A stretch of DNA of 64,000 nucleotides from Nitrospirota bacterium (lineage in GTDB: Bacteria > Nitrospirota > UBA9217): assembly GCA_029858565.1 (NCBI GenBank), contig JAOUEV010000007.1:32001-96000 (forward strand), written 5' to 3'. Positions 1 to 64,000 of the stretch are shown here, one piece after another (the first letter of the stretch is position 1; each line of letters begins with the position of its first letter). A program made the position numbers and the translations under genes. The notes under the pieces are model-generated. The model did no database searches. It was not told the DNA's origin and saw only the letters and a list, made by a program, of their open reading frames with translations.

Positions 1-2
1 CA

Positions 3-119
3 ACGAGTGTGAGCCATACCGTCCCTTATGCGTGGAGCGTGGACTTTTACGACGGGGTCTCGCTCTATAATCTGAAATCGAGACCGTACTATGCGCGGTG
101 TGTGCGTGGCGGGCCCTGA
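3..119 (+). CDS. 3' end of a DUF1566 (Lcl C-terminal, C-type-lectin-like) protein, partial at the window edge
   Basis: Not in the ORF track. Frame 3 reads TSVSHTVPYAWSVDFYDGVSLYNLKSRPYYARCVRGGP*, the AWxVxF..G...RCVR terminus shared with the next gene. Confidence 0.8.
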   Translation, partial: TSVSHTVPYAWSVDFYDGVSLYNLKSRPYYARCVRGGP

Positions 120-197
120 TCGCGGGGGACGAAGCTCAGCGACGGGCAGTGAGATGGCAGCGGCGGCGAGCGAAGAATGGAACGGAGGCGTATCTCT

Positions 198-656
198 ATG
201 ATAAGATCGATCATGATCGGCTTGATCATCCTATGCGGCATGGCAGGACCGGCAAAGGCCGGCACGCTGGTTGATAACGGTGACGGAACGGTAACGGACA
301 CAGGAACAAATTTGATGTGGGAGCAGGCGCAGACCGTTCCGCCGGCCACATATACCTGGGAAGAGGTGATAACCCGCTGCGAGGACCTTGTCCTTCCTGC
401 AGCCGGATATGCGGACTGGCGGCTTCCCAATGTGAAAGAGCTGCTGACGATCGTGGATGACACGAGATACGATCCCGCGATCGATCCCGTGTGCTTTCCT
501 AATACGCAAAGTTACGCATTCTGGTCATCGTCAACAAACTTCCTCAGCAGCACCGGCGCGATCGCCTGGGGAGTGGAGTTCTATCACGGGAGCGCGTCAC
601 GCAATCTGAATAAGACCATGAAATTTCCCGCGCGGTGCGTCCGCGGCGGAGGGTGA
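198..656 (+). CDS. Secreted DUF1566 domain protein
   Basis: Signal peptide ending AKA; DNGDGTVTDTGTNLMWEQ, DWRLPNVKEL, FWSSS and ARCVRG motifs. Start taken at ATG 198 (track uses 177). Confidence 0.85.
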   Translation: MIRSIMIGLIILCGMAGPAKAGTLVDNGDGTVTDTGTNLMWEQAQTVPPATYTWEEVITRCEDLVLPAAGYADWRLPNVKELLTIVDDTRYDPAIDPVCFPNTQSYAFWSSSTNFLSSTGAIAWGVEFYHGSASRNLNKTMKFPARCVRGGG

Positions 657-706
657 CAAGCACCAAAGGCTCTTCACATGAAGAAGAGCTCAGTGAGCAT
701 ACTGGC

Positions 707-740
707 AGAGGGCCCGGAAGATTCCCGGGCCCTCTTTTTT
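707..740 (+). terminator. Intrinsic terminator
   Basis: AGAGGGCCCGG/CCGGGCCCTCT stem followed by a T-run. Confidence 0.8.
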
Positions 741-897
741 ATTTGAACGATCCTGTCCGGGCCGGCAGCCGTTTGCGGAGCCCCTGGCCGTACGGCGGCC
801 GTCCGACAAAGAACGCTCCGGGTATTTTTTTTCCTTTCCCGGTCCTGCAGGTGCGCAAAGTAGGCTACAATAGGGTAAGTTCAGAAAGGAAGGCAAT

Positions 898-2256
898 ATG
901 GGGTTTAACGCATTCAAGCTCGATCCCAGGATCATGACCGGTGTCAGGGCGCTCGGGTACACAACACCCACGCCCATCCAGCTCCAGGCGATCCCGCCGG
1001 TTCTCGAAGGCAAGGATGTCATGGGTCTTGCCCAGACCGGCACCGGCAAGACCGCGGCGTTCGTACTGCCGATCCTGCAGCGCCTGCTCCCCGGTCCGCG
1101 CAGCAGGGTCCGCACACTCATTATCGCGCCCACGCGGGAGCTGGCGGAGCAGATCCACGTGGCGATCGTGGCGCTCGGCCGCGACACGCGCTTCAGGAGC
1201 TGCACCATCTACGGCGGGGTGAGCCTGAACCCGCAGATCCAGAACCTGCGGCACGGCGTCGAGATCGTTGTGGCGTGCCCGGGCAGGCTGCTCGACCACA
1301 TCAACCAGAAAACGATCGACCTGTCGCATCTCGAGGTCCTGGTCCTGGACGAGGCGGACCGCATGTTCGATATGGGCTTCCTGCCGGATATCCGGAAGAT
1401 CATCAAACACCTGCCGCACAAGCGTCAGAACCTCATGTTCTCGGCAACCATGGCCGACGACATACGAAAGCTCGCGCATGAAGTGCTCCACAACCCGGTC
1501 ACGGTCCAGGTGGGCCATACGGCTCCGGCGAGCACGGTGTCCCACGCGCTCTATCCCGTGGAGCAGCACCTGAAGACCGGGCTGTTGATGGAGCTCCTGA
1601 AGCACACGGACACGGAATCGATCCTGATCTTCACGCGCACCAAGCACCGGGCCAAACGCATCGGTCAGCAGCTCGAGAAGGCGGGATATAAGGCCGCGTC
1701 GCTCCAGGGGAACCTGTCGCAGAACAAGCGGCAGGAGGCGCTTGATGGATTCCGGAGGGGCAGGTACCAGATCCTCGTGGCAACTGACATCGCGGCGCGG
1801 GGCATCGATGTGTCGAGCATATCCCACGTGATCAACTATGACATCCCGGATACCACCGATGCCTATACGCACCGGATCGGCAGGACCGGCCGTGCGGCAA
1901 AGACCGGTGACGCCTTCACCTTTGTGAGCCGCGAGGACGAGCCGCTGGTCAGGAGCATCGAGCGGGTGCTGGGCCAGAAGATCGAACGTCGGACGCTCAA
2001 GGATTTCGATTACAAAAAGTCCGTGCCAAGCCGGGACGCTGAGTTCGCCCGCCCTCCCCGCGAACCGCGGCACCACAAGCCGAGGCCGAAACCGGGCGGG
2101 GGCAGCACCCCTGGATCAACTGCCAGCCGTCCGCAGGCTCACCATGGAAAGCCGCAGGGAGGAGACGCGCCCCGCGGCACGGCGACCGGTATGCCGCGGC
2201 CCTCAAGCACGCGGAGCTTCAAGCCCCGCACGCGCAGGTCCGGGCCCGGACGCTGA
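898..2256 (+). CDS. rhlE: DEAD-box ATP-dependent RNA helicase, RhlE-like
   Basis: Q motif PTPIQ, AQTGTGKT, PTRELA, DEAD, SAT, ARGID and HRIGRTGR; basic low-complexity C-tail; AAGGAAGG RBS. Confidence 0.9.
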   Translation: MGFNAFKLDPRIMTGVRALGYTTPTPIQLQAIPPVLEGKDVMGLAQTGTGKTAAFVLPILQRLLPGPRSRVRTLIIAPTRELAEQIHVAIVALGRDTRFRSCTIYGGVSLNPQIQNLRHGVEIVVACPGRLLDHINQKTIDLSHLEVLVLDEADRMFDMGFLPDIRKIIKHLPHKRQNLMFSATMADDIRKLAHEVLHNPVTVQVGHTAPASTVSHALYPVEQHLKTGLLMELLKHTDTESILIFTRTKHRAKRIGQQLEKAGYKAASLQGNLSQNKRQEALDGFRRGRYQILVATDIAARGIDVSSISHVINYDIPDTTDAYTHRIGRTGRAAKTGDAFTFVSREDEPLVRSIERVLGQKIERRTLKDFDYKKSVPSRDAEFARPPREPRHHKPRPKPGGGSTPGSTASRPQAHHGKPQGGDAPRGTATGMPRPSSTRSFKPRTRRSGPGR

Positions 2257-2351
2257 CCCGGGTGCAGTGAAGGGCAGATCGGAGCAAGGACCTGACAAAA
2301 AGATGGCTGTCGCGCTGTTGACGTATCGATGGATCACCTCATAAAAACGCA

Positions 2352-2376
2352 AAGGCCCGGGAACATCCCGGGCCTT
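2352..2376. terminator. Probable bidirectional terminator hairpin
   Basis: AAGGCCCGGGA-ACA-TCCCGGGCCTT with an A-rich flank, between convergent genes. Confidence 0.6.
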
Positions 2377-2468
2377 ATGTCATTGGCCATGCCTTGACCT
2401 AACCTGATCCTGATCTTCAACTTGAATAGGAATGGAGATCACTGTGCTGTGATCATATACAGGTCCTG

Positions 2469-2714
2469 CTAAATTCTGCTGTGTTTCGTTTCGTCATATG
2501 AACAGAATTCGACCATCTTTACAATTTGTTCCTTATTGTAAAAATAAAGGTCCTCGCGGCCGCTCAGGATCTCGGGGCAGTTGAAAAACGTCCTGTCCTT
2601 AAAGTCCACAGATGAGGTAAAAGAATAAAAACCGAAAACAAATGCCAGTGCATAAGCGATCATGAACAACTCCTTGTCTGCGTGGTCCCCGGGTAAAGTC
2701 ATGCAAAGGCGCAT
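2469..2714 (-). CDS. Small hypothetical protein with a hydrophobic segment (AT-rich)
   Basis: ORF only, with one hydrophobic stretch MIAYALAFVFGFYSF; no recognised motif. Confidence 0.3.
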   Translation of the reverse strand: MRLCMTLPGDHADKELFMIAYALAFVFGFYSFTSSVDFKDRTFFNCPEILSGREDLYFYNKEQIVKMVEFCSYDETKHSRI

Positions 2715-2939
2715 GCTGGTAATTTATCCGGCACCGGAATTCACCCTGTTCAAATCATTGGGCCCGCTTTATATCTCGAATACCCTGATAACAGCCTGAA
2801 AACGCATGATCTTCCTGTGGTCACTCACTGCGCGGCGTCTTTATCAGACGGCCTGAAGAGCCGCGATAAGCTGCAGAAACCTGTCCAGCGATCGATAACG
2901 CACAGGAGCGCGCCTGCTTCGCCCGAGAAGCAGCACCCG

Positions 2940-3386
2940 CTATTTTGCGAGCAGTTTCCCCATGGCGCGGCCATAGTCCTGGCAGGCCCGCATTCCCTCC
3001 GAGGTGTCCACCTGGGCCTCCCGGAGCCCGAACGGGCCGAGGTTCGTCATTTCCATCTTGAACACATGTTCCATGGTATCGAAGATGAATCCCGGCGCCT
3101 CACCGCTGTGCGTACTGGACCCGAAAGCACCGCCGAGCTTTCCCGCAAGGGTGCCTTTCTGAGCCAGGAACAGGAAGGTCTTGAAATTCTCGGTCATGTC
3201 CTTGTGGTAGGTAGGGCACCCGAAAATGAACCCGTCATAACCCTCCAGATCCTTTTCGGTCTTGATGTCGGATATTTTTTTCACGTCGGCGACGGTGCCG
3301 GTGAACCGGACCCCTTCGGCAATATCCTCGGCCATCTTTTCCGTTTTCCCGGTCCTGCTGTAATAGACGATTACGATCTTCTTCAA
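2940..3386 (-). CDS. Flavodoxin-like protein
   Basis: YYSRTGKTEKMA FMN loop, FGCPTY and GGAFGS; TTG start at 3386 after a GGAGGGAG RBS. Confidence 0.85.
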   Translation of the reverse strand: MKKIVIVYYSRTGKTEKMAEDIAEGVRFTGTVADVKKISDIKTEKDLEGYDGFIFGCPTYHKDMTENFKTFLFLAQKGTLAGKLGGAFGSSTHSGEAPGFIFDTMEHVFKMEMTNLGPFGLREAQVDTSEGMRACQDYGRAMGKLLAK

Positions 3387-3420
3387 AGTTCGACTCCCTC
3401 CTGCGACATATCCGGGCCGC

Positions 3421-3798
3421 TCACGCCTGCTGGATAGTGATCTCCTTGGTCGCTTCCCAGGCGCCGTGGAGATTGCACCGTTCAATAACTCGAAGCGTTC
3501 CCTTTGGATGTTTCGCCTGCTTTACCAGGGTGACCACGACCGCAGGTTTTGATACTTTCGGCGAGAGCTCGATCCGGGAGTAGAGACTTTCCCCGAACTT
3601 CACCTCGATCCACTGTACAAAGTGACCCTCTTCCATGACATGAGGAATGCTCCCGACGTTGATCCTGACCTCAAAAGGTTCTCCCGATCTCACCGAGTCA
3701 GGACAGTCAATGACCGGCAGATGCTTCTTTTCAAGGTCCGTCATGGCAGTCAGGTCCTTGGGTCTATTGTTGCCGCAGAACAATCCTTTTTCAGGCAT
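3421..3798 (-). CDS. Superoxide reductase-like protein (neelaredoxin/class II SOR domain)
   Basis: EKKH, PHVMEEGHF and CNLHG iron-ligand motifs. Confidence 0.85.
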   Translation of the reverse strand: MPEKGLFCGNNRPKDLTAMTDLEKKHLPVIDCPDSVRSGEPFEVRINVGSIPHVMEEGHFVQWIEVKFGESLYSRIELSPKVSKPAVVVTLVKQAKHPKGTLRVIERCNLHGAWEATKEITIQQA

Positions 3799-3966
3799 TC
3801 CCTTGCTCCCTTTTCCCGGCTGGCCGTAAAGCTCAACTTGCCTTCGTCGACCAGGGACATAAAAATTGCAGTGGTCAATAAATGAGAGAAAGCCCGGCAA
3901 ATATCCGGGCCATCTCTGCGGTTCGATCTCAACGTCATCTCTCCTGGAAAGAGAGGCAATTCGCTC

Positions 3967-4476
3967 TCAGGCCGCCTTTTGCTTCGCGATCGGCGGCGGG
4001 GCCATTTCCTTGTAATTCGGTATGCTCACGGACTCGAGCAGGCGCTGAGTAGCCGCGGGGTCCAGGCCGTCCTGGACCTTGACATTCGAATCACAGGCTG
4101 TCAGGATCGTCTGGACAAGGTCTCTCGCGCTGAAGGCGAGGATCTCCTTGATCACCTCTGGAGAGGCGTCCTCGATCAGGAGGGAGCTTTCCTGGTACCA
4201 TCCGTCGCCATGGCCGGATGCCGCGGGTATGCCTGCGTCACTGGTCGCGATCCCCCGCTGGAGAGCGAAGAAGGAAACATCGGCGCGCAGCTGCTGCAGC
4301 CCCTTGAACGCGGCATTGGAGCAGATGCCGGTCCTGCCCCAGATGATAGGATTGAACTTGGGCAGGCTGACCCCGCTTGAAAAGATATAACTTCCCGGAC
4401 GGTTCTCGGATTCCTGGATATCGATCGAAAAGAAATCATTCCTGTATTCCAATGAACTGACGGCTGCTGTCTGCAT
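3967..4476 (-). CDS. Hypothetical protein
   Basis: 169-aa ORF with a strong AAGGAGGT RBS and upstream promoter; family not recognised. Confidence 0.7.
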   Translation of the reverse strand: MQTAAVSSLEYRNDFFSIDIQESENRPGSYIFSSGVSLPKFNPIIWGRTGICSNAAFKGLQQLRADVSFFALQRGIATSDAGIPAASGHGDGWYQESSLLIEDASPEVIKEILAFSARDLVQTILTACDSNVKVQDGLDPAATQRLLESVSIPNYKEMAPPPIAKQKAA

Positions 4477-4598
4477 GGCAATTACCTCCTTGGGTGCGGT
4501 TATGTGTATCCCTTTGCTGAAGCCTGCGGGGAACCGCAGGACTGGTCCATGGTCGCTATCCTATCCAAAACAAAACCAATCCTATCCTGTTTAAAAGG

Positions 4599-4627
4599 AG
4601 TATACAGCAACTTCCTGCCGGGCGCAA
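4599..4627 (-). promoter_or_regulatory. Sigma70-type promoter
   Basis: TTGCGC-N17-TATACT on the minus strand. Confidence 0.55.
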
Positions 4628-5175
4628 GTAAAAAAGAGTGATTCTAACCTGTATTTCTGACTTTATATCTCCTGATAATGGCGGCAGGACGCAAAAGCCG
4701 GAACCGCGGGGGAGCTGTTGTATCTCCGGCTGCCGACCTCGAAGGCGATCAGCGCCGGTCGATCGTGACGGCGGGAATGTATGGGGTGGAAAAGATCGTC
4801 TTCTCCCGCACGTTGCGCACGCATGTTGGAACAACACACGGCTGGGGGAGGACGATGTTCAAATGCCTGCAGAACAGGCTTGCATCAAGGCTCATGGAGA
4901 CCCGACGATTCGGCATGGGGACATACTGCTGAAGTATCTGCCGGCGCGGTGAGGGAGACCGGAATCCCTCATGAGGCCACGACCGCTGAAAGTACCGTAT
5001 CAATACGATCACGTCAGATACTATGATCTTGCTCCGGGTCTTCTATTCTTCTGGCGCGGAACAGTGATATCTGCTATTCTGTATGCGAAAAGACCTGCAG
5101 CCGGAGCCGTGAGCCCCGAGGGGAAGCCGCAGTATCCAGATACCGTGACCAGAAGGGAGTGTTTTGGAAAACAGC

Positions 5176-5997
5176 ATGAACGACGCTCTTACGAGGATAA
5201 TTACTGATCTGCTCGCAATAACCATGGACGGCAAAGATGCGTCCCTCCAGGCACAGCATCTCGGCGATGCGGTACGCAGGATCATTCAACGGGATGATAC
5301 CCTGTACGGAAAGTTCCGCGGCATCCTTGACTCCTTTCGGGCGATCATTCCTGATGAGCAGCAGCGCTATCTTGCGGCTATCCAGGCGTTATCAACGACC
5401 GCGAAGCTCAACCGGGATGAGATTACCGCGGCGATCAACCGCCAGGTTGATGAGCTGAAACTGATCGAGCAGGGATTGACGCCCTTTCTCGTCAGCTGGC
5501 GCGACACGCTCAAGGCCATGGAGGCGAGGCAGCAGGCCATCAAGGCCGAGCTTGCGCAGCTCCGTGACCGGATAACGCAGCTTGAGAATGAGGACCGGTC
5601 CCTTGTGGTCATGAAGTTGGCGAGGGAACAGAACCTGGCGCTGGCGGAGAAAAAGATCAGCGGCATTTTTGCAAGCATCGGCGCGGAGCTACAGGGGGTT
5701 AGCAGGAAAATGGCGGAATTGCCCGGCGATGTACCGGCGCCGCCGGCAGCTGTTCAGCCGGTCCCGCCAACCGCACCGCCTGTCGTCCAGACAGCTCCGG
5801 CGAAGAGCGCTGCTCCCGCCGAACCGGTGGGCGGCGTGCAGGAAAAATCAGGGATCACGTTGCCTCCTGCGCCGGTGGATTCGAAATTCCAGAAAAAATG
5901 CCCCATGTGCGGGGGGCAGTTCAATCTGCTTGAACTGCAGAACCTGTGGCAGTGCTTTACCTGCGGCCATGAGGAGTCGGCGGCAGGTACTGTCTGA
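5176..5997 (+). CDS. Coiled-coil protein with Pro-rich linker and C-terminal zinc ribbon; probably frameshifted, continuing to 6199
   Basis: Helical/coiled-coil body and CPMC...CFTC; a second similar ribbon lies downstream in the +1 frame. Confidence 0.7.
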   Translation: MNDALTRIITDLLAITMDGKDASLQAQHLGDAVRRIIQRDDTLYGKFRGILDSFRAIIPDEQQRYLAAIQALSTTAKLNRDEITAAINRQVDELKLIEQGLTPFLVSWRDTLKAMEARQQAIKAELAQLRDRITQLENEDRSLVVMKLAREQNLALAEKKISGIFASIGAELQGVSRKMAELPGDVPAPPAAVQPVPPTAPPVVQTAPAKSAAPAEPVGGVQEKSGITLPPAPVDSKFQKKCPMCGGQFNLLELQNLWQCFTCGHEESAAGTV

Positions 5998-6199
5998 CCT
6001 GCCGTCGCCCTCTATTGAACCGCTGGCGTCGATGGTAGGCACCTCGGGGCAGACCGCAGGGGACAGATCGCACGACGAACACCAGCCTGCCGTTAAGAAA
6101 AAGACCTGCCCCGGATGCCGCAAGAAGATGTACTGGTATCCTGACGAGAAGGCTTGGCGGTGTCCGGACTGCCACTATGAGCGAAGAGATCTGAAATAG
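5998..6199 (+). pseudogene. Out-of-frame second zinc-ribbon segment, or a small gene from ATG 6032
   Basis: KKKTCPGCRKKMYWYPDEKAWRCPDCHYERR mirrors the upstream KKCPMCGGQFNLLELQNLWQCFTCGHEE. Confidence 0.55.
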
Positions 6200-6364
6200 T
6201 CGTCACCTGAGCCCTGGAATATGTCCGTAGTGTTCCGCCGGGCCGTCCGGATCAGCAGATGCTGCAGCCCGTCAGGGATCGCCGGAGGGCGGCCGAGTGA
6301 GATCCGCCAGCGTCTCCTTTGGTTGCCTGCAGCTGCTGCGTGGCAGCGTTCAGTGCGTTCACGT

Positions 6365-6399
6365 AAAAAATGCCGGAGCTGATGACCTCTCCGGCATTT
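6365..6399 (-). terminator. Intrinsic terminator
   Basis: AAATGCCGGAG...CTCCGGCATTT stem plus a T-run on the minus strand. Confidence 0.75.
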
Positions 6400-6442
6400 C
6401 CTGTCTTCGGGAGCTTCTTTGCTGATACGCAATGGCGTCGTA

Positions 6443-7198
6443 TCAATCCTGCGCTAGCCCGTGCATCATTTCCCTGTTAATGAAGTCTTTTATGAACTCC
6501 CGCTCCGCATCGCCGATATTCTGGAATTTCACGCCCATGCCCGGCCGTTTGCTGCGGCCTGATCCCAGATGCATATGAAGGACCTGTCCCCGGATGCGCA
6601 CAACCCAACCCGGCGCGTTGGGCAGGTGGAACGCGAAAGTGTGGATGCTCCCGTAGGGAAGGGGGGCGGTGGTGCTCACGAACATGCCGTCCTCGGAGAG
6701 GTCGGAGATGAAGTCGAGCCGCTCCTCGTCCGTGTCCTCGATGACCACTTCAAGCCGTGTGGAGAGGCGGACGAACTTTCGGGGTCGGTTTCCTGCCGCG
6801 TTCTGGACCGCGGCATAGAGTTCGTCAAGGCTGCAGGGATTTCGCAGGAAACCGGCGCATCCGAATTCCTTGCAGGATTGTTCTACCCCGGGATCCCTGT
6901 TGGACGTATAGATGATGACCGGAACGCTGTTGGTGCGCTCCTCCTGCTTGATATATTGAAGCAGCACCAGTCCGTTCATACCGGGCAGGTCGTAATTGGT
7001 GATCACCGCCAGCGGAACGGTCAGCTCAAGGAAGAGCATGGCGTCCTCGGCCGTCCGCGCCATGATCACGTCGTAGTCCATCCGCTGCAGGTGAATGCTG
7101 GTGTAGAACTGACGCTTGACCTTGTTGTCTATGACCAGCAGGACCTTCCTCGGACCCTGGCCGTCCTTCTGCTCCCCGTTTGCTTCCGATCCGTTCAT
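6443..7198 (-). CDS. Atypical receiver (REC) plus PilZ domain protein
   Basis: REC-fold N-terminus; PilZ motifs RKFVR (RxxxR) and DLSEDG (DxSxxG), plus GMGVKF. Confidence 0.85.
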   Translation of the reverse strand: MNGSEANGEQKDGQGPRKVLLVIDNKVKRQFYTSIHLQRMDYDVIMARTAEDAMLFLELTVPLAVITNYDLPGMNGLVLLQYIKQEERTNSVPVIIYTSNRDPGVEQSCKEFGCAGFLRNPCSLDELYAAVQNAAGNRPRKFVRLSTRLEVVIEDTDEERLDFISDLSEDGMFVSTTAPLPYGSIHTFAFHLPNAPGWVVRIRGQVLHMHLGSGRSKRPGMGVKFQNIGDAEREFIKDFINREMMHGLAQD

Positions 7199-7531
7199 GA
7201 CCGCTCCCTGTCTCCTGCTTAACCGTTTTCAGCCTGCTCGCAGCTGCCCAGCAGACTACAACGCTTTGCCTGGATTTGCAAGGATTGCGACGGGGTAAAT
7301 TAGGGTAGTGAAAGAGTCCTGCGCCGGTAGTCTTGGTATTCAGAAGCAGCCTGCTCACCAAGTCTGGAGTGGTGGTCACGGAAGGAAGTCTGTTGGATAC
7401 TGGTGATCACTTAAGATGGTCAGTCTGTCGATGGTGGGAGTTCAATATGAGCCGGGATATCTGCGCGATTCCTGCGTTGTTTATGCCCTTTACATTTTGA
7501 ATAATAGGCAGAACTGTCGTGAAAGATCCAC

Positions 7532-7957
7532 CTAGTTCCTTGTCGCCATTGGCCTGATAGTGTTGCAAATCGCGATGGCGTCGTTGAAGGTCTTGAGCAT
7601 AGGACCTACCATGTCCTTTTGGAACCGAAGGGTAAGCTGCTCAAAGGACTCCGGTGCATTGCCATTGATCGAACGTGTCATGTTCGTGTTCTTCACTACG
7701 ACGGCGTCCTCAGCGTCCGAAGGTGAGACTATAGTGCCTTGCAGGGGCAGATCAAAGGCTGCGTTCATTTTTTCAAAATGTATATGCAGGCGGCATGCAT
7801 CGGCCCGTGCCTCGACATTTGATTTGCGACAGATGATCTTTGATGATACCTCTTTCGCCAGGATGTCTGCAGCCGATGCCGGATTCTTTTTTTCTCCATA
7901 GGCAGTTGAGGCGGTGACGAGGACAATCAGTAATCCGATGAACGTCGCATGTCGCAT
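7532..7957 (-). CDS. Secreted hypothetical protein
   Basis: Signal peptide MRHATFIGLLIVLVTASTAYG; AGGAG RBS. Confidence 0.65.
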   Translation of the reverse strand: MRHATFIGLLIVLVTASTAYGEKKNPASAADILAKEVSSKIICRKSNVEARADACRLHIHFEKMNAAFDLPLQGTIVSPSDAEDAVVVKNTNMTRSINGNAPESFEQLTLRFQKDMVGPMLKTFNDAIAICNTIRPMATRN

Positions 7958-8256
7958 AGCAAGCTCCTGCATAAATAACTTTCTCCCTGCTTCAAAAGTA
8001 CACGTGCTTATGAACAGCAAGCGCTGATGGGTATGTTGAGAGTTTATCCAATAATCAAAATAAATGCATAGCCTGTCCGGGGTATTTTAAGGGTATTGCA
8101 AAAAAAAGCAGAAATCACGGGGCCGAACGAATATGGCCTCGATATTAACAGGTAATATGCCGGGATAGTATCGTTATCCATAATATGAAATTGAGTGGTC
8201 AACTTGAGGATATCTCAATTTGTCCAAAGTGACGATACTTCCCTGGTGAGGTACCC

Positions 8257-8531
8257 ATGAAGCTGCTGAAAGGGCTTCTCGATGATCATATGGCGATTGC
8301 CGGCATGCTGGAAAAGGTCGTAGAGCCGGGCACCGTCACCGACGAAGCGCTTGCTGCTTTTCGGTTGGTCAGGGCGCTGATGCTCTCTCACCTGAAGAAG
8401 GAGAATGAAGAGTTTTACCCCGTCCTCAGGAAGGCGGCCGGGACCTTGAGGCCATCTACGCCATGGCATTCCGGTTCTTTGACACATATTCTACGGGAGG
8501 GAACAGAAAGGAATTCGGTCAGAAGTCGTAA
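8257..8531 (+). pseudogene. Hemerythrin-like (HHE) protein with an internal deletion/frameshift near 8441 and a truncated 3' end
   Basis: DDH and HLKKENEEFYPVL motifs; continuation DLEAIYAMAFRFFDTYS resumes in another frame at 8442. Confidence 0.65.
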
Positions 8532-9312
8532 TCCAGGGCGATCGTGGTGAACATGCCGGTCAGGCGGTCCTGATGGTACTGGTACGGGATGTTCTCGTGG
8601 CGAGAGGTTGCGAAAAAGTCCGCACTCAGTTTCACTTTGATCTTGTCGCTGTCAAAGCGGCCCAGAAAGCTCCTTCTCGGTCTGATAATGGCCATTGCCC
8701 CGATAGTATTGGAATGGAACGCGTACATGCGGTAGTCCACGGCGACCAGGGGATCGGTCTGCGCATCGGCCGCGAGTTCCTTTGAGAAATAGGCCTTTCC
8801 CTGTTGGTAGTAGCGGTAGCGGCATCCCAGGACCAGGGATTGCGAAATGTCGCGGTAGAGCTCGATGTTCGTCGTATCAGACTGGATGTGCCAATCGTCA
8901 CGGTAATAGCGGTAATGGATATGGAGACTCGTGGGCTCGCTCAGGAGCGTGATGAAACGGACCGCGTACGCGTTCCCATGGACCGTTCACTGCGGCGGTC
9001 CGTGGGCAGCCGGCGGCCGGCACTGGGTGTCCACCGGTCAAAGGATTTGCTGAATCCGATCCCCAGGGCGGTATTGTTCAAGTTCAGGCGCCGTGTATAG
9101 TTCTCGAACAGGGACCTGCCGGTATAGGTGTCCTCGTAGGAATAATAGCCTCCCGCGGTGAGGGTATCATCGTTTTTGTCATAGGTGAGCGACAGGGACA
9201 GGGGGACGCGGATGCTTATGTTGCCGCCTTCTGATTCATCCTCCTTTCCTGAGGGGGGCGGAGCTGGCACCGGCTGCTGGGCCGTCTTGGTGGCTGAGGT
9301 GATCGCGTCCAC
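8519..9312 (-). pseudogene. DUF3570-family outer-membrane barrel remnant, 5'-truncated with an internal deletion
   Basis: VDAITSAT, SYEDTY..NNTALGIGFSKSFD, then in another frame YRYYRDDWHIQS and RYRYYQQGKAYF; C-terminal ...LDYDF*. Confidence 0.7.
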
Positions 9313-9605
9313 TCAATGAGGTAGGACGTAGGCATACTGCGCTGGCGGTAGTCCCGTGGCACGGTCTTGTCCTTGTCATAGAGCATGATGAAGCCCGGCC
9401 GTTTCTTTGTCCTCAACTCGAACCGTTTCACGAAATCAATTGCCGCAGCAGGGGAGTTGTCGATATTCACGGCCGCAAGCGCGAACCCCCGGGACCCGAA
9501 TTGTTCCTGGACCGAGACCAGGTCCTCCATCTCAACTTCCTCGTGCAGGGACCCGGGTCCGGTCATGGGGTCATCCTGTATTGCGTTCGCGGGAATCGGC
9601 AGCAC
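9313..9605 (-). pseudogene. TlpA/redoxin-family thiol-disulfide oxidoreductase fragment
   Basis: EMEDL..QEQFGSRGFALAAVNID...LYDKDK...MPTSYLI; CxxC is destroyed (GPC remnant out of frame); fused directly to the DUF3570 piece. Confidence 0.65.
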
Positions 9606-9614
9606 GCCTTTGAT

Positions 9615-10121
9615 CCGGTTCGGCAAGCGGGTAACCTTTGAAGAGTGGATCAAGCACGAGCAAAAGGCCCTGGTCAAGAAGATCACCCGTTCATCCGCGA
9701 ATCCACATGGCCGGTCATCCTGACCGCGCCGGTCGTCTGGTCAGTGCTGCCGGCCGCCTTCCTGTTCGACCTGATGATGACCCTGTTCCAGTCGCTTTGC
9801 TTCCCGATCTACGGTATCCCCCATGTTCAACGGGGCGATTATATCATCCTTGACCGGCACGCGCTGCCGTACCTGAACCTTGTCGAGAAGCTCAACTGCG
9901 AATATTGCGCTTATGTCAACGGGCTGCTCGCGTACACGTGGGAGATCGCCGGCCGCACGGAGCAGTACTGGTGTCCCATCAAGCATGCCCGCAAGATGAC
10001 GACCATTCATCTGCGCTATGTCAAATTCCTGGAATACGGGGATGGCGCGGGATACCGGGAGCATATTGAAAAGACCAGAATGGATTTTGAGGACCTGCCG
10101 GAAGGCCGGGAAGGCGGATAG
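9615..10121 (+). pseudogene. Conserved hypothetical membrane protein, 5'-truncated and frameshifted near 9690
   Basis: CFPIYGIP..RGDYIILDRH..YLN..EKLNCEYCAY.NG...RTEQYWCPIKHA; upstream part GKRVTFEEWIKHEQK is in a different frame. Confidence 0.6.
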
Positions 10122-10132
10122 CCGCCGATCCC

Positions 10133-11791
10133 TCAGCGGGGACGGTGGCTCGACGGCGCCGCTGCCAGTGTTTTGACGGACCTGCACTGTGCAAAGATAT
10201 CCCGGTTCTGTCTGTAGACATCGGTCCGGACATCAAAGGCGCCGAGGAGCGTGTGAAAAATATTGGAATGGGAGAACTGCTCGTGGCGCTTCGCCTGCAG
10301 GCACTCCTGGTCGAGGTTCTGGTTTGCCGCGTAGCCCTTGGACATCCAGAGAATGAGCGGGACGCGGGTCTGCTCTTCAGGAGCGAGAAAATAGGGCAGA
10401 CCATGCAGGTAGACCCCGTTCTCCCCGAGCGATTCCCCGTGATCGGAGAAATACACCAGGAGGGTGTCGTAGGCCCCCGAGTTCCGTCTCAGGAGATCGA
10501 TGGTCCGGTGCAGGAAATAGTCTGTGTAGAGGATCGTGTTGTCATAGGCATTGATGATATCGTTGTTCGCGCAGGTTTCCGGCGAGCTGTTGCTGCATTC
10601 CGGTTCAAAGACGCTGAAGTTTTCGGGATGCCGCTTGAAGTAGGCGGGGCCGTGGCTTCCCTTCTGATGGAGCACGATGAGCGCGTCGGAATCTGAGCTC
10701 TGCAGCCGTTCCGGCAGTCCGGAGAGCAGAATCTCGTCATAGCACTCCCCGCTGGTGCAGACGCCGTCCGTTGAGCCATGCGAGAGGTCCTCCATGGTCA
10801 CCCGCGCGCAGACGCCCTTGCAGCCGGCATTGTTGTCGCGCCAGAGCACGCTGATCCCCGCCCGCGACAGCACATCCAGCACATTCTCGAACTGCGCCGC
10901 CTTGCTCACCGAGTATTCGGTCCGGTCAAGATGGGAGAACATGCAGGGAAGGGATTCGGCGGTCGCGGTGCCGCAGGCATAGGCCCTGGTGAAACTGATC
11001 ACCCCGTCCTCTTCCAGGAAGGGGTTCGTGTTACGCTCATAGCCATTGAGCGAGAATTCCTTGCTGCGGGCTGTTTCGCCCACCACGAGGATCACCACAG
11101 TCTTCTTTTTGCCCGGGCGGGCCGGTTTCCGGCTGGCATCCGTGCCGATCGCCGCTACGGCCGCAGGCGTTCGCTCTCGGTGCCGGCCGTAGGTGAGTGC
11201 GGAATAGACAGCGTAGAGGGGATTGACCGCCATGCGAAGCTCCTTGTGCTCTCTCCCCATCAAGGTCAGATCCTTGTAGCTCAGCAGCGCGGCACCTGCA
11301 GCCACGGTGAGCGCCATGCCGATCGAGGCCAATCGAAAGGTGATCTCCTTGAGCAACGGGCGGGACCGGACGCGGACCAGCGCGGCCGCCAGCGCCGGCA
11401 GGATACCGAACAGCAGGACATGAACCGCGAAGGCTGCCGACAGCAGTTCGGCCGCCTCCCGGTTGTCCGTTTCCAGGACGCTCTGCAGCATGACGCGATC
11501 TATGATCACGCCGTAGCCCGAGGAGAAGTACCTGATGACCGACGAGAGAATGAGGACCGCCATCAACAGGGGCTGGAACAGGTAGGAGACACTCAAGAGG
11601 AGGAAGATCGCCGTCAATGCGCCGGTCAGGATGGCGAATGCGGCGACGGCAAATAAAACGCCATGCGCCGTGCGCGGATCAACGACCTTGAACAGGGAGC
11701 TCCAGAAGAGGCTGTTGTCGACCAGGATGATGAACGCCGCGCAAACTGCCGCCAGGGCAGGTGCATTTATGGCAGGTCTTGTCAATTTCAT
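10133..11791 (-). CDS. eptA: Lipid A phosphoethanolamine transferase
   Basis: Five N-terminal TM segments; VVGETAR, CGTATAESLPCMFS (catalytic Thr), HQKGSHGPAY, SDHGESLGE and HSNIFHT. Confidence 0.92.
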   Translation of the reverse strand: MKLTRPAINAPALAAVCAAFIILVDNSLFWSSLFKVVDPRTAHGVLFAVAAFAILTGALTAIFLLLSVSYLFQPLLMAVLILSSVIRYFSSGYGVIIDRVMLQSVLETDNREAAELLSAAFAVHVLLFGILPALAAALVRVRSRPLLKEITFRLASIGMALTVAAGAALLSYKDLTLMGREHKELRMAVNPLYAVYSALTYGRHRERTPAAVAAIGTDASRKPARPGKKKTVVILVVGETARSKEFSLNGYERNTNPFLEEDGVISFTRAYACGTATAESLPCMFSHLDRTEYSVSKAAQFENVLDVLSRAGISVLWRDNNAGCKGVCARVTMEDLSHGSTDGVCTSGECYDEILLSGLPERLQSSDSDALIVLHQKGSHGPAYFKRHPENFSVFEPECSNSSPETCANNDIINAYDNTILYTDYFLHRTIDLLRRNSGAYDTLLVYFSDHGESLGENGVYLHGLPYFLAPEEQTRVPLILWMSKGYAANQNLDQECLQAKRHEQFSHSNIFHTLLGAFDVRTDVYRQNRDIFAQCRSVKTLAAAPSSHRPR

Positions 11792-12099
11792 GTGAAAAAA
11801 TATGGAAATATCTTCGGATTGCGCGTACGAACGAGGTCGTGTCGTGTTCTGCAATTGAAAGGGGACTCGAAACTGTCGGTGCCCGCGCCCGGAGAGAACC
11901 TGTCAGAACGGAGACAAGTTAGCTCTTTTATTGGTCATTGTAAAGAACAAAGCGCTGTCCCGCCGCGCAGCCCGGCAATGTTCTCCATCAATGGCTCCTG
12001 TGTCCGCCGGTCCCATCGCCCGATTTGACTCGTTGTGCCTTGTCTGCTATCCTGCAGATCAGAGGATCTTTTCGCGCGGCGGTCGACAGAAAACAACTT

Positions 12100-12681
12100 A
12101 TGTTACCTCTCTGGATCAAGATTTCCTATACGTTCTTCGCGGTGGTCACGGTCGCTGTCTATGCGGTCAAATACCCGCCGGCGAACTTCCTCTGGTTCTC
12201 GGACATAGCCCTGGTGCTGACCGTGCCCGCGCTCTGGCTCGAGAGCAGCCTTCTCGCCAGCACGCTGATCGTCGGCGTGCTGCTGCCCGAGGTGTTCTGG
12301 AACGCAGGATACTTCGGGCGCCTCCTGACCGGGAAGCGGCTCGCGGGGCTCACAGACTACATGTTCGATCCGGGAAAACCGCTTTACCTCCGGGCGCTGT
12401 CGCTGTTTCATGTGTTCCTGCCCCTTTTGCTGCTCTGGATGGTCCGGCGTCTCGGATATGCGCCGCAGGCATGGCTTGTGCAGACCCTCCTTGCCTGGAT
12501 CGTTCTTCCGCTGACCTATGGCTTGGCGGACCCGAAGCTGAACGTGAACTGGGTCCGCGGCTTTGGAAGTGCCGGGCGATTGAGGTTGCCTCCGCTCGTG
12601 CATCTGTGCCTGCTGATGATCGGCTTTCCCGCGCTGGTGTACCTACCCGCGCATTTCCTGCTCGCGGCGCTGTTCAATTGA
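12100..12681 (+). CDS. Integral membrane protein of unknown function
   Basis: Multiple TM helices; NFLWFSDIAL, GLTDYMFD, LSLFH and NVNWV. Confidence 0.75.
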   Translation: MLPLWIKISYTFFAVVTVAVYAVKYPPANFLWFSDIALVLTVPALWLESSLLASTLIVGVLLPEVFWNAGYFGRLLTGKRLAGLTDYMFDPGKPLYLRALSLFHVFLPLLLLWMVRRLGYAPQAWLVQTLLAWIVLPLTYGLADPKLNVNWVRGFGSAGRLRLPPLVHLCLLMIGFPALVYLPAHFLLAALFN

Positions 12682-12704
12682 TCTCCCTGCGGCTCCGGCA
12701 AATA

Positions 12705-12733
12705 TTGACATCCTCAGCTGCGAGTGGTATTAA
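12705..12733 (+). promoter_or_regulatory. Possible sigma70 promoter
   Basis: TTGACA-N17-TATTAA. Confidence 0.45.
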
Positions 12734-13005
12734 CTGTACTGGCAAATGCAGTTGGTCCGCTGTTTGAACCGTTGTATTGATCGTTGCGGAATCAGTTATT
12801 TGCCAGCTCATTCCTTCCGGGTGCTCATTTCCGGGTTTTGCACAGGACGAATTCGTCTGTTCTTCATCTTTTCCGCCGAGATCTGGAATCAGCGGAACGA
12901 GCTTGTCGCGGAATACGATCGGATCGTGGGCGCGGTTCCGGGCAAGGGCCGGTCAGCATAAACATCCCGGGCCGCGCAACCGCGGTCCCGTCCTCCTCCA
13001 TCCCT

Positions 13006-13554
13006 ATGGCCCTCAAATCAACCATCTTCAAGGCCGACCTGTCGATCTCCGACATGACGCGCAACTATTACCACGACCACAGCGTAACCATTGCCCGCCA
13101 TCCGTCGGAGAACGACGAACGCATGATGGTGCGACTCCTGGCGTTCGGCCTGCACGCCGATGAGGCGCTGATCTTCGGCAATAAGATCGGCAATGATGAT
13201 GAGCCGGATCTTTGGCAGCGCGACCTTACCGGAGCGATCGATCTCTGGATCGACGTGGGCCAGCCCGATGAGAAACTGGTGCGCAGGGCCTGCGGACGGT
13301 CCCGAATGGTCTGTATTTATCCTTACAGCGGACACAGTGCCGCGGTCTGGTGGGATCAGGCGAAACACAGTCTCGAAAAGATCAGGAACCTGCAGGTGGT
13401 CTCTGTGCCGGAGGAAGCGTCCCGGTCTCTCGCGAAACTTGCACAGCGCACCATGAAACTGCAGTTCACCATTCAGGACAACCAGATCTGGGTCTCCAAC
13501 GGGAACGAGACCGTGCATGTTGAGCTGCGGCCATTCCTGTTGCGCACGAGGTAG
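13006..13554 (+). CDS. yaeQ: YaeQ family protein
   Basis: MALKSTIFKA..ISDM.R.YY, ARHPSENDERMMVRLLAF, DEPDLW and WIDVGQPDE. Confidence 0.92.
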   Translation: MALKSTIFKADLSISDMTRNYYHDHSVTIARHPSENDERMMVRLLAFGLHADEALIFGNKIGNDDEPDLWQRDLTGAIDLWIDVGQPDEKLVRRACGRSRMVCIYPYSGHSAAVWWDQAKHSLEKIRNLQVVSVPEEASRSLAKLAQRTMKLQFTIQDNQIWVSNGNETVHVELRPFLLRTR

Positions 13555-13627
13555 GGGATGATAGGCGGCTTCCGCAGGCAATTCGGTCTGATACCCCGGT
13601 CAGCACGGATCTTCGCGGGTTCCCCGA

Positions 13628-13656
13628 TTGACTTGATCGGGCAATGCTCCTATACT
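13628..13656 (+). promoter_or_regulatory. Sigma70 promoter
   Basis: TTGACT-N17-TATACT upstream of the TauE-family gene. Confidence 0.65.
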
Positions 13657-13720
13657 GGAGGCGGTCACAGGTTCCGGTGTAGAAAGCACAGTGCATTTCT
13701 TTCCTGGAGGACGACCGGCT

Positions 13721-14692
13721 GTGGAATTCCTGAACATGACCTTTTCCGTTTCCGGTGTCAGCACCAACGTGCTGCTCCCGCCGCTGATCTCCCTTGTCAT
13801 TTCCTACTTCACGTCCATGGGCGGCATCTCGGGCGCTTTTCTTCTTCTTCCGTTCCAGATGAGCATTCTGAATTATACGGCGCCGTCGGTCAGCGGGACG
13901 AACCACGTTTTCAACATCATTGCCATTCCGAGCGGCGTGTACCGGTATATTAAGGAACGCCGCATGGCCTGGCCTTTGACCTGGGTGGTCATTGCCGGTA
14001 CGCTGCCGGGAGTGTTCATCGGATATTATCTTCGTGTGCTCTATCTCCCTGATCCGAAGACATTCAAGCTGTTTGCTGGATGCGTACTGCTGTACATAGG
14101 GCTCAGGCTTATGAAGGACCTGCTCAGCGGAAACACGGCGCAGTCCTCGGGAGCGCAGGCGCTTGAGGAAAAATTCAAGACCCGTGTCGCGGAGCGCAGG
14201 AGAGCGCAGGGTTCAAAGATGGCCGCGGGCATTCCAACTGACGCGGTTGTGAGGACTATCAGCGTGTCGCTCAAAAAGGTGGAGTACGAATTCTGGGGCG
14301 AACGGTTCTCGTTCAACACCCTGGGCATGTTCGGCCTTGCATGTATCGTCGGCATCATCGGCGGAGCCTATGGCATCGGAGGCGGCGCCATCATCGCGCC
14401 CTTCTGCGTGGCCTTCTTCCAACTCCCTGTTTACACGATCGCCGGAGCGACCCTGATGGGCACCTTTATCACTTCGATCGCCGGCGCGCTGTTCTTCACC
14501 CTCTTGCCCCCGGCGCAGGGGGTCTCTCCACTGCCCGACTGGCCCCTGGGCATTCTTTTCGGCATCGGCGGATTCGCGGGCATGTACCTCGGAGCGAAGT
14601 CCCAGAAATACCTGCCTCAGAATCTCATCAAGATCATAGTCGGCAGCGCGATTCTGTTCCTGGCGATAAAATATATTGTTCAGTACTTCTAG
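13721..14692 (+). CDS. Sulfite exporter TauE/SafE family membrane protein
   Basis: Duplicated GGISGAFLLLP / GIGGGAIIAP motifs and about 8 TMs; GTG start after GGAGG. Confidence 0.85.
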   Translation: MEFLNMTFSVSGVSTNVLLPPLISLVISYFTSMGGISGAFLLLPFQMSILNYTAPSVSGTNHVFNIIAIPSGVYRYIKERRMAWPLTWVVIAGTLPGVFIGYYLRVLYLPDPKTFKLFAGCVLLYIGLRLMKDLLSGNTAQSSGAQALEEKFKTRVAERRRAQGSKMAAGIPTDAVVRTISVSLKKVEYEFWGERFSFNTLGMFGLACIVGIIGGAYGIGGGAIIAPFCVAFFQLPVYTIAGATLMGTFITSIAGALFFTLLPPAQGVSPLPDWPLGILFGIGGFAGMYLGAKSQKYLPQNLIKIIVGSAILFLAIKYIVQYF

Positions 14693-14728
14693 GGACCAGG
14701 AGCAGCCGCACGGATCCCGGAGCATGTC

Positions 14729-15367
14729 ATGACCTGTCCCCTATGCAGCGCGAAGACGGTAGCTGATTACTGCCGCGACACTGTCCGGGAGTATCTTCGC
14801 TGTGACCGGTGCGGTCTGGTCTTTGTCCCTGGCCGGTTCCATCTTTCTCCGGAGGACGAAAAAAAAAGATATGACCTGCACCGGAACGCGCCGGATGATC
14901 CCGGGTATCGGGGATTTCTGAATCGCTTGTTCATTCCTGTGAACGAACGTCTGGCGCCGGCAAGTACGGGCCTCGATTTCGGCTCAGGTCCTGAACCGCT
15001 GCTCTCCCGGATGTTCGGGGAAGCGGGCCACACCATGCGGTCTTATGATCCTTTTTACGGTCCTTTTTCCATTCCCGGAGAACAGCGCTTCGATTTTATC
15101 ACAGCGAGCGAGGTGGTCGAGCATCTGCGTCAGCCGCGGAAGGAACTGGACCAGCTCTGGGCCCTTCTGCGGCCGGGAGGATTTCTCGGCATCATGACGC
15201 AGCCGCTTGTGGAGCAGAGCGCATTCCCTGCCTGGCATTACAAGAACGACCGCACCCATATTCTCTTCTTCTCGCCGCCGACCTTTCTCTGGCTGGCGGA
15301 GCATTGGGGCGCAGACCTGACATTCCCGGAGAAGGACCTTGTTATCTTCCGGAAGCGCAGAGCGTAA
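14729..15367 (+). CDS. Class I SAM-dependent methyltransferase with an N-terminal Zn ribbon
   Basis: CPLC...CDRC; LDFGSG, FDFITASEVVEH and WHYKNDRTH. Confidence 0.85.
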   Translation: MTCPLCSAKTVADYCRDTVREYLRCDRCGLVFVPGRFHLSPEDEKKRYDLHRNAPDDPGYRGFLNRLFIPVNERLAPASTGLDFGSGPEPLLSRMFGEAGHTMRSYDPFYGPFSIPGEQRFDFITASEVVEHLRQPRKELDQLWALLRPGGFLGIMTQPLVEQSAFPAWHYKNDRTHILFFSPPTFLWLAEHWGADLTFPEKDLVIFRKRRA

Positions 15368-15383
15368 GGGTGTATAATCCGCC

Positions 15384-16136
15384 ATGCGCTCCCTCCCCAT
15401 CATTTATCTGGACGAACGCCTGGTCGCGGTGAACAAGCCCGCGGGTCTTCTTGTGCACAGGAGCGCTATCGACCGCAGCGAGACCGAGTATGCCATGCAG
15501 ATACTGCGTGACCAGCTTGGCCGCTGGGTCTATCCGCTGCACCGGCTGGACAAGGCAACCTCCGGAGCATTGCTCTTCGCACTGGACAGGGATTACGCCG
15601 GCATCATGACGGGGATCTTTTCCCGAGGGAGGGTCTCCAAAACCTATCTGGCCGTGGTGCGCGGGTTCACCGCCGAGCAGGGCAGTATTGACCATCCTCT
15701 GAAAGTACTGCAGGACAGAACGACCGATCATCTTGCTGCGCCGGACAAACCGGCACAGGAAGCGGTAACCGATTATGAACGCCTTGCAACTGTCGAATTT
15801 CCTTATCCCGTGGGGCGCTATGCCACGGCACGGTTCTCTCTCATCAAAGCACATCCCCGGACCGGCCGCATGCATCAATTGCGGCGTCATATGAAGCACA
15901 TCTTCCATCCGATCATCGGCGATACGACCTACGGGGACGGCAAACAGAACGAGTTCTTCCGCCGGGAACTCGGGTGCCGGCGCCTGCTGCTGCACAGCAG
16001 CGAGATCTCCTTCCCGCACCCCGCCACCGGACATCCGGTCCGCATTCTCGCGCACCCGGAACCTGATCTCAGGGCGTTCCTGCTGAGACTGAACTGGGAC
16101 AGAAACATCACCGACCTGCTGATGACTTCACCATGA
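15384..16136 (+). CDS. truC: tRNA pseudouridine(65) synthase TruC (RluA family)
   Basis: NKPAGLLVHRS, HRLDKATSG, GRMHQLRRHMKHIFHPIIGD and LLLH. Confidence 0.85.
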   Translation: MRSLPIIYLDERLVAVNKPAGLLVHRSAIDRSETEYAMQILRDQLGRWVYPLHRLDKATSGALLFALDRDYAGIMTGIFSRGRVSKTYLAVVRGFTAEQGSIDHPLKVLQDRTTDHLAAPDKPAQEAVTDYERLATVEFPYPVGRYATARFSLIKAHPRTGRMHQLRRHMKHIFHPIIGDTTYGDGKQNEFFRRELGCRRLLLHSSEISFPHPATGHPVRILAHPEPDLRAFLLRLNWDRNITDLLMTSP

Positions 16137-16283
16137 ACGGGAAAAAACAGGAGCCGACCACGGTCCTTTTCGACTTTCAACAGGATGAGTACCATCCTGC
16201 AGGAAGAGTTATATCATATCGAAACAAAGCAATTTGTGCCTAAGGTTGTACGGTTTTTTTTTGTGATGGAATTTGTTTCTTTG

Positions 16284-16312
16284 TTGACAGGACAACATGC
16301 GGTCATTATATT
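16284..16312 (+). promoter_or_regulatory. Sigma70 promoter for a leaderless transcript
   Basis: TTGACA-N17-TATATT, with ATG 16319 at the expected +1 and no RBS. Confidence 0.7.
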
Positions 16313-16318
16313 GACGTA

Positions 16319-16609
16319 ATGCGTCTTGGAATCACAATATTGCTTCTCGCTCTCGTTGCTGCGTCAATTATGCCCGCGTTATCCACGCTTGCATATTCAG
16401 GTAATCACACAAGCGAGCATGTGTACTGCACACTGGATGTTTGCCATGGTGCAGTTCATGTCATCTCGTCGAGCGGCATGATGCCCTGTCTTCTTGAGGG
16501 AACCTGCTGTACGCTCCCGGTCCTGACCGCGGGGTCTGTTGATACCTCAACCGCTCAGTTTTCTGATTTCCTCCTCGTCTTTTCGAACGAACGTCCTCCC
16601 CAGTCCTGA
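16319..16609 (+). CDS. Small exported Cys-rich protein ending in an RPP motif (DUF2946-like candidate leader/arrest peptide)
   Basis: N-terminal hydrophobic helix, CTLDVCH, MPCLLEGTCC, C-terminal NERPPQS*. Confidence 0.65.
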   Translation: MRLGITILLLALVAASIMPALSTLAYSGNHTSEHVYCTLDVCHGAVHVISSSGMMPCLLEGTCCTLPVLTAGSVDTSTAQFSDFLLVFSNERPPQS

Positions 16610-16960
16610 TCAATATTACATAACCTAACGGTGTACTGCCGGATGCGAGATCATAATTCTCGAAGGGATCAGCGCAGCCGGATTCTGCACGCGATGATCA
16701 CCACCCTGTTCGCGTCGGCGCATATCCTTACGCAGGACTGCTCATGCGTTTTCGTGAAGAAACCGCTCTAGCAGGCAGGGGTTATCCGTGCATATGCCGT
16801 ATTGGTTCTAAGGTATTAATCATGCGCGTGCTTTTGGCATAAAAAAAGACGGTATAACAACAAGTTCCAGTGAATGTTTATGTGCTACAATAAATTCAGG
16901 ACGGAACTTCGGCCGCTCGCCAAGCACGAGAGGTGTTTTCCCCTTTGCAAGGAGCAGGCC

Positions 16961-19900
16961 ATGGAAGTAGCAAAACATCGTTACCTGAAGTTTGCAGCAA
17001 TCTTATGCATTTTGTCAGCTCTCTATTTCGGACCGGGCAGGGGGGCAATCCTCGCACTCGATTCACCGCACAGCCCGCAATCGAGCAGCCGGCCGATGAC
17101 ATGTTCATCGTGCCATATCTCTCCTTCCGGACCAACGCCTCTCTGGAAAACGCTGCCGACATCAACGGACAATACCTATAAGAACAACCTTTGCACAAGC
17201 TGCCACTCAGCGGGAAAACTGACCACCAGCAAGTACGAGGACATCAAGACGCATACCGCCGGCATCACCGGCAGTTCTTATTGGGGTGGCGCCTGGGCGG
17301 TGGAGTGCGTTACCTGTCATTCGCCGCACTTTCAAATGCAGTCCATAACCTACGGTTCCGATCCCGCGATCAAGCTTGCCAGTGGCACTATATCTGCTCT
17401 TGTATCGTCTCCCAACGCCACGATGTCGACTTTGACGGACAGCACGAAGAATTTCATTCCTGACGAGTATATCGGTCATCTCCTCATTCCGAATACAGCC
17501 TATCCGACCGGGATCTACCGCATCAAGTCAAACACCAGCGCCACCGTCACGGTGGAAGGCGCCATCAACCTGAGCCGTACAGGCGTAGGAAAATCCTATG
17601 CGATCCACTACGGGAAGATGATAAACAGCCAGGTGCGCACGCCCGCTAGCGGGAATCTGCCGGTCAGATTCTTTCACAACACAGGCGCGAACTCCTATGC
17701 AACGAGCACGTCACCGACCGGCATGACATCGATATGTCAGATCTGTCATACCCAGACGGCTTCGTTCAACAACAGCGGCGAGCTGGAGGGGCCGCGTCAT
17801 CCTGCGAACAAGGCGGGGACGAACTGCATGGTCTGTCATCCTCACTCGAAAGGATTCAAGGCAGATTGCGCTCTATGCCATGGAGAGCCGCCGGTGAGTG
17901 CGGACCAGTTGGCCGTACCTCCAACGGGTTCAGATAATCCCGGGAAGCACGAGGGGCATGTGTCGAATGCGGGCATTGCATGCGCGGCCTGCCACCGGGA
18001 CTATCAAATGCCCGATGACACGACCCACAGTATTGACATCGGATTCGACAATTTCGGTTCCGGCGGCGGACAGTACCGGGGCCAGTCTGCGGTTAATTAC
18101 CAGGGACGGAACGGTACGGACGTTAGCGTCCGGGACGATTCGCGGATCTGTACGAACATTACCTGCCACAGCACGGGCAACCTGTCCGTGACCGGCGGCC
18201 AGCTTCCGGCCGTCTACGGCGGGAACAAGTACGCATCGCCCCTCTGGATGACCACGGCTCCCGCCGCGGCATGCGGTTCCTGCCATGGACGGAGCACCTC
18301 GACCGGCATGCCGGACTACACGAACGGAGGCGCGGGTTCGACCACGGCAAACAGCCATCCCAGGCACGTGGTGAGCGGCAATATCGAATGCTCCTGGTGT
18401 CATGTCCGAACCGTACCCGCAGGCATGAGTCCGGTGGACTACAGCCAGGGTAAGCACGTGAATGGGAGCAGCCAGGATGTTTACTTCGCGGCGCCGAACG
18501 AGAGCGCCGCGTATGCCGGCGGAACAAAGACCTGCTCGGCGACCTACTGCCACGGAAGCGCCGCACCGCAATGGGGCGGCACCGCGCCCTGCGGGAGCTG
18601 TCATGCCGCCACGGCGGAGACCATTACGAGCGGGAGCCACCAGGTCCATCTTTCCACAACAGGCGGCCGCGGGCCCAATGGGGTGAGCGTCATCGTGACC
18701 TGCGACACCTGTCATGGCACGGGAGCCGTTTCAGGTGCGCACAGCGGTCACGTGGACGGCTCCGTGACCTTTACCGACGTCAATGCGATCGCCGCTACCA
18801 GTGCATGCAATTCCTGTCATAGTCCGGGAGGCGACTATGACGGCGTGAGTGATGCATCCATCGGCGCGAAAACGAACTGGGCCGGCGGGGTCTATTCCGG
18901 AGGCACATTGGCCGCGGGAAAGGAAAAATGGTGCGCTGGCTGCCACGACAAGTCCCCGTCGGTGATAAACACCGTAAACGCGCCTAACATCGCGGGCGAT
19001 GAGTCCGGCTCCTTCATCTACGGCACCGGTTGGGGATTCTATAAGACCGGCCACGGCCTTCCGAGTGCGGGCACCATGCCTGCAAGCGGCGGCGCAACGA
19101 ATGGTCCCGGCAGCAGCTGCACCGATTGCCATGATATATCCAAAGGGCATATCGACGGGGATGCGCGGACCTTTGCTTGCGCCTCCGGCACCGGCGGCGC
19201 CTGCACTACCGCTTACAAGACCGCATATCGTCTGAAGGACGTGGCCGGCGGTTCGCCGCTTGAGATGCCGCCGACAGGTACGAATGCGGAAAGTTTCCGT
19301 CTCTGTTTCAGCTGTCATACCAGCACCGAGGCCTGGCTGACGAACAACCGGGCAGGCACCAACTTCTACCAGGAAGGAACGTCTAGGAACGATCATTACT
19401 ATCACCTTACCGCTGTCGCAAAAACAGCCGAGATCGACTGGGACGGCGCATTCGAAGGGAAAATGTCCTGCATAACCTGCCACAATGTGCATGGCTCCAA
19501 AAATCCGGCCATGATCCGCGCGGATGAACTGACAGGGTTCCCGTCGCTCAGTGTCCGCTACGGCAATGCCGGCAGCACCCACACGGCCGGGCAGATCGAG
19601 CCGGTGCCGAACAATATCACGCTCGTGGAGAGCACCAAGCTGACTATGCTGGGAACCCTGGCAAACACCTATTGTCAGCACTGCCACGGGTCCGGAACCG
19701 CCATTATGACCGTTTCCCGCACTCCGACGGGCATTGAACCGCGTCCGCCTGTGCTTACCTGGGTCGGCTATCCGGGATTCGAGACCGACGGTGCAACGCC
19801 CGATAGCAGCGAGAGCAATAGCGCATTTACCTTCCGTGTCACCTATACGGATATCAATCAGGACGCGCCGACCAAGGTCCAGCTATGGATCGACCTGAAC

Positions 19901-22186
19901 AATGATGGTGATTACAGCGACGCAGGCGAGAAGATCGATATGCAGTCGGCCTTTGTTGTTCTCGACCCCTATGCCCCTTATTCGCGCGGCGTTGACTATG
20001 TCACCACGGTCGCGATCAGCAAGACCGCTCCTGCGGGGAACACCGTTAAATACCGGTTCTACGCGGAGTCGGGCGCAGATGTCGCGACCGGCGCGCCGAC
20101 CAGCGACAGCACTTTGACGCTCCTGAACAAAGCGCCGGTGCTCGCCTGGACGGGGGAGGCTAGCTTCACCGAAGACGGCGTCAATCCGGATTACGGACCG
20201 AAGGACGGGAGCTACGCGTTCCGGATCAGGTATGTCGATGATGACGGCGATTCCTGCCCGGCGAGCGGTTCGGCCGCTATTCAGGTCTGGCTCGATCTGA
20301 ACGGCGACCTGCAGTACGGCGCTGACGAGAAGTTCAACCTGAACGAGGCCGACCCGGGCGATACGAACTGCACGACCTCGGGCGGCGGCAAGCTCTATGC
20401 GCTGGGCGCCATCCTGCCGAACACGAGCGGCGGCAACAAGGTCGCTGCCTACCGGTTCTTCGCAACTGACGGCACGAGCGCGGCAGCCGGTCCTCCCGTA
20501 TCCGGCGGCACGGTCACGGTTGCGGCAACAACGAACAGGCCGCCCTCACTTGCCTGGGACGGCGGCGTCTGTCGGCCGCAGGGCGCCATGCCGCCGAAGA
20601 GCGCGACGAGCTCCTCGATCAACTTCAGCATTCGCTATTACGACGATGACAACCAGTGTCCGGCGAGCGGGACACCGGCGATCCAGGTCTGGGTGGACTT
20701 GGACAAATCCGGATCGTACTCAAGCGGTGAAAAGTTCAATCTTGCCGAGGAATCACCGGCGGACACCGATTGCACGACCGCAGGCGGCGGCAAGGTGTAC
20801 GGCGTGACCGTGGTTCCGACCATGGCTGCTGATGATATTCCCTACGAATTCCACGCGTCTGACGGCATCGACACCGCGCTCGGCGCTCCTGCGACCGTCG
20901 GCGCCACGGTGGATGTCATCGCGGCCACCTATGTTGTAAGACAGGACGGGACCGAGGATTACACGACGATCACTGCCGCCATTGCCGCGGTCGGGGCGAA
21001 CAACAGCAGGACCATCCTTGTGTACAACGGGACCTATGCGGAAAACCTGACCATCACGCAGGACCCACTGACCTTGGTGTCGGCTTGCGGCGCAAGCGAG
21101 ACGATTATCACGTCCGCGGTCGATCCGGTCGTGCATTTCAACCTGAGCGTCGGCAGCGTGTTCGATGGCTTTACGGTCACCGGCGGCGCCGGATCAGGCA
21201 TCAAGGCAACAGGGAACAACTTCAACGGCCTCACCAGCACGCCGTCGATCAAGAACAGCATCATTTTCGGCAACGGAGGCCGGGGCATTTACGGCTACCG
21301 TGCCACGGTCACGATAACAGGTTCGGAGATCTACGACAATCTCGGCGGAGGGGTGTCCCTCTACGCTGGATCGATCTCCGATTCAACGATAAGGAACAAC
21401 TCGGTGACCGGTAACGGCGGCGGGGTCTCGACCGACGCAAGCGACAAAGGAGCGTTCACGCTCACCAATGTCACGATCAAGGACAACAGCGCCAGCGGGT
21501 ACGGCGGCGGGATCTACTGTCAGAACTCGGACGGCGGTTACGCGCCTTCCTTCTCGAAGCTTATCGTGTCGCGCAACACGGGCAGCGTCGGCGGCGGCGG
21601 TTATTTCACTTCCTGCAACCCGACCTTTACAAACAGCCTGGTCGTCGACAACAACGCGGTGAACGGCGGCGGTATGGGCGCCGGGACCTCTGCCTCTACC
21701 TGGTTCCTGAACAGCACAGTCGTGAACAATAGCGCGTCCGCTGACGGCGGCGGATTCTACACCTCCGGTTTGAGCGACACGGTCAACTTCGCCAACAGCA
21801 TCCTCTGGGGGAACCGCGCGAACGGGTCCGGTCATCTCGGCCGTTTCGCCCAATCGAGCGGCAGCGTGGTCAGCGCCTATCTTTATGATTCGATTATCGA
21901 AAACAACGGTGATACCAATATCACCGATGATAATTACTTCAGCACAACGATCTATGTCGCCATTGTCGACGGTGGGGGAAATCATGACGCAGACCCGAAC
22001 TTCATCGACCGGATCAACGGAGACAAGACTATGCGGAATTACCGCGTCCAGTCGCCTTCGATCGCCATCGATCGTGCGGGAAATACCTCGGGCAAGGGCA
22101 TTCCGACCGACGACCTTGACGGGAACAGCCGTCCCGCGGGGAGCGAGGATATCGGCGCGTATGAATATGTTGGCGCCGCGCCTTAG
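16961..22186 (+). CDS. Giant secreted multiheme c-type cytochrome with Ig-like repeats and a C-terminal parallel beta-helix
   Basis: Signal peptide; 17 CxxCH and 2 CxxxxCH motifs in the N-terminal half; three ~130-aa repeats with DxNxDG loops; NxA..GGG beta-helix repeats; DIGAYEY tail; AAGGAG RBS before ATG 16961. Confidence 0.9.
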   Translation: MEVAKHRYLKFAAILCILSALYFGPGRGAILALDSPHSPQSSSRPMTCSSCHISPSGPTPLWKTLPTSTDNTYKNNLCTSCHSAGKLTTSKYEDIKTHTAGITGSSYWGGAWAVECVTCHSPHFQMQSITYGSDPAIKLASGTISALVSSPNATMSTLTDSTKNFIPDEYIGHLLIPNTAYPTGIYRIKSNTSATVTVEGAINLSRTGVGKSYAIHYGKMINSQVRTPASGNLPVRFFHNTGANSYATSTSPTGMTSICQICHTQTASFNNSGELEGPRHPANKAGTNCMVCHPHSKGFKADCALCHGEPPVSADQLAVPPTGSDNPGKHEGHVSNAGIACAACHRDYQMPDDTTHSIDIGFDNFGSGGGQYRGQSAVNYQGRNGTDVSVRDDSRICTNITCHSTGNLSVTGGQLPAVYGGNKYASPLWMTTAPAAACGSCHGRSTSTGMPDYTNGGAGSTTANSHPRHVVSGNIECSWCHVRTVPAGMSPVDYSQGKHVNGSSQDVYFAAPNESAAYAGGTKTCSATYCHGSAAPQWGGTAPCGSCHAATAETITSGSHQVHLSTTGGRGPNGVSVIVTCDTCHGTGAVSGAHSGHVDGSVTFTDVNAIAATSACNSCHSPGGDYDGVSDASIGAKTNWAGGVYSGGTLAAGKEKWCAGCHDKSPSVINTVNAPNIAGDESGSFIYGTGWGFYKTGHGLPSAGTMPASGGATNGPGSSCTDCHDISKGHIDGDARTFACASGTGGACTTAYKTAYRLKDVAGGSPLEMPPTGTNAESFRLCFSCHTSTEAWLTNNRAGTNFYQEGTSRNDHYYHLTAVAKTAEIDWDGAFEGKMSCITCHNVHGSKNPAMIRADELTGFPSLSVRYGNAGSTHTAGQIEPVPNNITLVESTKLTMLGTLANTYCQHCHGSGTAIMTVSRTPTGIEPRPPVLTWVGYPGFETDGATPDSSESNSAFTFRVTYTDINQDAPTKVQLWIDLNNDGDYSDAGEKIDMQSAFVVLDPYAPYSRGVDYVTTVAISKTAPAGNTVKYRFYAESGADVATGAPTSDSTLTLLNKAPVLAWTGEASFTEDGVNPDYGPKDGSYAFRIRYVDDDGDSCPASGSAAIQVWLDLNGDLQYGADEKFNLNEADPGDTNCTTSGGGKLYALGAILPNTSGGNKVAAYRFFATDGTSAAAGPPVSGGTVTVAATTNRPPSLAWDGGVCRPQGAMPPKSATSSSINFSIRYYDDDNQCPASGTPAIQVWVDLDKSGSYSSGEKFNLAEESPADTDCTTAGGGKVYGVTVVPTMAADDIPYEFHASDGIDTALGAPATVGATVDVIAATYVVRQDGTEDYTTITAAIAAVGANNSRTILVYNGTYAENLTITQDPLTLVSACGASETIITSAVDPVVHFNLSVGSVFDGFTVTGGAGSGIKATGNNFNGLTSTPSIKNSIIFGNGGRGIYGYRATVTITGSEIYDNLGGGVSLYAGSISDSTIRNNSVTGNGGGVSTDASDKGAFTLTNVTIKDNSASGYGGGIYCQNSDGGYAPSFSKLIVSRNTGSVGGGGYFTSCNPTFTNSLVVDNNAVNGGGMGAGTSASTWFLNSTVVNNSASADGGGFYTSGLSDTVNFANSILWGNRANGSGHLGRFAQSSGSVVSAYLYDSIIENNGDTNITDDNYFSTTIYVAIVDGGGNHDADPNFIDRINGDKTMRNYRVQSPSIAIDRAGNTSGKGIPTDDLDGNSRPAGSEDIGAYEYVGAAP
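19745..20920 (+). repeat. Three tandem intragenic domain repeats (~390-410 nt each)
   Basis: Units start near 19745, 20132 and 20540 with PxLxWxG...FRxxYxD...QxWxDLxxxGxY..xEK; units 2 and 3 share CPASG and EKFNL.E..P.DT.CTT.GGGK.Y. Confidence 0.8.
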
Positions 22187-22224
22187 CAGCTCGGCTGAGC
22201 GTGACGAGCCGGAAGGAGGAAGAC

Positions 22225-24882
22225 GTGAACGTCAAGACAAAAGCGCTGGTCATGGTAAGCCTGCTCATGCTGATCCTGGCGGGATTCTTCCTGGTCCAGG
22301 GGATCCTCGAACACAATCAGGACCTGGCAAGAGCGGTCAGCGATGAGGAAAAGACCATCGACGATACCTTCGCTGATATACAGCGTTACGCCTTCTCTCC
22401 CTATCGCGTCAGGATCAGGCAGATGATGCGAAATCGGCCGGAGATCGTCTCGGCTTTTGCCGACCGCGACCGCGAGCGGCTCTATCGGCTAACGCTGCCA
22501 CTGTATAAGGACCTGCGGGAAGCGAATGGGTATGTGCATGCCGTCGACTTCACCCTTCCCGACGGAACGGTTTTTCTCCGCATGCAGAAGCCTCATGACC
22601 ACGGCGACAAGATCAATCTGTCCCGCTCCATCATCCGGACGGTCCACGAAAAGAAGGAGCAGCAGGCGGGCTACGATGTGGGCAGGCACGGGCTCATGTA
22701 CTGGGTGGCGCAGCCCCTGTTCGACGGGGCTCGCTATGTCGGTGCGGTCGAGATCGGTATTCACGTAAGCCAGCTTACCTTTGCCCTGGCGGACCGGTTC
22801 AGGACGGAAGTGACGACGGTCATCGAGCAGGAAGAGTGGCGGAAGGCAACGGGTGTCAAGGAGGGCTTCCGCCGGTTCGGCCGGTACGTCGTTATGATGA
22901 ATAGCGGATCAATCTACACCCAGCTTCCCGATACCTTTGATTTCTCTCGCACCCAGGATTCCCGGATCCTGCTGAACGGCAAGCCACACGTGCTCCATAT
23001 CTGTGCTGGTCTCCTGGATCACGAAGGGAAGCAGATCGGAAGCATTCTGGTGGCCCAGGACATCTCCGAGAAGATCGCAAACCGGCAGGAGTTTGTCCGG
23101 AACGCGGCCGCCGTCACGGTGACGTCGCTCGGTATTTCCTTTCTTTTTCTCTATTTCACTTTCGGCGGTCTGATCGGGAAATTCGAAGAGTATGCCAACG
23201 AGAACCGGCGCGCCAAGGAAGAGGTCGAGCAGGCGAACAGCGCGCTCGAGGCCCGCGTTCAGGAGCGGACCGAGGACCTGGCTCGAGTGAACAACTCTCT
23301 GCAGGAACAGCACCGGTTCCTGCAAACGATCATCGAATCGATGACCCAGCCGTTCTACGTCATTGACGCTGAAACCTACCGGATCGTGCTGGCCAACAGC
23401 GCGGCATACGGGAACCTGGACCGTGCGGACGCGACCCTCACCTGCTACCGCATGACCCATCACCGGGACAAACCCTGTTCCGGCGACGACCACCCCTGCG
23501 CGATCAAGGAAGTGAAACGGACGGGACGCCCGGCGGTGCTTGAGCATGTCCACATGGACCAGAACGGGGCAGAGCATATCAACGAGATCTATGCGTATCC
23601 GATCCAGGGCGCCGACGGCGCGATCCGGAACGTTATCGAATACTGCATCGATGTCACCGACCGCAGGAAGGCCGATGAGGAAAAGAAGAAGATGCTCGTG
23701 CAGCTCAACCAGATGCAGAAGATGGAGGCGATCGGCGCGCTTGCCGGCGGCATCGCGCACGATTTCAATAATATCCTCGCTGCCATGCTGGGCTATGCGG
23801 ATCTTGCGCGGCGAAGGACGTCGGAGGGGAGCGATACGCGGGACATGCTGTGCAAGGTCATCGAGGCAGGCGACCGCGCCAAGCTTCTGGTGCGCCAGAT
23901 ACTCTCGTTCAGCCGGCAGACCGATCAGCAGCTGACGCCGATCAAGGTCCAGGATGTCCTATACGAAGCATTGCGTCTCCTCCGCGCATCGATACCCTCG
24001 ACCATCGAGTTGCGCCAGAACATCGACGATGGGTGCGATCACGTCCTTGCGGACCCGACCCAGATCCATCAGATCATCATGAACCTTGGCACCAATGCCT
24101 ACCAAGCCATGCGGGAAAAGGGCGGCGTGCTTGCGGTCAGTCTCCGGCCGGTGACTGTAGGCGGTGACACGCACCGCACCGCCAGCCTAGTGCTGCCGCC
24201 GGGCGAATATGTCAAGCTCGAGGTGAGCGACACCGGCCACGGTATGAAGCCGGAGATCATGAAGCGGATCTTCGATCCCTACTTCACGACGAAGAAACCG
24301 GGCGAAGGCACCGGCATGGGCCTGGCAGTGGTCCACGGTATCGTCAAGAGCCATGGAGGCCAGGTCACGGTTTATAGCGAGCCCGAGGTGGGAACGACCT
24401 TCAATGTATACCTGCCGCAGCTCAAGGCCGCCGAGCGGGCCGGGCATGCGCAGGAGACCGGACCGGCGGTCGAGCTGCTGCCCGGGGGTCATGAGCGCAT
24501 CCTTTTCGTCGATGACGAGGTACAGATCGCAGCGATGGGTCGGCAGATGCTGGAAAATATGGGTTACCGGGTCGTCTCGTGCAACGACAGCCTTGAAGCG
24601 CTTCGCGTGTTCCAGGAGCGGCCCGATGCATTCGATCTGGTGATCACGGACATGACGATGCCGAACCTGACCGGCGCGGACCTGGCCAGGCAACTACTCG
24701 TCATCCGTCGTGACATTCCGATCATCCTCTGCACGGGTTTCAGCGAACTGATCAATGCTGATAAGGCTCGGGAGATCGGCATTCGGGAATACCTCATGAA
24801 GCCACTACTGGCCGGCGAGATTGCCAAAGCCGTACGGAAGGTCCTGTCGTCCGCGACCCAGCCGGGGGCCCCGATAGGGTAG
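22225..24882 (+). CDS. Hybrid sensor histidine kinase (Cache-like periplasmic, PAS, HisKA, HATPase, REC)
   Basis: Two TMs; PAS with CYRMTHHRDKPCSGDDHPC; AGGIAHDFNNIL, FDPYFTTK..GEGTGMGL; REC with VDDE, TDMTMP and KP. Confidence 0.92.
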   Translation: MNVKTKALVMVSLLMLILAGFFLVQGILEHNQDLARAVSDEEKTIDDTFADIQRYAFSPYRVRIRQMMRNRPEIVSAFADRDRERLYRLTLPLYKDLREANGYVHAVDFTLPDGTVFLRMQKPHDHGDKINLSRSIIRTVHEKKEQQAGYDVGRHGLMYWVAQPLFDGARYVGAVEIGIHVSQLTFALADRFRTEVTTVIEQEEWRKATGVKEGFRRFGRYVVMMNSGSIYTQLPDTFDFSRTQDSRILLNGKPHVLHICAGLLDHEGKQIGSILVAQDISEKIANRQEFVRNAAAVTVTSLGISFLFLYFTFGGLIGKFEEYANENRRAKEEVEQANSALEARVQERTEDLARVNNSLQEQHRFLQTIIESMTQPFYVIDAETYRIVLANSAAYGNLDRADATLTCYRMTHHRDKPCSGDDHPCAIKEVKRTGRPAVLEHVHMDQNGAEHINEIYAYPIQGADGAIRNVIEYCIDVTDRRKADEEKKKMLVQLNQMQKMEAIGALAGGIAHDFNNILAAMLGYADLARRRTSEGSDTRDMLCKVIEAGDRAKLLVRQILSFSRQTDQQLTPIKVQDVLYEALRLLRASIPSTIELRQNIDDGCDHVLADPTQIHQIIMNLGTNAYQAMREKGGVLAVSLRPVTVGGDTHRTASLVLPPGEYVKLEVSDTGHGMKPEIMKRIFDPYFTTKKPGEGTGMGLAVVHGIVKSHGGQVTVYSEPEVGTTFNVYLPQLKAAERAGHAQETGPAVELLPGGHERILFVDDEVQIAAMGRQMLENMGYRVVSCNDSLEALRVFQERPDAFDLVITDMTMPNLTGADLARQLLVIRRDIPIILCTGFSELINADKAREIGIREYLMKPLLAGEIAKAVRKVLSSATQPGAPIG

Positions 24883-24916
24883 CCGTGCTAAGACCGGGCG
24901 TGCCGGGGAGGATGCT

Positions 24917-26563
24917 ATGGAAGAACTGAAAAATAATCAGGACAGAGACCGAGCCGGCTGGCTGCAGCGGTACAAGAAAACGATCATCCTGTCCACGGTT
25001 CTCGTTCTCGCGGCCGTCATCGCCGTTGTCATGGTGTTCATCGGCGCAACGCTGCGGAGCCGGCTGATCCAGGACAGCAGGATGAAAACAGAAGAGCTGG
25101 CCGGGGTGATCGAGCTGAGTCTTCGGCACCTGATGACCGCGCGGAATCCCGGGAAGATCCAGCAGTCGCTGGAAGTGATCAGCGCGGGCGGCTCTTCGAT
25201 CGTGAATGCATTTATTCTCGACAACCAGGGGAGGATCGCCTATTCGTCAAGAACGAGCGATATCGGGGCGCGCATCGACCGGTTTTGCGAGCCTTCCTGC
25301 ACCGGATGTCATGCCGGCGCCGCTACCCTTTCACAGGAGACCGCGACGTTATTGACAACGGACGGCGGGTCCTACCTGCGATGCGTCAAGGTCATTCGAA
25401 ATAATGGCGCCTGTTTTGCGTGCCATCCCCCCTCGTCCCGCACGGTCGGAAAGCTGATCATCGACCGATCCATGCTGCCGACCTCCCAGCTGATCACGGC
25501 GGTCATGCTTATTCTGGCAATCTCGGGGGTGCTCTCGCTTGCCGTCCTCGTTCCCTTCATTGTCAAGTTCCTCTCCCGGGGCGTGGATAAATACATATCC
25601 GAGATCCTGTTCAAGTCGTCCGAGCTCTCCATGCTTTATGCGATCGTCAAGCGCTTGAGCAAGACGATCGAGCTGGAAGAGCTGAAGCAGGTGGTGATCG
25701 ACATAGTCCGCGACCTGTACCGCGCCGACGAGGTCCATATCCTGCTGCCCAAGGGCGGCAAGGAGTACGGCGGCGTTTTCTGGAGCAATAAGGATAACAA
25801 GATCGATCGCCGGGTCGTGCCCGACCAGGACCCCTATCGCGACCTTATCCTCGACTGGCTTGACGGCGGCCTGCTGCAGGAACGGCTTGTCGACGGAGGG
25901 CGGACGGTCGTCATCCCTCTTGAGAAGGGCGGCACACGACTTGGGATGATCATCGCAACACGGTCCGACAGGTTGTTCAACGACCACGATCTTGAACTGG
26001 TCCGGGCCATGGGGAGCCATATATCCGTCGCCCTGGAAAACGCTTCGCTCTATCGTATCGCCATCACGGACGAGCTGACGGGCCTTTATTCCAAGCGGCA
26101 CTTCCGCACCATGATCGAGAAGAAATTCGAGCTGTACGAGAAATACGGAGAAAAGCTGACGCTCCTCATTCTGGACATCGATGATTTCAAGAAAGTGAAT
26201 GACACCTACGGACATCCGGCGGGAGATAGCATCCTGCGCGAAGTGGCTTCCCGCGTTATGAACACCACCCGCGAGGGGGACCTTGATTTTCGCTACGGTG
26301 GCGAGGAGTTCATCGTACTTCTGCCCGCGACAGCCGATGCGGGAGGGGTCTATGTGGCAGAGCGGATATGCGAGCAGATCAACAGCGCCGGCTTTGATAT
26401 CGGGGAAACGAGACTTCGTATCACCGTCAGCATCGGCGTGGCATGCGTTCCGGAACATGCGGTGACCATCCGCGATCTGGTGAGCGAGGCGGACAAGGCG
26501 CTGTACGAAGCGAAAAAAACGGGAAAAAACCGGGTCGTGTTGAGCCGGAATCGGCCGGTGTAG
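24917..26563 (+). CDS. Membrane diguanylate cyclase with a periplasmic di-heme-c sensor, GAF and GGDEF
   Basis: CTGCH and CFACH between two TMs; DELTGL, DIDDFKKVND, REGD I-site and RYGGEEF. Confidence 0.9.
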   Translation: MEELKNNQDRDRAGWLQRYKKTIILSTVLVLAAVIAVVMVFIGATLRSRLIQDSRMKTEELAGVIELSLRHLMTARNPGKIQQSLEVISAGGSSIVNAFILDNQGRIAYSSRTSDIGARIDRFCEPSCTGCHAGAATLSQETATLLTTDGGSYLRCVKVIRNNGACFACHPPSSRTVGKLIIDRSMLPTSQLITAVMLILAISGVLSLAVLVPFIVKFLSRGVDKYISEILFKSSELSMLYAIVKRLSKTIELEELKQVVIDIVRDLYRADEVHILLPKGGKEYGGVFWSNKDNKIDRRVVPDQDPYRDLILDWLDGGLLQERLVDGGRTVVIPLEKGGTRLGMIIATRSDRLFNDHDLELVRAMGSHISVALENASLYRIAITDELTGLYSKRHFRTMIEKKFELYEKYGEKLTLLILDIDDFKKVNDTYGHPAGDSILREVASRVMNTTREGDLDFRYGGEEFIVLLPATADAGGVYVAERICEQINSAGFDIGETRLRITVSIGVACVPEHAVTIRDLVSEADKALYEAKKTGKNRVVLSRNRPV

Positions 26564-26773
26564 TCCCCTCGGCCTTGACATGCACAGTATCGCAGCAGAA
26601 CCAGCTTGCCCGTCGCCGGGAGGGGGTCCCGTCGATGCCGTCATTCGGATCGTTAACACAGCATTTTATCAGCATCATCGTGGCCAACTCTTGCGCAGTA
26701 TCTTTGATGACCTCATGTCGGGGAGGAAATTACGCAGGGGAATTCCGTGATCTGATGGGGAGAGGGAGAATGC

Positions 26774-27375
26774 ATGTTGGAAGAAACGGGAATAAATGCA
26801 GTGTTGGACAGGATCTTTTTTATCACCGAACGCGTTGTTGCTCTTGACAGTATCGACGATATCTTCGATCACGTTGTCAGGACCGCCGTCCAGATCACCA
26901 ACTCGGAGGCGGGTACGATACGGATGTTCGATCATGGTACAGGCCTGCTCAAGATCGTCAAGGGATACGGCGTGTCGACCGGTTTCCTATCGCAGCCGGC
27001 CGTCAGGATCGGAGAGGGGATCGCCGGACGGGTGGTGCTCCAGGGACGTCCCTATGCAACGGTCAATATCACAAAGACCCCCTATAGCGTGAACAAGGAA
27101 TTCGCGAGACCGGAGGGGATCAAGAGCTTGATGAGCGTGCCGCTCAAATCGAGGGGTGTGACGCTGGGATGCATCACGGTCTGCCGCAAGAAGGCTGACG
27201 GCTTTTCCGAGCAAGAGCTGATCATGCTCAGCATCTTTTCAGCGCAAGCTGCTGAAGCCATGGAGAAGATGCAGCTGATAGTTTCGGTCTGCTCAGAAAA
27301 GCGGATAACGCCATGTATGCTGCCAAGCGAGCGGGAAAGAACCGTGTCCTGCCCTGCAGCGCCGGTGAGGGATAA
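26774..27375 (+). pseudogene. GAF-GGDEF diguanylate cyclase with the catalytic core deleted
   Basis: Intact GAF (IGEGIAGRV..SLMSVPL) to ~27277, joined out of frame to DSFGLLRKADNAMYAAKRAGKNRV...*, a GGDEF C-terminus. The 368-aa ORF in the track is run-on. Confidence 0.8.
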
Positions 27376-27460
27376 TAGGCCATTGCAGCGGTCGTTGCAT
27401 GTCGCGTGGCGCGAACCGCCGGCAGAAACTACTGCCGGCGGTTCTGTTTCAGATGACGGA

Positions 27461-27820
27461 TCAGGGCCTTGTGTCCATTCCGGGCTGTCCCGGCTGCTGA
27501 CCGCGCGGACCGCTGCGGAACTGTCCACCTTGTCCGCCCATCGGACCCATGGGGGGCTCGGGCCGGCACTTTCGGAGCTCGTCGGCGGTCTTGGATGCCT
27601 CGACACATGCCTTTTCCTGCGCCAATCGGGTGCTGCGCTCCTCGAGCATGGAGAGTACCCGTGCCTTCATCTCTGCGAACTGCTCGGGTGTGATCTCCCT
27701 AGCGCCCTTGTCGTGCATCATGGGCGCGCTTCCTCCTCCGGCCCGCTGCTGTGCAGGAGCGGGTCCCGCAAGCATGACCACCAACAGCGCACTACAGACA
27801 ACCATAACAAGATATCTCAT
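27461..27820 (-). CDS. Small secreted helical protein with a Gly/Pro/Gln-rich tail
   Basis: Signal peptide ending APA; helical hairpin with C..(11)..C; AGGAGG RBS. Confidence 0.75.
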   Translation of the reverse strand: MRYLVMVVCSALLVVMLAGPAPAQQRAGGGSAPMMHDKGAREITPEQFAEMKARVLSMLEERSTRLAQEKACVEASKTADELRKCRPEPPMGPMGGQGGQFRSGPRGQQPGQPGMDTRP

Positions 27821-28125
27821 GATTCTTTCCTCCTTGCGTACCGGAAATGTTCAGATCCTCTGAAATATATGACACGGTGAACAAGTAAAAGTTAAAGTTG
27901 CCGTGTTGAAGTAACAGATCATCCCGTTCCAGCAAGTATACCCCAAAAATACCCTTTCGGCTTTCTTGTAATCCCCTGACGCCGCCGCTAATATGTGTTG
28001 CGACCATGGTCTTTTCCCGGTCGCGCGCTGGCAATCGTTGCGATATCTTGTAATGATCGTCCGGTCCTGTTCACGGCGAGCGATCATAGACGGGAAAAGC
28101 GGTTCTGAAAGCGAGCGAAGGCGAC

Positions 28126-30807
28126 ATGCGGAGCAAGCTGTCTGACGCGGTTCTTGATCCGATCTACCGAAAGTACACACTCCTGGCGCTCCTGGGATGG
28201 ACCCTTCTTGTTGCGCTCCTCCTGGCCTACGTTATCATCGAGCATCGTCAGCAGGATATCTCTATTCTGGCCAATCAGGCCCGGGCGTCGTTCTCCAAGG
28301 ACCTGCTCTACCGGCGCTGGAATGCGAGGCTCGGCGGCGTGTACGCGCCGGTTTCCGACGAGCTTCGTCCCAATCCCTATCTCGCACACGTTCCCGAACG
28401 GGACATCACAACGTCTTCGGGCAGGAAGCTTACGCTTGTCAATCCCTCCTACATGACCAGGCAGGTCCATGAACTGCAGCTGCGGGACGACGGGACCGTC
28501 AGCCATATCACGAGCCTTCGCCCGCTTCGTCCGGAGAACGCGCCTGATCCCTGGGAAAGAAAAGCTCTGGAACAATTCAACCGCGGCGACAGGGAGGTTG
28601 TCTCAGTGGAGCAGGTGGGAGGGGAAGAACATCTTCGACTGATGCGGCCGCTCCGGACCGAGGCGCCCTGTCTTGCCTGCCATGCCCTCCAGGGCTACCG
28701 CGTGGGTGATGTCCTAGGCGGGATCAGCGTTACTCTGCCCGTCAAGGCCGGCTGGCTCCAGCATGACAAAGACCTCATCGAGCCGCTGATCGTCTTCGGC
28801 ACCATGTGGCTGGCAGGCATCGCGGTCATCGCGGCCGGCTCGGCGAAATTGTCCCTCAGGTCCCGGGCGCTCCGTGACAGCGAGGTGCGGTATCGAACGT
28901 TGTTCGATACGATCCAGGACGGCATCTTCCAGGTCGATGAACAGCGGAACATCCGGTTCATCAATCCCGCGGGAGCCCGCATGCTCGGATACGGGCGTCC
29001 GGATGAAGCTGTCGGCGCTCCCCTGTCGCGTCACTGGCAGGATTATCAGGACTACGTATCCTATGAGAATGACCTGGCAAAGCAGAAGCGGCTTGCGTTG
29101 CTCCTGGTCAATGCCGTCCGACTGGACGGAAGCAGGGCCATCTTCGAGCTAACCGCTCGGGCCCTGGAATCGGCCGACGGTGCCGTGAGCGGCCAGGAGG
29201 GTATCTTCCGCGATATCACGGCCCGGATCGAAGCGGGGATCAAGGCGCAGGAGTTATCGAAGACCATGCGGGAGATCCTTGATCACGCGCCATTCGGGAT
29301 CTACCTGGTCGGTGAAGGTGGCGTCATAGAGTATGTCAATCCTGCAATGCTCGCCATCGCCGGTGACAATTATGAGCAGTTCACCGAGATGAACGTTCTG
29401 GAGTTCCCCAACTACCGGGCCATCGGTCTCTCCGACCGCATAGAGAAGGCATTTTCCGGAGAATACTTCCGGATGGAGCACATCGAGTATGTCTCCTATT
29501 TCGGGAACCGGCGCTCGATACGCAACTTTATCGGGATTCCGATCACTGAACGGGGCGGGCGGAAGGTGTTGATGATCGTCGAAGACATTACGCACCGGGT
29601 GACCGCCGAAGAACGGCATGAGAAGCTGCGCGAGCAGCTTGTCCAGGCCCAGAAGATAGAATCCCTTGGACGGCTTGCGGGGGGAGTTGCTCACGACTTC
29701 AACAACATCCTGTCCGCGATCATAGGCTACAGCGACCTTGCCCTTCGCAAGCTGCCTGAGGACGCCCCGGTCGCAAAGGATATCAGGATCATCCGCTCAT
29801 CAGGCGAACGTGCGGCCCAGGTGGCCCATCAGCTCCTGGCATTCAGCCGGAAACAGGTGCTGGAGATGCGCATTGTGGATGTTAACGCGCTGGTTGCCAA
29901 TCTGGCAAAGATGCTGTCCCGACTGATCGGAGAGGATATCACATTCCGGATCCTGAATGGGACCGCGGCCCTGAACGTTCACGCCGATCCCACTCAGGTG
30001 GAGCAGGTTATTATCAATCTGATGGTCAACGCCCGTGATGCCATGCCCAAGGGGGGAGAGTTGATCCTGGAGACCGGGTTAACAGAACTGACGGAAGCCG
30101 ACGCACAGGAGCACCGGGAGATCGTTCCCGGCCGCTACGTACGAATAGCAGTCACGGATACAGGCGTGGGCATGCCGAAAGCGGTGCAGGATCGGATCTT
30201 CGAACCCTTCTTCACGACCAAGGAGATCGGCAAAGGGACCGGATTGGGTTTGGCAACGGTTTACGGCATCGTGAAGCAGCATAAGGGATATATATATGTT
30301 GCCAGCGAACCGCATAAGGGATCGACATTCACGGTCTATCTGCCGACAGAGATGACTGCCGGTGTTTCCGGAGTACGCGAGGAACGGTCCGTAGAACTGC
30401 CCTGCGGCTCCGGCGCAGTGCTGGTGGTAGAGGACGATGAATCGGTACGCAGCCTGGTCGGAGAGATGATCGGGACGCTCGGCTATACGCCGATCATCGC
30501 ACGGGACAGTCTGGAGGCGCTTGAGATCGTGGAGAAGGACCTGCGCCCGATCGAACTGCTGCTGACCGATGTGGTGATGCCGATCATGAACGGGAAGGAC
30601 CTGTCCGACCTTATCCGGTCAAAGCGGCCGGACATCCGAACGGTCTTCATGTCAGGATACACCGAGGAAGTGATCAGCAGGCATGGAATGCTCGATCCCG
30701 GAATCCTGTTCATCCAGAAGCCGGTCACCCCGGCCAAGCTCGCGGCCAAGCTTTCCGAGGCTCTGCAGCCGGTGCCGAGGGACCAGCCTTCCCATGGATC
30801 TTCCTGA
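28126..30807 (+). CDS. Hybrid histidine kinase with DUF3365 (Tll0287-like heme c) sensor, two PAS and REC
   Basis: YRRWNA..GGVY, NPSYMTRQ, SLRPLRPENAPDPWE and CLACH; AGGVAHDFNNIL, FTTKEIGKGTGLGL; REC TDVVMP. Confidence 0.92.
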   Translation: MRSKLSDAVLDPIYRKYTLLALLGWTLLVALLLAYVIIEHRQQDISILANQARASFSKDLLYRRWNARLGGVYAPVSDELRPNPYLAHVPERDITTSSGRKLTLVNPSYMTRQVHELQLRDDGTVSHITSLRPLRPENAPDPWERKALEQFNRGDREVVSVEQVGGEEHLRLMRPLRTEAPCLACHALQGYRVGDVLGGISVTLPVKAGWLQHDKDLIEPLIVFGTMWLAGIAVIAAGSAKLSLRSRALRDSEVRYRTLFDTIQDGIFQVDEQRNIRFINPAGARMLGYGRPDEAVGAPLSRHWQDYQDYVSYENDLAKQKRLALLLVNAVRLDGSRAIFELTARALESADGAVSGQEGIFRDITARIEAGIKAQELSKTMREILDHAPFGIYLVGEGGVIEYVNPAMLAIAGDNYEQFTEMNVLEFPNYRAIGLSDRIEKAFSGEYFRMEHIEYVSYFGNRRSIRNFIGIPITERGGRKVLMIVEDITHRVTAEERHEKLREQLVQAQKIESLGRLAGGVAHDFNNILSAIIGYSDLALRKLPEDAPVAKDIRIIRSSGERAAQVAHQLLAFSRKQVLEMRIVDVNALVANLAKMLSRLIGEDITFRILNGTAALNVHADPTQVEQVIINLMVNARDAMPKGGELILETGLTELTEADAQEHREIVPGRYVRIAVTDTGVGMPKAVQDRIFEPFFTTKEIGKGTGLGLATVYGIVKQHKGYIYVASEPHKGSTFTVYLPTEMTAGVSGVREERSVELPCGSGAVLVVEDDESVRSLVGEMIGTLGYTPIIARDSLEALEIVEKDLRPIELLLTDVVMPIMNGKDLSDLIRSKRPDIRTVFMSGYTEEVISRHGMLDPGILFIQKPVTPAKLAAKLSEALQPVPRDQPSHGSS

Positions 30808-30971
30808 TCCCGCCGGATTCTTCATCCTGTTCGTTGCAGGTCATTTGTGTCGCTCCCATGGTTTGTCAGGTCGGGGAGAATACTTTGCCAGCCATGTCAT
30901 GCTATGGCGGTGGGTGACAATAGAGATTAATAATTCGCGTATGAATTTTTTTTATGCTATTTTATCTTGAT

Positions 30972-31072
30972 TTTTGAATAGCATGTTGCTAGTATTCAAA
31001 ACTTGTCACATCCGCTTTTCAAGTTGCTAAATGTGAATTGAAGTAACATAAAATTCTATTTGGTAACATAAA
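30972..31072 (+). promoter_or_regulatory. Candidate operator region of the Fe-S/CODH operon
   Basis: Inverted repeat TTTTGAATA-N12-TATTCAAAA (30972-31001) and direct repeat GTAACATAAA at 31043 and 31063. Confidence 0.45.
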
Positions 31073-31236
31073 TAAATTGCTCTTTAAATACAGCTAGTTA
31101 TCATCGGTACGCGAATCTTCATTTTGTATTCATGTAGTCCGCACTTCATTCACCAGATCAAGGTTACCAGTTCCCCCTGATATTCCGAATGACGGGAAAG
31201 GTGTCTTTTCAGGGCAGAACGAGGGAGGTCTTAGCC

Positions 31237-31725
31237 GTGCTCGAACAAGCGGAAGTCAAATCCATCGACGCTATTTTGAACGATGCCCAGGGCCAGCGGG
31301 GCATGCTGATCGCTGTTCTGCAGAAGGTGCAGGAAAAGGTCGGCTATCTTCCCGAGGACGCCATGCAGATGATCTCGGACCGGCTCGAGCTGTCCTTTTC
31401 CCAGGTCTACGGTGTGGCGTCGTTCTATAAACATTTCCATTTCAAACCCCGAGGGAAGAAGATCGTCAAGGTCTGCATGGGCACGGCCTGCCACGTGCGC
31501 GGCGCCAAGGCCGTGCTGAACGAGCTCGAGTCCAAGCTCGGGGTCAAGGAAGGCGAGACCACCGCGGACCGGTCCGTGACGCTCGAGACCGTGGGCTGCG
31601 TGGGCTGCTGCGCCCTGGCCCCGGTGCTCACGGTGAACGACCAGGACCTCTATGGCGAGCTGACGCCCAAAATGGTGGACGATATCATCGGAACGGTGAG
31701 GAGCGAACATGGAACTCACGTTTAA
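31237..31725 (+). CDS. NuoE/HydC-like [2Fe-2S] subunit
   Basis: VCMGTACHVRG...VGCVGCCALAP; GTG start after GGAGGT. Confidence 0.9.
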   Translation: MLEQAEVKSIDAILNDAQGQRGMLIAVLQKVQEKVGYLPEDAMQMISDRLELSFSQVYGVASFYKHFHFKPRGKKIVKVCMGTACHVRGAKAVLNELESKLGVKEGETTADRSVTLETVGCVGCCALAPVLTVNDQDLYGELTPKMVDDIIGTVRSEHGTHV

Positions 31726-33607
31726 GCGGCTCGAGAATATTGCCGAACTCGCTGCCCTGCGCGAGCGGCTCAAAAAGGAACGCAAGGAGAGCGACGCCCA
31801 CCGCGTGCGCGTCTGCTGCGGAACCGCCTGCCAGGCAACGGGAGCGAACAAGCTGGTCAGCAAGTTCGAGGACGAGGCGGCGAAAAAGGGCGTGAAGCTC
31901 GAGATCGTGAAGACCGGGTGCCAGGGGTTCTGCCAGCGCGGCCCGGTCATGATCCAGGAGCCCCAGGAGATCTTCTACCAGAAGGTGAAGGTCGACGACA
32001 TCCCGAACCTGTTCTCCACTTCGCTGCTCCACGGCCAGCCCTACCGCAAACAGCTCTACCGTGAATTCCCGCTCTCGGAGCCCAATGCCGAGATGCAGGA
32101 CATTCCTTTTTACAAGAAACAGAAGCGCGTAGCGCTCCACCGGAACGGGTTCGTGGACCCCTGCAACATCTACGACGCCATCCGCGAGGACGGCTATGCC
32201 GCTCTGGCCAAGTGCCTGACCGACTACAAGCCTGATGAAGTGATCGATATCGTGAAAAAATCAGGTCTCCGCGGCCGCGGAGGCGCGGGCTTTCCCGCCG
32301 GTCTCAAATGGGAACATACCAAGAAGTCCGGCGCGAAGATCAAGGCCGTGGTCTGCAACGGCGACGAAGGCGACCCGGGCGCGTTCATGGACCGCGCGCT
32401 CATGGAAGGCGATCCCCATTCGGTGCTGGAAGGCATGATCATCAACGCCTATGCCATCGGCGCGCAGCACGGCTACATCTATGTGCGTCATGAGTACCCC
32501 CTGGCCGTGAAGAACCTGGGCATTGCCATCAAGCAGGCCGAGGCAATGGGGCTTCTGGGCAAGAATATTCTCGGCAGCGGTCTCGACTTTTCCATGGAGA
32601 TCAAGGAAGGCGCCGGCGCATTCGTCTGCGGTGAATCGACTGCGCTTGTCGCATCCATCGAGGGCGAGCGCGGCATGCCGCGGCCCCGTCCGCCCAGGCT
32701 TTCGGAAGCTGCCGGCGGCCTCTGGAACATGCCCACGAACCTGAACAACGTCGAGACCTTTGCGAACGTCCCGACGATCATCGTGAAGGGCCTCGATTAC
32801 TTTACCAAGATCGGCACGGAAAAATCCACGGGCACCAAGGTCTTCGCCCTGACCGGAAAGATCAAGAACACGGGCCTCATCGAGGTCCCCATGGGCATCA
32901 CGCTCCGGGAGATCATCTTCGATATCGGCGGCGGCATGCTGAACCCGGACAAGCAGTTCAAAGCGGTCCAGACCGGCGGCCCGTCAGGCGGCTGCATTCC
33001 TGCCCAGTTCCTCGACATGAAGGTGGACTTTGACACCCTTGCCGGCGTCGGCTCCATGATGGGTTCCGGCGGCATGGTGGTCCTGGACGAGGACGACTGC
33101 ATGGTGGACGTGGCCAAGTTCTTCCTGTCCTTCACCAAGAGCGAGTCCTGCGGCAAATGCCCGCCCTGCCGCATCGGCACCTGGCAGATGTACGAGATGC
33201 TGGAAAAGATCACGACCGGCAAGGGCGAGAAGGGCGATATCGAGAAGCTCGAGAAGATGGGCAAGATGATCGTCGCGGGCTCGCTCTGCGGCCTCGGGAA
33301 CAGCGCGCCGAATCCCGTGCTCTCGACCATCCGCTATTTCCGCGAGGAGTACGAGGAGCACGTGAACGACAAGTACTGCCGCGCCAAGCGGTGCCAGGGC
33401 TTGGGGACCTTCCGCATCCTGCCGGAGCATTGCATCCTCTGCGGCCTCTGCAAGCAGGCCTGCGCCTTCGACGCGGTCTCGGAACTCAGGGACAAGTACT
33501 TCATTGACCAGGACTACTGCACCTCGTGCAAGGCCTGCTACAGCGTCTGCCCCACGGAGGCGATCGTGATCGAGAAGGGAGGGGCCCATGTCGCAGCTCG
33601 AAAGTAA
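31709..33607 (+). CDS. NuoF/HydB-like FMN/NADH-binding subunit, long bifurcating-type architecture
   Basis: N-terminal thioredoxin-like 2Fe-2S (CCGTAC, GCQGFC); GRGGAGF, DEGDPGAFMDR, GGPSGG, ESCGKCPPCR..LC, H...C....C and two C-terminal [4Fe-4S] motifs. Confidence 0.92.
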   Translation: MELTFKRLENIAELAALRERLKKERKESDAHRVRVCCGTACQATGANKLVSKFEDEAAKKGVKLEIVKTGCQGFCQRGPVMIQEPQEIFYQKVKVDDIPNLFSTSLLHGQPYRKQLYREFPLSEPNAEMQDIPFYKKQKRVALHRNGFVDPCNIYDAIREDGYAALAKCLTDYKPDEVIDIVKKSGLRGRGGAGFPAGLKWEHTKKSGAKIKAVVCNGDEGDPGAFMDRALMEGDPHSVLEGMIINAYAIGAQHGYIYVRHEYPLAVKNLGIAIKQAEAMGLLGKNILGSGLDFSMEIKEGAGAFVCGESTALVASIEGERGMPRPRPPRLSEAAGGLWNMPTNLNNVETFANVPTIIVKGLDYFTKIGTEKSTGTKVFALTGKIKNTGLIEVPMGITLREIIFDIGGGMLNPDKQFKAVQTGGPSGGCIPAQFLDMKVDFDTLAGVGSMMGSGGMVVLDEDDCMVDVAKFFLSFTKSESCGKCPPCRIGTWQMYEMLEKITTGKGEKGDIEKLEKMGKMIVAGSLCGLGNSAPNPVLSTIRYFREEYEEHVNDKYCRAKRCQGLGTFRILPEHCILCGLCKQACAFDAVSELRDKYFIDQDYCTSCKACYSVCPTEAIVIEKGGAHVAARK

Positions 33608-34199
33608 GTGCCCCCTGACGGCAACGAAGCTGAAACTGGAGTTCTTCTACAACGATGACTCCAAGGACGGCATGTGCTCCAAGTGCCATCCCTGCAAGCT
33701 CGGCATCTATGACGCCGTCAAGATCCTTGACGCGATCCAGGCGGGGAAGGGCCTCGATATCTATCCCGCCTTGCTCATGCGCATTGCCGTGGACGTGAAG
33801 GACGGCGGCATGTGCAAGAAGGGCAAGGACCGCGCGGACCTTCTCGCGGCCTTTTTAAAGGATTTCTCGGACGACCTGCAGCGCCACATCAAAGGCGTCT
33901 GCACCCATCAGGTCTGCACGCGGTTGATCAGCTATGAGATCGATCCCGCGAAATGCACCATGTGCGACAAGTGCCGGGTCGTGTGCAAGGATTTCGCGAT
34001 CGAAGGCCAGAAAGCGGTCTCGGGCAAGCTTGGATTCACGCCCTACCGGATCCGGCAGAAGCGCTGCACCCACTGCGGGGAGTGCATCAAGGTTTGCCCC
34101 GAGGGCGCGGTGATCATTACCGAGGCTGCATTGGCAGGTGAGGAAAAGCCTGCCGCGTTGGTGAAGCACACCGTGGGCACCTGCCCGCTGCATTATTAG
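33588..34199 (+). CDS. Fe-S subunit resembling only the C-terminal part of NuoF/HydB
   Basis: CSKCHPC...MCKKG, RHIKGVCTHQVC, CTMCDKCRVVC and CTHCGECIKVCP; no FMN/NADH motifs. Confidence 0.85.
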   Translation: MSQLESKCPLTATKLKLEFFYNDDSKDGMCSKCHPCKLGIYDAVKILDAIQAGKGLDIYPALLMRIAVDVKDGGMCKKGKDRADLLAAFLKDFSDDLQRHIKGVCTHQVCTRLISYEIDPAKCTMCDKCRVVCKDFAIEGQKAVSGKLGFTPYRIRQKRCTHCGECIKVCPEGAVIITEAALAGEEKPAALVKHTVGTCPLHY

Positions 34200-34232
34200 T
34201 AGTACAGCAAGACCAAAAAGCGAGAACATTAT

Positions 34233-34310
34233 TCCCGCACGAAGACACGAAGTAAGGAAAAGCACAAGACAATGCAGATTTTCTTCGTGGATCCGTGGCT
34301 TCGTGCGAGA
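34233..34310. repeat. Short inverted-repeat element (REP/MITE-like) inside the operon
   Basis: TCCCGCACGAAGACACGA ... CCGTGGCTTCGTGCGAGA imperfect terminal IR built from CACGAAG/CTTCGTG units. Confidence 0.6.
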
Positions 34311-34372
34311 CAGGCAGTTTGTTGTTTATGGTTTTTAGTTAATGAATTGAACCTGAATTGCTGGAGGATGCT

Positions 34373-36535
34373 ATGACGACCAAGATGGTGAACATGGAGA
34401 TCGACGGGAAGGCCGTGCAGGTCCCCGAAGGCATGACCCTGGTGGACGCGGCGCAGACCGTGGGGATCCACATCCCGAACCTTTGCCATATCAAGGAACT
34501 TCGCGGTGTCGGCGCCTGCCGTATGTGCATGGTCGAGGTCGAGGGCCTGAAGACCCCGGTGACCGGTTGCACGACCCGCACCAAGGAAGGCATGAAGGTG
34601 CAGACCAAGACCCCGAAGGTCGAGGAGATCCGGAAGTTCGTGACCGATCTGGTCCTTTCCTTCCATCCTCTGGACTGCATGACCTGCCCCAAGGCGGGAG
34701 GCTGCGACCTTCAGCGGTATGCCGCTGACCTCAAGATCCAGGAGTCGTCCTTCGGCCGGAAAAGCTTCAACTATCCGCTCAACGACCGGAGCCCCTTCAT
34801 CACCATCGACAACAACTACTGCATCCTTTGCGGACGCTGCGTCCGGGTCTGCAAGGAACAGGGCACGAACGTTCTGGACTTCATGGGCCGCGGCATCACG
34901 ACCAAGGTCTCGACCGCCCTGGACAAGCCGCTGCACGAGTCAGGCTGCACCTTCTGCGGCTCCTGCGTCGACGCCTGCCCGGTGAACACGATCATGGAGC
35001 GCGACCGGTGGCAGCACGGCCGTGAGTGGGACATGGAAAAGGCGGACTCGGTCTGCACGGCCTGCGGCTCCGGCTGCGCTACCATCGTCTCGAAGAAGAA
35101 CGGCAAGATCGTGAAGGTCAATGCCAAGGAAGATACGGGCTATCTTTGCGCCATCGGACGCTTTGGTTTTGATGCGCTCACCGCTGCGAACCGCGTGACC
35201 TCGCCGATGATCCGGAAGGGCGGCAAGCTCAGCCCCGCGACCTGGGAAGAGGCGCTCAAGGTTGCTGCCGACGGCCTCAAGAAGGCAGGCGCAAACGCCG
35301 GATTCATCGCGTCCGGATCGCTCACGACGGAAGAAGCTTATGCGGTCCAGTCCCTGGCCCGCGATGTGGTGGGAAGCGCCAATGTGGATTCCACGGTCTC
35401 GGCCTATGCCGCAGGCCTGATCTCGGCGATCAGGACCATGTACGGCGACAACGGCACGGCGATGCTGTCCCAGGCCGATCTCCATTCCGCTGATTGCGTC
35501 GTCATGATCGGCGCTGATCCGTCGCAGAAGAAGCAGAAGCTCCAGGAAGCCGACGTGATGATCCGTCGCCGTGCACAGGCAGGCGCCAAGGTGATCGTGG
35601 TGAGCACCGAGAAAACGGACCTTGCAAATCATCAGAACGCGATCCTGCTGCAGGTGAAAGCGGGAGCCGACGCGGCGCTGCTGGCTGGTCTCATGAGCGC
35701 GGCTCTTGCCGAAGGCGCCCAGGCAACAGCAAAAGGGCTTGATGGTCTGAAAAAATCGCTGGTATCGGCCGACGAGGCAGCATCGACCTCCGGCGTCGCA
35801 GTTGAGCAGATCGCTGCAGCGGCCAAGGCATTTGCCGCTGCCAAGAACCCGGTTGTCGTGATCGGCACCGGCGTGAGCATGAACGAGGATGCCTCGCTTC
35901 AGGCGTTGAACCTGGCGGCGATGAAGAACGCCGGTGTCATGGCGCTCCTGCTTGAAGCGAACGGCCTCGGCGTGGTATCTGCAGGATGTTTGTCTGACCT
36001 CGGCGCCGGATTCACCAAGATCAAGAAGGCTGGCAAGGGCTACAGCGAGATGAAGTCCGGCATGAAGGCTCTCTATCTCGCCGGAAATATGCCTGAGGTG
36101 AATTTTAAGTCGGACTTCATGGTCGTCCAGACCAGCCATATAACCGCTCTGGCGGAAAAAGCCGATGTGGTGCTTCCGATGACCGCGCTGTACGAGCGCG
36201 CGGGAAGCATCGTTGATATGTATGGAAAGCAGAAATCCTTTGCAGCCGCGCAGGACGCGGCAGGGGTTGCCAAGGACGGAGCGGACATCGCTGCCGAGCT
36301 TTCGCTTGTGATCAGCAAGACCAAGGGCTTCAAAGTGAAGGATGTTGCCGCCGCTATCAAGAAGTTCAAGGCAGGCAAGCTTGCTGAAGCGTCATTCAAG
36401 CCGGTGAGTGCGAAGGCAGGGAAGTCGGCCGCGCTCTCCGCATCGGAACTGCTCGCGGGAATGAACAAGGGCATGCTCGCCAATTCCGCGGTGGCCAAGG
36501 TGGCTGCGCCGCAGGGAGCGCCGGTTTCGAAGTAA
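34373..36535 (+). CDS. NuoG/HydA/FdhA-like Fe-S subunit with a molybdopterin-oxidoreductase fold lacking the catalytic ligand
   Basis: 2Fe-2S (LCH..GACRMC..GC), HPLDCMTCPKAGGC, two [4Fe-4S] motifs and CTACGSGC..LC; NVDSTVSAY where FDH has NxDxCARxC/U; no H-cluster motifs. Confidence 0.85.
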   Translation: MTTKMVNMEIDGKAVQVPEGMTLVDAAQTVGIHIPNLCHIKELRGVGACRMCMVEVEGLKTPVTGCTTRTKEGMKVQTKTPKVEEIRKFVTDLVLSFHPLDCMTCPKAGGCDLQRYAADLKIQESSFGRKSFNYPLNDRSPFITIDNNYCILCGRCVRVCKEQGTNVLDFMGRGITTKVSTALDKPLHESGCTFCGSCVDACPVNTIMERDRWQHGREWDMEKADSVCTACGSGCATIVSKKNGKIVKVNAKEDTGYLCAIGRFGFDALTAANRVTSPMIRKGGKLSPATWEEALKVAADGLKKAGANAGFIASGSLTTEEAYAVQSLARDVVGSANVDSTVSAYAAGLISAIRTMYGDNGTAMLSQADLHSADCVVMIGADPSQKKQKLQEADVMIRRRAQAGAKVIVVSTEKTDLANHQNAILLQVKAGADAALLAGLMSAALAEGAQATAKGLDGLKKSLVSADEAASTSGVAVEQIAAAAKAFAAAKNPVVVIGTGVSMNEDASLQALNLAAMKNAGVMALLLEANGLGVVSAGCLSDLGAGFTKIKKAGKGYSEMKSGMKALYLAGNMPEVNFKSDFMVVQTSHITALAEKADVVLPMTALYERAGSIVDMYGKQKSFAAAQDAAGVAKDGADIAAELSLVISKTKGFKVKDVAAAIKKFKAGKLAEASFKPVSAKAGKSAALSASELLAGMNKGMLANSAVAKVAAPQGAPVSK

Positions 36536-36656
36536 CACGACAGCGTGTCCTGTACACTTTTTGCTCCGGCAGGTCATTGCCGGTTGAGATACATCTTCAG
36601 GTGGTAACACGCGGGGGCGTCAGTCTCCCGGTAAGGAAAGGAGCTTTGGTACGATC

Positions 36657-38639
36657 ATGAGAGAAGACCAGAAATCCGTTGACCCGGCAGCGCAGGTAAT
36701 GCTGAAAGTGGCCGGCTTGAAAAAAATCGAAACATCCTTCGAACGCGCGGAGAGGCTCAAACCCTGTCCGATCGGACATCAGGGCGCATGCTGTAAAATG
36801 TGCCACATGGGCCCCTGCCGTCTTGTGGGCAAGGAAGAAGAGGCCGAGGGCGTGTGCGGAGCAACCCTGCCGGTCGTGACAGCGCGGAACTTCGCGCGAA
36901 TGGTTGCCGCGGGCACTGCTGCCCATTCTGACCATGCCCGCGACCTGGCGAACACGCTGCTCGCCGTGGGCCGCGGCGAGGCCAAGGACTTCCAGGTCAA
37001 GGACGTGCGCAAGCTGAACCGCGTTGCCGGCTACCTCGGCATCAATGTCGAGGGAAAAGCGGTCAACAAGGTGGCCGAGGAGGTGGCGCTCAAATTCCTG
37101 GAGCAGTTCGGCCAGCAGCGGGGCACGCTTGCCTATCTCGGACGGGCGCCCAAGAAACGGCAGGAGATCTGGAAAAAGCTGGGGCTCGCACCGCGGGCAA
37201 TTGACCGCGAGTGCGTTGAGATGCTGCACCGCACGACCATGGGTGTGGACCAGGAGATGGAGAATATCATGCTCGGCGCCATGCGCGCGGCCCTGGCAGA
37301 CGGCTGGGGCGGTTCCATGATGGGCACGGACATTTCCGACATCCTCTTCGGCACCCCGAAGCCGGTCCGGTCCAATGCCAGCCTTGACGTGTTCATGGAA
37401 GATCATGTGAACCTGGTGGTGCACGGCCATGAACCTTCCTTTGCCGAGATGCTCGTCATCGCATCAGAGGACCCGGAGATCGAGGCATACGCCAAGTCCA
37501 AGGGCGCCAAGGGCGTGAAGCTCGTGGGCATGTGCTGCACTGCGAACGAGATCCTGATTCGCCACGGCATTCCGACGGCGGGAGGGTTCCTGCAGCAGGA
37601 ACTCGGTATCCTCACGGGTATGGTCGAGGCCATGGTCGTAGACGTCCAGTGCATCATGCCGGCTATCGGCGAACTGTCAAAGAAGTATCATACCAAGATT
37701 GTTACGACCACGAACAAAGGCAAGATGAAGGATGCCATCCACATCGAGTATGACGAGCATCATGCGCTCGATCTTGCCAAGAAGGTCGTACGTCTTGCCA
37801 TCGACAATTTCCCGAACCGGAAAAAGGATATGGTGTCGCCCCCTCATATCAAGCCTGCTGACATGATCGCCGGTTTCTCGCATGAATATATCGAATACAT
37901 GCAGGGCGGTCTCTATCGCGGGTCCTTCCGGCCGCTGAACGACGCGATCATCGCCGGCCGTGTGCGCGGCATTGTGGGGCTGGCAGGCTGCAACAACCCC
38001 AGGATCAGCCAGGACAGTATGCACAACTTCCTGACGCGGGAACTGATCAAGAACGATGTGCTGGTGGTCCAGACGGGCTGCTCTGCCATGGCTTCCGCCA
38101 AGGCCGGGTACATGACACCGGAGAACGCCATGGAGAATGCCGGCAAGGGTCTACGCGAGGTCTGTGAAGCCATCGGTATCCCGCCGGTGCTCCACATGGG
38201 CTCCTGCGTGGACAATTCGCGCATTCTGACCGTGGCTTCCGCCATTGCCGAGGAAGGCGGTCTCGGAGACGATATCGGCGGTCTTCCGGCTGTGGGTATA
38301 GCTCCGGAGTGGATGAGCGAAAAGGCAATCGCCATCGGCACCTACTTCGTGGCATCCGGTGTTCCGATCATCTTCGGCGCGGGTTCACCGGTCAGCGCCA
38401 GCAAATCGATGAAGGACCTGATGGAAAATAAGTGGTGGGACCTGGTGAACGCGGGCTTCTACTTTGAAGAGGACCCGGGAAAGATCCTGGAACTGGCACT
38501 TAAAATGATCGATGCGGCTCGTGAGAAGCTCAAGATCAGGAAATACGAGCCCGGTCGATTCGGCACTGAGCGCGTACTGATGGATATGGCGGCGCGGCGC
38601 GCGGCCTCATTTGCCACGCCTCACGGTGAAGTCGTGTAG
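36657..38639 (+). CDS. cooS: Anaerobic Ni-Fe carbon monoxide dehydrogenase catalytic subunit
   Basis: CPIG..GACCKMCHMGPC..GVC, AHSDH, HGHEP, GMCCT, DVQC, AGCNN, TGCS, GSCVDN and MSEKA; D/B/C-cluster ligands appear intact. Confidence 0.95.
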   Translation: MREDQKSVDPAAQVMLKVAGLKKIETSFERAERLKPCPIGHQGACCKMCHMGPCRLVGKEEEAEGVCGATLPVVTARNFARMVAAGTAAHSDHARDLANTLLAVGRGEAKDFQVKDVRKLNRVAGYLGINVEGKAVNKVAEEVALKFLEQFGQQRGTLAYLGRAPKKRQEIWKKLGLAPRAIDRECVEMLHRTTMGVDQEMENIMLGAMRAALADGWGGSMMGTDISDILFGTPKPVRSNASLDVFMEDHVNLVVHGHEPSFAEMLVIASEDPEIEAYAKSKGAKGVKLVGMCCTANEILIRHGIPTAGGFLQQELGILTGMVEAMVVDVQCIMPAIGELSKKYHTKIVTTTNKGKMKDAIHIEYDEHHALDLAKKVVRLAIDNFPNRKKDMVSPPHIKPADMIAGFSHEYIEYMQGGLYRGSFRPLNDAIIAGRVRGIVGLAGCNNPRISQDSMHNFLTRELIKNDVLVVQTGCSAMASAKAGYMTPENAMENAGKGLREVCEAIGIPPVLHMGSCVDNSRILTVASAIAEEGGLGDDIGGLPAVGIAPEWMSEKAIAIGTYFVASGVPIIFGAGSPVSASKSMKDLMENKWWDLVNAGFYFEEDPGKILELALKMIDAAREKLKIRKYEPGRFGTERVLMDMAARRAASFATPHGEVV

Positions 38640-38671
38640 TCTGATAAAATATCTCAGGTAGTTTAGGTGCT

Positions 38672-38705
38672 AAGGCCGGAGGGAGATTCCCTCCGGCCTT
38701 TTTTT
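38672..38705 (+). terminator. Intrinsic terminator
   Basis: AAGGCCGGAGGGA/TCCCTCCGGCCTT stem plus a T-run. Confidence 0.85.
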
Positions 38706-38890
38706 CACTGCTCCCTGGAATCTGTGGGGGCTGTCGGAGCGGTAACAGCTTATTGCCTGTACGGGAAGTGTTTTCTCGGAGTTCTCGCCCGCATTCGCCG
38801 GTTTTATTACCGTATATGTTGTGGTTTTCACTCTTCACGTCCACAAGATGCGGTATCTTGTTGATAAATTTCAAATAAATTATAATTATC

Positions 38891-38936
38891 TTGACAACCG
38901 AATTGTTTTAAGTATCATAGTAACTATACTTACTAT
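38891..38936 (+). promoter_or_regulatory. Promoter and palindromic operator candidate for merR-pilMNOPQ
   Basis: TTGACA-N16-TATCAT; ATAGTAA-N6-TTACTAT inverted repeat at 38917-38936. Confidence 0.55.
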
Positions 38937-38970
38937 AACCAGATACACTAGTACGATCGGAGAGGCTGCG

Positions 38971-39168
38971 ATGGTTAAGCGCAAAAACCCGAAAAAGTAT
39001 AAGACTAAGGAGATCTGCGATAGATTTGATATCTCCCGTGCAACGCTTTTTCGCTGGGAGAGCGAGGGATTGCTTACTGACGTCGAGCGCGACTGGCGCG
39101 GCTGGCGGGTGTACGGTGACATGAATCTGCGCGAGATCGAGAAGATCATCAGGAATAAGACCGCGTAA
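38971..39168 (+). CDS. Stand-alone MerR-type HTH protein (65 aa)
   Basis: YKTKEICDRFDISRATLFRWESEGLL..ERDWRGWRVY; GGAGAGG RBS. Confidence 0.85.
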   Translation: MVKRKNPKKYKTKEICDRFDISRATLFRWESEGLLTDVERDWRGWRVYGDMNLREIEKIIRNKTA

Positions 39169-39201
39169 CGACCGGAGAACGATTCCCCACAGGGAGACCG
39201 C

Positions 39202-40254
39202 ATGCTGTTCGGAAAAAAAATAGAACCAATCGCCCTTGATATCGGATCAACGCTGATCAAGCTTGTGCAGCTCAAGGGGACCGGCAAGAGCTTCAGTCTG
39301 AGCAAGTTCGGGATGATCCCGCTTCCCCCCGAGGTGATCGTGGAAGGTGCGGTGATGGACGCGAACCGCGTTTCCGAAGCGATCAAGGAGCTTATCGCCG
39401 CCCAGAAGATCAAGACCAAGGAGGTCGTACTCTCCGTATCGGGAAGTTCGGTGATCATCAAACGTGTTTCCATCGCCGACATGACCGATGAGGAGCTCAG
39501 CGAGTCCATTAAATGGGAAGCGGAGCAGTATATTCCCTTTTCCATCGATGATGTGAACGTCGATTTCCAGAAACTTGGTCCCGGAGCCGCTGAAGGGCAG
39601 GCGGACATCCTCCTGGTCGCCGTCAAGAAGGACAAAATCAATGATTATGTGAACCTGGTGAAGGACGCTGGGCTTGAGCCGGTTGTCGTGGACGTGGACG
39701 CGTTCGCGCTTGCCAATATGTACGAGATGAACTATGAGGTGGAAGGCGGCATCACGGCGCTGTTGAACATCGGGGCCTCGGTGATGAACATCAATGTGCT
39801 GAAGGACGGCGGATCCATCTTTACCCGAGACATCACTGTCGGCGGCAACCGGTATATCGAAGCGCTGCAGCGGGACGCCGGATTGACCTATGAGGACGCC
39901 GAAAAGGTGAAACGCGGCGAGCCGGTCGACGGGGGAGATAAGGACCAGCTGACCGGGATCGTTTCGACGGTCACCGAGGATATCGTCGGCGAGATCCAGC
40001 GCTCATTCGATTTCTTCCGGTCCACGACCGGGAGCGAGGCGGTAAGCAGAGTCCTGATATGCGGCGGGTGCGCCAAGATACCCGAGTTCAGCAAGACCTT
40101 GTCCAGCCGGCTGGAAATCCCGGTGGACGTCATCAATCCGTTCAAGAACATCAAAGTCGATCCGAAGCACTTTGACGCCGGTTTTATCAGTGAGTCGGCT
40201 CCTCTGGCGGCTATAGCAGTAGGTCTTGCGATGAGGAGGCCAGGCGATCGATGA
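39202..40254 (+). CDS. pilM: Type IV pilus assembly protein PilM
   Basis: ALDIGSTLIK, WEAEQYIPF, NIGAS and AVGLAMR. Confidence 0.95.
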   Translation: MLFGKKIEPIALDIGSTLIKLVQLKGTGKSFSLSKFGMIPLPPEVIVEGAVMDANRVSEAIKELIAAQKIKTKEVVLSVSGSSVIIKRVSIADMTDEELSESIKWEAEQYIPFSIDDVNVDFQKLGPGAAEGQADILLVAVKKDKINDYVNLVKDAGLEPVVVDVDAFALANMYEMNYEVEGGITALLNIGASVMNINVLKDGGSIFTRDITVGGNRYIEALQRDAGLTYEDAEKVKRGEPVDGGDKDQLTGIVSTVTEDIVGEIQRSFDFFRSTTGSEAVSRVLICGGCAKIPEFSKTLSSRLEIPVDVINPFKNIKVDPKHFDAGFISESAPLAAIAVGLAMRRPGDR

Positions 40255-40799
40255 TTAAGATCAACTTATTGCCGACAAAGCGCAAGCCCTCGCGCAAGAT
40301 AACCGATCTGCAGAAACAGGCGGTGCTCGGCGGCCTGATCCTGGGCGGCGTCATCACCGGCATGGTTCTCTACACGGCAAGCTTGAACCAGAAGATCGCA
40401 CAGCGCCAGCAGAAACGCGATGCCACCAAGACGAAAATCGCGCAGCAGGAGACCATGCTGAAAGAGGTCAAGAACGTCGAAGACGAGGAAAAGAAGGTCA
40501 CGGAAAAGATCAACGTCATCGAACAGCTCAAGAAGAACCAGCAGGGGCCGGTACGGATGCTCGATGAGATCAGCAGGGCCGTTCCGACCGGCATTGGAAT
40601 AACCTCAATCACGGAAGCCGCCGGCAGGATCAATATCAACGGCGATGCCTTTACGAATGAGGACATTGTGAAGTTCGTGGAGAACCTGAAGGCTTCACCA
40701 TTTTTTCAGGAAATCTATCTTCTGGAGTCAATGCTTGCGAAAGAGAAGGAAACGGAGATCTACCGTTTCAAGCTCCAGATGAAGTACAAGGGGGTCTGA
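40251..40799 (+). CDS. pilN: PilN
   Basis: MIKINLLP motif, TM and coiled coil; gene order. Confidence 0.92.
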   Translation: MIKINLLPTKRKPSRKITDLQKQAVLGGLILGGVITGMVLYTASLNQKIAQRQQKRDATKTKIAQQETMLKEVKNVEDEEKKVTEKINVIEQLKKNQQGPVRMLDEISRAVPTGIGITSITEAAGRININGDAFTNEDIVKFVENLKASPFFQEIYLLESMLAKEKETEIYRFKLQMKYKGV

Positions 40800-41431
40800 T
40801 GAAGACGCCGGCGATCCTCGAAAAGATCCAGAAGATCCCGACCAAGACCCGTGCCATCGCATTTGGCGTGGTTACCGCATTGGTGACGATCCTGTTCATC
40901 TGGCAGGTCCACATTCCCAAGACGAGCGAGATCGGCAAGCTGGACACGGAGATCGCGGGCCTGGAAGCGACAATGCGCGACAATGACGCGAAGATCAAGA
41001 AGCTTGACATGTTGAAGGCCAAGGTCAAGGAGCTCCAGGAAAAGTTGAAGGTCCTGACCAAGCAGCTGCCACCTGAGTCGGAAGTGTCCGGCTTGCTGCG
41101 TGAGATCCAGAATCTGGTGAACAAGGCCGGCCTCACGCTCAAACTGTGGAAGCCCGATAAGAGAAAGCCCGGATGCAGCGGTATGTGTGAAGAGATACCA
41201 ATCTCGCTGAAGCTCCTCGGCGGGTATCATAACGTCGCAATGTTCTACGACAGCGTCAGCAAGCTGACCCGCATCGTGAACATTGCTAATGTCAAAATGG
41301 GCGGCGCCAAGGTGGGGAACAGCGGACTTATGGAGATCGAGATCGACTGTACCGCAATGACCTTCGCCGCGACGGAGAAAAAGATGGAAGAGAAGACAGC
41401 GGTGCCGGTAGCCGTTAAACAGGTTAAATAG
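40799..41431 (+). CDS. pilO: PilO
   Basis: TM, coiled coil, QLP.ESEV..LL and GGYHNVAMF..VSKLTRIVN. Confidence 0.92.
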   Translation: MKTPAILEKIQKIPTKTRAIAFGVVTALVTILFIWQVHIPKTSEIGKLDTEIAGLEATMRDNDAKIKKLDMLKAKVKELQEKLKVLTKQLPPESEVSGLLREIQNLVNKAGLTLKLWKPDKRKPGCSGMCEEIPISLKLLGGYHNVAMFYDSVSKLTRIVNIANVKMGGAKVGNSGLMEIEIDCTAMTFAATEKKMEEKTAVPVAVKQVK

Positions 41432-41432
41432 C

Positions 41433-41981
41433 ATGCGAAATAAAATCTCATTCTTGATTTCCATGGTGATTGCCGGGATGCTGCTTGGGGGCTGCTCAGA
41501 CTCAGCTAAACCTGCGCCACCGGCACCGGTCGCTCCCACGCCGATAGCGACGACGCCGACCGTCACGGCGCCGGTCTCGGCAGCGACCGTGACCAGTGCG
41601 CCGTCATCAACGGTCGCAGCTCCGGTCGCCTATGCCTACAATCCACAGGGTCGACGGGATCCCTTTACTCCCCTTATTCTCAAGGAGGAGAAAAAGGCGT
41701 TTATCGGCGCGAGAACGCCGCTGGAACGGTATGCTATCCATGAGTTCAAGCTGGCAGGGATCGTATGGGGCGGTCTCGGGTATCATGCCATGCTCGAGGG
41801 GCCCGATGGCAAGGGGTATTTCGTGAAGGAGAAAACGATCATCGGTCCGAACCGCGGTATTGTCAGGAGGATCACCCAGAGCAATATGATCGTTGAAGAG
41901 CGGTATCGCGATCCGTCCGGGGAAATGAAAAAGAAGGAAATCGTCATCGAGCTTCGCAAATCACAGGAGGGGACACCATGA
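41433..41981 (+). CDS. pilP: PilP lipoprotein
   Basis: Lipobox LGGC; YNPQGRRDPF and PLERY...KLAGIVW. Confidence 0.9.
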   Translation: MRNKISFLISMVIAGMLLGGCSDSAKPAPPAPVAPTPIATTPTVTAPVSAATVTSAPSSTVAAPVAYAYNPQGRRDPFTPLILKEEKKAFIGARTPLERYAIHEFKLAGIVWGGLGYHAMLEGPDGKGYFVKEKTIIGPNRGIVRRITQSNMIVEERYRDPSGEMKKKEIVIELRKSQEGTP

Positions 41982-44374
41982 ATGTCCAGACACCCCTTAG
42001 TAGTATCACATCCCGGGGAGACTCGAGAAGGGGCGTGAGCCGCGCTGCCGGGAAACTGGGCTGCTGGCTCATCGTCCTCGCACTAGGATCGATGCTGCTC
42101 GTAAGCGGCTGCGGTCGCAAGAAGCCTCCGGTCGAGGAACTCCCCAAGGCTCTCACTATCCAGTCGATCACGCCGCGGGTAGCCGACTCCCGCATGGAGA
42201 TCGTTATCGAAGGAAGTGAATCCATTCTGCAATACACCTCATTTCAGTTGACCGAACCGCTCCGGCTGGTCGTCGACATCACCGATGCGGACCTGGGCAC
42301 TCTGCGGGATAAGATCGTTGTTCAGAAGGGGCCGGTCATCGATATTACGCCAAGCCAGATCGACAATATCGCCCGCCTGGAGATCGTTCTTTCCCAGCCG
42401 GTCGACAGCAAGGTGTTCCATTCCCTTGGCAAGCTGATGATCGAGTTGGGCAAACCGGTGGAGACCACCAAAGCCACTCCCGAGGAGGTGATAGCCTCAC
42501 CTTCGACCGAGCCTGAATCGGCTCCGAAACCCGAGGTCGCCGCAGGTCCCCCTGCGAAGGTCGTCAAAGCCGTCCAGGCCACGGCGACCAAGGATGGCAG
42601 CACAATTGTGATCACCGGTGACGGAACCATGAAGCCGAATACCTTCATGATCGAGGGCAAGAAGCTGGTGATCGATATCCCGTCGACAAAAAGCCGCGTG
42701 CGGCAAAAAGTAATTCCGGTACGCAAAGGCGGGATCGACAAGGTCCGCGTGGGTCAGCATGGCGCTCCGGACCAGAAAGTCCGCGTTGTCGTTGATCTGA
42801 AAAAACAGATGGATTATACCGTAACGCCCGAGGGGAACACGCTGATCGTGGCATTCGTGCCCGCGGCTGCGAAGGCGGAAGAAGCCCCTCAGGAGCGGGC
42901 AGCGCAGGCGCCTGAGGCTGCACCGGCAGCGGTCGAGAAAGAAGTCGCGCAAACCGCGGCAGTGCCTCAGCCCGGCGACGCTGCGCCTGCGTCCGTGATC
43001 GCCGAAGCAGCTCCGGCCAAGCCCGAGCCGTCGCCAATAAAGCCGGAAGCCGCGCCGACACAGAACGTGATCGGCACGCCTGATATCCTCGTGGGAGGGA
43101 AAAAATACACGGGCCGCAGGATATCCCTTGATCTGCAGGATGCGGACCTGGTGAATGTCCTTCGTCTGTTCGGTGAACTGGCGAACTTGAACATGATCCT
43201 TGCTCCGGACGTAAAGGGCAAGGTCACGGTCAGGCTGGTCAACATTCCCTGGGACCAGGCCATGGAGATCATCCTGAAGATGAACGGCCTCGGTTACGTG
43301 ATCGAGGACAGCATCCTTAGGATCGCGAGCCAGGCAGCTTTGGCAAAGGAAGCAGACGAGGAGCTGAGGACCAAGGAAGCCAAGAAGAAGGTCGAGGACC
43401 TGATCACTCGCCTCATCCCGATCAACTATTCAACCGCCTCAGGCATAGAAGCGACGATAAAGAAGTCCCTTTCTGCGCGAGGTGAGACTGTTGTGGACGG
43501 CCGGACCAATACGCTGATCGTGAAGGATATCTCCCGCAACATGGAGGACATTGTCGAGCTTATCAAACGGCTCGACCGTCCTACCCCCCAGATCATGATC
43601 GAGGCACGGATCGTGGAAGCCTCGCTCAACTTCAACCGGACTATCGGCGTGCAGTGGGGCGGGGGATTCAATGCGTCCGCGGCAACGGGAAACCCGACGG
43701 GATTATCATTCCCCAATTCCGTTGGTGTTACCGGCGGCCCGACGATGGGGCAGACACCGTCAGGAAGCGGGAACTATTTTGTCAACATTCCGGCGCCTGC
43801 AGGCGCGGGGACCGGCGGCGGCGCTGTCGGCATCAGTTTCGGCTCGCTCAGCAAGGCGCTGAACCTTGATCTGGTGCTTTCGGCGATGGAGTCGACCGGT
43901 GAAGGCAAGGTTATATCAACGCCGCGCGTCAGCGCCCTTGACAATAAGGAAGCCAAAATCGAACAGGGCGTGTCGATCCCCTTCGCGACTTCTCAGGCCG
44001 GCGGCGCGACGAATGTGCAGTTCATCGATGCCAAACTATCACTTATTGTGACGCCCCATGCAACACCGGACAACAAGATCTATCTTAAGATCAAGGCAGC
44101 CAAGAACGCGCCGGACACATCGCTGCTGGGTGCTTCGGGACAGCCGTCGATCCGCAAGAACGAAGCGGAAACCGAGATCCTGCTCACCGACGGCGAGACA
44201 GCGGTGATCGGCGGCATTCTTATTGTCGATCGGGGTCAGACCATCAGTAAGATTCCGTTCTTTGGAGACCTTCCTTTGATCGGCTGGTTGTTCAAGAGCA
44301 AGTCAACGCGCGAAGAAAAGCGTGAACTTCTGATCTTTATCACGCCGCGGGTGATCAAGCAGGAGATTATATAG
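41978..44374 (+). CDS. pilQ: Type IV pilus secretin PilQ with two AMIN domains
   Basis: RLVVDI AMIN repeats, YTGRRISLDLQDAD, PWDQA, QIMIEARIVE and ELLIFITPR. Confidence 0.95.
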   Translation: MNVQTPLSSITSRGDSRRGVSRAAGKLGCWLIVLALGSMLLVSGCGRKKPPVEELPKALTIQSITPRVADSRMEIVIEGSESILQYTSFQLTEPLRLVVDITDADLGTLRDKIVVQKGPVIDITPSQIDNIARLEIVLSQPVDSKVFHSLGKLMIELGKPVETTKATPEEVIASPSTEPESAPKPEVAAGPPAKVVKAVQATATKDGSTIVITGDGTMKPNTFMIEGKKLVIDIPSTKSRVRQKVIPVRKGGIDKVRVGQHGAPDQKVRVVVDLKKQMDYTVTPEGNTLIVAFVPAAAKAEEAPQERAAQAPEAAPAAVEKEVAQTAAVPQPGDAAPASVIAEAAPAKPEPSPIKPEAAPTQNVIGTPDILVGGKKYTGRRISLDLQDADLVNVLRLFGELANLNMILAPDVKGKVTVRLVNIPWDQAMEIILKMNGLGYVIEDSILRIASQAALAKEADEELRTKEAKKKVEDLITRLIPINYSTASGIEATIKKSLSARGETVVDGRTNTLIVKDISRNMEDIVELIKRLDRPTPQIMIEARIVEASLNFNRTIGVQWGGGFNASAATGNPTGLSFPNSVGVTGGPTMGQTPSGSGNYFVNIPAPAGAGTGGGAVGISFGSLSKALNLDLVLSAMESTGEGKVISTPRVSALDNKEAKIEQGVSIPFATSQAGGATNVQFIDAKLSLIVTPHATPDNKIYLKIKAAKNAPDTSLLGASGQPSIRKNEAETEILLTDGETAVIGGILIVDRGQTISKIPFFGDLPLIGWLFKSKSTREEKRELLIFITPRVIKQEII

Positions 44375-44392
44375 TATTTTAGGAGGTCTAAC

Positions 44393-44995
44393 ATGCGGAC
44401 CGTAAAGCAATATTCTATTATTATCATCTCTCTTGTTCTATTATCGGGTGTGTTGCTGACCAGTTGCGGTCAGCCGATCGCGGACGCTCTGGGGTGTCCC
44501 GCAGGCACGTATCTGGCGAACTCAACGGACATTATTACAGGTCCTGCTGATGTGAACTTCACGGGGCTGTCTGTTTTCAATAACCCATACCCGGGGGGGA
44601 CCGTGAACTTAGCACCTCTCACGTTTATAGTGACAGATAGTAGAGGTGTGCCGCGCAACAATGTCTGTTTACTGCTTTATACCGGTGACACAAGTGCCAG
44701 CCCTGGTCCCTTTTGGTATGCCGACGCAAATTATGCAGCCGGAGCAGTGATCTACGGGGCAGGTCCTTTTAATGCCCGCACTGTTGTTACGAATGACGCT
44801 GGTGGTGCAACAGTGTATTGGTCAACTGCTACCCTGCCAGCAGCCATTCCTAAAACGATGGATACGGTAGGGCCGCCACCGACCTACATCGCAGGAGGGG
44901 ATCTGACCGGCACATCATTCATTCAAGTTGATTCCGGCGCGCAATCTCTGAAATTCAATGTGAATTGGACGGTACAGGGTGAGCCGGAATCATAA
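44393..44995 (+). CDS. Lipoprotein of unknown function (beta-rich)
   Basis: Lipobox LTSC; AGGAGGT RBS; 18 nt after pilQ. Confidence 0.75.
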   Translation: MRTVKQYSIIIISLVLLSGVLLTSCGQPIADALGCPAGTYLANSTDIITGPADVNFTGLSVFNNPYPGGTVNLAPLTFIVTDSRGVPRNNVCLLLYTGDTSASPGPFWYADANYAAGAVIYGAGPFNARTVVTNDAGGATVYWSTATLPAAIPKTMDTVGPPPTYIAGGDLTGTSFIQVDSGAQSLKFNVNWTVQGEPES

Positions 44996-45281
44996 AATAT
45001 GCAGTGCAAATAAATGACTCTCAAGATGACGGCGGTCAAGTCGTGAAAAGAGTGGTATAATCTATAAAGAATAATTGCTTGAAGCACGCAAAAAGCGACA
45101 GCGGTGAACCGGGCGGTAATATCCGCAGTTATTGAATGTCTCCACGATTGATTCATGCGATGCATATGAGTGTGCGGAGTGGATCCTCAGAAACTCCAGA
45201 CTTCGCTGCGAATGACATGAAGGATTTCACAAGGAAACTTTTGAGAACGGTCGTTTTTGAAAAGCGACGAGGAGTAATGTT

Positions 45282-47381
45282 ATGAAAAAGCGACTTGCCA
45301 TTCCAACGTTTCTTATCGTTATGCTGTTCCTGTCCGGCTGCACTGGCGGAGATTTCAACGGCACGGGTGTGAAAAGTGGGCTGGGCACTGACGTCACGCC
45401 ACCAACCGTGCTCGGTACCGTTCCCGCAGCCGGTGCTACGGGTGTTGGAATCTACGACACAATTTGGGCGAATTTCTCCGAGCCGATCGACACTTTCACC
45501 GTGGACTCCGTTTCCTTCACTTTGACGACCGGCGGCACGTCCGTGCTCTGCGGAGTGGGCACCTGGGGCGACACATGGGCTTATATTAGTCCTTATACAG
45601 CATTAGCCTACGACACGGTCTACACAGCGACCATAACGACCGCGGTAAAGGACAAGGCCGGGAACGCTTTTGCGGCAAACTATACCTGGACCTTCACCAC
45701 GACCAGTGCGGCCGATATTATACGGCCGACGGTGATCGTGACTTCGCCGATCTCAAGCGCGACCGGCGTGTCGATAAACACGATTGTTACCGCAGGTTTC
45801 AGCGAAGCGCTGAATTCCGGTACGATCGCGCCGGCTACGTTCTACCTAACCGCGGGGACCGCTTCGACTGTCGTCAGCACGGTGTCGTATACAAACGCCG
45901 TCGCGACGCTTACACCTTCATCGGCATTGGCTTCCAATACGACCTATACCGCGACCCTGACCACGGGAGTGGCGGACCTGGCTGGGAATGCGCTTGTGGC
46001 AAATTATAACTGGTCTTTCACCACAGTTGCTGCGCCATCGATCACAACAGCAACGCTTCCGGACGGCACAGAGACGGGTGTATACTCATATACGTTGACG
46101 GGTGCTGGCGGCATTACACCCTATGTGTGGAGCACGACGACCACGACAATGCCTTCCGGTCTCAGCCTGAGTTCCGCTGGCGTACTGAGCGGCACTCTTG
46201 CAGCTGGCACGGCCGCGGGCAGTCCTTATACGATCGACGTTACGCTGACCGATGCCGACGGATTGACTGCGACAAGATCGCTCACTTTGACCGTCGGGGC
46301 AGGTCCGGCCGTGGTTGAAAACACGCTCCTGCAGGGGACTGAGACAGGTGCGTATTCCCAAACCCTTACCGGAACAGGCGGCGCGGCTCCTTATACGTGG
46401 AACGCGACGGGTCTTCCCAGCGGGGTGACGCTCTCGACGGCCGGACCGTCTGCGACGACGGCATTGACCAGTTCATCCATCCTTGCCGCAGCAGGGACCT
46501 ACACGATAACAGTAACTGTTACGGATTCAGGCGGGCTATCGGCCAACAAGGACCTGGCGTTGGTCGTCAATGCGGTTCCCACGGTATCGACCGCGTCTCT
46601 GGCTGATGCGGGGATGGGTGCCGGATACGGTCCGGCTACGCTCACAGGTAGCAATGGGACGACACCCTACTCATCATGGAGCGCGACGCCTCTTCCGGCG
46701 GGGATGACGTTCGACACCTCGACCGGGATTCTGAGCGGAACGCCTTCCGGCCCCACCGGGACCTTCGATATTGGGTTTACGGTCACAGATGCGAAAACTG
46801 TCACAAGCGCGACAACGACGCTTCCGCTGACCATTCGGCCGACGATAACCACGACATCGTTGCTTGATTCAACAGAAACAGGAACAACCTATTCCATGAC
46901 ATTAGCTGCGACTGGCACAGGACTCCTGACCTGGAGCCAGAGCGGATTGCCTGCGGGATTGCTTTTCAATACCGGGACGGGAGAGATCTCGGGCGCGCCG
47001 AATGCGGGCACTGCAGGCACCTATGCAGTGGGCTTTACCGTAACGGATTCGACGCCGGTAACGAGTGCGACCGTGACGCTATCCCTCGTCGTCAATGCGA
47101 CACCGACGATCACTACGGCATCGCCGTTAACGCAGTGGTCTGCCGTAAACGGACCGCAATCGGTAACGTTCACCACGAGCAATGGAACTGCGCCGTTCAC
47201 CTGGTCCTCGACTGATCTGGCAGGGGTCGCACCCTGGCTAACGCTCAGCACCGCGGGAGTGCTGTCCGGAGATGCCACGACCGCAGGTATCGCATCAGGC
47301 ACGTCCTATACGTTCAACATCACTGCAACGGACAAGTGGGGCGTGGTAACCGCGCGCACTTATGTTCTGAACGTGCAATAG
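45282..47381 (+). CDS. Thr-rich surface lipoprotein with two SbsA/Big_5-like and five putative-Ig domains
   Basis: Lipobox LSGC; 2x (P.V....P...ATGV...FSE...YTAT.T..V.D.AGN...NY.W.FTT); 5x (P.ITT..L....Y...L....G..PY.WS). Confidence 0.85.
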   Translation: MKKRLAIPTFLIVMLFLSGCTGGDFNGTGVKSGLGTDVTPPTVLGTVPAAGATGVGIYDTIWANFSEPIDTFTVDSVSFTLTTGGTSVLCGVGTWGDTWAYISPYTALAYDTVYTATITTAVKDKAGNAFAANYTWTFTTTSAADIIRPTVIVTSPISSATGVSINTIVTAGFSEALNSGTIAPATFYLTAGTASTVVSTVSYTNAVATLTPSSALASNTTYTATLTTGVADLAGNALVANYNWSFTTVAAPSITTATLPDGTETGVYSYTLTGAGGITPYVWSTTTTTMPSGLSLSSAGVLSGTLAAGTAAGSPYTIDVTLTDADGLTATRSLTLTVGAGPAVVENTLLQGTETGAYSQTLTGTGGAAPYTWNATGLPSGVTLSTAGPSATTALTSSSILAAAGTYTITVTVTDSGGLSANKDLALVVNAVPTVSTASLADAGMGAGYGPATLTGSNGTTPYSSWSATPLPAGMTFDTSTGILSGTPSGPTGTFDIGFTVTDAKTVTSATTTLPLTIRPTITTTSLLDSTETGTTYSMTLAATGTGLLTWSQSGLPAGLLFNTGTGEISGAPNAGTAGTYAVGFTVTDSTPVTSATVTLSLVVNATPTITTASPLTQWSAVNGPQSVTFTTSNGTAPFTWSSTDLAGVAPWLTLSTAGVLSGDATTAGIASGTSYTFNITATDKWGVVTARTYVLNVQ

Positions 47382-47401
47382 CAAGAGAATAAGTAGTCGC
47401 C

Positions 47402-47436
47402 AGCCCATGTGTTCTTTGGAGCACATGGGCTTTTTT
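47402..47436 (+). terminator. Intrinsic terminator
   Basis: AGCCCATGTG/CACATGGGCT stem plus a T-run. Confidence 0.85.
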
Positions 47437-47607
47437 ATTTAACAGTCGCGGGCAGACGATCTATCCGTGAATATGTCAAAAGGTTTTTTACGTGTATCGA
47501 GCTGAATGCTGCAGGTAAAGAATTTGTGTTGTTTCGTCGGTGATGTGCAGGTAATATGAACATGCTTTGAATCGAAATTATTCACACTCAGGGAGTGCTT
47601 AGTTCAA

Positions 47608-48294
47608 ATGTTAAAGCGTAAACAGGATATTCGAGATGCACTTGATCGGAATGACCTTGCTGTCGTCATCTCCGCTGCCAAGGAGGATAAAAAGGTTATT
47701 TCGCTTCTCGTGAGGGTTTCTTATGACAAGGAAACTCTTGTAGGCTGGCGGGCGATCAAGGCCATGGGTCTTATCGCTCGAGAGATGGTGAAGTCCGATC
47801 CCAAATTCCTGCGTGAGGCCTGTCGTAAACTGCTCTGGTCCTTGAGCGACGAGTCCGGCGGGATCGGATGGTCGGCTCCCGAGCTTCTTGGCGAGATAGT
47901 AAGCGCTAATCCTTCGCGATTTACCGACATCGTTCCGCTTATAGCCGAGGTATACTCTGTTGAAGAGGATGTATTCCGGTCCGGTGTTGTGTATGCTCTT
48001 GCCAGAATAGCCGAGACCCATCCGGGGCTGGTGGTAACGCAGCAAAAAATAATCATATCGTCCCTAGTAGACAAGGACCCGCTTGTTCGTATTTATGGTC
48101 TGAAGCTGGTCGGGCTGGTGTGGGACGAAGCGCTCCGTTCTAATGCGTGGACGGATGTGTATAAACAAAAGGTCCAGGAAACAGTCCGGCAACTGAAACA
48201 AGATATAGCAGATGCCTGGATTTATAAAGATACCGGATTTTCGTCTATTATGGTAAATGACATTGCGCTAATAATCTATAATAAAATAAGTTAA
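47608..48294 (+). CDS. DVU0298-family HEAT-repeat protein
   Basis: RKLLWSLSDESGGIGWSAPELLGEI signature. Confidence 0.75.
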   Translation: MLKRKQDIRDALDRNDLAVVISAAKEDKKVISLLVRVSYDKETLVGWRAIKAMGLIAREMVKSDPKFLREACRKLLWSLSDESGGIGWSAPELLGEIVSANPSRFTDIVPLIAEVYSVEEDVFRSGVVYALARIAETHPGLVVTQQKIIISSLVDKDPLVRIYGLKLVGLVWDEALRSNAWTDVYKQKVQETVRQLKQDIADAWIYKDTGFSSIMVNDIALIIYNKIS

Positions 48295-48323
48295 TTCAAT
48301 TAGTTATATTTTTTTGCCAATAA

Positions 48324-48353
48324 CTTGACAATAATTCACTCATATTTTATAAT
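48324..48353 (+). promoter_or_regulatory. Consensus sigma70 promoter overlapped by a HAIR-like HspR operator
   Basis: TTGACA-N17-TATAAT (48325-48353); CTTGACA-N7-ACTCATA (48324-48344) versus HAIR consensus CTTGAGT-N7-ACTCAAG. Confidence 0.75.
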
Positions 48354-48382
48354 GTAATTACTATAAGATAGGGGCATAAATC

Positions 48383-49525
48383 ATGACGCAAGCAGCAAAA
48401 AAAGATTATTACGAGATCCTTGGAGTGGAGAAGAAAGCATCGCCTGCCGAGATAAAGAAAGCCTTCCGCAAGCTCGCGCGAAAATATCATCCTGATGTGA
48501 ATCCCGGAGATAAGTCGTCGGAGCAAAAGTTCAAGGAGCTGAATGACGCATATGAGGTTCTTTCCGACACCAAGAAACGGAAGCAGTATGATGAGTTCGG
48601 TCATGCAGCTTTTGACGCGGGCTACGGACAGACAGGAGGCCAGCAGGGTGGTTTCGGGTTCGAAGGTTTCGGGTCACAGGGAGCGGAATATTTCAGCGGA
48701 CGAGGATTCGAGGATATATTCGGGAATATGTTCGGCGACCGCGCTGCCCGTGCCCGGGGATCGCAAAAAGGCGAAGATGTCAGCTATTCGGTCGAGGTGA
48801 ATCTCGATGATGCGATCTTTGGAACGACCATGCAGGTCGATCTTCAGCGCGAAGTGAATTGTGCGACCTGTGGCGGCAGCGGAGCGCAGCCCGGAACCTC
48901 TCGTCGCACCTGTCCGACCTGCCAGGGCTCGGGCAGCATCAATCAGGGCAGGGGGTTTCTTCATATGCCCCAGGCTTGCCCGAATTGCCGGGGAGAAGGC
49001 ACGATTATCAGCAGCCCCTGCAGATCCTGCGGCGGCAGGGGGCAGATTCCCAGGTCTGAGCGGATCAATGTCAAGATACCGCCGGGGGTGGACAACGGAT
49101 CCAAAGTGCGCATGGCGGGCATGGGCGGTCCGGGAAGCCAAGGAGGACCGGCTGGTGATGTGTATATCATCACCCGTGTTCGTCCTCATGCCTACTTCGA
49201 GCGCAAAGGAGACAATCTGCACTCCGAGGCAAAAGTGACAGTGAAGGAAGCCGCACTTGGCGAGAAGATCGAGATACCTTCAGTTGACGGCATGGTATCG
49301 CTTACCCTGCCGCAAGGGGTGCAGTCAGGGCAGCAGCTCAAGCTCAAGGGGAAAGGCGTGCCGCATTTCGGCGGAGGTGGAAGGGGAGACCATTACGTGA
49401 CCATTCAGGTGGTGACGCCGTCCCTTCTTTCCGAGCAGGGAAAGGAACTGCTCAGACAACTTGATCGGATGCATCCCGCGGACCCGAGAAGGGATATTAC
49501 CTTCCGGGGGTTTACTAAACGATGA
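48383..49525 (+). CDS. dnaJ: Chaperone DnaJ
   Basis: J-domain HPD, G/F region and four CxxCxGxG repeats. Confidence 0.95.
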
Positions 49526-49580
49526 CAGGACGGGAAAGACCGGGAGCTGGAGAAAAAGACAGTGAGGAGCGGGGTGACAC

Positions 49581-49961
49581 ATGGTTGCACGGGGGCATAA
49601 GCTGTACATGATCAGTGTTGTGTCGGAAATGCTCGGCATCCATCCGCAGACGCTCAGGCTTTACGAGCGGGAAGGATTCATCAAGCCCAAACGGAGCGGA
49701 GGGAACACCCGGCTTTACTCTGAGGAGGACGTGGAAAAGCTGGAGATGGTCCTCCGGCTTACCCGTGAGCTGGGTGTGAACCTGGCCGGAGTCGAGATCA
49801 TCCTGTCCATGCGCGAGAGGATGGAACAGATGCAGCGCGACATGGACGAGACGGTGATGCGCTTGCGCGAGGAGCTTGCCCGGGAAATGCAGAGACGCGT
49901 TGAAACACGGAACGCCCTGGTCCCGGTACGAAGGATCATTGTCCGGAGGGAAGAAGAGTAA
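49581..49961 (+). CDS. hspR: Heat-shock repressor HspR (MerR family)
   Basis: YMISVVSEMLGIHPQTLRLYEREG..P.RS.GNTRLYS, LGVNLAGVEIIL; located between dnaJ and clpB. Confidence 0.9.
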   Translation: MVARGHKLYMISVVSEMLGIHPQTLRLYEREGFIKPKRSGGNTRLYSEEDVEKLEMVLRLTRELGVNLAGVEIILSMRERMEQMQRDMDETVMRLREELAREMQRRVETRNALVPVRRIIVRREEE

Positions 49962-50017
49962 AGGCGTGAAGCCGATGAACGAAGAAGGTATGTAGGCGGG
50001 GGGTAGCGGAGGAGCAC

Positions 50018-52615
50018 ATGGCACGACTTGATAAATTCACTTTGAAATCCCAGGAGGCGGTGCAGGCCGCCCAGGACCTGGCAGGGAAACGCAAACATCA
50101 GCAGATGGAGGCAGAACACCTGTTGCTGGCGCTGCTCGATCAGCAGGACGGTGTTGTGCAGCCAGTGTTGAAAAAGCTTGGCGCGGACCCTGGCCGTATT
50201 CGCATCGATATTGAGGCGGCTCTGGACCGTCTGCCGCAGGTCGAGGGCCTGGTGCAGACCTATCTGTCCCCGCGGCTCGGGAAGTTGTTCGACCGGGCGG
50301 AGCAGGAGGCAGAACGGCTCAAGGACGATTATATCAGCACAGAACATCTTTTGATAGCAGCGGCGGATGGTGACGGTGCGTGTCGTGAGATCCTGGGTCG
50401 CCATGGGGTCACGAAGGATAGGATCTTCGCCGTGCTGGTCGACATTCGCGGATCGCAGCGGGTGACCGATCAGAATCCCGAGGATAAGTATCAGGCATTG
50501 ACGAAATACGGGCGCGACCTCACCGACATGGCAAGGAGGGGCAAGCTCGACCCGGTGATCGGCAGGGACGAGGAGATCCGGCGTGTCGTGCAGGTGCTGT
50601 CGCGCAGGACCAAGAACAATCCCGTTCTGATCGGTGAGCCGGGAGTTGGCAAGACCGCGATCGCCGAGGGGCTGGCACAGCGCGTGGTCTCCGGTGACGT
50701 CCCGGAGGGGCTCAAGAACAAGCGGGTCGTGGCCCTCGACATGGGCGCCCTGATCGCCGGTGCAAAATACCGCGGCGAGTTCGAGGACCGGTTAAAGGCG
50801 GTGCTGAAGGAGGTTACGGAAGCACAAGGAGATGTGATCCTGTTCATAGACGAACTGCACACGGTTGTCGGCGCCGGTGCTGCCGAGGGCTCCATGGACG
50901 CGTCGAACATGTTGAAGCCCGCGCTTGCGCGTGGTGAATTGCGCTGCGTGGGTGCGACGACACTGAACGAGTACAGAAAATACATTGAAAAGGACCCGGC
51001 GCTTGAGCGGCGGTTCCAGCCCGTGGTGGTGCGGGAGCCTTCGATGGAGGACACGATCTCTATTCTCCGGGGGCTCAAAGAGCGTTACGAGGTCCACCAC
51101 GGCGTCAAGATCAAGGACTCGGCGCTCGTGAACGCGGCGGTGCTGTCGCACCGGTATATCGCGGACCGGTTCCTGCCGGACAAGGCGATCGACCTGATCG
51201 ACGAGGCAGCTTCGCGGCTCAGGATGGAGATCGACAGCATGCCGACGGAGCTTGACGAGGTTGAGCGCAGGATCCGGCGGCTCGAGATCGAGCGGGAAGC
51301 AGTGAAAAAAGAAAAGGACACTTCGTCGGCAGAACGCTTGGCAAAGATCGAGCAGGAGATCTCTAATCTCGCGGAGAAGCGAAGCGGACTCCGTGCGCAG
51401 TGGAACGCTGAAAAAGAGGGAATACAGGAGATCCGTACCACCAAGGAATCGATCGAACAGGCCAGGAACGAGGCGGACAAGGCCGAACGCGAAGGCAATC
51501 TGGGCAAGGCTGCGGAACTTCGCTATGGGAAACTGCTCGATCTTCAAAAACGGCTGGAGGCGGGTTCCGTCCGGTTGAGCCAGGTGCAGGCAGAATGCAA
51601 GATCCTGAAGGAAGAGGTCGATGACGAGGATATCGCAGAGATCGTGTCCAAGTGGACAGGCATTCCGGTGAGCAAGATGCTGGAAGGGGAGAAGCACAAA
51701 CTGCTTACTATGGAAGAACGTCTGCGTTTGCGCGTGGTCGGCCAGGATGAGGCGGTAAGCGCGGTATCCGATGCGGTCCGCCGCGCCCGGGCAGGGATCC
51801 AGGACCCGAACCGGCCAATCGGGAGCTTCATATTCATGGGACCCACAGGCGTAGGCAAGACCGAGCTTGCCCGAGCTCTGGCCGAGTTCCTCTTCGACGA
51901 CGAACAGGCCATGGTGCGGATCGATATGTCAGAATACCAGGAGCGGCACACGGTATCGCGCCTCATCGGAGCGCCGCCGGGATATGTGGGCTATGACGAG
52001 GGCGGCCAGCTCACCGAAGCGGCGCGGAGGAGGCCCTATTCTGTCGTGCTGTTCGACGAGATCGAGAAGGCTCATCCCGAAGTGTTCAACGTTCTGCTTC
52101 AGCTCCTGGATGACGGGAGGCTCACCGATGGCCACGGCAGGACCGTGGACTTCAAGAACACCGTGGTGATCATGACCTCGAATGTCGGAAGCCAGGCGAT
52201 CCAGGATTACCAGCATGACGAGAATGAGATGCGCCGCAAAGTGACCGAGGCGATGCGCCAGCATTTCCGGCCGGAGTTCCTCAACCGGGTGGATGACCTG
52301 ATCGTCTTTCATCCTTTGGATACGGAGATGCTGAAGCGTATCGTGGACATTCAGGTTGCCCTGGTGCAGAAGCGGCTGGCAGACCGGAAGGTCGAGATCG
52401 AACTGACGGAAACAGCCAGAGGACTGCTTGCCGAAGAGGGATTCGATCTGGTATACGGCGCACGCCCGCTCAAACGGGTGATCCAACGGGATGTTTTGAA
52501 TCCCCTGGCAGCGAAGATCCTTGCCGGAGAGGTGCCGGAGGGCAGCCGGATCGTGGTGGACGCGGACGGCAGAAGGCTTGTTTTCCGGCCCTTATCGGGA
52601 CGGGTCGCAGCATAG
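50018..52615 (+). CDS. clpB: ATP-dependent disaggregase ClpB
   Basis: Two AAA+ modules ([16 protein letters not shown]), M-domain coiled coil and GARPLKR. Confidence 0.97.
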
Positions 52616-52793
52616 GAGAGGCTGGATGTGCTGGGTGGGGGCGCTTCTTATCTACCGGATCACCAGGAAAGGCAAATAAAAAACAGGTATTTCCTGTTGC
52701 AAACCAGTATGTTGAGGTATAATACACCCGCTGCAACCGCTGGCTCCCTGGATAGCGCGCCGGCGGCACGGGTCCGGTACTGACAACATCTCC

Positions 52794-54014
52794 ATGGCCA
52801 AAACACTGAAAAAAAGAACCAAGAAATCTCCAACGACCGCGAAAAAAACTGCGCCCAAACGGCGAAGTTCAAACACCGCTCCGAGAACAACAAAAAGAAC
52901 GCCCGCGTTTCCCGGCGCAGCAGAGCGCGATTACAAAGCGTTGTTCCACCGCAAGCTCGCGGAAAATCACCTTTTCTATGAAGTTGGCCGCATCATCGCG
53001 TCTGAGACCGAACCCTATGATCTTATCAAGAAGATCATCGCAGTTGTCAACAAGGAGATTCCCTTTCAGGACGCTTCGGTCTACGTGGCCAAACGCGACA
53101 TGACCGGCCTTGATGCCTTTTACCACGTCGGACCGCTCTTCGAGAACCATACGCTTTCCATGCTGTACTACGATATCGGTGCGCCCGGTACGATCGCCGC
53201 GACCGGGGAGCCGGTCTTTCTTCAAGACGCGGCCTGTTACGACGAATTCCTGCATTTCCCCGATGAACGCAAGAAGCCCGGAAGTTACGTCGGTATCGCC
53301 CTGAAGAGCGAGAACCGTGTGATCGGCGTGATGGGATTCAGCCACGGCAGTCCCCGCTCGTTCCGTGTCGATGATCTGGATACGATCAGAACGCTTGCCC
53401 CGCTTATCTCCGCGGGCTTTGAAAAGGCGGAACTCTTCAGGAAAACGCTGGAGCTGTCCCGCGTGGACGAACTGACGGGTCTGCTGAACTATCGGGTGCT
53501 CATGGAGAAAATGACGGAAGAACACCGGAGGAAGATCCGGACCGGCCGGGATTTCTCCTTTATCATGGTCGATATCGACGATTTCAAACGGGTGAACGAC
53601 CGGTACGGACATCTCGAAGGGAGCAGGCTGATCGCCCAGATGGGGCCGCTGCTCAAGTCTGCATGCCGTACCGACAGCACGGACATCTGCTTCCGGTACG
53701 GCGGCGAGGAGTTTTCCGTTCTGCTCACCGAGACGACGATGGCCGAGGCCGAGGCTGTTGCGGATCGGCTCCGGGCCGCTGTCGAGGAATATCCCTTCAC
53801 GCTCAAGCTGAGCCATCCCCAGGAGAAGGTCACGGTCAGTCTCGGCGTGGCATGCATGTCCGGTGATAATCCCAAGACCATCACCGAACTTATCAACGAG
53901 GCCGACATGGCACTCTACCAATCGAAGGCAGCTGGAAAGAACAAGGTCACGAGCTACAGCGTCGGATGCACCATGCCTGCTGCTGCGCACAGGGACCACC
54001 GGGGGCTTCCCTAA
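52794..54014 (+). CDS. GAF-GGDEF diguanylate cyclase with a basic N-terminal tail
   Basis: GAF region, DELTGL, DIDDFKRVND and RYGGEEF. Confidence 0.9.
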   Translation: MAKTLKKRTKKSPTTAKKTAPKRRSSNTAPRTTKRTPAFPGAAERDYKALFHRKLAENHLFYEVGRIIASETEPYDLIKKIIAVVNKEIPFQDASVYVAKRDMTGLDAFYHVGPLFENHTLSMLYYDIGAPGTIAATGEPVFLQDAACYDEFLHFPDERKKPGSYVGIALKSENRVIGVMGFSHGSPRSFRVDDLDTIRTLAPLISAGFEKAELFRKTLELSRVDELTGLLNYRVLMEKMTEEHRRKIRTGRDFSFIMVDIDDFKRVNDRYGHLEGSRLIAQMGPLLKSACRTDSTDICFRYGGEEFSVLLTETTMAEAEAVADRLRAAVEEYPFTLKLSHPQEKVTVSLGVACMSGDNPKTITELINEADMALYQSKAAGKNKVTSYSVGCTMPAAAHRDHRGLP

Positions 54015-54018
54015 CTAT

Positions 54019-54198
54019 TCAGAAACAGCCAAGCTGGCAAGCCGAGATCTTGATCTTCAACTCGTTGCATACCGCGCCTATCTCTCCCAGCCCGACGCCA
54101 AGTTCTTCCGCAAGCCCGTGAGCCGCCTCGCAGCTCAGCCGGTCGTTCACCACGGCTTTCCTGACCGCATCGATGATCCGTTCCTTGTGGGTCTGCAC
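54019..54198 (-). CDS. Small conserved Cys-containing protein (59 aa), missed by the ORF track
   Basis: GTG start after GGAGGT; MQTHKERIIDAVRKAVVNDRLSCEAAHGLAEELGVGLGEIGAVCNELKIKISACQLGCF*. Confidence 0.8.
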   Translation of the reverse strand: MQTHKERIIDAVRKAVVNDRLSCEAAHGLAEELGVGLGEIGAVCNELKIKISACQLGCF

Positions 54199-54400
54199 CG
54201 TTCTCTACCTCCAGCTGCTGGATAAGACATCTTACCCGCCTTCTGGCAACCGGGCAACCGAAGAATCCCTTCCCGGGCCGCCATGGGGAGGACTTTACAG
54301 GGAAATAAAAATAAAATCAATTCTTGACAAATAGGCTGCCATCGAAAATAATGAAGGCTCCCCGGCAGACCGAAAATCCGGGAAGGAGAAAGGTCCTCCT

Positions 54401-55858
54401 ATGAGCAGAAACATTCAAAAAGTCCTTATCGCGAACCGCGGCGTGCCTGCGGTCAGGATCATGCATACCTGCAGGGACCGCAGGATCCCTACCACGGCGG
54501 TGTACAGTACGCCGGACCGACTGGCGCACCATGTGTTCATGGCCGATGAGGCCGTGCATATCGGCGAGGCTCCTCCGATCGAGTCCTACCTCAACATGGA
54601 CAAGATGATCGACGCCGCGCTCCGGAGCAAGTCAGACGCGATCCATCCCGGCTGGGGTTTCCTGGCCGAGAACGCCGGGTTCGCCCAGAAGGTGATCGAC
54701 GCGGGGCTGACCTGGATCGGCCCGTCGCCCAAGGTCATCAACATGCTTGGGGACAAGATCGAGGCCAAGGCGCTTGCCCGGAAGGCCAACGTTCCGACGA
54801 TCCCGGGTATTGACGCGGTAACGGACATCGCCCAGATCAAAACCTGGATGAAAAAAGACGACGTGGCCTATCCGATCATGATCAAGGCATCGGCGGGCGG
54901 CGGCGGCAAGGGAATGGTGAAGGTCGAGAACGATGACCAGCTGGCCCAGGGCCTGGCCCAGGCGAAATCAGAGGCGAAAAAGTCCTTTGGCGACGATACG
55001 ATCCTGGTCGAGAAGTATATCGAACGGGGACGGCACATCGAGGTCCAGATCGTGGCGGACGGGCACGGGAATGTGGTGCATCTCTACGAGCGGGAATGCA
55101 CGCTCCAGCGCAGGAACCAGAAAATCATCGAGGAAGCCCCGTCGCCGACCCTTGACGAGGGACTGCGGCAGGAGATCTGTTTTACCGCCACGCGGCTCAT
55201 GCGTGAGATCGGCTATACCACCGCCGGAACCGTTGAGTATATCTTCGATTCTGCGACCCGCAAGTTCTACTTCCTCGAAGTGAACACCCGGCTCCAGGTG
55301 GAGCACGGGATCAGCGAGCTGATCACGGGCCTCGACATCGTGAGCATCATGCTCGACACGGCCATGGGCAAGAAGCTGCCCTTCAGCCAGTCCGATATCC
55401 GGCCGAACCGGTGGGCCCTTGAGGTCCGCCTGAACGCCGAGGACCCCCGTACCTTCAGTCCTTCCTTCGGTACCATCAGCAGGCTGCAGGTCCCCATGGG
55501 CCCCGGCGTCCGCGTATCGTCGGGCGCCTACGAAGGCGGGGACATCCCGCCTTACTATGATTCACTCTTCATGCTGCTCATGACCGCGGGCGCGGACCGC
55601 GAGGACGCGATCCGCGTAATGGACCGTTCCATCAGCAGGAACCTCCGCGTTGAGGGCGTCAAGACGCTCTCGCCGCTGCTCCTGGCCATCATCCGGCATC
55701 CCCAGTTCATTGCCGGCGAGTTCTCCACGCGGTTCATCGAGGAGCATATGGACGAACTGGTATCCATGTTCCCGGAGAAGAACGCCGAGGACGAGGTGCT
55801 CAAGATCGCGCGCTACGTGGCCGAGATCTCGGCGCTGGGGCCGCAGAAGTGGATGTAG
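54401..55858 (+). CDS. pycA: Pyruvate carboxylase, biotin carboxylase subunit
   Basis: LIANRG, HPGWGFLAEN, GGGGKGM, RECTLQRRNQK, EVNTRLQVEH and YYDS. Confidence 0.88.
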   Translation: MSRNIQKVLIANRGVPAVRIMHTCRDRRIPTTAVYSTPDRLAHHVFMADEAVHIGEAPPIESYLNMDKMIDAALRSKSDAIHPGWGFLAENAGFAQKVIDAGLTWIGPSPKVINMLGDKIEAKALARKANVPTIPGIDAVTDIAQIKTWMKKDDVAYPIMIKASAGGGGKGMVKVENDDQLAQGLAQAKSEAKKSFGDDTILVEKYIERGRHIEVQIVADGHGNVVHLYERECTLQRRNQKIIEEAPSPTLDEGLRQEICFTATRLMREIGYTTAGTVEYIFDSATRKFYFLEVNTRLQVEHGISELITGLDIVSIMLDTAMGKKLPFSQSDIRPNRWALEVRLNAEDPRTFSPSFGTISRLQVPMGPGVRVSSGAYEGGDIPPYYDSLFMLLMTAGADREDAIRVMDRSISRNLRVEGVKTLSPLLLAIIRHPQFIAGEFSTRFIEEHMDELVSMFPEKNAEDEVLKIARYVAEISALGPQKWM

Positions 55859-55864
55859 TACAGT

Positions 55865-56461
55865 ATGAAAGAGATCATCCAGCTCCTGAACAACAACAAG
55901 GAATGGGCCCGGCGGGTCGAGATCGAGACCCCAGGGTTCTTCACGAAGCTCAAGAAGCAGCAGCGGCCCAAGTATCTCTGGATCGGCTGCTCGGACAGCC
56001 GCGTACCTGCGAACCAGATCACGGGGCTGCTGCCGGGGGATGTGTTCGTGCACCGGAACATCTCCAATCAGGTCATCAACACCGACATGAACCTGATGTG
56101 CGTGCTCCAGTACGCCGTCGATGTCCTGAAGGTCAAGCACATCATCGTGTGCGGTCACTACGGCTGCGGCGGCATCGCCGCGGTCAAGCGGAACGCCACC
56201 TCGGGTATGCTGGAGCACTGGCTTGAGAATGTGCGGGTATCCGTGCGGAAGCATAAGCGGATCACTCTTAACGAGATGTGCGAATTGAACGTGAAGCGGC
56301 AGGTCGAGAACCTGGCGCACAATACGATCGTGCAGAAGGCATGGGAGCGGGGCAGGAAGCTCTATATCCACGGCTGGATCTACGCGATCTCCGACGGGCT
56401 CATCAAGGACCTGAAGGTCACCCAGTCGGGCGCTCACGCGAGGAAACATCACAGAAGCTAG
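55865..56461 (+). CDS. can: Beta-class carbonic anhydrase
   Basis: WIGCSDSRVP, FVHRNISN, GHYGCGG and HGWIY. Confidence 0.93.
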   Translation: MKEIIQLLNNNKEWARRVEIETPGFFTKLKKQQRPKYLWIGCSDSRVPANQITGLLPGDVFVHRNISNQVINTDMNLMCVLQYAVDVLKVKHIIVCGHYGCGGIAAVKRNATSGMLEHWLENVRVSVRKHKRITLNEMCELNVKRQVENLAHNTIVQKAWERGRKLYIHGWIYAISDGLIKDLKVTQSGAHARKHHRS

Positions 56462-56479
56462 GAACAGGGGACACTCAGC

Positions 56480-58546
56480 ATGAACGACCCAGTATTCGTC
56501 AGGCCGGGAATGACAGCCCGGGACATTGTGAAGGCGGTCCGCTCCCTGAAGGGCGTCTGCCTCACCTCCGTGGGCATGCGTGACGCGGGCCAGTCGGATT
56601 TCAAGAACCGGCACCGGATCCACGATCTCAAGACCCTCGCGCCTCACTACAATGCCATGGGCCTGTTCAGCGCCGAGACCCATGGCGGCGCACGGTGGCA
56701 TGTGGGCATCATGAACCGGCGGGAGAGCCCCTTTGAGGAAGGTGCGATCCTGCGCGAGTTGATGCCGAATGTGCTGCAGCAGACGCTCATCCGTGAGACC
56801 AATCTCTTCGGGTACCGGCCTTATCCCAAGAACGTGATCGAGTACGTGGTGTCCCGCGTGGACATTGACGTGTGGCGGTGCTTCTCTTTCCTGAACGACG
56901 TGCGGAACATGCGCGCCGTCGCCGAAGTGGTGATGAAGCGGGGCCGTTTGTTCGAGCCGACCATCTCGTTCACGGTCGCGGACTGGACCACGAATGCCTA
57001 CTACCTCGGCGTGGTGAAGGACATTGTGTCGCTCTGCGGCGGGACGGATGAGATCGTGCTCTGCGTCAAGGACATGGCCGGCGTGGGCGATGTGACGCGC
57101 ATCGGCAACCTGATCGACGCGATCAAGCAGGCCTATCCCGATCTCGTGATCAACTATCACCGGCACATCACCGACGGCCTGGCGATCCCGGCGTTCCTGT
57201 CGGCCGCCAGGGGCGGAGCGAATATCTTCGACGTGGAAGAGGACTCGCTTGTCCGGTTCTACGGCCACTCTCCGATCCTTGCGGTGCAGGCGATCTTCCA
57301 GGAGTCGGGCATTCCCGTGCATCTCGACCGGGATCAGGCGGAAGCAGCGGTCCAGAAGGTCCGGGAATGGATCAACCATTATGATTGGGCCGAGTCGCCT
57401 TTCAAAGGTTTGGATCACAACGTGACGCTGCACAAGATGCCGGGAGGCGCGTTCCCGAGCTCCTTTGAGCAGGCGGACAAGGGCGAGTTCCTGCACCTCA
57501 TGCCTTCGATCCTGAAGGTCATGTCGCTCTACAACCGGATCGTGAAGTATTTCGACGTGACGCCGGGCTCGCAGATCACCTGGGTGACCTGCAGCGGGAT
57601 CGTGAACCGCTACGCAAAGGAGCGGGGCGATGCGGGAGTCGCCCACATCATCCGTCTGATCGAAAAGTTCGTGATCGAAAAGAAGCAGGATATGAACGCC
57701 ATGGACGCGGCCGAGCAGGAAGAGCTGCAGCAGCTCTTCCGCACGGCGCCGGGAGACTTCAAGAACCTGCTGCTGGGCAATTACGGAAAGCTGCCGGTCG
57801 GCTGGCCCGCCGACTGGGTCTATCAGAGCACCTTCGGCGACGAGTGGCAGGCGAAGCTCAGGGACCGGAAGGAAACGTCTCCCCTGGAGTCCGTGGCTAG
57901 CGACGATCTCGGGAAGATCCGCAGCGAGCTCGATATCGCGATCGGCCGCGTATCCACGGAGGAGGAGTTCATCCTCTACCTCATGCATCCCAAGGATGCG
58001 CTGGAGTACATCGATTTCCGGGGCAAGTACGGCGAAGCTTCGATCGTATTGCCGACCGATGTGTGGCGCATGGGCCTCCGGAAGCCCGGCGACAAGGTGG
58101 ACTTCGAGCTTTGGGGCAAACCCTATTCGATCGAACTCGTGTCCGTCGGCGCCGAGCACGAGGGCATCATCCACGTGGTGATGCGCATGAACAACAAGAC
58201 CCGGGTCTACGAGGTCCTGACGCCGCGGGCCAAGAAGGCCGAGATCCGCATGGCCAAGGGGCCGAGCGACATCGGAGCGCCGATCAACGGCAACCTCTGG
58301 CGGATCGGCAATCCGGCGCGCGGCCCGGTCAAGGCGGGCGACATCGTGCACAAGGGCGAGGAGATGGCGAACCTCGAGGCCATGAAGATGGAGAATGCGA
58401 TCCTGGCGCCGTTCGACGGACAGATCACCGAGGTCTGCGTGAAGTTGAACGAGACGGTCCAGGAAGGCCAGCTGCTCTTTGTCCTCGAAAAAGTAAAAAC
58501 CCAGCAGAACGGGGTCACGCCGCTGGAGCTGACCCATCCGACATAA
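56480..58546 (+). CDS. pycB: Pyruvate carboxylase, carboxyltransferase plus biotin-carrier subunit
   Basis: RDAGQS, KDMAG, HRH, HKMPGG, VTPGSQ and the biotinylation site EAMKM. Confidence 0.88.
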
Positions 58547-58569
58547 GTTCGCCAGACAACGACGACAGG

Positions 58570-58613
58570 AAAAGGCCGGAGCGGTCGATCAAACTGCTCC
58601 GGCCTTTTTTTTT
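58570..58613 (+). terminator. Intrinsic terminator
   Basis: AAAAGGCCGGAGC/GCTCCGGCCTTTT stem plus a T-run. Confidence 0.85.
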
Positions 58614-58754
58614 CAGCAGACGGTAGTCACAACCGGCATCCCTGCGAAAAGGCGCTTTATTTATTCCGATCAATGTTGGATAATGGCGGCATTACGGTGC
58701 CGGGCCGGTTCTGTGATGACGACAGCAGACGGATCACGGTTGAAGGAGGGAAGT

Positions 58755-60542
58755 ATGGCAAACGGTTCGAAGCACCCGAAGCTGAACGCATGGGTACGGG
58801 AAGTCGCCGATCTCTGCACTCCCGACACGGTGGTCTGGTGTGATGGATCAAGAGGAGAGTATGACCGGATGATGGCGCTGCTCAAGGAGCGCGGCATGGC
58901 AATGCCGCTCAAGAAGCGGCCGAACAGCTTTCTCTTCCGCACTGACCCGAGTGACGTGGCCCGGGTCGAGGACCGGACCTACATAAGCACCTCCTCGCAG
59001 GACGAGGCAGGCCCCACGAACAACTGGGAACATCCCGAAACGCTGAAAAAAACCATGCGGGGGCTGTACCAGGGCTGCATGAAGGGTCGCACCATGTACG
59101 TTATCCCCTTTTCCATGGGGCCCATCGGGTCGCCGATCGCCAAGATCGGGGTCGAGCTGACCGACAGCCCTTACGTGGTCTGCAACATGCACATCATGAC
59201 CCGGGTGAGCACCAAGGTGCTGGAGGTGCTGGGCGACACGGGAGAGTTCATTCCCTGTTTGCATTCGATCGGCGCACCGCTTGAACGGGGGCAGAAGGAC
59301 AGCGCCTGGCCCTGCGCGCCGATCGAGAAGAAGTACATCAGCCATTTCCCCGAGGAAAACCTGATCTGGTCCTATGGCTCCGGCTACGGCGGGAACGCAT
59401 TGCTCGGCAAGAAGTGCCTTGCGCTCCGCATTGCATCGAACATCGCCCGCCGGGAAGGCTGGATGGCGGAGCACATGCTGATCCTGAGACTTACGAGCCC
59501 CGAGGGCAAGCGCTACCATATTGCCGCAGCATTCCCCTCTGCCTGCGGCAAGACGAACCTGGCCATGATGCAGCCGTCGATCAAGGGGTGGAAATGCGAG
59601 TGTGTCGGCGACGATATCGCCTGGATGAAGATCCGGACCGATGACAGGCTCCACGCGATCAATCCCGAGGCCGGGTTCTTTGGTGTCGCGCCCGGCACCT
59701 CCTACGGTACCAATCCCATGGCCATGGACACGCTGAAAGAAAACGTCATCTTCACCAACTGCGCGCTTACGGACGACGGTGACGTGTGGTGGGAAGGCAT
59801 GACCGATGACAATCCGAAGCATGTTGTCGACTGGAGAGGACGGGACTGGACACCGTCATCCAGGGACGACGCGGCCCATGCCAACGCGCGCTTTACCGCG
59901 CCTGCCAGCCAGTGCCCGGTGATCTGCAAGGATTGGGAGAATCCCGAGGGCGTACCGATCGACATCTTCATCTTCGGCGGCCGCAGGACCAGTGTGGTCC
60001 CGCTCGTGACCGAAGCCTATTCCTGGGACCACGGCGTGTTCATGGGCGCCACCGCGGCTTCGGAAACCACGGCTGCGAACATCGGCGCAATGGGCAACCT
60101 CAGGCGCGATCCCTTTGCCATGAAGCCTTTTTGCGGATACCACATGGGCGACTACTTCACCCACTGGTTCACCATGGGCGACACCATGGGCCGCAAAGCC
60201 CCGAAGATCTTCTACGTGAACTGGTTCCGGAAGAGCAGCAGCGGCAAGTTCCTCTGGCCGGGTTTCAGCGACAACAGCCGGGTGCTCAAGTGGATGTGCC
60301 GGCGCGTGGACGGGAAGGTCGGGGCAGTTGAGACACCCATCGGCCTCATGCCCAAGGAAGGGGACTTGGACCTCTCCGGACTCGATATCCCTGCGGAGAA
60401 CATGAAGGAGCTTATGTCCATCGACCTCACTGCGTGGAAGAACGAGATCCCGGATATCGAGAAGCACTTCGCGACCTTCGGGAACCGGCTGCCGGAGCGG
60501 TTGACAAAGCAGCTCGCGGAGATGAAGAGGCGGATGGGGTAA
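58755..60542 (+). CDS. pckG: Phosphoenolpyruvate carboxykinase (GTP)
   Basis: [40 protein letters not shown] and VNWFRK. Confidence 0.96.
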
Positions 60543-60546
60543 CCGG

Positions 60547-60644
60547 GAACACCCACCTCCCCTGACCCCTCCTTGCCAAGGAGGGGGATTCTGTTCCTGC
60601 TCTTGAGCAGCGTTATCTTCCTTCTTGGCAAGGGGGGTGGGTTC
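60547..60644. repeat. REP-doublet-like palindromic element
   Basis: CCCCTCCTT-GCC-AAGGAGGGG and an inverted degenerate copy CCTTCTT-GGC-AAGGGGG, framed by CCCACC/GGTGGG. Confidence 0.6.
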
Positions 60645-60684
60645 GTCGGATACAATTGGATATAATTATGAGGAAATCAAACTC

Positions 60685-62412
60685 ATGAAATCCCACTCCC
60701 CCCATAAATCCCTCGTGAACGTCCTCGGCGTAGTGTATTACCACTCCAGGACCGAGGACGGCGGGGACCTCTACCTTACCCGGCATGCGGAACCCCATGC
60801 CGAGCACCTGGAGATCCACAACTGGTACGAAGAGTCCTGGTTCACAAAGCACCGGGTCAAGCTGCTCGGAACCAGCTCCGTGTATCGGGTTCCGACGAGG
60901 ACCATCAAGGGCACGCACCTCGACCTGGTGGTCAAGAACTGCCGCGTGGGCGAGGACGTGCCCTTGAACACGCATACGCTCCAGGAGTTCATGAGCGCCG
61001 AGTTCAACAGCCCCTGGGAAGAGTTCTCCCTGGTCCAGGAGATGGGTGACCGGCAGTACAGCCAGTCCATCGGCTGGGTGAAGGTGCAGAGGCCCCTGGC
61101 GATCTATGTGCCTCCCCAGAAGATGCAGCTCTGGCAGAGCGGCAGGTCACGCTCCCGCATCAACCGTATCCACGCACGCCATCCCGGCGTTGACCTTGAT
61201 ATCCTGAAGCAGTACAAGCTCGTGTACGAATGGATCCGGGGCAAGAACCTGATCGAGATCTTCGAGCATATCAGGACCGATATTCCCAACATCATCCAGC
61301 ATCTCCAGTCCATGCAGGGCAAGGCGCAGAACGACCTGAGCGAAAAAGGGTATCTGATGGCGGATATGAAACCCGAGCACGTCATCATTGATGAGGACGA
61401 CTGTAAAAGCATCGAGTCCGCAGGCAGGAAAGGCGATCCCGCGGCAGCAGCGAAGCAGGTCGCGATGGTCGAACGGCTGCTGGAGATAGGGAAATACTCG
61501 ATCATCGATTATGAGCTGCTGTTCAGGACGCCGGAACACGAGGACCGGGTCAAAGCTTCGCGACGGCACCGGTATCTTGATGATCAGCGCGATCGGTTCG
61601 AGCCGACACCGCTTCCCACGTACCTCAGTCGCACCGAGATCCTCGGCGTGCCGTATATTTTCGGCCGGGCCGAGAGCACCGGCGGCCGCATGTGGGTCGT
61701 GGGCAGGAATGCGCGATTGTTCGATTACTTCCTGCCTGAGCGATGGCGCAAGACACCGGCGCTCAGCCTTTCGGACGCCAACGAGGTCTTCTACACGATC
61801 ACCAAGGACAATATCCATCTTGTCTGGAGGACCTCACGGGTGGGCGAGTATCCGGCGGACAGGAAGTATAGTTCCGCGGAGATTGAAAAGATCCGGCGGT
61901 TCGGCATCAACAGCCCCTTTGAGGAATTTACCATCTCCCAGGAGCTGAACCAGAGGGGCATCCGCGCCGTATATGTGCGGGCGATCTATGAGACCGGCAG
62001 TCTCAAGATCGAGATCTCCGCGGATTCGCGCAGGTACCAATCCCACCGCGCGATCGTCGATATCGATGGCAATCCGGTGCTGGCAGCGGAGCACAACTAC
62101 ATCACGATCCGGGGATACTACAACGGGCCGGACGACTGGGTGCCGGAACATGAGGGTGTGCTGCTGACGCCGATCGATCTGTCCCGGGCAGTGAAAAAGA
62201 ATATCATCGATGAGCCGAAGAGCACGCGCTATACAGAACGGACCGCAGAGCGTTTACACGAGGCAGGCTATGACGGATCGCTCTTAAAGCCTGATGACAT
62301 TCTCGTGGCCGTGGATTCCCAGGGCGGGCTTATGAACGAACAGAACGGAGAACCGGCGCTCATCATCTGCAATTTCGAAGTGCTCTGCAGAATGGCGGCA
62401 TCCGAGGCATAG
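60685..62412 (+). CDS. Uncharacterised protein with two internally homologous kinase-like halves
   Basis: VVKNCRVGE/VWRTSRVGE, NSPWEEF/NSPFEEF, GYLMADMKPEHVII/GYDGSLLKPDDILV and IIDYEL/ICNFEV. Confidence 0.75.
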   Translation: MKSHSPHKSLVNVLGVVYYHSRTEDGGDLYLTRHAEPHAEHLEIHNWYEESWFTKHRVKLLGTSSVYRVPTRTIKGTHLDLVVKNCRVGEDVPLNTHTLQEFMSAEFNSPWEEFSLVQEMGDRQYSQSIGWVKVQRPLAIYVPPQKMQLWQSGRSRSRINRIHARHPGVDLDILKQYKLVYEWIRGKNLIEIFEHIRTDIPNIIQHLQSMQGKAQNDLSEKGYLMADMKPEHVIIDEDDCKSIESAGRKGDPAAAAKQVAMVERLLEIGKYSIIDYELLFRTPEHEDRVKASRRHRYLDDQRDRFEPTPLPTYLSRTEILGVPYIFGRAESTGGRMWVVGRNARLFDYFLPERWRKTPALSLSDANEVFYTITKDNIHLVWRTSRVGEYPADRKYSSAEIEKIRRFGINSPFEEFTISQELNQRGIRAVYVRAIYETGSLKIEISADSRRYQSHRAIVDIDGNPVLAAEHNYITIRGYYNGPDDWVPEHEGVLLTPIDLSRAVKKNIIDEPKSTRYTERTAERLHEAGYDGSLLKPDDILVAVDSQGGLMNEQNGEPALIICNFEVLCRMAASEA

Positions 62413-62716
62413 GGAATCCAGATACAAACCAACATTCTTTAAAACAGACAATATCCGAAATGCCTCTGATGAGCACCGTAGAAAATTAGTTCATAAATAA
62501 TCATGTAGACTTCAGCGAAGTTCATTGCTTGATACCTTCATTAGCTTTTGTAGTTTGTCATGCACCTTCTCGCGTGTTCCCAGTTGCACACTGCCGCTAC
62601 TATTACGCAACCTCTTCACTCTGTGCTATCATTAAAATAAGCTAAAACTGGTTGATCTAAATGCTGCAACATTGGTTGCAGGCGATCCGGCCACTGCAGA
62701 GCCAAGGAGGTCCGCC

Positions 62717-63832
62717 ATGAAGATCACGATCAGTGTCATTAAGGCAGATATCGGTTCCGTGGGAGGGCATATAGCGCCGTCGCAGAAGCTGCTCGAATCG
62801 GTGAAGAAGCATGTGGCAGAAAAAGGCAAGGGGCTCTTGATCGACAGCTACGTGAGCTACACCGGCGACGACGTGGCGATCCTGATGACCCATGTCCGGG
62901 GCGAGGGGGATGAGCAGATTCACAAGCTTGCCTGGGACGCTTTCGTCGCCGGCACCGCGGTTGCCAAGTCCCAGGGGCTCTACGGCGCGGGCCAGGACCT
63001 GCTGAAGGATTCCTTCTCCGGCAACGTGCACGGCATGGGGCCGGCGGTCACGGAAATGGAGTTCGAAGAGCGGCCGGGCGAACCCTTCCTGTTCTTTGCT
63101 GCCGACAAGACCGACCCCGGTGCGTACAACTTTCCGCTCTATATGGCATTCGCCGACGCCATGAACACGCCGGGGCTGATGCTGTCGCCCAAGATGGCAA
63201 AGGGGTTCCGGTTCGTGATCATGGATGTAAACAATACCGAGGGCGACCGGGTCATCGAACTGAATGCGCCCGAGGACCTCTATGATATTGCCACGCTGCT
63301 CCGCGATCCGGAACGGTTCGTGGTGGAGTCAGTGTGGTCTCGTGCTGCAGGGACCCAGGCCGTATCCGTGGCCACCTCGCGCCTTCACAATATTGCGGGG
63401 AAATATACGGGCAAGGACGATCCGGTGATGCTGGTCCGGAGCCAGATGGATTTTCCCGCCACCGGCGAGGTGCTGCAGCCGTTCTCGGTAGGCCATTTTG
63501 TCGCCGGGTGCATGCGGGGCTCGCACAACATGCCGATCATGCCGGTGAAGCTGAACTCGACGATCAGCTGGTTCGACGGACCGCCGGTGGTAAGCTGTGC
63601 AGCCTTCTCCATTCACGAAGGGAAATTGACCGGTCCGGTGGACGCTTTTGACCATCCCTTCTGGGACCGGGTTCGGGACCATGTGGCGGACAAGGCCATG
63701 GACATGCGGCGGCAGGGTTTCTTCGGCGCTGCCATGCTGCCCATGAACGAACTGGAGTACACGGGCATCATGGAGAAGCTCGACATGCTTGAAAAGCGCT
63801 TCGCTGTTCGGCAGGAGAAAAAGGCCGCTTGA
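62717..63832 (+). CDS. fbp: Bifunctional fructose-1,6-bisphosphate aldolase/phosphatase (FBPase class V)
   Basis: SVIKADIGSVGGH, GDD, LYGAGQDLL, DKTDPGA, YTGKDDP, MRGSH and ELEYT. Confidence 0.95.
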   Translation: MKITISVIKADIGSVGGHIAPSQKLLESVKKHVAEKGKGLLIDSYVSYTGDDVAILMTHVRGEGDEQIHKLAWDAFVAGTAVAKSQGLYGAGQDLLKDSFSGNVHGMGPAVTEMEFEERPGEPFLFFAADKTDPGAYNFPLYMAFADAMNTPGLMLSPKMAKGFRFVIMDVNNTEGDRVIELNAPEDLYDIATLLRDPERFVVESVWSRAAGTQAVSVATSRLHNIAGKYTGKDDPVMLVRSQMDFPATGEVLQPFSVGHFVAGCMRGSHNMPIMPVKLNSTISWFDGPPVVSCAAFSIHEGKLTGPVDAFDHPFWDRVRDHVADKAMDMRRQGFFGAAMLPMNELEYTGIMEKLDMLEKRFAVRQEKKAA

Positions 63833-63865
63833 TGTTCACGATCGTACGGTAGACGAGATATGAAA

Positions 63866-63897
63866 GCCCGGGGAGGACTGTCCCGGGCCTCTTTTTT
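63866..63897 (+). terminator. Intrinsic terminator
   Basis: GCCCGGG/CCCGGGC stem plus a T-run. Confidence 0.7.
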
Positions 63898-63910
63898 GGG
63901 CCAGTGACAG

Positions 63911-63945
63911 GACCGCATGACCGCAATTTTCAGACCGCAATTTTC
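63911..63945 (+). repeat. Short tandem direct repeat upstream of a promoter
   Basis: GACCGCAATTTTC at 63919 and 63933 (period 14), with a partial GACCGCA at 63911. Confidence 0.6.
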
Positions 63946-64000
63946 CGCTTTTTCCTTGACCAGAGGTGTGCTATACTCAGCCCATGAAAGACCAAATCCA

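What the first reader, a model, noticed from the sequence alone, without database searches (positions are those of the whole stretch)
31237..38639. Candidate electron-bifurcating CO dehydrogenase: catalytically empty HydABC-like module plus CooS
Seen: NuoE-like, long NuoF/HydB-like, an extra Fe-S subunit and NuoG/HydA-like genes run co-directionally into cooS, and the only clear T-tailed terminator follows cooS. The large subunit has all its Fe-S motifs but neither H-cluster motifs nor the Mo/W Cys/Sec ligand, so it needs an external catalytic partner. The flavin subunit has the N-terminal 2Fe-2S domain, AFM and GGPSG motifs and two C-terminal [4Fe-4S] clusters. Established: this architecture is typical of bifurcating HydB/BfuB subunits. 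Inference: CooS docks on the module to couple CO/CO2 interconversion to NAD(H) and ferredoxin. CODH-linked Bfu complexes have, as I recall, been predicted from genomes, but I know of no biochemical characterisation. No acsB, cooC or cooF lies in the window.
Basis: partly seen in the sequence, partly recalled or inferred. Interest (0 to 1): 0.8.

Follow-up and report, generated by a model that had tools for sequence, protein, structure and literature searches.

The report
CO dehydrogenase wired to NADH/ferredoxin module
A five-gene operon in an uncultured Nitrospirota bacterium joins the cell's only nickel CO dehydrogenase, most likely the one serving its acetyl-CoA (Wood-Ljungdahl) pathway, to a flavin and iron-sulfur module of the kind that splits electrons between NADH and ferredoxin, a pairing predicted before but never tested.

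Summary
Five co-directional genes (NuoE-like bfuC, long NuoF/HydB-like bfuB, a 203-aa Fe-S subunit X, a NuoG-like bfuA with no catalytic site, then cooS) end at one strong terminator.

- **Linkage:** cooS and bfuCBXA stay together across at least four gene orders in anaerobic Nitrospirota. cooS lies in 61 of 80 X-centred loci, and most of the other 19 are cut by contig ends. Outside the window's family, 97 of 98 genomes with this BfuA also have this CooS.
- **Pathway context:** in other families the order is acsE-acsD-acsC-acsB-cooS-bfuC-bfuB-X-bfuA. The window's genome has acsB, acsCDE, fhs and a Sec-FDH on another contig but only this one cooS. CooS is therefore probably the Wood-Ljungdahl CODH, not only a free-standing CO oxidiser.
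- **Module:** BfuB meets every sequence criterion of the Bfu family, and its best solved match is the bifurcating NiFe-HydB. X is a paralogue of the HydB C-terminal half.

Direct binding and bifurcation remain inferred. 'Codh-Bfu' was predicted in 2022, for Firmicutes only and with another architecture. I rate this a new variant of a known, uncharacterised kind.

The parts
30967..30995 (+). Promoter-like site upstream of bfuC: TTGATT, 17 nt, TAGTAT. It leaves a leader of about 235 nt.
   Evidence: TTG[AC][TA]T-N16-18-TAn[TA]AT was found at the aligned place in 23 of 26 upstream regions (window plus 25 family relatives). It is too weak for the consensus scan, so the case rests on conservation.
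31237..31725 (+). bfuC: NuoE/HydC-like [2Fe-2S] subunit. The longest ORF starts at 31189.
   Evidence: PF01257 174 bits, residues 26-170. Orthologues are 157-183 aa and align from about residue 17. GGGAGG lies before the GTG at 31237.
31709..33607 (+). bfuB: FMN/NAD(H) subunit of the bifurcating HydB type. It holds an N-terminal 2Fe-2S domain, the B1 cluster, the B2 site and a C-terminal 2x[4Fe-4S].
   Evidence: Pfam domains. Best solved match is 7t2r_B 'NiFe hydrogenase subunit B', E 1e-223, residues 32-619. Next are the HydB chains 8a6t_B, 7q4v_B and 7p5h_B. Residues C464, T502, H551, C557 and C562 align with the B2 ligands C438, C476, H525, C531 and C536.
33588..34199 (+). X: 203-aa Fe-S subunit, a free-standing paralogue of the C-terminal half of HydB/BfuB. 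It has a B1-like 4Fe-4S, a Cys3His site and 2x[4Fe-4S].
   Evidence: PF10589 plus Fer4. The profile of 17 orthologues hits HydB residues 467-628 of 8a6t_B at E 3.7e-37. Invariant residues are C8, C30, C33, C36, C76, H100, C105, C110 and two CxxCxxCxxxC motifs. There is a single copy in the genome.
34373..36535 (+). bfuA: NuoG-like five-cluster subunit with a vestigial pterin domain and no catalytic site.
   Evidence: Pfam. Alignment with the Sec-FdhA paralogues shows Tyr at the Sec position and no domain IV. The invariant Cys/His residues of five clusters are kept. PDB matches: 6tg9_A E 3e-72; 7t2r_A 'NiFe hydrogenase subunit A' E 9e-70 over residues 4-623.
36536..36656 (+). bfuA-cooS spacer. 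No terminator-like or promoter-like site was found here in this genome.
   Evidence: One search lists no + strand site in this spacer. The fold is no better than shuffles (z -0.10). Of the 27 spacers examined (26 relatives and the window), 21 carry an exact TATAAT about 60-85 nt before the cooS start. The window is one of the six that do not.
36657..38639 (+). cooS: Ni,Fe CO dehydrogenase catalytic subunit, the only one in the genome.
   Evidence: TIGR01702 604.7 bits against 478. It is the only match over the cut-off in the genome. Best PDB matches are 6t7j_B, 6ytt_B, 9fzy_B and 6b6v_A, with the cluster-binding motifs aligned identically. The Cys and His residues of these motifs are invariant in 19 Nitrospirota sequences.
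38672..38708 (+). Intrinsic terminator-like hairpin with T-run, closing the operon.
   Evidence: 13-bp stem, 9 G-C pairs, loop 3, then TTTTTTCA.

Best explanation
The operon bfuC-bfuB-X-bfuA-cooS encodes a nickel CO dehydrogenase together with its own redox partner. That partner is a HydBC/Bfu-type flavin and iron-sulfur module that exchanges electrons with NAD(H) at the FMN of BfuB and with ferredoxin at BfuB's C-terminal clusters.

BfuA has five Fe-S clusters and a dead pterin domain. X is a four-site copy of the BfuB C-terminal half. Together they would form the wire between the BfuBC core and the surface cluster of CooS. This is analogous to HydA carrying the NiFe subunits in the solved NiFe-HydABCSL.

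CooS is the genome's only Ni-CODH. It is also the orthologue of the cooS that follows acsB in other Nitrospirota. So this CODH is most probably the one that serves acetyl-CoA synthase in the Wood-Ljungdahl pathway.

The module would then let CO2/CO interconversion draw on, or deliver to, NADH and ferredoxin together, in the ratio 2 CO : 1 NADH : 2 reduced ferredoxin.

- **Shown:** gene content, motifs, synteny and phyletic nesting.
- **Inferred:** physical association, the order of the wire, the direction of flow, and tight coupling (bifurcation or confurcation).
For: 1. **Synteny in the family.** The CooS orthologue (65% identity or more) is in 52 of 64 genomes. bfuA lies directly upstream on the same strand in 45 of those 52. 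X is in 49 of 64.
2. **Synteny across the phylum.** I examined 80 loci centred on X.
   - Of the 29 family-like loci, 26 read bfuCBXA-cooS and 3 are cut by contig ends.
   - Of the 51 other loci, 28 have cooS immediately upstream of bfuC and 7 have it 2.7-6.6 kb away.
   - At least four gene orders keep the two together.
3. **Phyletic nesting.** Outside the family, 97 of 98 sampled genomes with a BfuA homologue (E 1e-120 or better) also have the CooS homologue.
4. **BfuA needs a partner.** It has no catalytic site.
5. **BfuB is the bifurcating type.** It has all four defining domains, the B2 His/Cys ligands, and 7t2r_B as its best solved match.
6. **Wood-Ljungdahl link.**
   - acsE-D-C-B sits directly upstream of cooS in most non-family loci.
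   - The window's genome has cooC-like, acsE, acsD, acsC, acsB (NF040764 1031 bits against 800), a Sec-FDH and fhs on contig C7, without cooS.
   - It has a single cooS.
7. **Not complex I.** A separate nuoE-F-G run lies on contig C142.
8. **Co-transcription is plausible here.** No terminator-like or promoter-like site was found between bfuA and cooS in this genome.
Against: - **No physical or expression data.** No RNA run holds the stretch.
- **CooS works without the module elsewhere.** 35 of 132 non-family genomes with this CooS lack this BfuA. Family f3 has cooC..acsEDCB-cooS-fhs with no bfu.
- **Three family genomes keep the cooS orthologue but have no bfuA orthologue** (G038, G052, G053). 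In G038 the genes before cooS are nfnAB-like, a TnpB-like gene and DUF3786.
- **cooS probably has its own promoter in relatives.** 21 of the 27 spacers examined (26 relatives and the window) carry an exact TATAAT before cooS, so it can probably be transcribed alone there.
- **The ACS link is not secure.**
  - In every family genome acsB lies away from cooS.
  - Two family genomes (G043, G017) also have a second cooS at 52% identity. In G043 it sits next to acsB.
  - So in that family the bfu-linked CooS need not be the ACS partner.
- **No Bfu-specific feature on CooS.** Its conserved C-terminal tail is also present in lineages without bfu.
- **Thermodynamics.** CO/CO2 (-520 mV) lies below both ferredoxin and NAD, values as tabulated in PMC9304861. 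Bifurcation is therefore not needed for CO oxidation at standard concentrations.
Confidence: 0.55

Rival explanations
1. Stand-alone Codh-Bfu. The five proteins form a free CO:NAD+/ferredoxin oxidoreductase that scavenges or detoxifies external CO, independent of acetyl-CoA synthase.
For: - In the window's family cooS has left acsB and travels with bfuCBXA only.
- Two family genomes have a second cooS, which in G043 sits next to acsB.
- Schut et al. proposed that a bifurcating CODH could use very low CO levels.
Against: - This genome has acsB/acsCDE but no other Ni-CODH.
- The closest CooS relatives outside the family (62-67% identity) sit directly after acsB.
- The two roles do not exclude each other.
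Confidence: 0.2
2. Neighbours in one regulon, not one enzyme. BfuCB-X-A is a soluble NADH:ferredoxin (or NADH/NADPH/ferredoxin) oxidoreductase that balances the reductant pools for the Wood-Ljungdahl pathway. It might work with the NfnAB-like proteins, and it would reach CooS only through free ferredoxin.
For: - NfnA-like and NfnB-like genes lie beside the cluster in 22 of 80 loci.
- CooS functions without the module in other lineages.
- An internal promoter-like box precedes cooS in relatives.
- No Bfu-specific feature was found on CooS.
Against: - BfuA has no substrate site of its own.
- The nfnAB-like genes are adjacent in only 4 of 29 family-like loci, whereas cooS is adjacent in all 26 that are not cut.
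- This BfuA occurs almost only where this CooS occurs: 97 of 98.
Confidence: 0.2
3. Non-bifurcating CO:NAD+ oxidoreductase. The module simply passes CO-derived electrons to NAD+, as NAD-dependent formate dehydrogenases do. The extra clusters would serve as a wire or be unused.
For: - CO oxidation is exergonic with NAD+ alone (potentials).
- BfuA is about as similar to the alpha subunit of the non-bifurcating R. capsulatus FDH (6tg9_A, 247 bits) as to the NiFe-HydA (7t2r_A, 238.8 bits).
Against: BfuB keeps all the features that, according to PMC9304861, non-bifurcating homologues lack: the N-terminal 2Fe-2S domain, the B2 His, and the C-terminal 2x[4Fe-4S]. The FDH beta and NuoF chains match only its core, at 335-392 bits against 748 bits for 7t2r_B.
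Confidence: 0.05

Closest known systems
Predicted 'Codh-Bfu' of Firmicutes (Acetohalobium arabaticum, Clostridium cellulovorans). Schut et al. 2022, PMC9304861; passages and sections 4-6 read.
   Same: A BfuABC-type gene set sits in one cluster with a Ni-CODH gene and extra [4Fe-4S] subunits. The third substrate is proposed to be CO. It has not been characterised biochemically.
   Different: - The paper lists 4 sequences, in Firmicutes only, with the CODH genes between bfuB and bfuA.
- It classes them as Type 2, whose BfuA lacks clusters A3 and A5.
- Here the phylum is Nitrospirota and cooS lies at one end of bfuCBXA.
- BfuA has five cluster motifs plus a dead pterin domain, and X is a BfuB C-terminal paralogue.
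- The set is embedded in the acs (Wood-Ljungdahl) cluster in most lineages.
Bifurcating NiFe-hydrogenase HydABCSL of Acetomicrobium mobile (PDB 7t2r/7t30). The organism name is taken from PMC9304861.
   Same: - It gives the best solved match of BfuB (E 1e-223, residues 32-619).
- It gives the longest match of BfuA (residues 4-623 against 2-638 of a 692-aa chain).
- Its large subunit is likewise not catalytic, and separate catalytic subunits feed it.
   Different: The catalytic partner here would be a Ni,Fe-CODH, not a NiFe hydrogenase. The extra subunit X has no named counterpart in that enzyme in what I read.
CODH/ACS of acetogens (PDB 6ytt, 9fzy, 1mjg)
   Same: CooS matches their CODH subunits at E 1e-177 to 1e-139. 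Orthologues follow acsB directly. The genome holds acsB, acsC, acsD and acsE.
   Different: In this genome cooS lies apart from acsB, beside a Bfu module. The four searches I name under Tried and rejected turned up no paper describing such a module in an acs cluster.
NuoEFG, the N-module of respiratory complex I
   Same: The same three protein families. NuoG also carries a dead pterin domain.
   Different: BfuB has the extra N- and C-terminal cluster domains. No membrane subunit genes are adjacent. A separate nuoE-F-G run lies on contig C142.

Membership tests
Bfu (HydABC-like) family as defined in PMC9304861 | BfuB carries the FMN-binding 51-kDa domain, SLBB, the NuoF 4Fe-4S domain and a ferredoxin-type 4Fe-4S domain (IPR011538, IPR019554, IPR019575, IPR017896). 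| tested here: met
   The Pfam counterparts PF01512, PF10531, PF10589 and PF00037/PF14697 all match. The definition was read.
Bfu (HydABC-like) family as defined in PMC9304861 | The B2 site His (H525 of NiFe-BfuB) and its Cys partners, which the paper says are absent from non-bifurcating homologues. | tested here: met
   H551, C557, C562 and C464 align with H525, C531, C536 and C438. T502 aligns with C476, and the paper reports Thr there in about two thirds of BfuB sequences.
Bfu (HydABC-like) family as defined in PMC9304861 | A BfuC of the NuoE type (IPR002023), and a BfuA with at least a 2Fe-2S and a 4Fe-4S ferredoxin-type domain. | tested here: met
   PF01257 in bfuC. PF13510/PF00111 and Fer4 domains in bfuA.
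Bfu (HydABC-like) family as defined in PMC9304861 | Tightly coupled reduction of NAD+ and ferredoxin by a third substrate. | not testable with these tools
   This needs an enzyme assay.
Codh-Bfu subclass (PMC9304861) | A Ni-CODH gene in the same cluster as bfuABC. | tested here: met
   cooS lies 121 nt after bfuA. The arrangement is conserved.
Codh-Bfu subclass (PMC9304861) | Type 2 BfuA lacking clusters A3 and A5, with the CODH genes between bfuB and bfuA. | tested here: not met
   BfuA has five complete cluster motifs. cooS lies outside the bfuCBXA block in all 61 loci that hold it.
Codh-Bfu subclass (PMC9304861) | BfuB falls in clade 49 of the paper's tree. | not tested
   The tree and sequence lists are in supplements, which were closed. 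The best solved match is a NiFe-BfuB, and the paper places NiFe-Bfu mainly in clade 49. That is a lead only.
Anaerobic Ni,Fe-CODH catalytic subunit (CooS/AcsA) | Family model over its cut-off, with the cluster-binding Cys/His motifs. | tested here: met
   TIGR01702 604.7 bits against 478. The motifs HGHEP, GMCCT, VQCIMP, GCNNP, TGC, GSCVD and EWMSEKA align identically with solved CODHs. They are invariant in 19 sequences. Which residue binds which cluster is recalled, not tested.
CODH/ACS (Wood-Ljungdahl) complex | An acsB partner, with the corrinoid protein and methyltransferase genes. | tested here: inconclusive
   These genes are not in the window. They are present on contig C7 without a cooS. 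Orthologous cooS genes follow acsB in other families. Physical pairing was not tested. Two relatives (G043, G017) have a second cooS, which in G043 lies next to acsB.
NAD-dependent formate dehydrogenase alpha subunit | A Sec/Cys Mo/W ligand and the dinucleotide-binding domain IV (PF01568). | tested here: not met
   There is Tyr at the Sec column, and the roughly 220 C-terminal residues of the FdhA paralogues are missing.
[FeFe] hydrogenase HydA | The H-cluster domain. | tested here: not met
   Only the N-terminal Fe-S part matches NF040763 and the HydA chains (residues 11-220). No hydrogenase large-subunit domain appears in Pfam.

The most novel reading that the evidence does not exclude
In anaerobic Nitrospirota the CODH of the Wood-Ljungdahl CODH/ACS would be hard-wired to a flavin-based confurcating/bifurcating module. 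The wire would run through a dead-pterin NuoG-like scaffold and a duplicated HydB C-terminal subunit.

Half of the electrons for CO2 reduction to the carbonyl of acetyl-CoA would then come from NADH instead of reduced ferredoxin. In the oxidative direction, carbonyl oxidation would yield NADH plus reduced ferredoxin.

That would change the accepted energy budget of the pathway in these organisms. It would also provide the first CODH-type member of the Bfu enzymes.
Probability: 0.35. Interest if true: 0.8.

Novelty: new variant of a known kind. Interest (0 to 1): 0.6.

Why it matters
CO2 reduction to CO is the most reducing step of the Wood-Ljungdahl pathway and is generally taken to need reduced ferredoxin (my recollection, not from a call).

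A CODH that is fed by, or feeds, NADH and ferredoxin together would change how much ferredoxin these bacteria must regenerate. It would also bear on how they live on very little energy in groundwater and sediments.

It gives a concrete, widespread and conserved candidate for the still untested 'Codh-Bfu' class. It offers a defined subunit set, including an unassigned BfuB-derived subunit, for purification and cryo-EM. And it shows that acs clusters of a whole phylum carry four genes that pathway reconstructions may be overlooking.

Tried and rejected
1. **Complex prediction, CooS (alignment A2) with X (alignment A1).** No verdict: score 0.00 in both runs. It is no evidence either way. The CooS dimer with X and BfuA exceeds the tool's size limit.
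2. **The look-up of sequencing runs.** No RNA holder is listed. One DNA holder may be the source sample, and the other 12 listed runs hold small shares.
3. **Rfam on 30700-39300 at E up to 1.** No match. The fold of the bfuA-cooS spacer is no better than shuffles.
4. **CooS C-terminal tail (KYEPGxFGxERVLMDMAARR) as a Bfu docking peptide.** Rejected. It is equally conserved in family f3 and in G038 and G053, which lack bfu.
5. **Upstream hybrid histidine kinase (28126-30807) as a dedicated sensor.** It was not found upstream in the three family loci looked at with about 5 kb of upstream flank (L029-L031).
6. **Inverted repeat GTTAC-N5-GTAAC from relatives' leaders.** It occurs only twice in the window's genome, on contigs C25 and C88. 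Allowing one mismatch found none on the five contigs that carry the Bfu-type modules, the acs cluster or the nfnAB-like genes. The window's own leader is degenerate at this place.
7. **Complex I N-module reading.** Rejected; see the membership test.
8. **The search of earlier findings.** Closed.
9. **Literature.**
   - Four searches found no paper describing a Bfu/NuoEFG-like module in a Nitrospirota acs cluster: CooS, NuoE, NuoF, bifurcating; Thermodesulfovibrionia, Wood-Ljungdahl, acsB, bifurcating; at least 3 of 4 terms; Nitrospirae, NuoEFG, acetyl-CoA synthase; HydBC, CODH, acetyl-CoA synthase, NADH.
   - 'Codh-Bfu' occurs in one paper only.
   - Inoue et al. 2019 (PMC6344411, passages) list NuoE/F/G-like COGs among the Wood-Ljungdahl-context neighbours of Ni-CODHs, without further comment in the passages I saw.
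   - Bohm and Land 2026 (PMC13056359, outline and passages) do not contain the words NADH, Nuo or bifurc.
   - Supplements of all papers were closed and may hold relevant gene lists.

Full report
**1. What is in the window**

Five genes run on the + strand.
- bfuC: ORF from 31189, probable GTG start at 31237, ends 31725. NuoE-like, PF01257.
- bfuB: 31709-33607, 632 aa.
- X: 33588-34199, 203 aa.
- bfuA: 34373-36535, 720 aa.
- cooS: 36657-38639, 660 aa. TIGR01702 604.7 bits against a cut-off of 478.

The first three genes overlap, by 17 and 20 nt. The gaps before bfuA and cooS are 173 and 121 nt. A 13-bp G+C-rich hairpin with a T-run at 38672-38700 is the only strong terminator-like site on this strand.

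**2. The subunits**

*BfuB.* It has an N-terminal thioredoxin-like 2Fe-2S domain, the FMN/NADH domain, SLBB, the NuoF 4Fe-4S domain and two C-terminal ferredoxin-type clusters.
- Its best solved relatives are the B subunits of bifurcating enzymes. They are 7t2r_B 'NiFe hydrogenase subunit B' (E 1e-223, residues 32-619), then 8a6t_B, 7q4v_B, 9n5u_B 'NfnB' and 7p5h_B.
- NuoF and the FDH beta chains match only the core.
- Schut et al. 2022 (PMC9304861; passages and sections 4-6 read) define the Bfu family by these domains. They also describe a pentacoordinate B2 site whose His is missing from non-bifurcating homologues.
- In the alignment, H551, C557, C562, C464 and T502 of BfuB stand at the places of H525, C531, C536, C438 and C476.

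*BfuA.* It has the motifs of five Fe-S clusters.
- Aligned with the genome's two selenocysteine FdhA paralogues, it has Tyr where they have Sec. It ends about 220 residues early, without the dinucleotide-binding domain.
- It has no H-cluster domain.
- Its longest solved match is the non-catalytic A subunit of the same NiFe-HydABCSL: 7t2r_A, residues 4-623, E 9e-70.

*X.* It is a free-standing copy of the C-terminal half of HydB.
- The profile of 17 orthologues hits residues 467-628 of 8a6t_B at E 3.7e-37.
- It keeps a CxxCxxC...C motif, an invariant Cys3His set (C8, H100, C105, C110) and two CxxCxxCxxxC motifs.

*CooS.* It matches solved CODHs at E 1e-179 to 1e-136, with all cluster-binding motifs identical. 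Which residue binds which cluster is my recollection.

**3. Is the linkage more than chance?**

*Within the window's family (64 genomes).*
- A CooS orthologue (65% identity or more) is found in 52.
- In 45 of these the bfuA orthologue lies directly upstream on the same strand.
- Three of the other seven are clear contig breaks: G022, G029 and G059.
- Three more (G038, G052, G053) have cooS without a bfuA orthologue.
- The seventh (G049) has its cooS and bfuA orthologues broken into pieces on one contig, about 0.5 kb apart at the nearest.
- X is in 49 of 64.

*Across the phylum.* A scan of one genome per species with the X alignment kept the best 80 loci (273 candidates encoded a relative).
- By my reading of the 80 titles, all but five name Nitrospirota or one of its member taxa. 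The exceptions are L034 'Betaproteobacteria', L068 'Deferribacteres', L108 'Woesearchaeota', and L101 and L102 'bacterium'.
- Of the 29 family-like loci, 26 read bfuC-bfuB-X-bfuA-cooS. The other 3 are cut.
- Of the 51 others, 28 have cooS immediately upstream of bfuC and 7 have it 2.7-6.6 kb away.
- The remaining 16 have none in the locus. Eleven of these are cut at an end. Five have at least 5 kb of upstream sequence that holds nfnBA-like genes but no cooS.

*Gene orders seen.*
- acsEDCB-cooS-bfuCBXA
- bfuCBXA-cooS
- acsEDC-bfuCBXA-acsB-cooS
- cooS-(nfnBA-like, opposite strand)-bfuCBXA
- bfuCBXA ... acsEDCB-cooS

*Phyletic pattern.* In an even sample of the phylum outside the family, 98 genomes have a BfuA homologue and 132 have the CooS homologue. 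Of the 98, 97 also have the CooS.

**4.

The roughly 730-aa gene before cooS in other families is acsB (PF03598, PF19436). It is preceded by the two corrinoid-protein genes and the methyltransferase gene.

The window's own genome has the same set on contig C7. In order, it reads:
- a MinD/CbiA-type ATPase at the usual cooC place
- DUF2520
- acsE, acsD, acsC
- acsB (NF040764 1031 bits against 800)
- a fused NuoE/NuoF-like gene
- a Sec-FdhA
- fhs

There is no cooS on that contig. The genome (100% complete by marker genes) has one Ni-CODH only. acsB is present in 59 of 64 family genomes, and in every family genome it lies away from the bfu-linked cooS. So in this family cooS left acsB and stayed with bfuCBXA. 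I take that as the best single argument that the module's partner is CooS rather than another acs protein.

Three results cut the other way.
- Family f3 has acsEDCB-cooS-fhs with no bfu at all, so the module is dispensable for CODH/ACS.
- Two family genomes (G043, G017) carry a second cooS at 52% identity, which in G043 lies next to acsB.
- One genus (g14) has acsB but no CooS orthologue in three genomes that are 83-98% complete (G055, G056, G057). A fourth (G054) lacks both.

**5. Transcription**

A promoter-like TTGATT-N17-TAnTAT lies upstream of bfuC in 23 of 26 aligned regions. In the window it is at 30967-30995.

In 21 of the 27 bfuA-cooS spacers examined (26 relatives and the window) there is an exact TATAAT about 60-85 nt before the cooS start. 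The window has none, and no terminator-like site either.

So co-transcription is plausible here. In most relatives cooS probably also has its own promoter. No RNA data were available.

**6. How it most likely works (inference)**

By analogy with NiFe-HydABCSL, BfuB's FMN would exchange a hydride with NAD(H). BfuB's C-terminal clusters would exchange single electrons with ferredoxin. BfuA, with X, would carry electrons between this core and CooS.

The stoichiometry would be 2 CO + NAD+ + 2 oxidised ferredoxin = 2 CO2 + NADH + 2 reduced ferredoxin.

With the potentials tabulated in PMC9304861 (CO -520 mV, ferredoxin about -500 mV, NAD about -280 mV), bifurcation is unnecessary at standard CO. 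It makes sense only when CO is very dilute, which is the authors' argument. I would add the case where CO is an enzyme-bound intermediate kept low by acetyl-CoA synthase.

In the reductive direction NADH would then supply half of the electrons. Neither direction nor coupling can be decided from sequence.

**7. Comparison and novelty**

The kind ('Codh-Bfu') is in print as a prediction for four Firmicutes sequences with another architecture. The term occurs in that one paper only.

The present form differs in four respects.
- Phylum.
- BfuA type: five clusters and a dead pterin domain, nearer the NiFe-Bfu type.
- The X subunit.
- Integration in the acs cluster.

Inoue et al. 2019 noted NuoE/F/G-like COGs among the Wood-Ljungdahl-context neighbours of CODHs. 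The Wood-Ljungdahl pathway of non-nitrifying Nitrospirota is itself known (PMC11033732, passages).

I found no description of this module in the searches named under Tried and rejected. Supplements were closed.

**8. Verdict**

This is a new variant of a known but uncharacterised kind. My confidence that CooS and BfuCB-X-A form one redox unit using NAD(H) and ferredoxin is 0.55.

Noticed in passing
window 30905-31110 and the aligned leaders of L034-L062: Upstream of the bfuC promoter-like site lies a strongly conserved AT-rich box; in the window it reads ATAGAGATTAATAATTCGCGTATGAA. In 12 of 26 leaders there is also an inverted repeat of the form GTTAC-N5-GTAAC about 50-70 nt after the -10 box. 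It looks like an operator. It is degenerate in the window.
   Followed up: partly
bfuA-cooS spacers of L034-L062: After the internal TATAAT box of relatives comes a short G+C hairpin whose stem bases differ between relatives. In five relatives (L040-L044) it is followed by a T-run, just before the cooS ribosome-binding site. It may be a leader or attenuator element. The window's version folds no better than shuffles.
   Followed up: partly
L013:7425-9770 and about half of the non-family loci (BfuB of about 780 aa): In several Nitrospirota families BfuB carries an extra C-terminal CBS-domain stretch (PF00571, two stretches). This hints at regulation by adenine nucleotides. The window's BfuB (632 aa) lacks it.
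   Followed up: partly
G000 contig C7 (L033) 9643-11967 and 6442-9183; contig C41 (L010) 2314-7249; contig C138 (L011) 3156-6973: The genome holds three further HydB-type modules. One is a fused NuoE/NuoF-like 774-aa gene with a Sec (TGA) FdhA beside acsB. One is a NuoE/long-NuoF/Sec-FdhA set. One is a NuoE/long-NuoF set next to an FmdE-like gene.
   Followed up: partly
Genus g14 of the family (G055, G056, G057); L118: These genomes have the acs cluster (acsB at 74-75% identity) but no CooS orthologue, no X and no bfuA orthologue. The only Prismane-family hits are a hybrid-cluster-protein-sized gene and a divergent 509-aa member (about 116 bits). So they have acetyl-CoA synthase without a recognisable CODH.
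   Followed up: partly
L026 (G038) 5886-8159: In one family genome the place of bfuCBXA before cooS is taken by a TnpB/Cas12f-like gene and a DUF3786 gene, behind nfnAB-like genes. This looks like loss of the module together with a mobile-element insertion.
   Followed up: no
window 16874-22186: A 1770-aa multihaem cytochrome (MtrC/MtrF-like, cytochrome c7 and c3 motifs). It is followed by two hybrid histidine kinases (one with a Tll0287-like domain), a GGDEF protein and a GAF protein.
   Followed up: no
window 38971-44374: A 65-aa MerR-type HTH gene and pilM-pilN-pilO-(gene not scanned)-pilQ follow cooS. This junction is conserved in 23 of the 29 family-like loci, and also in G053, which lacks the bfu genes.
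   Followed up: partly
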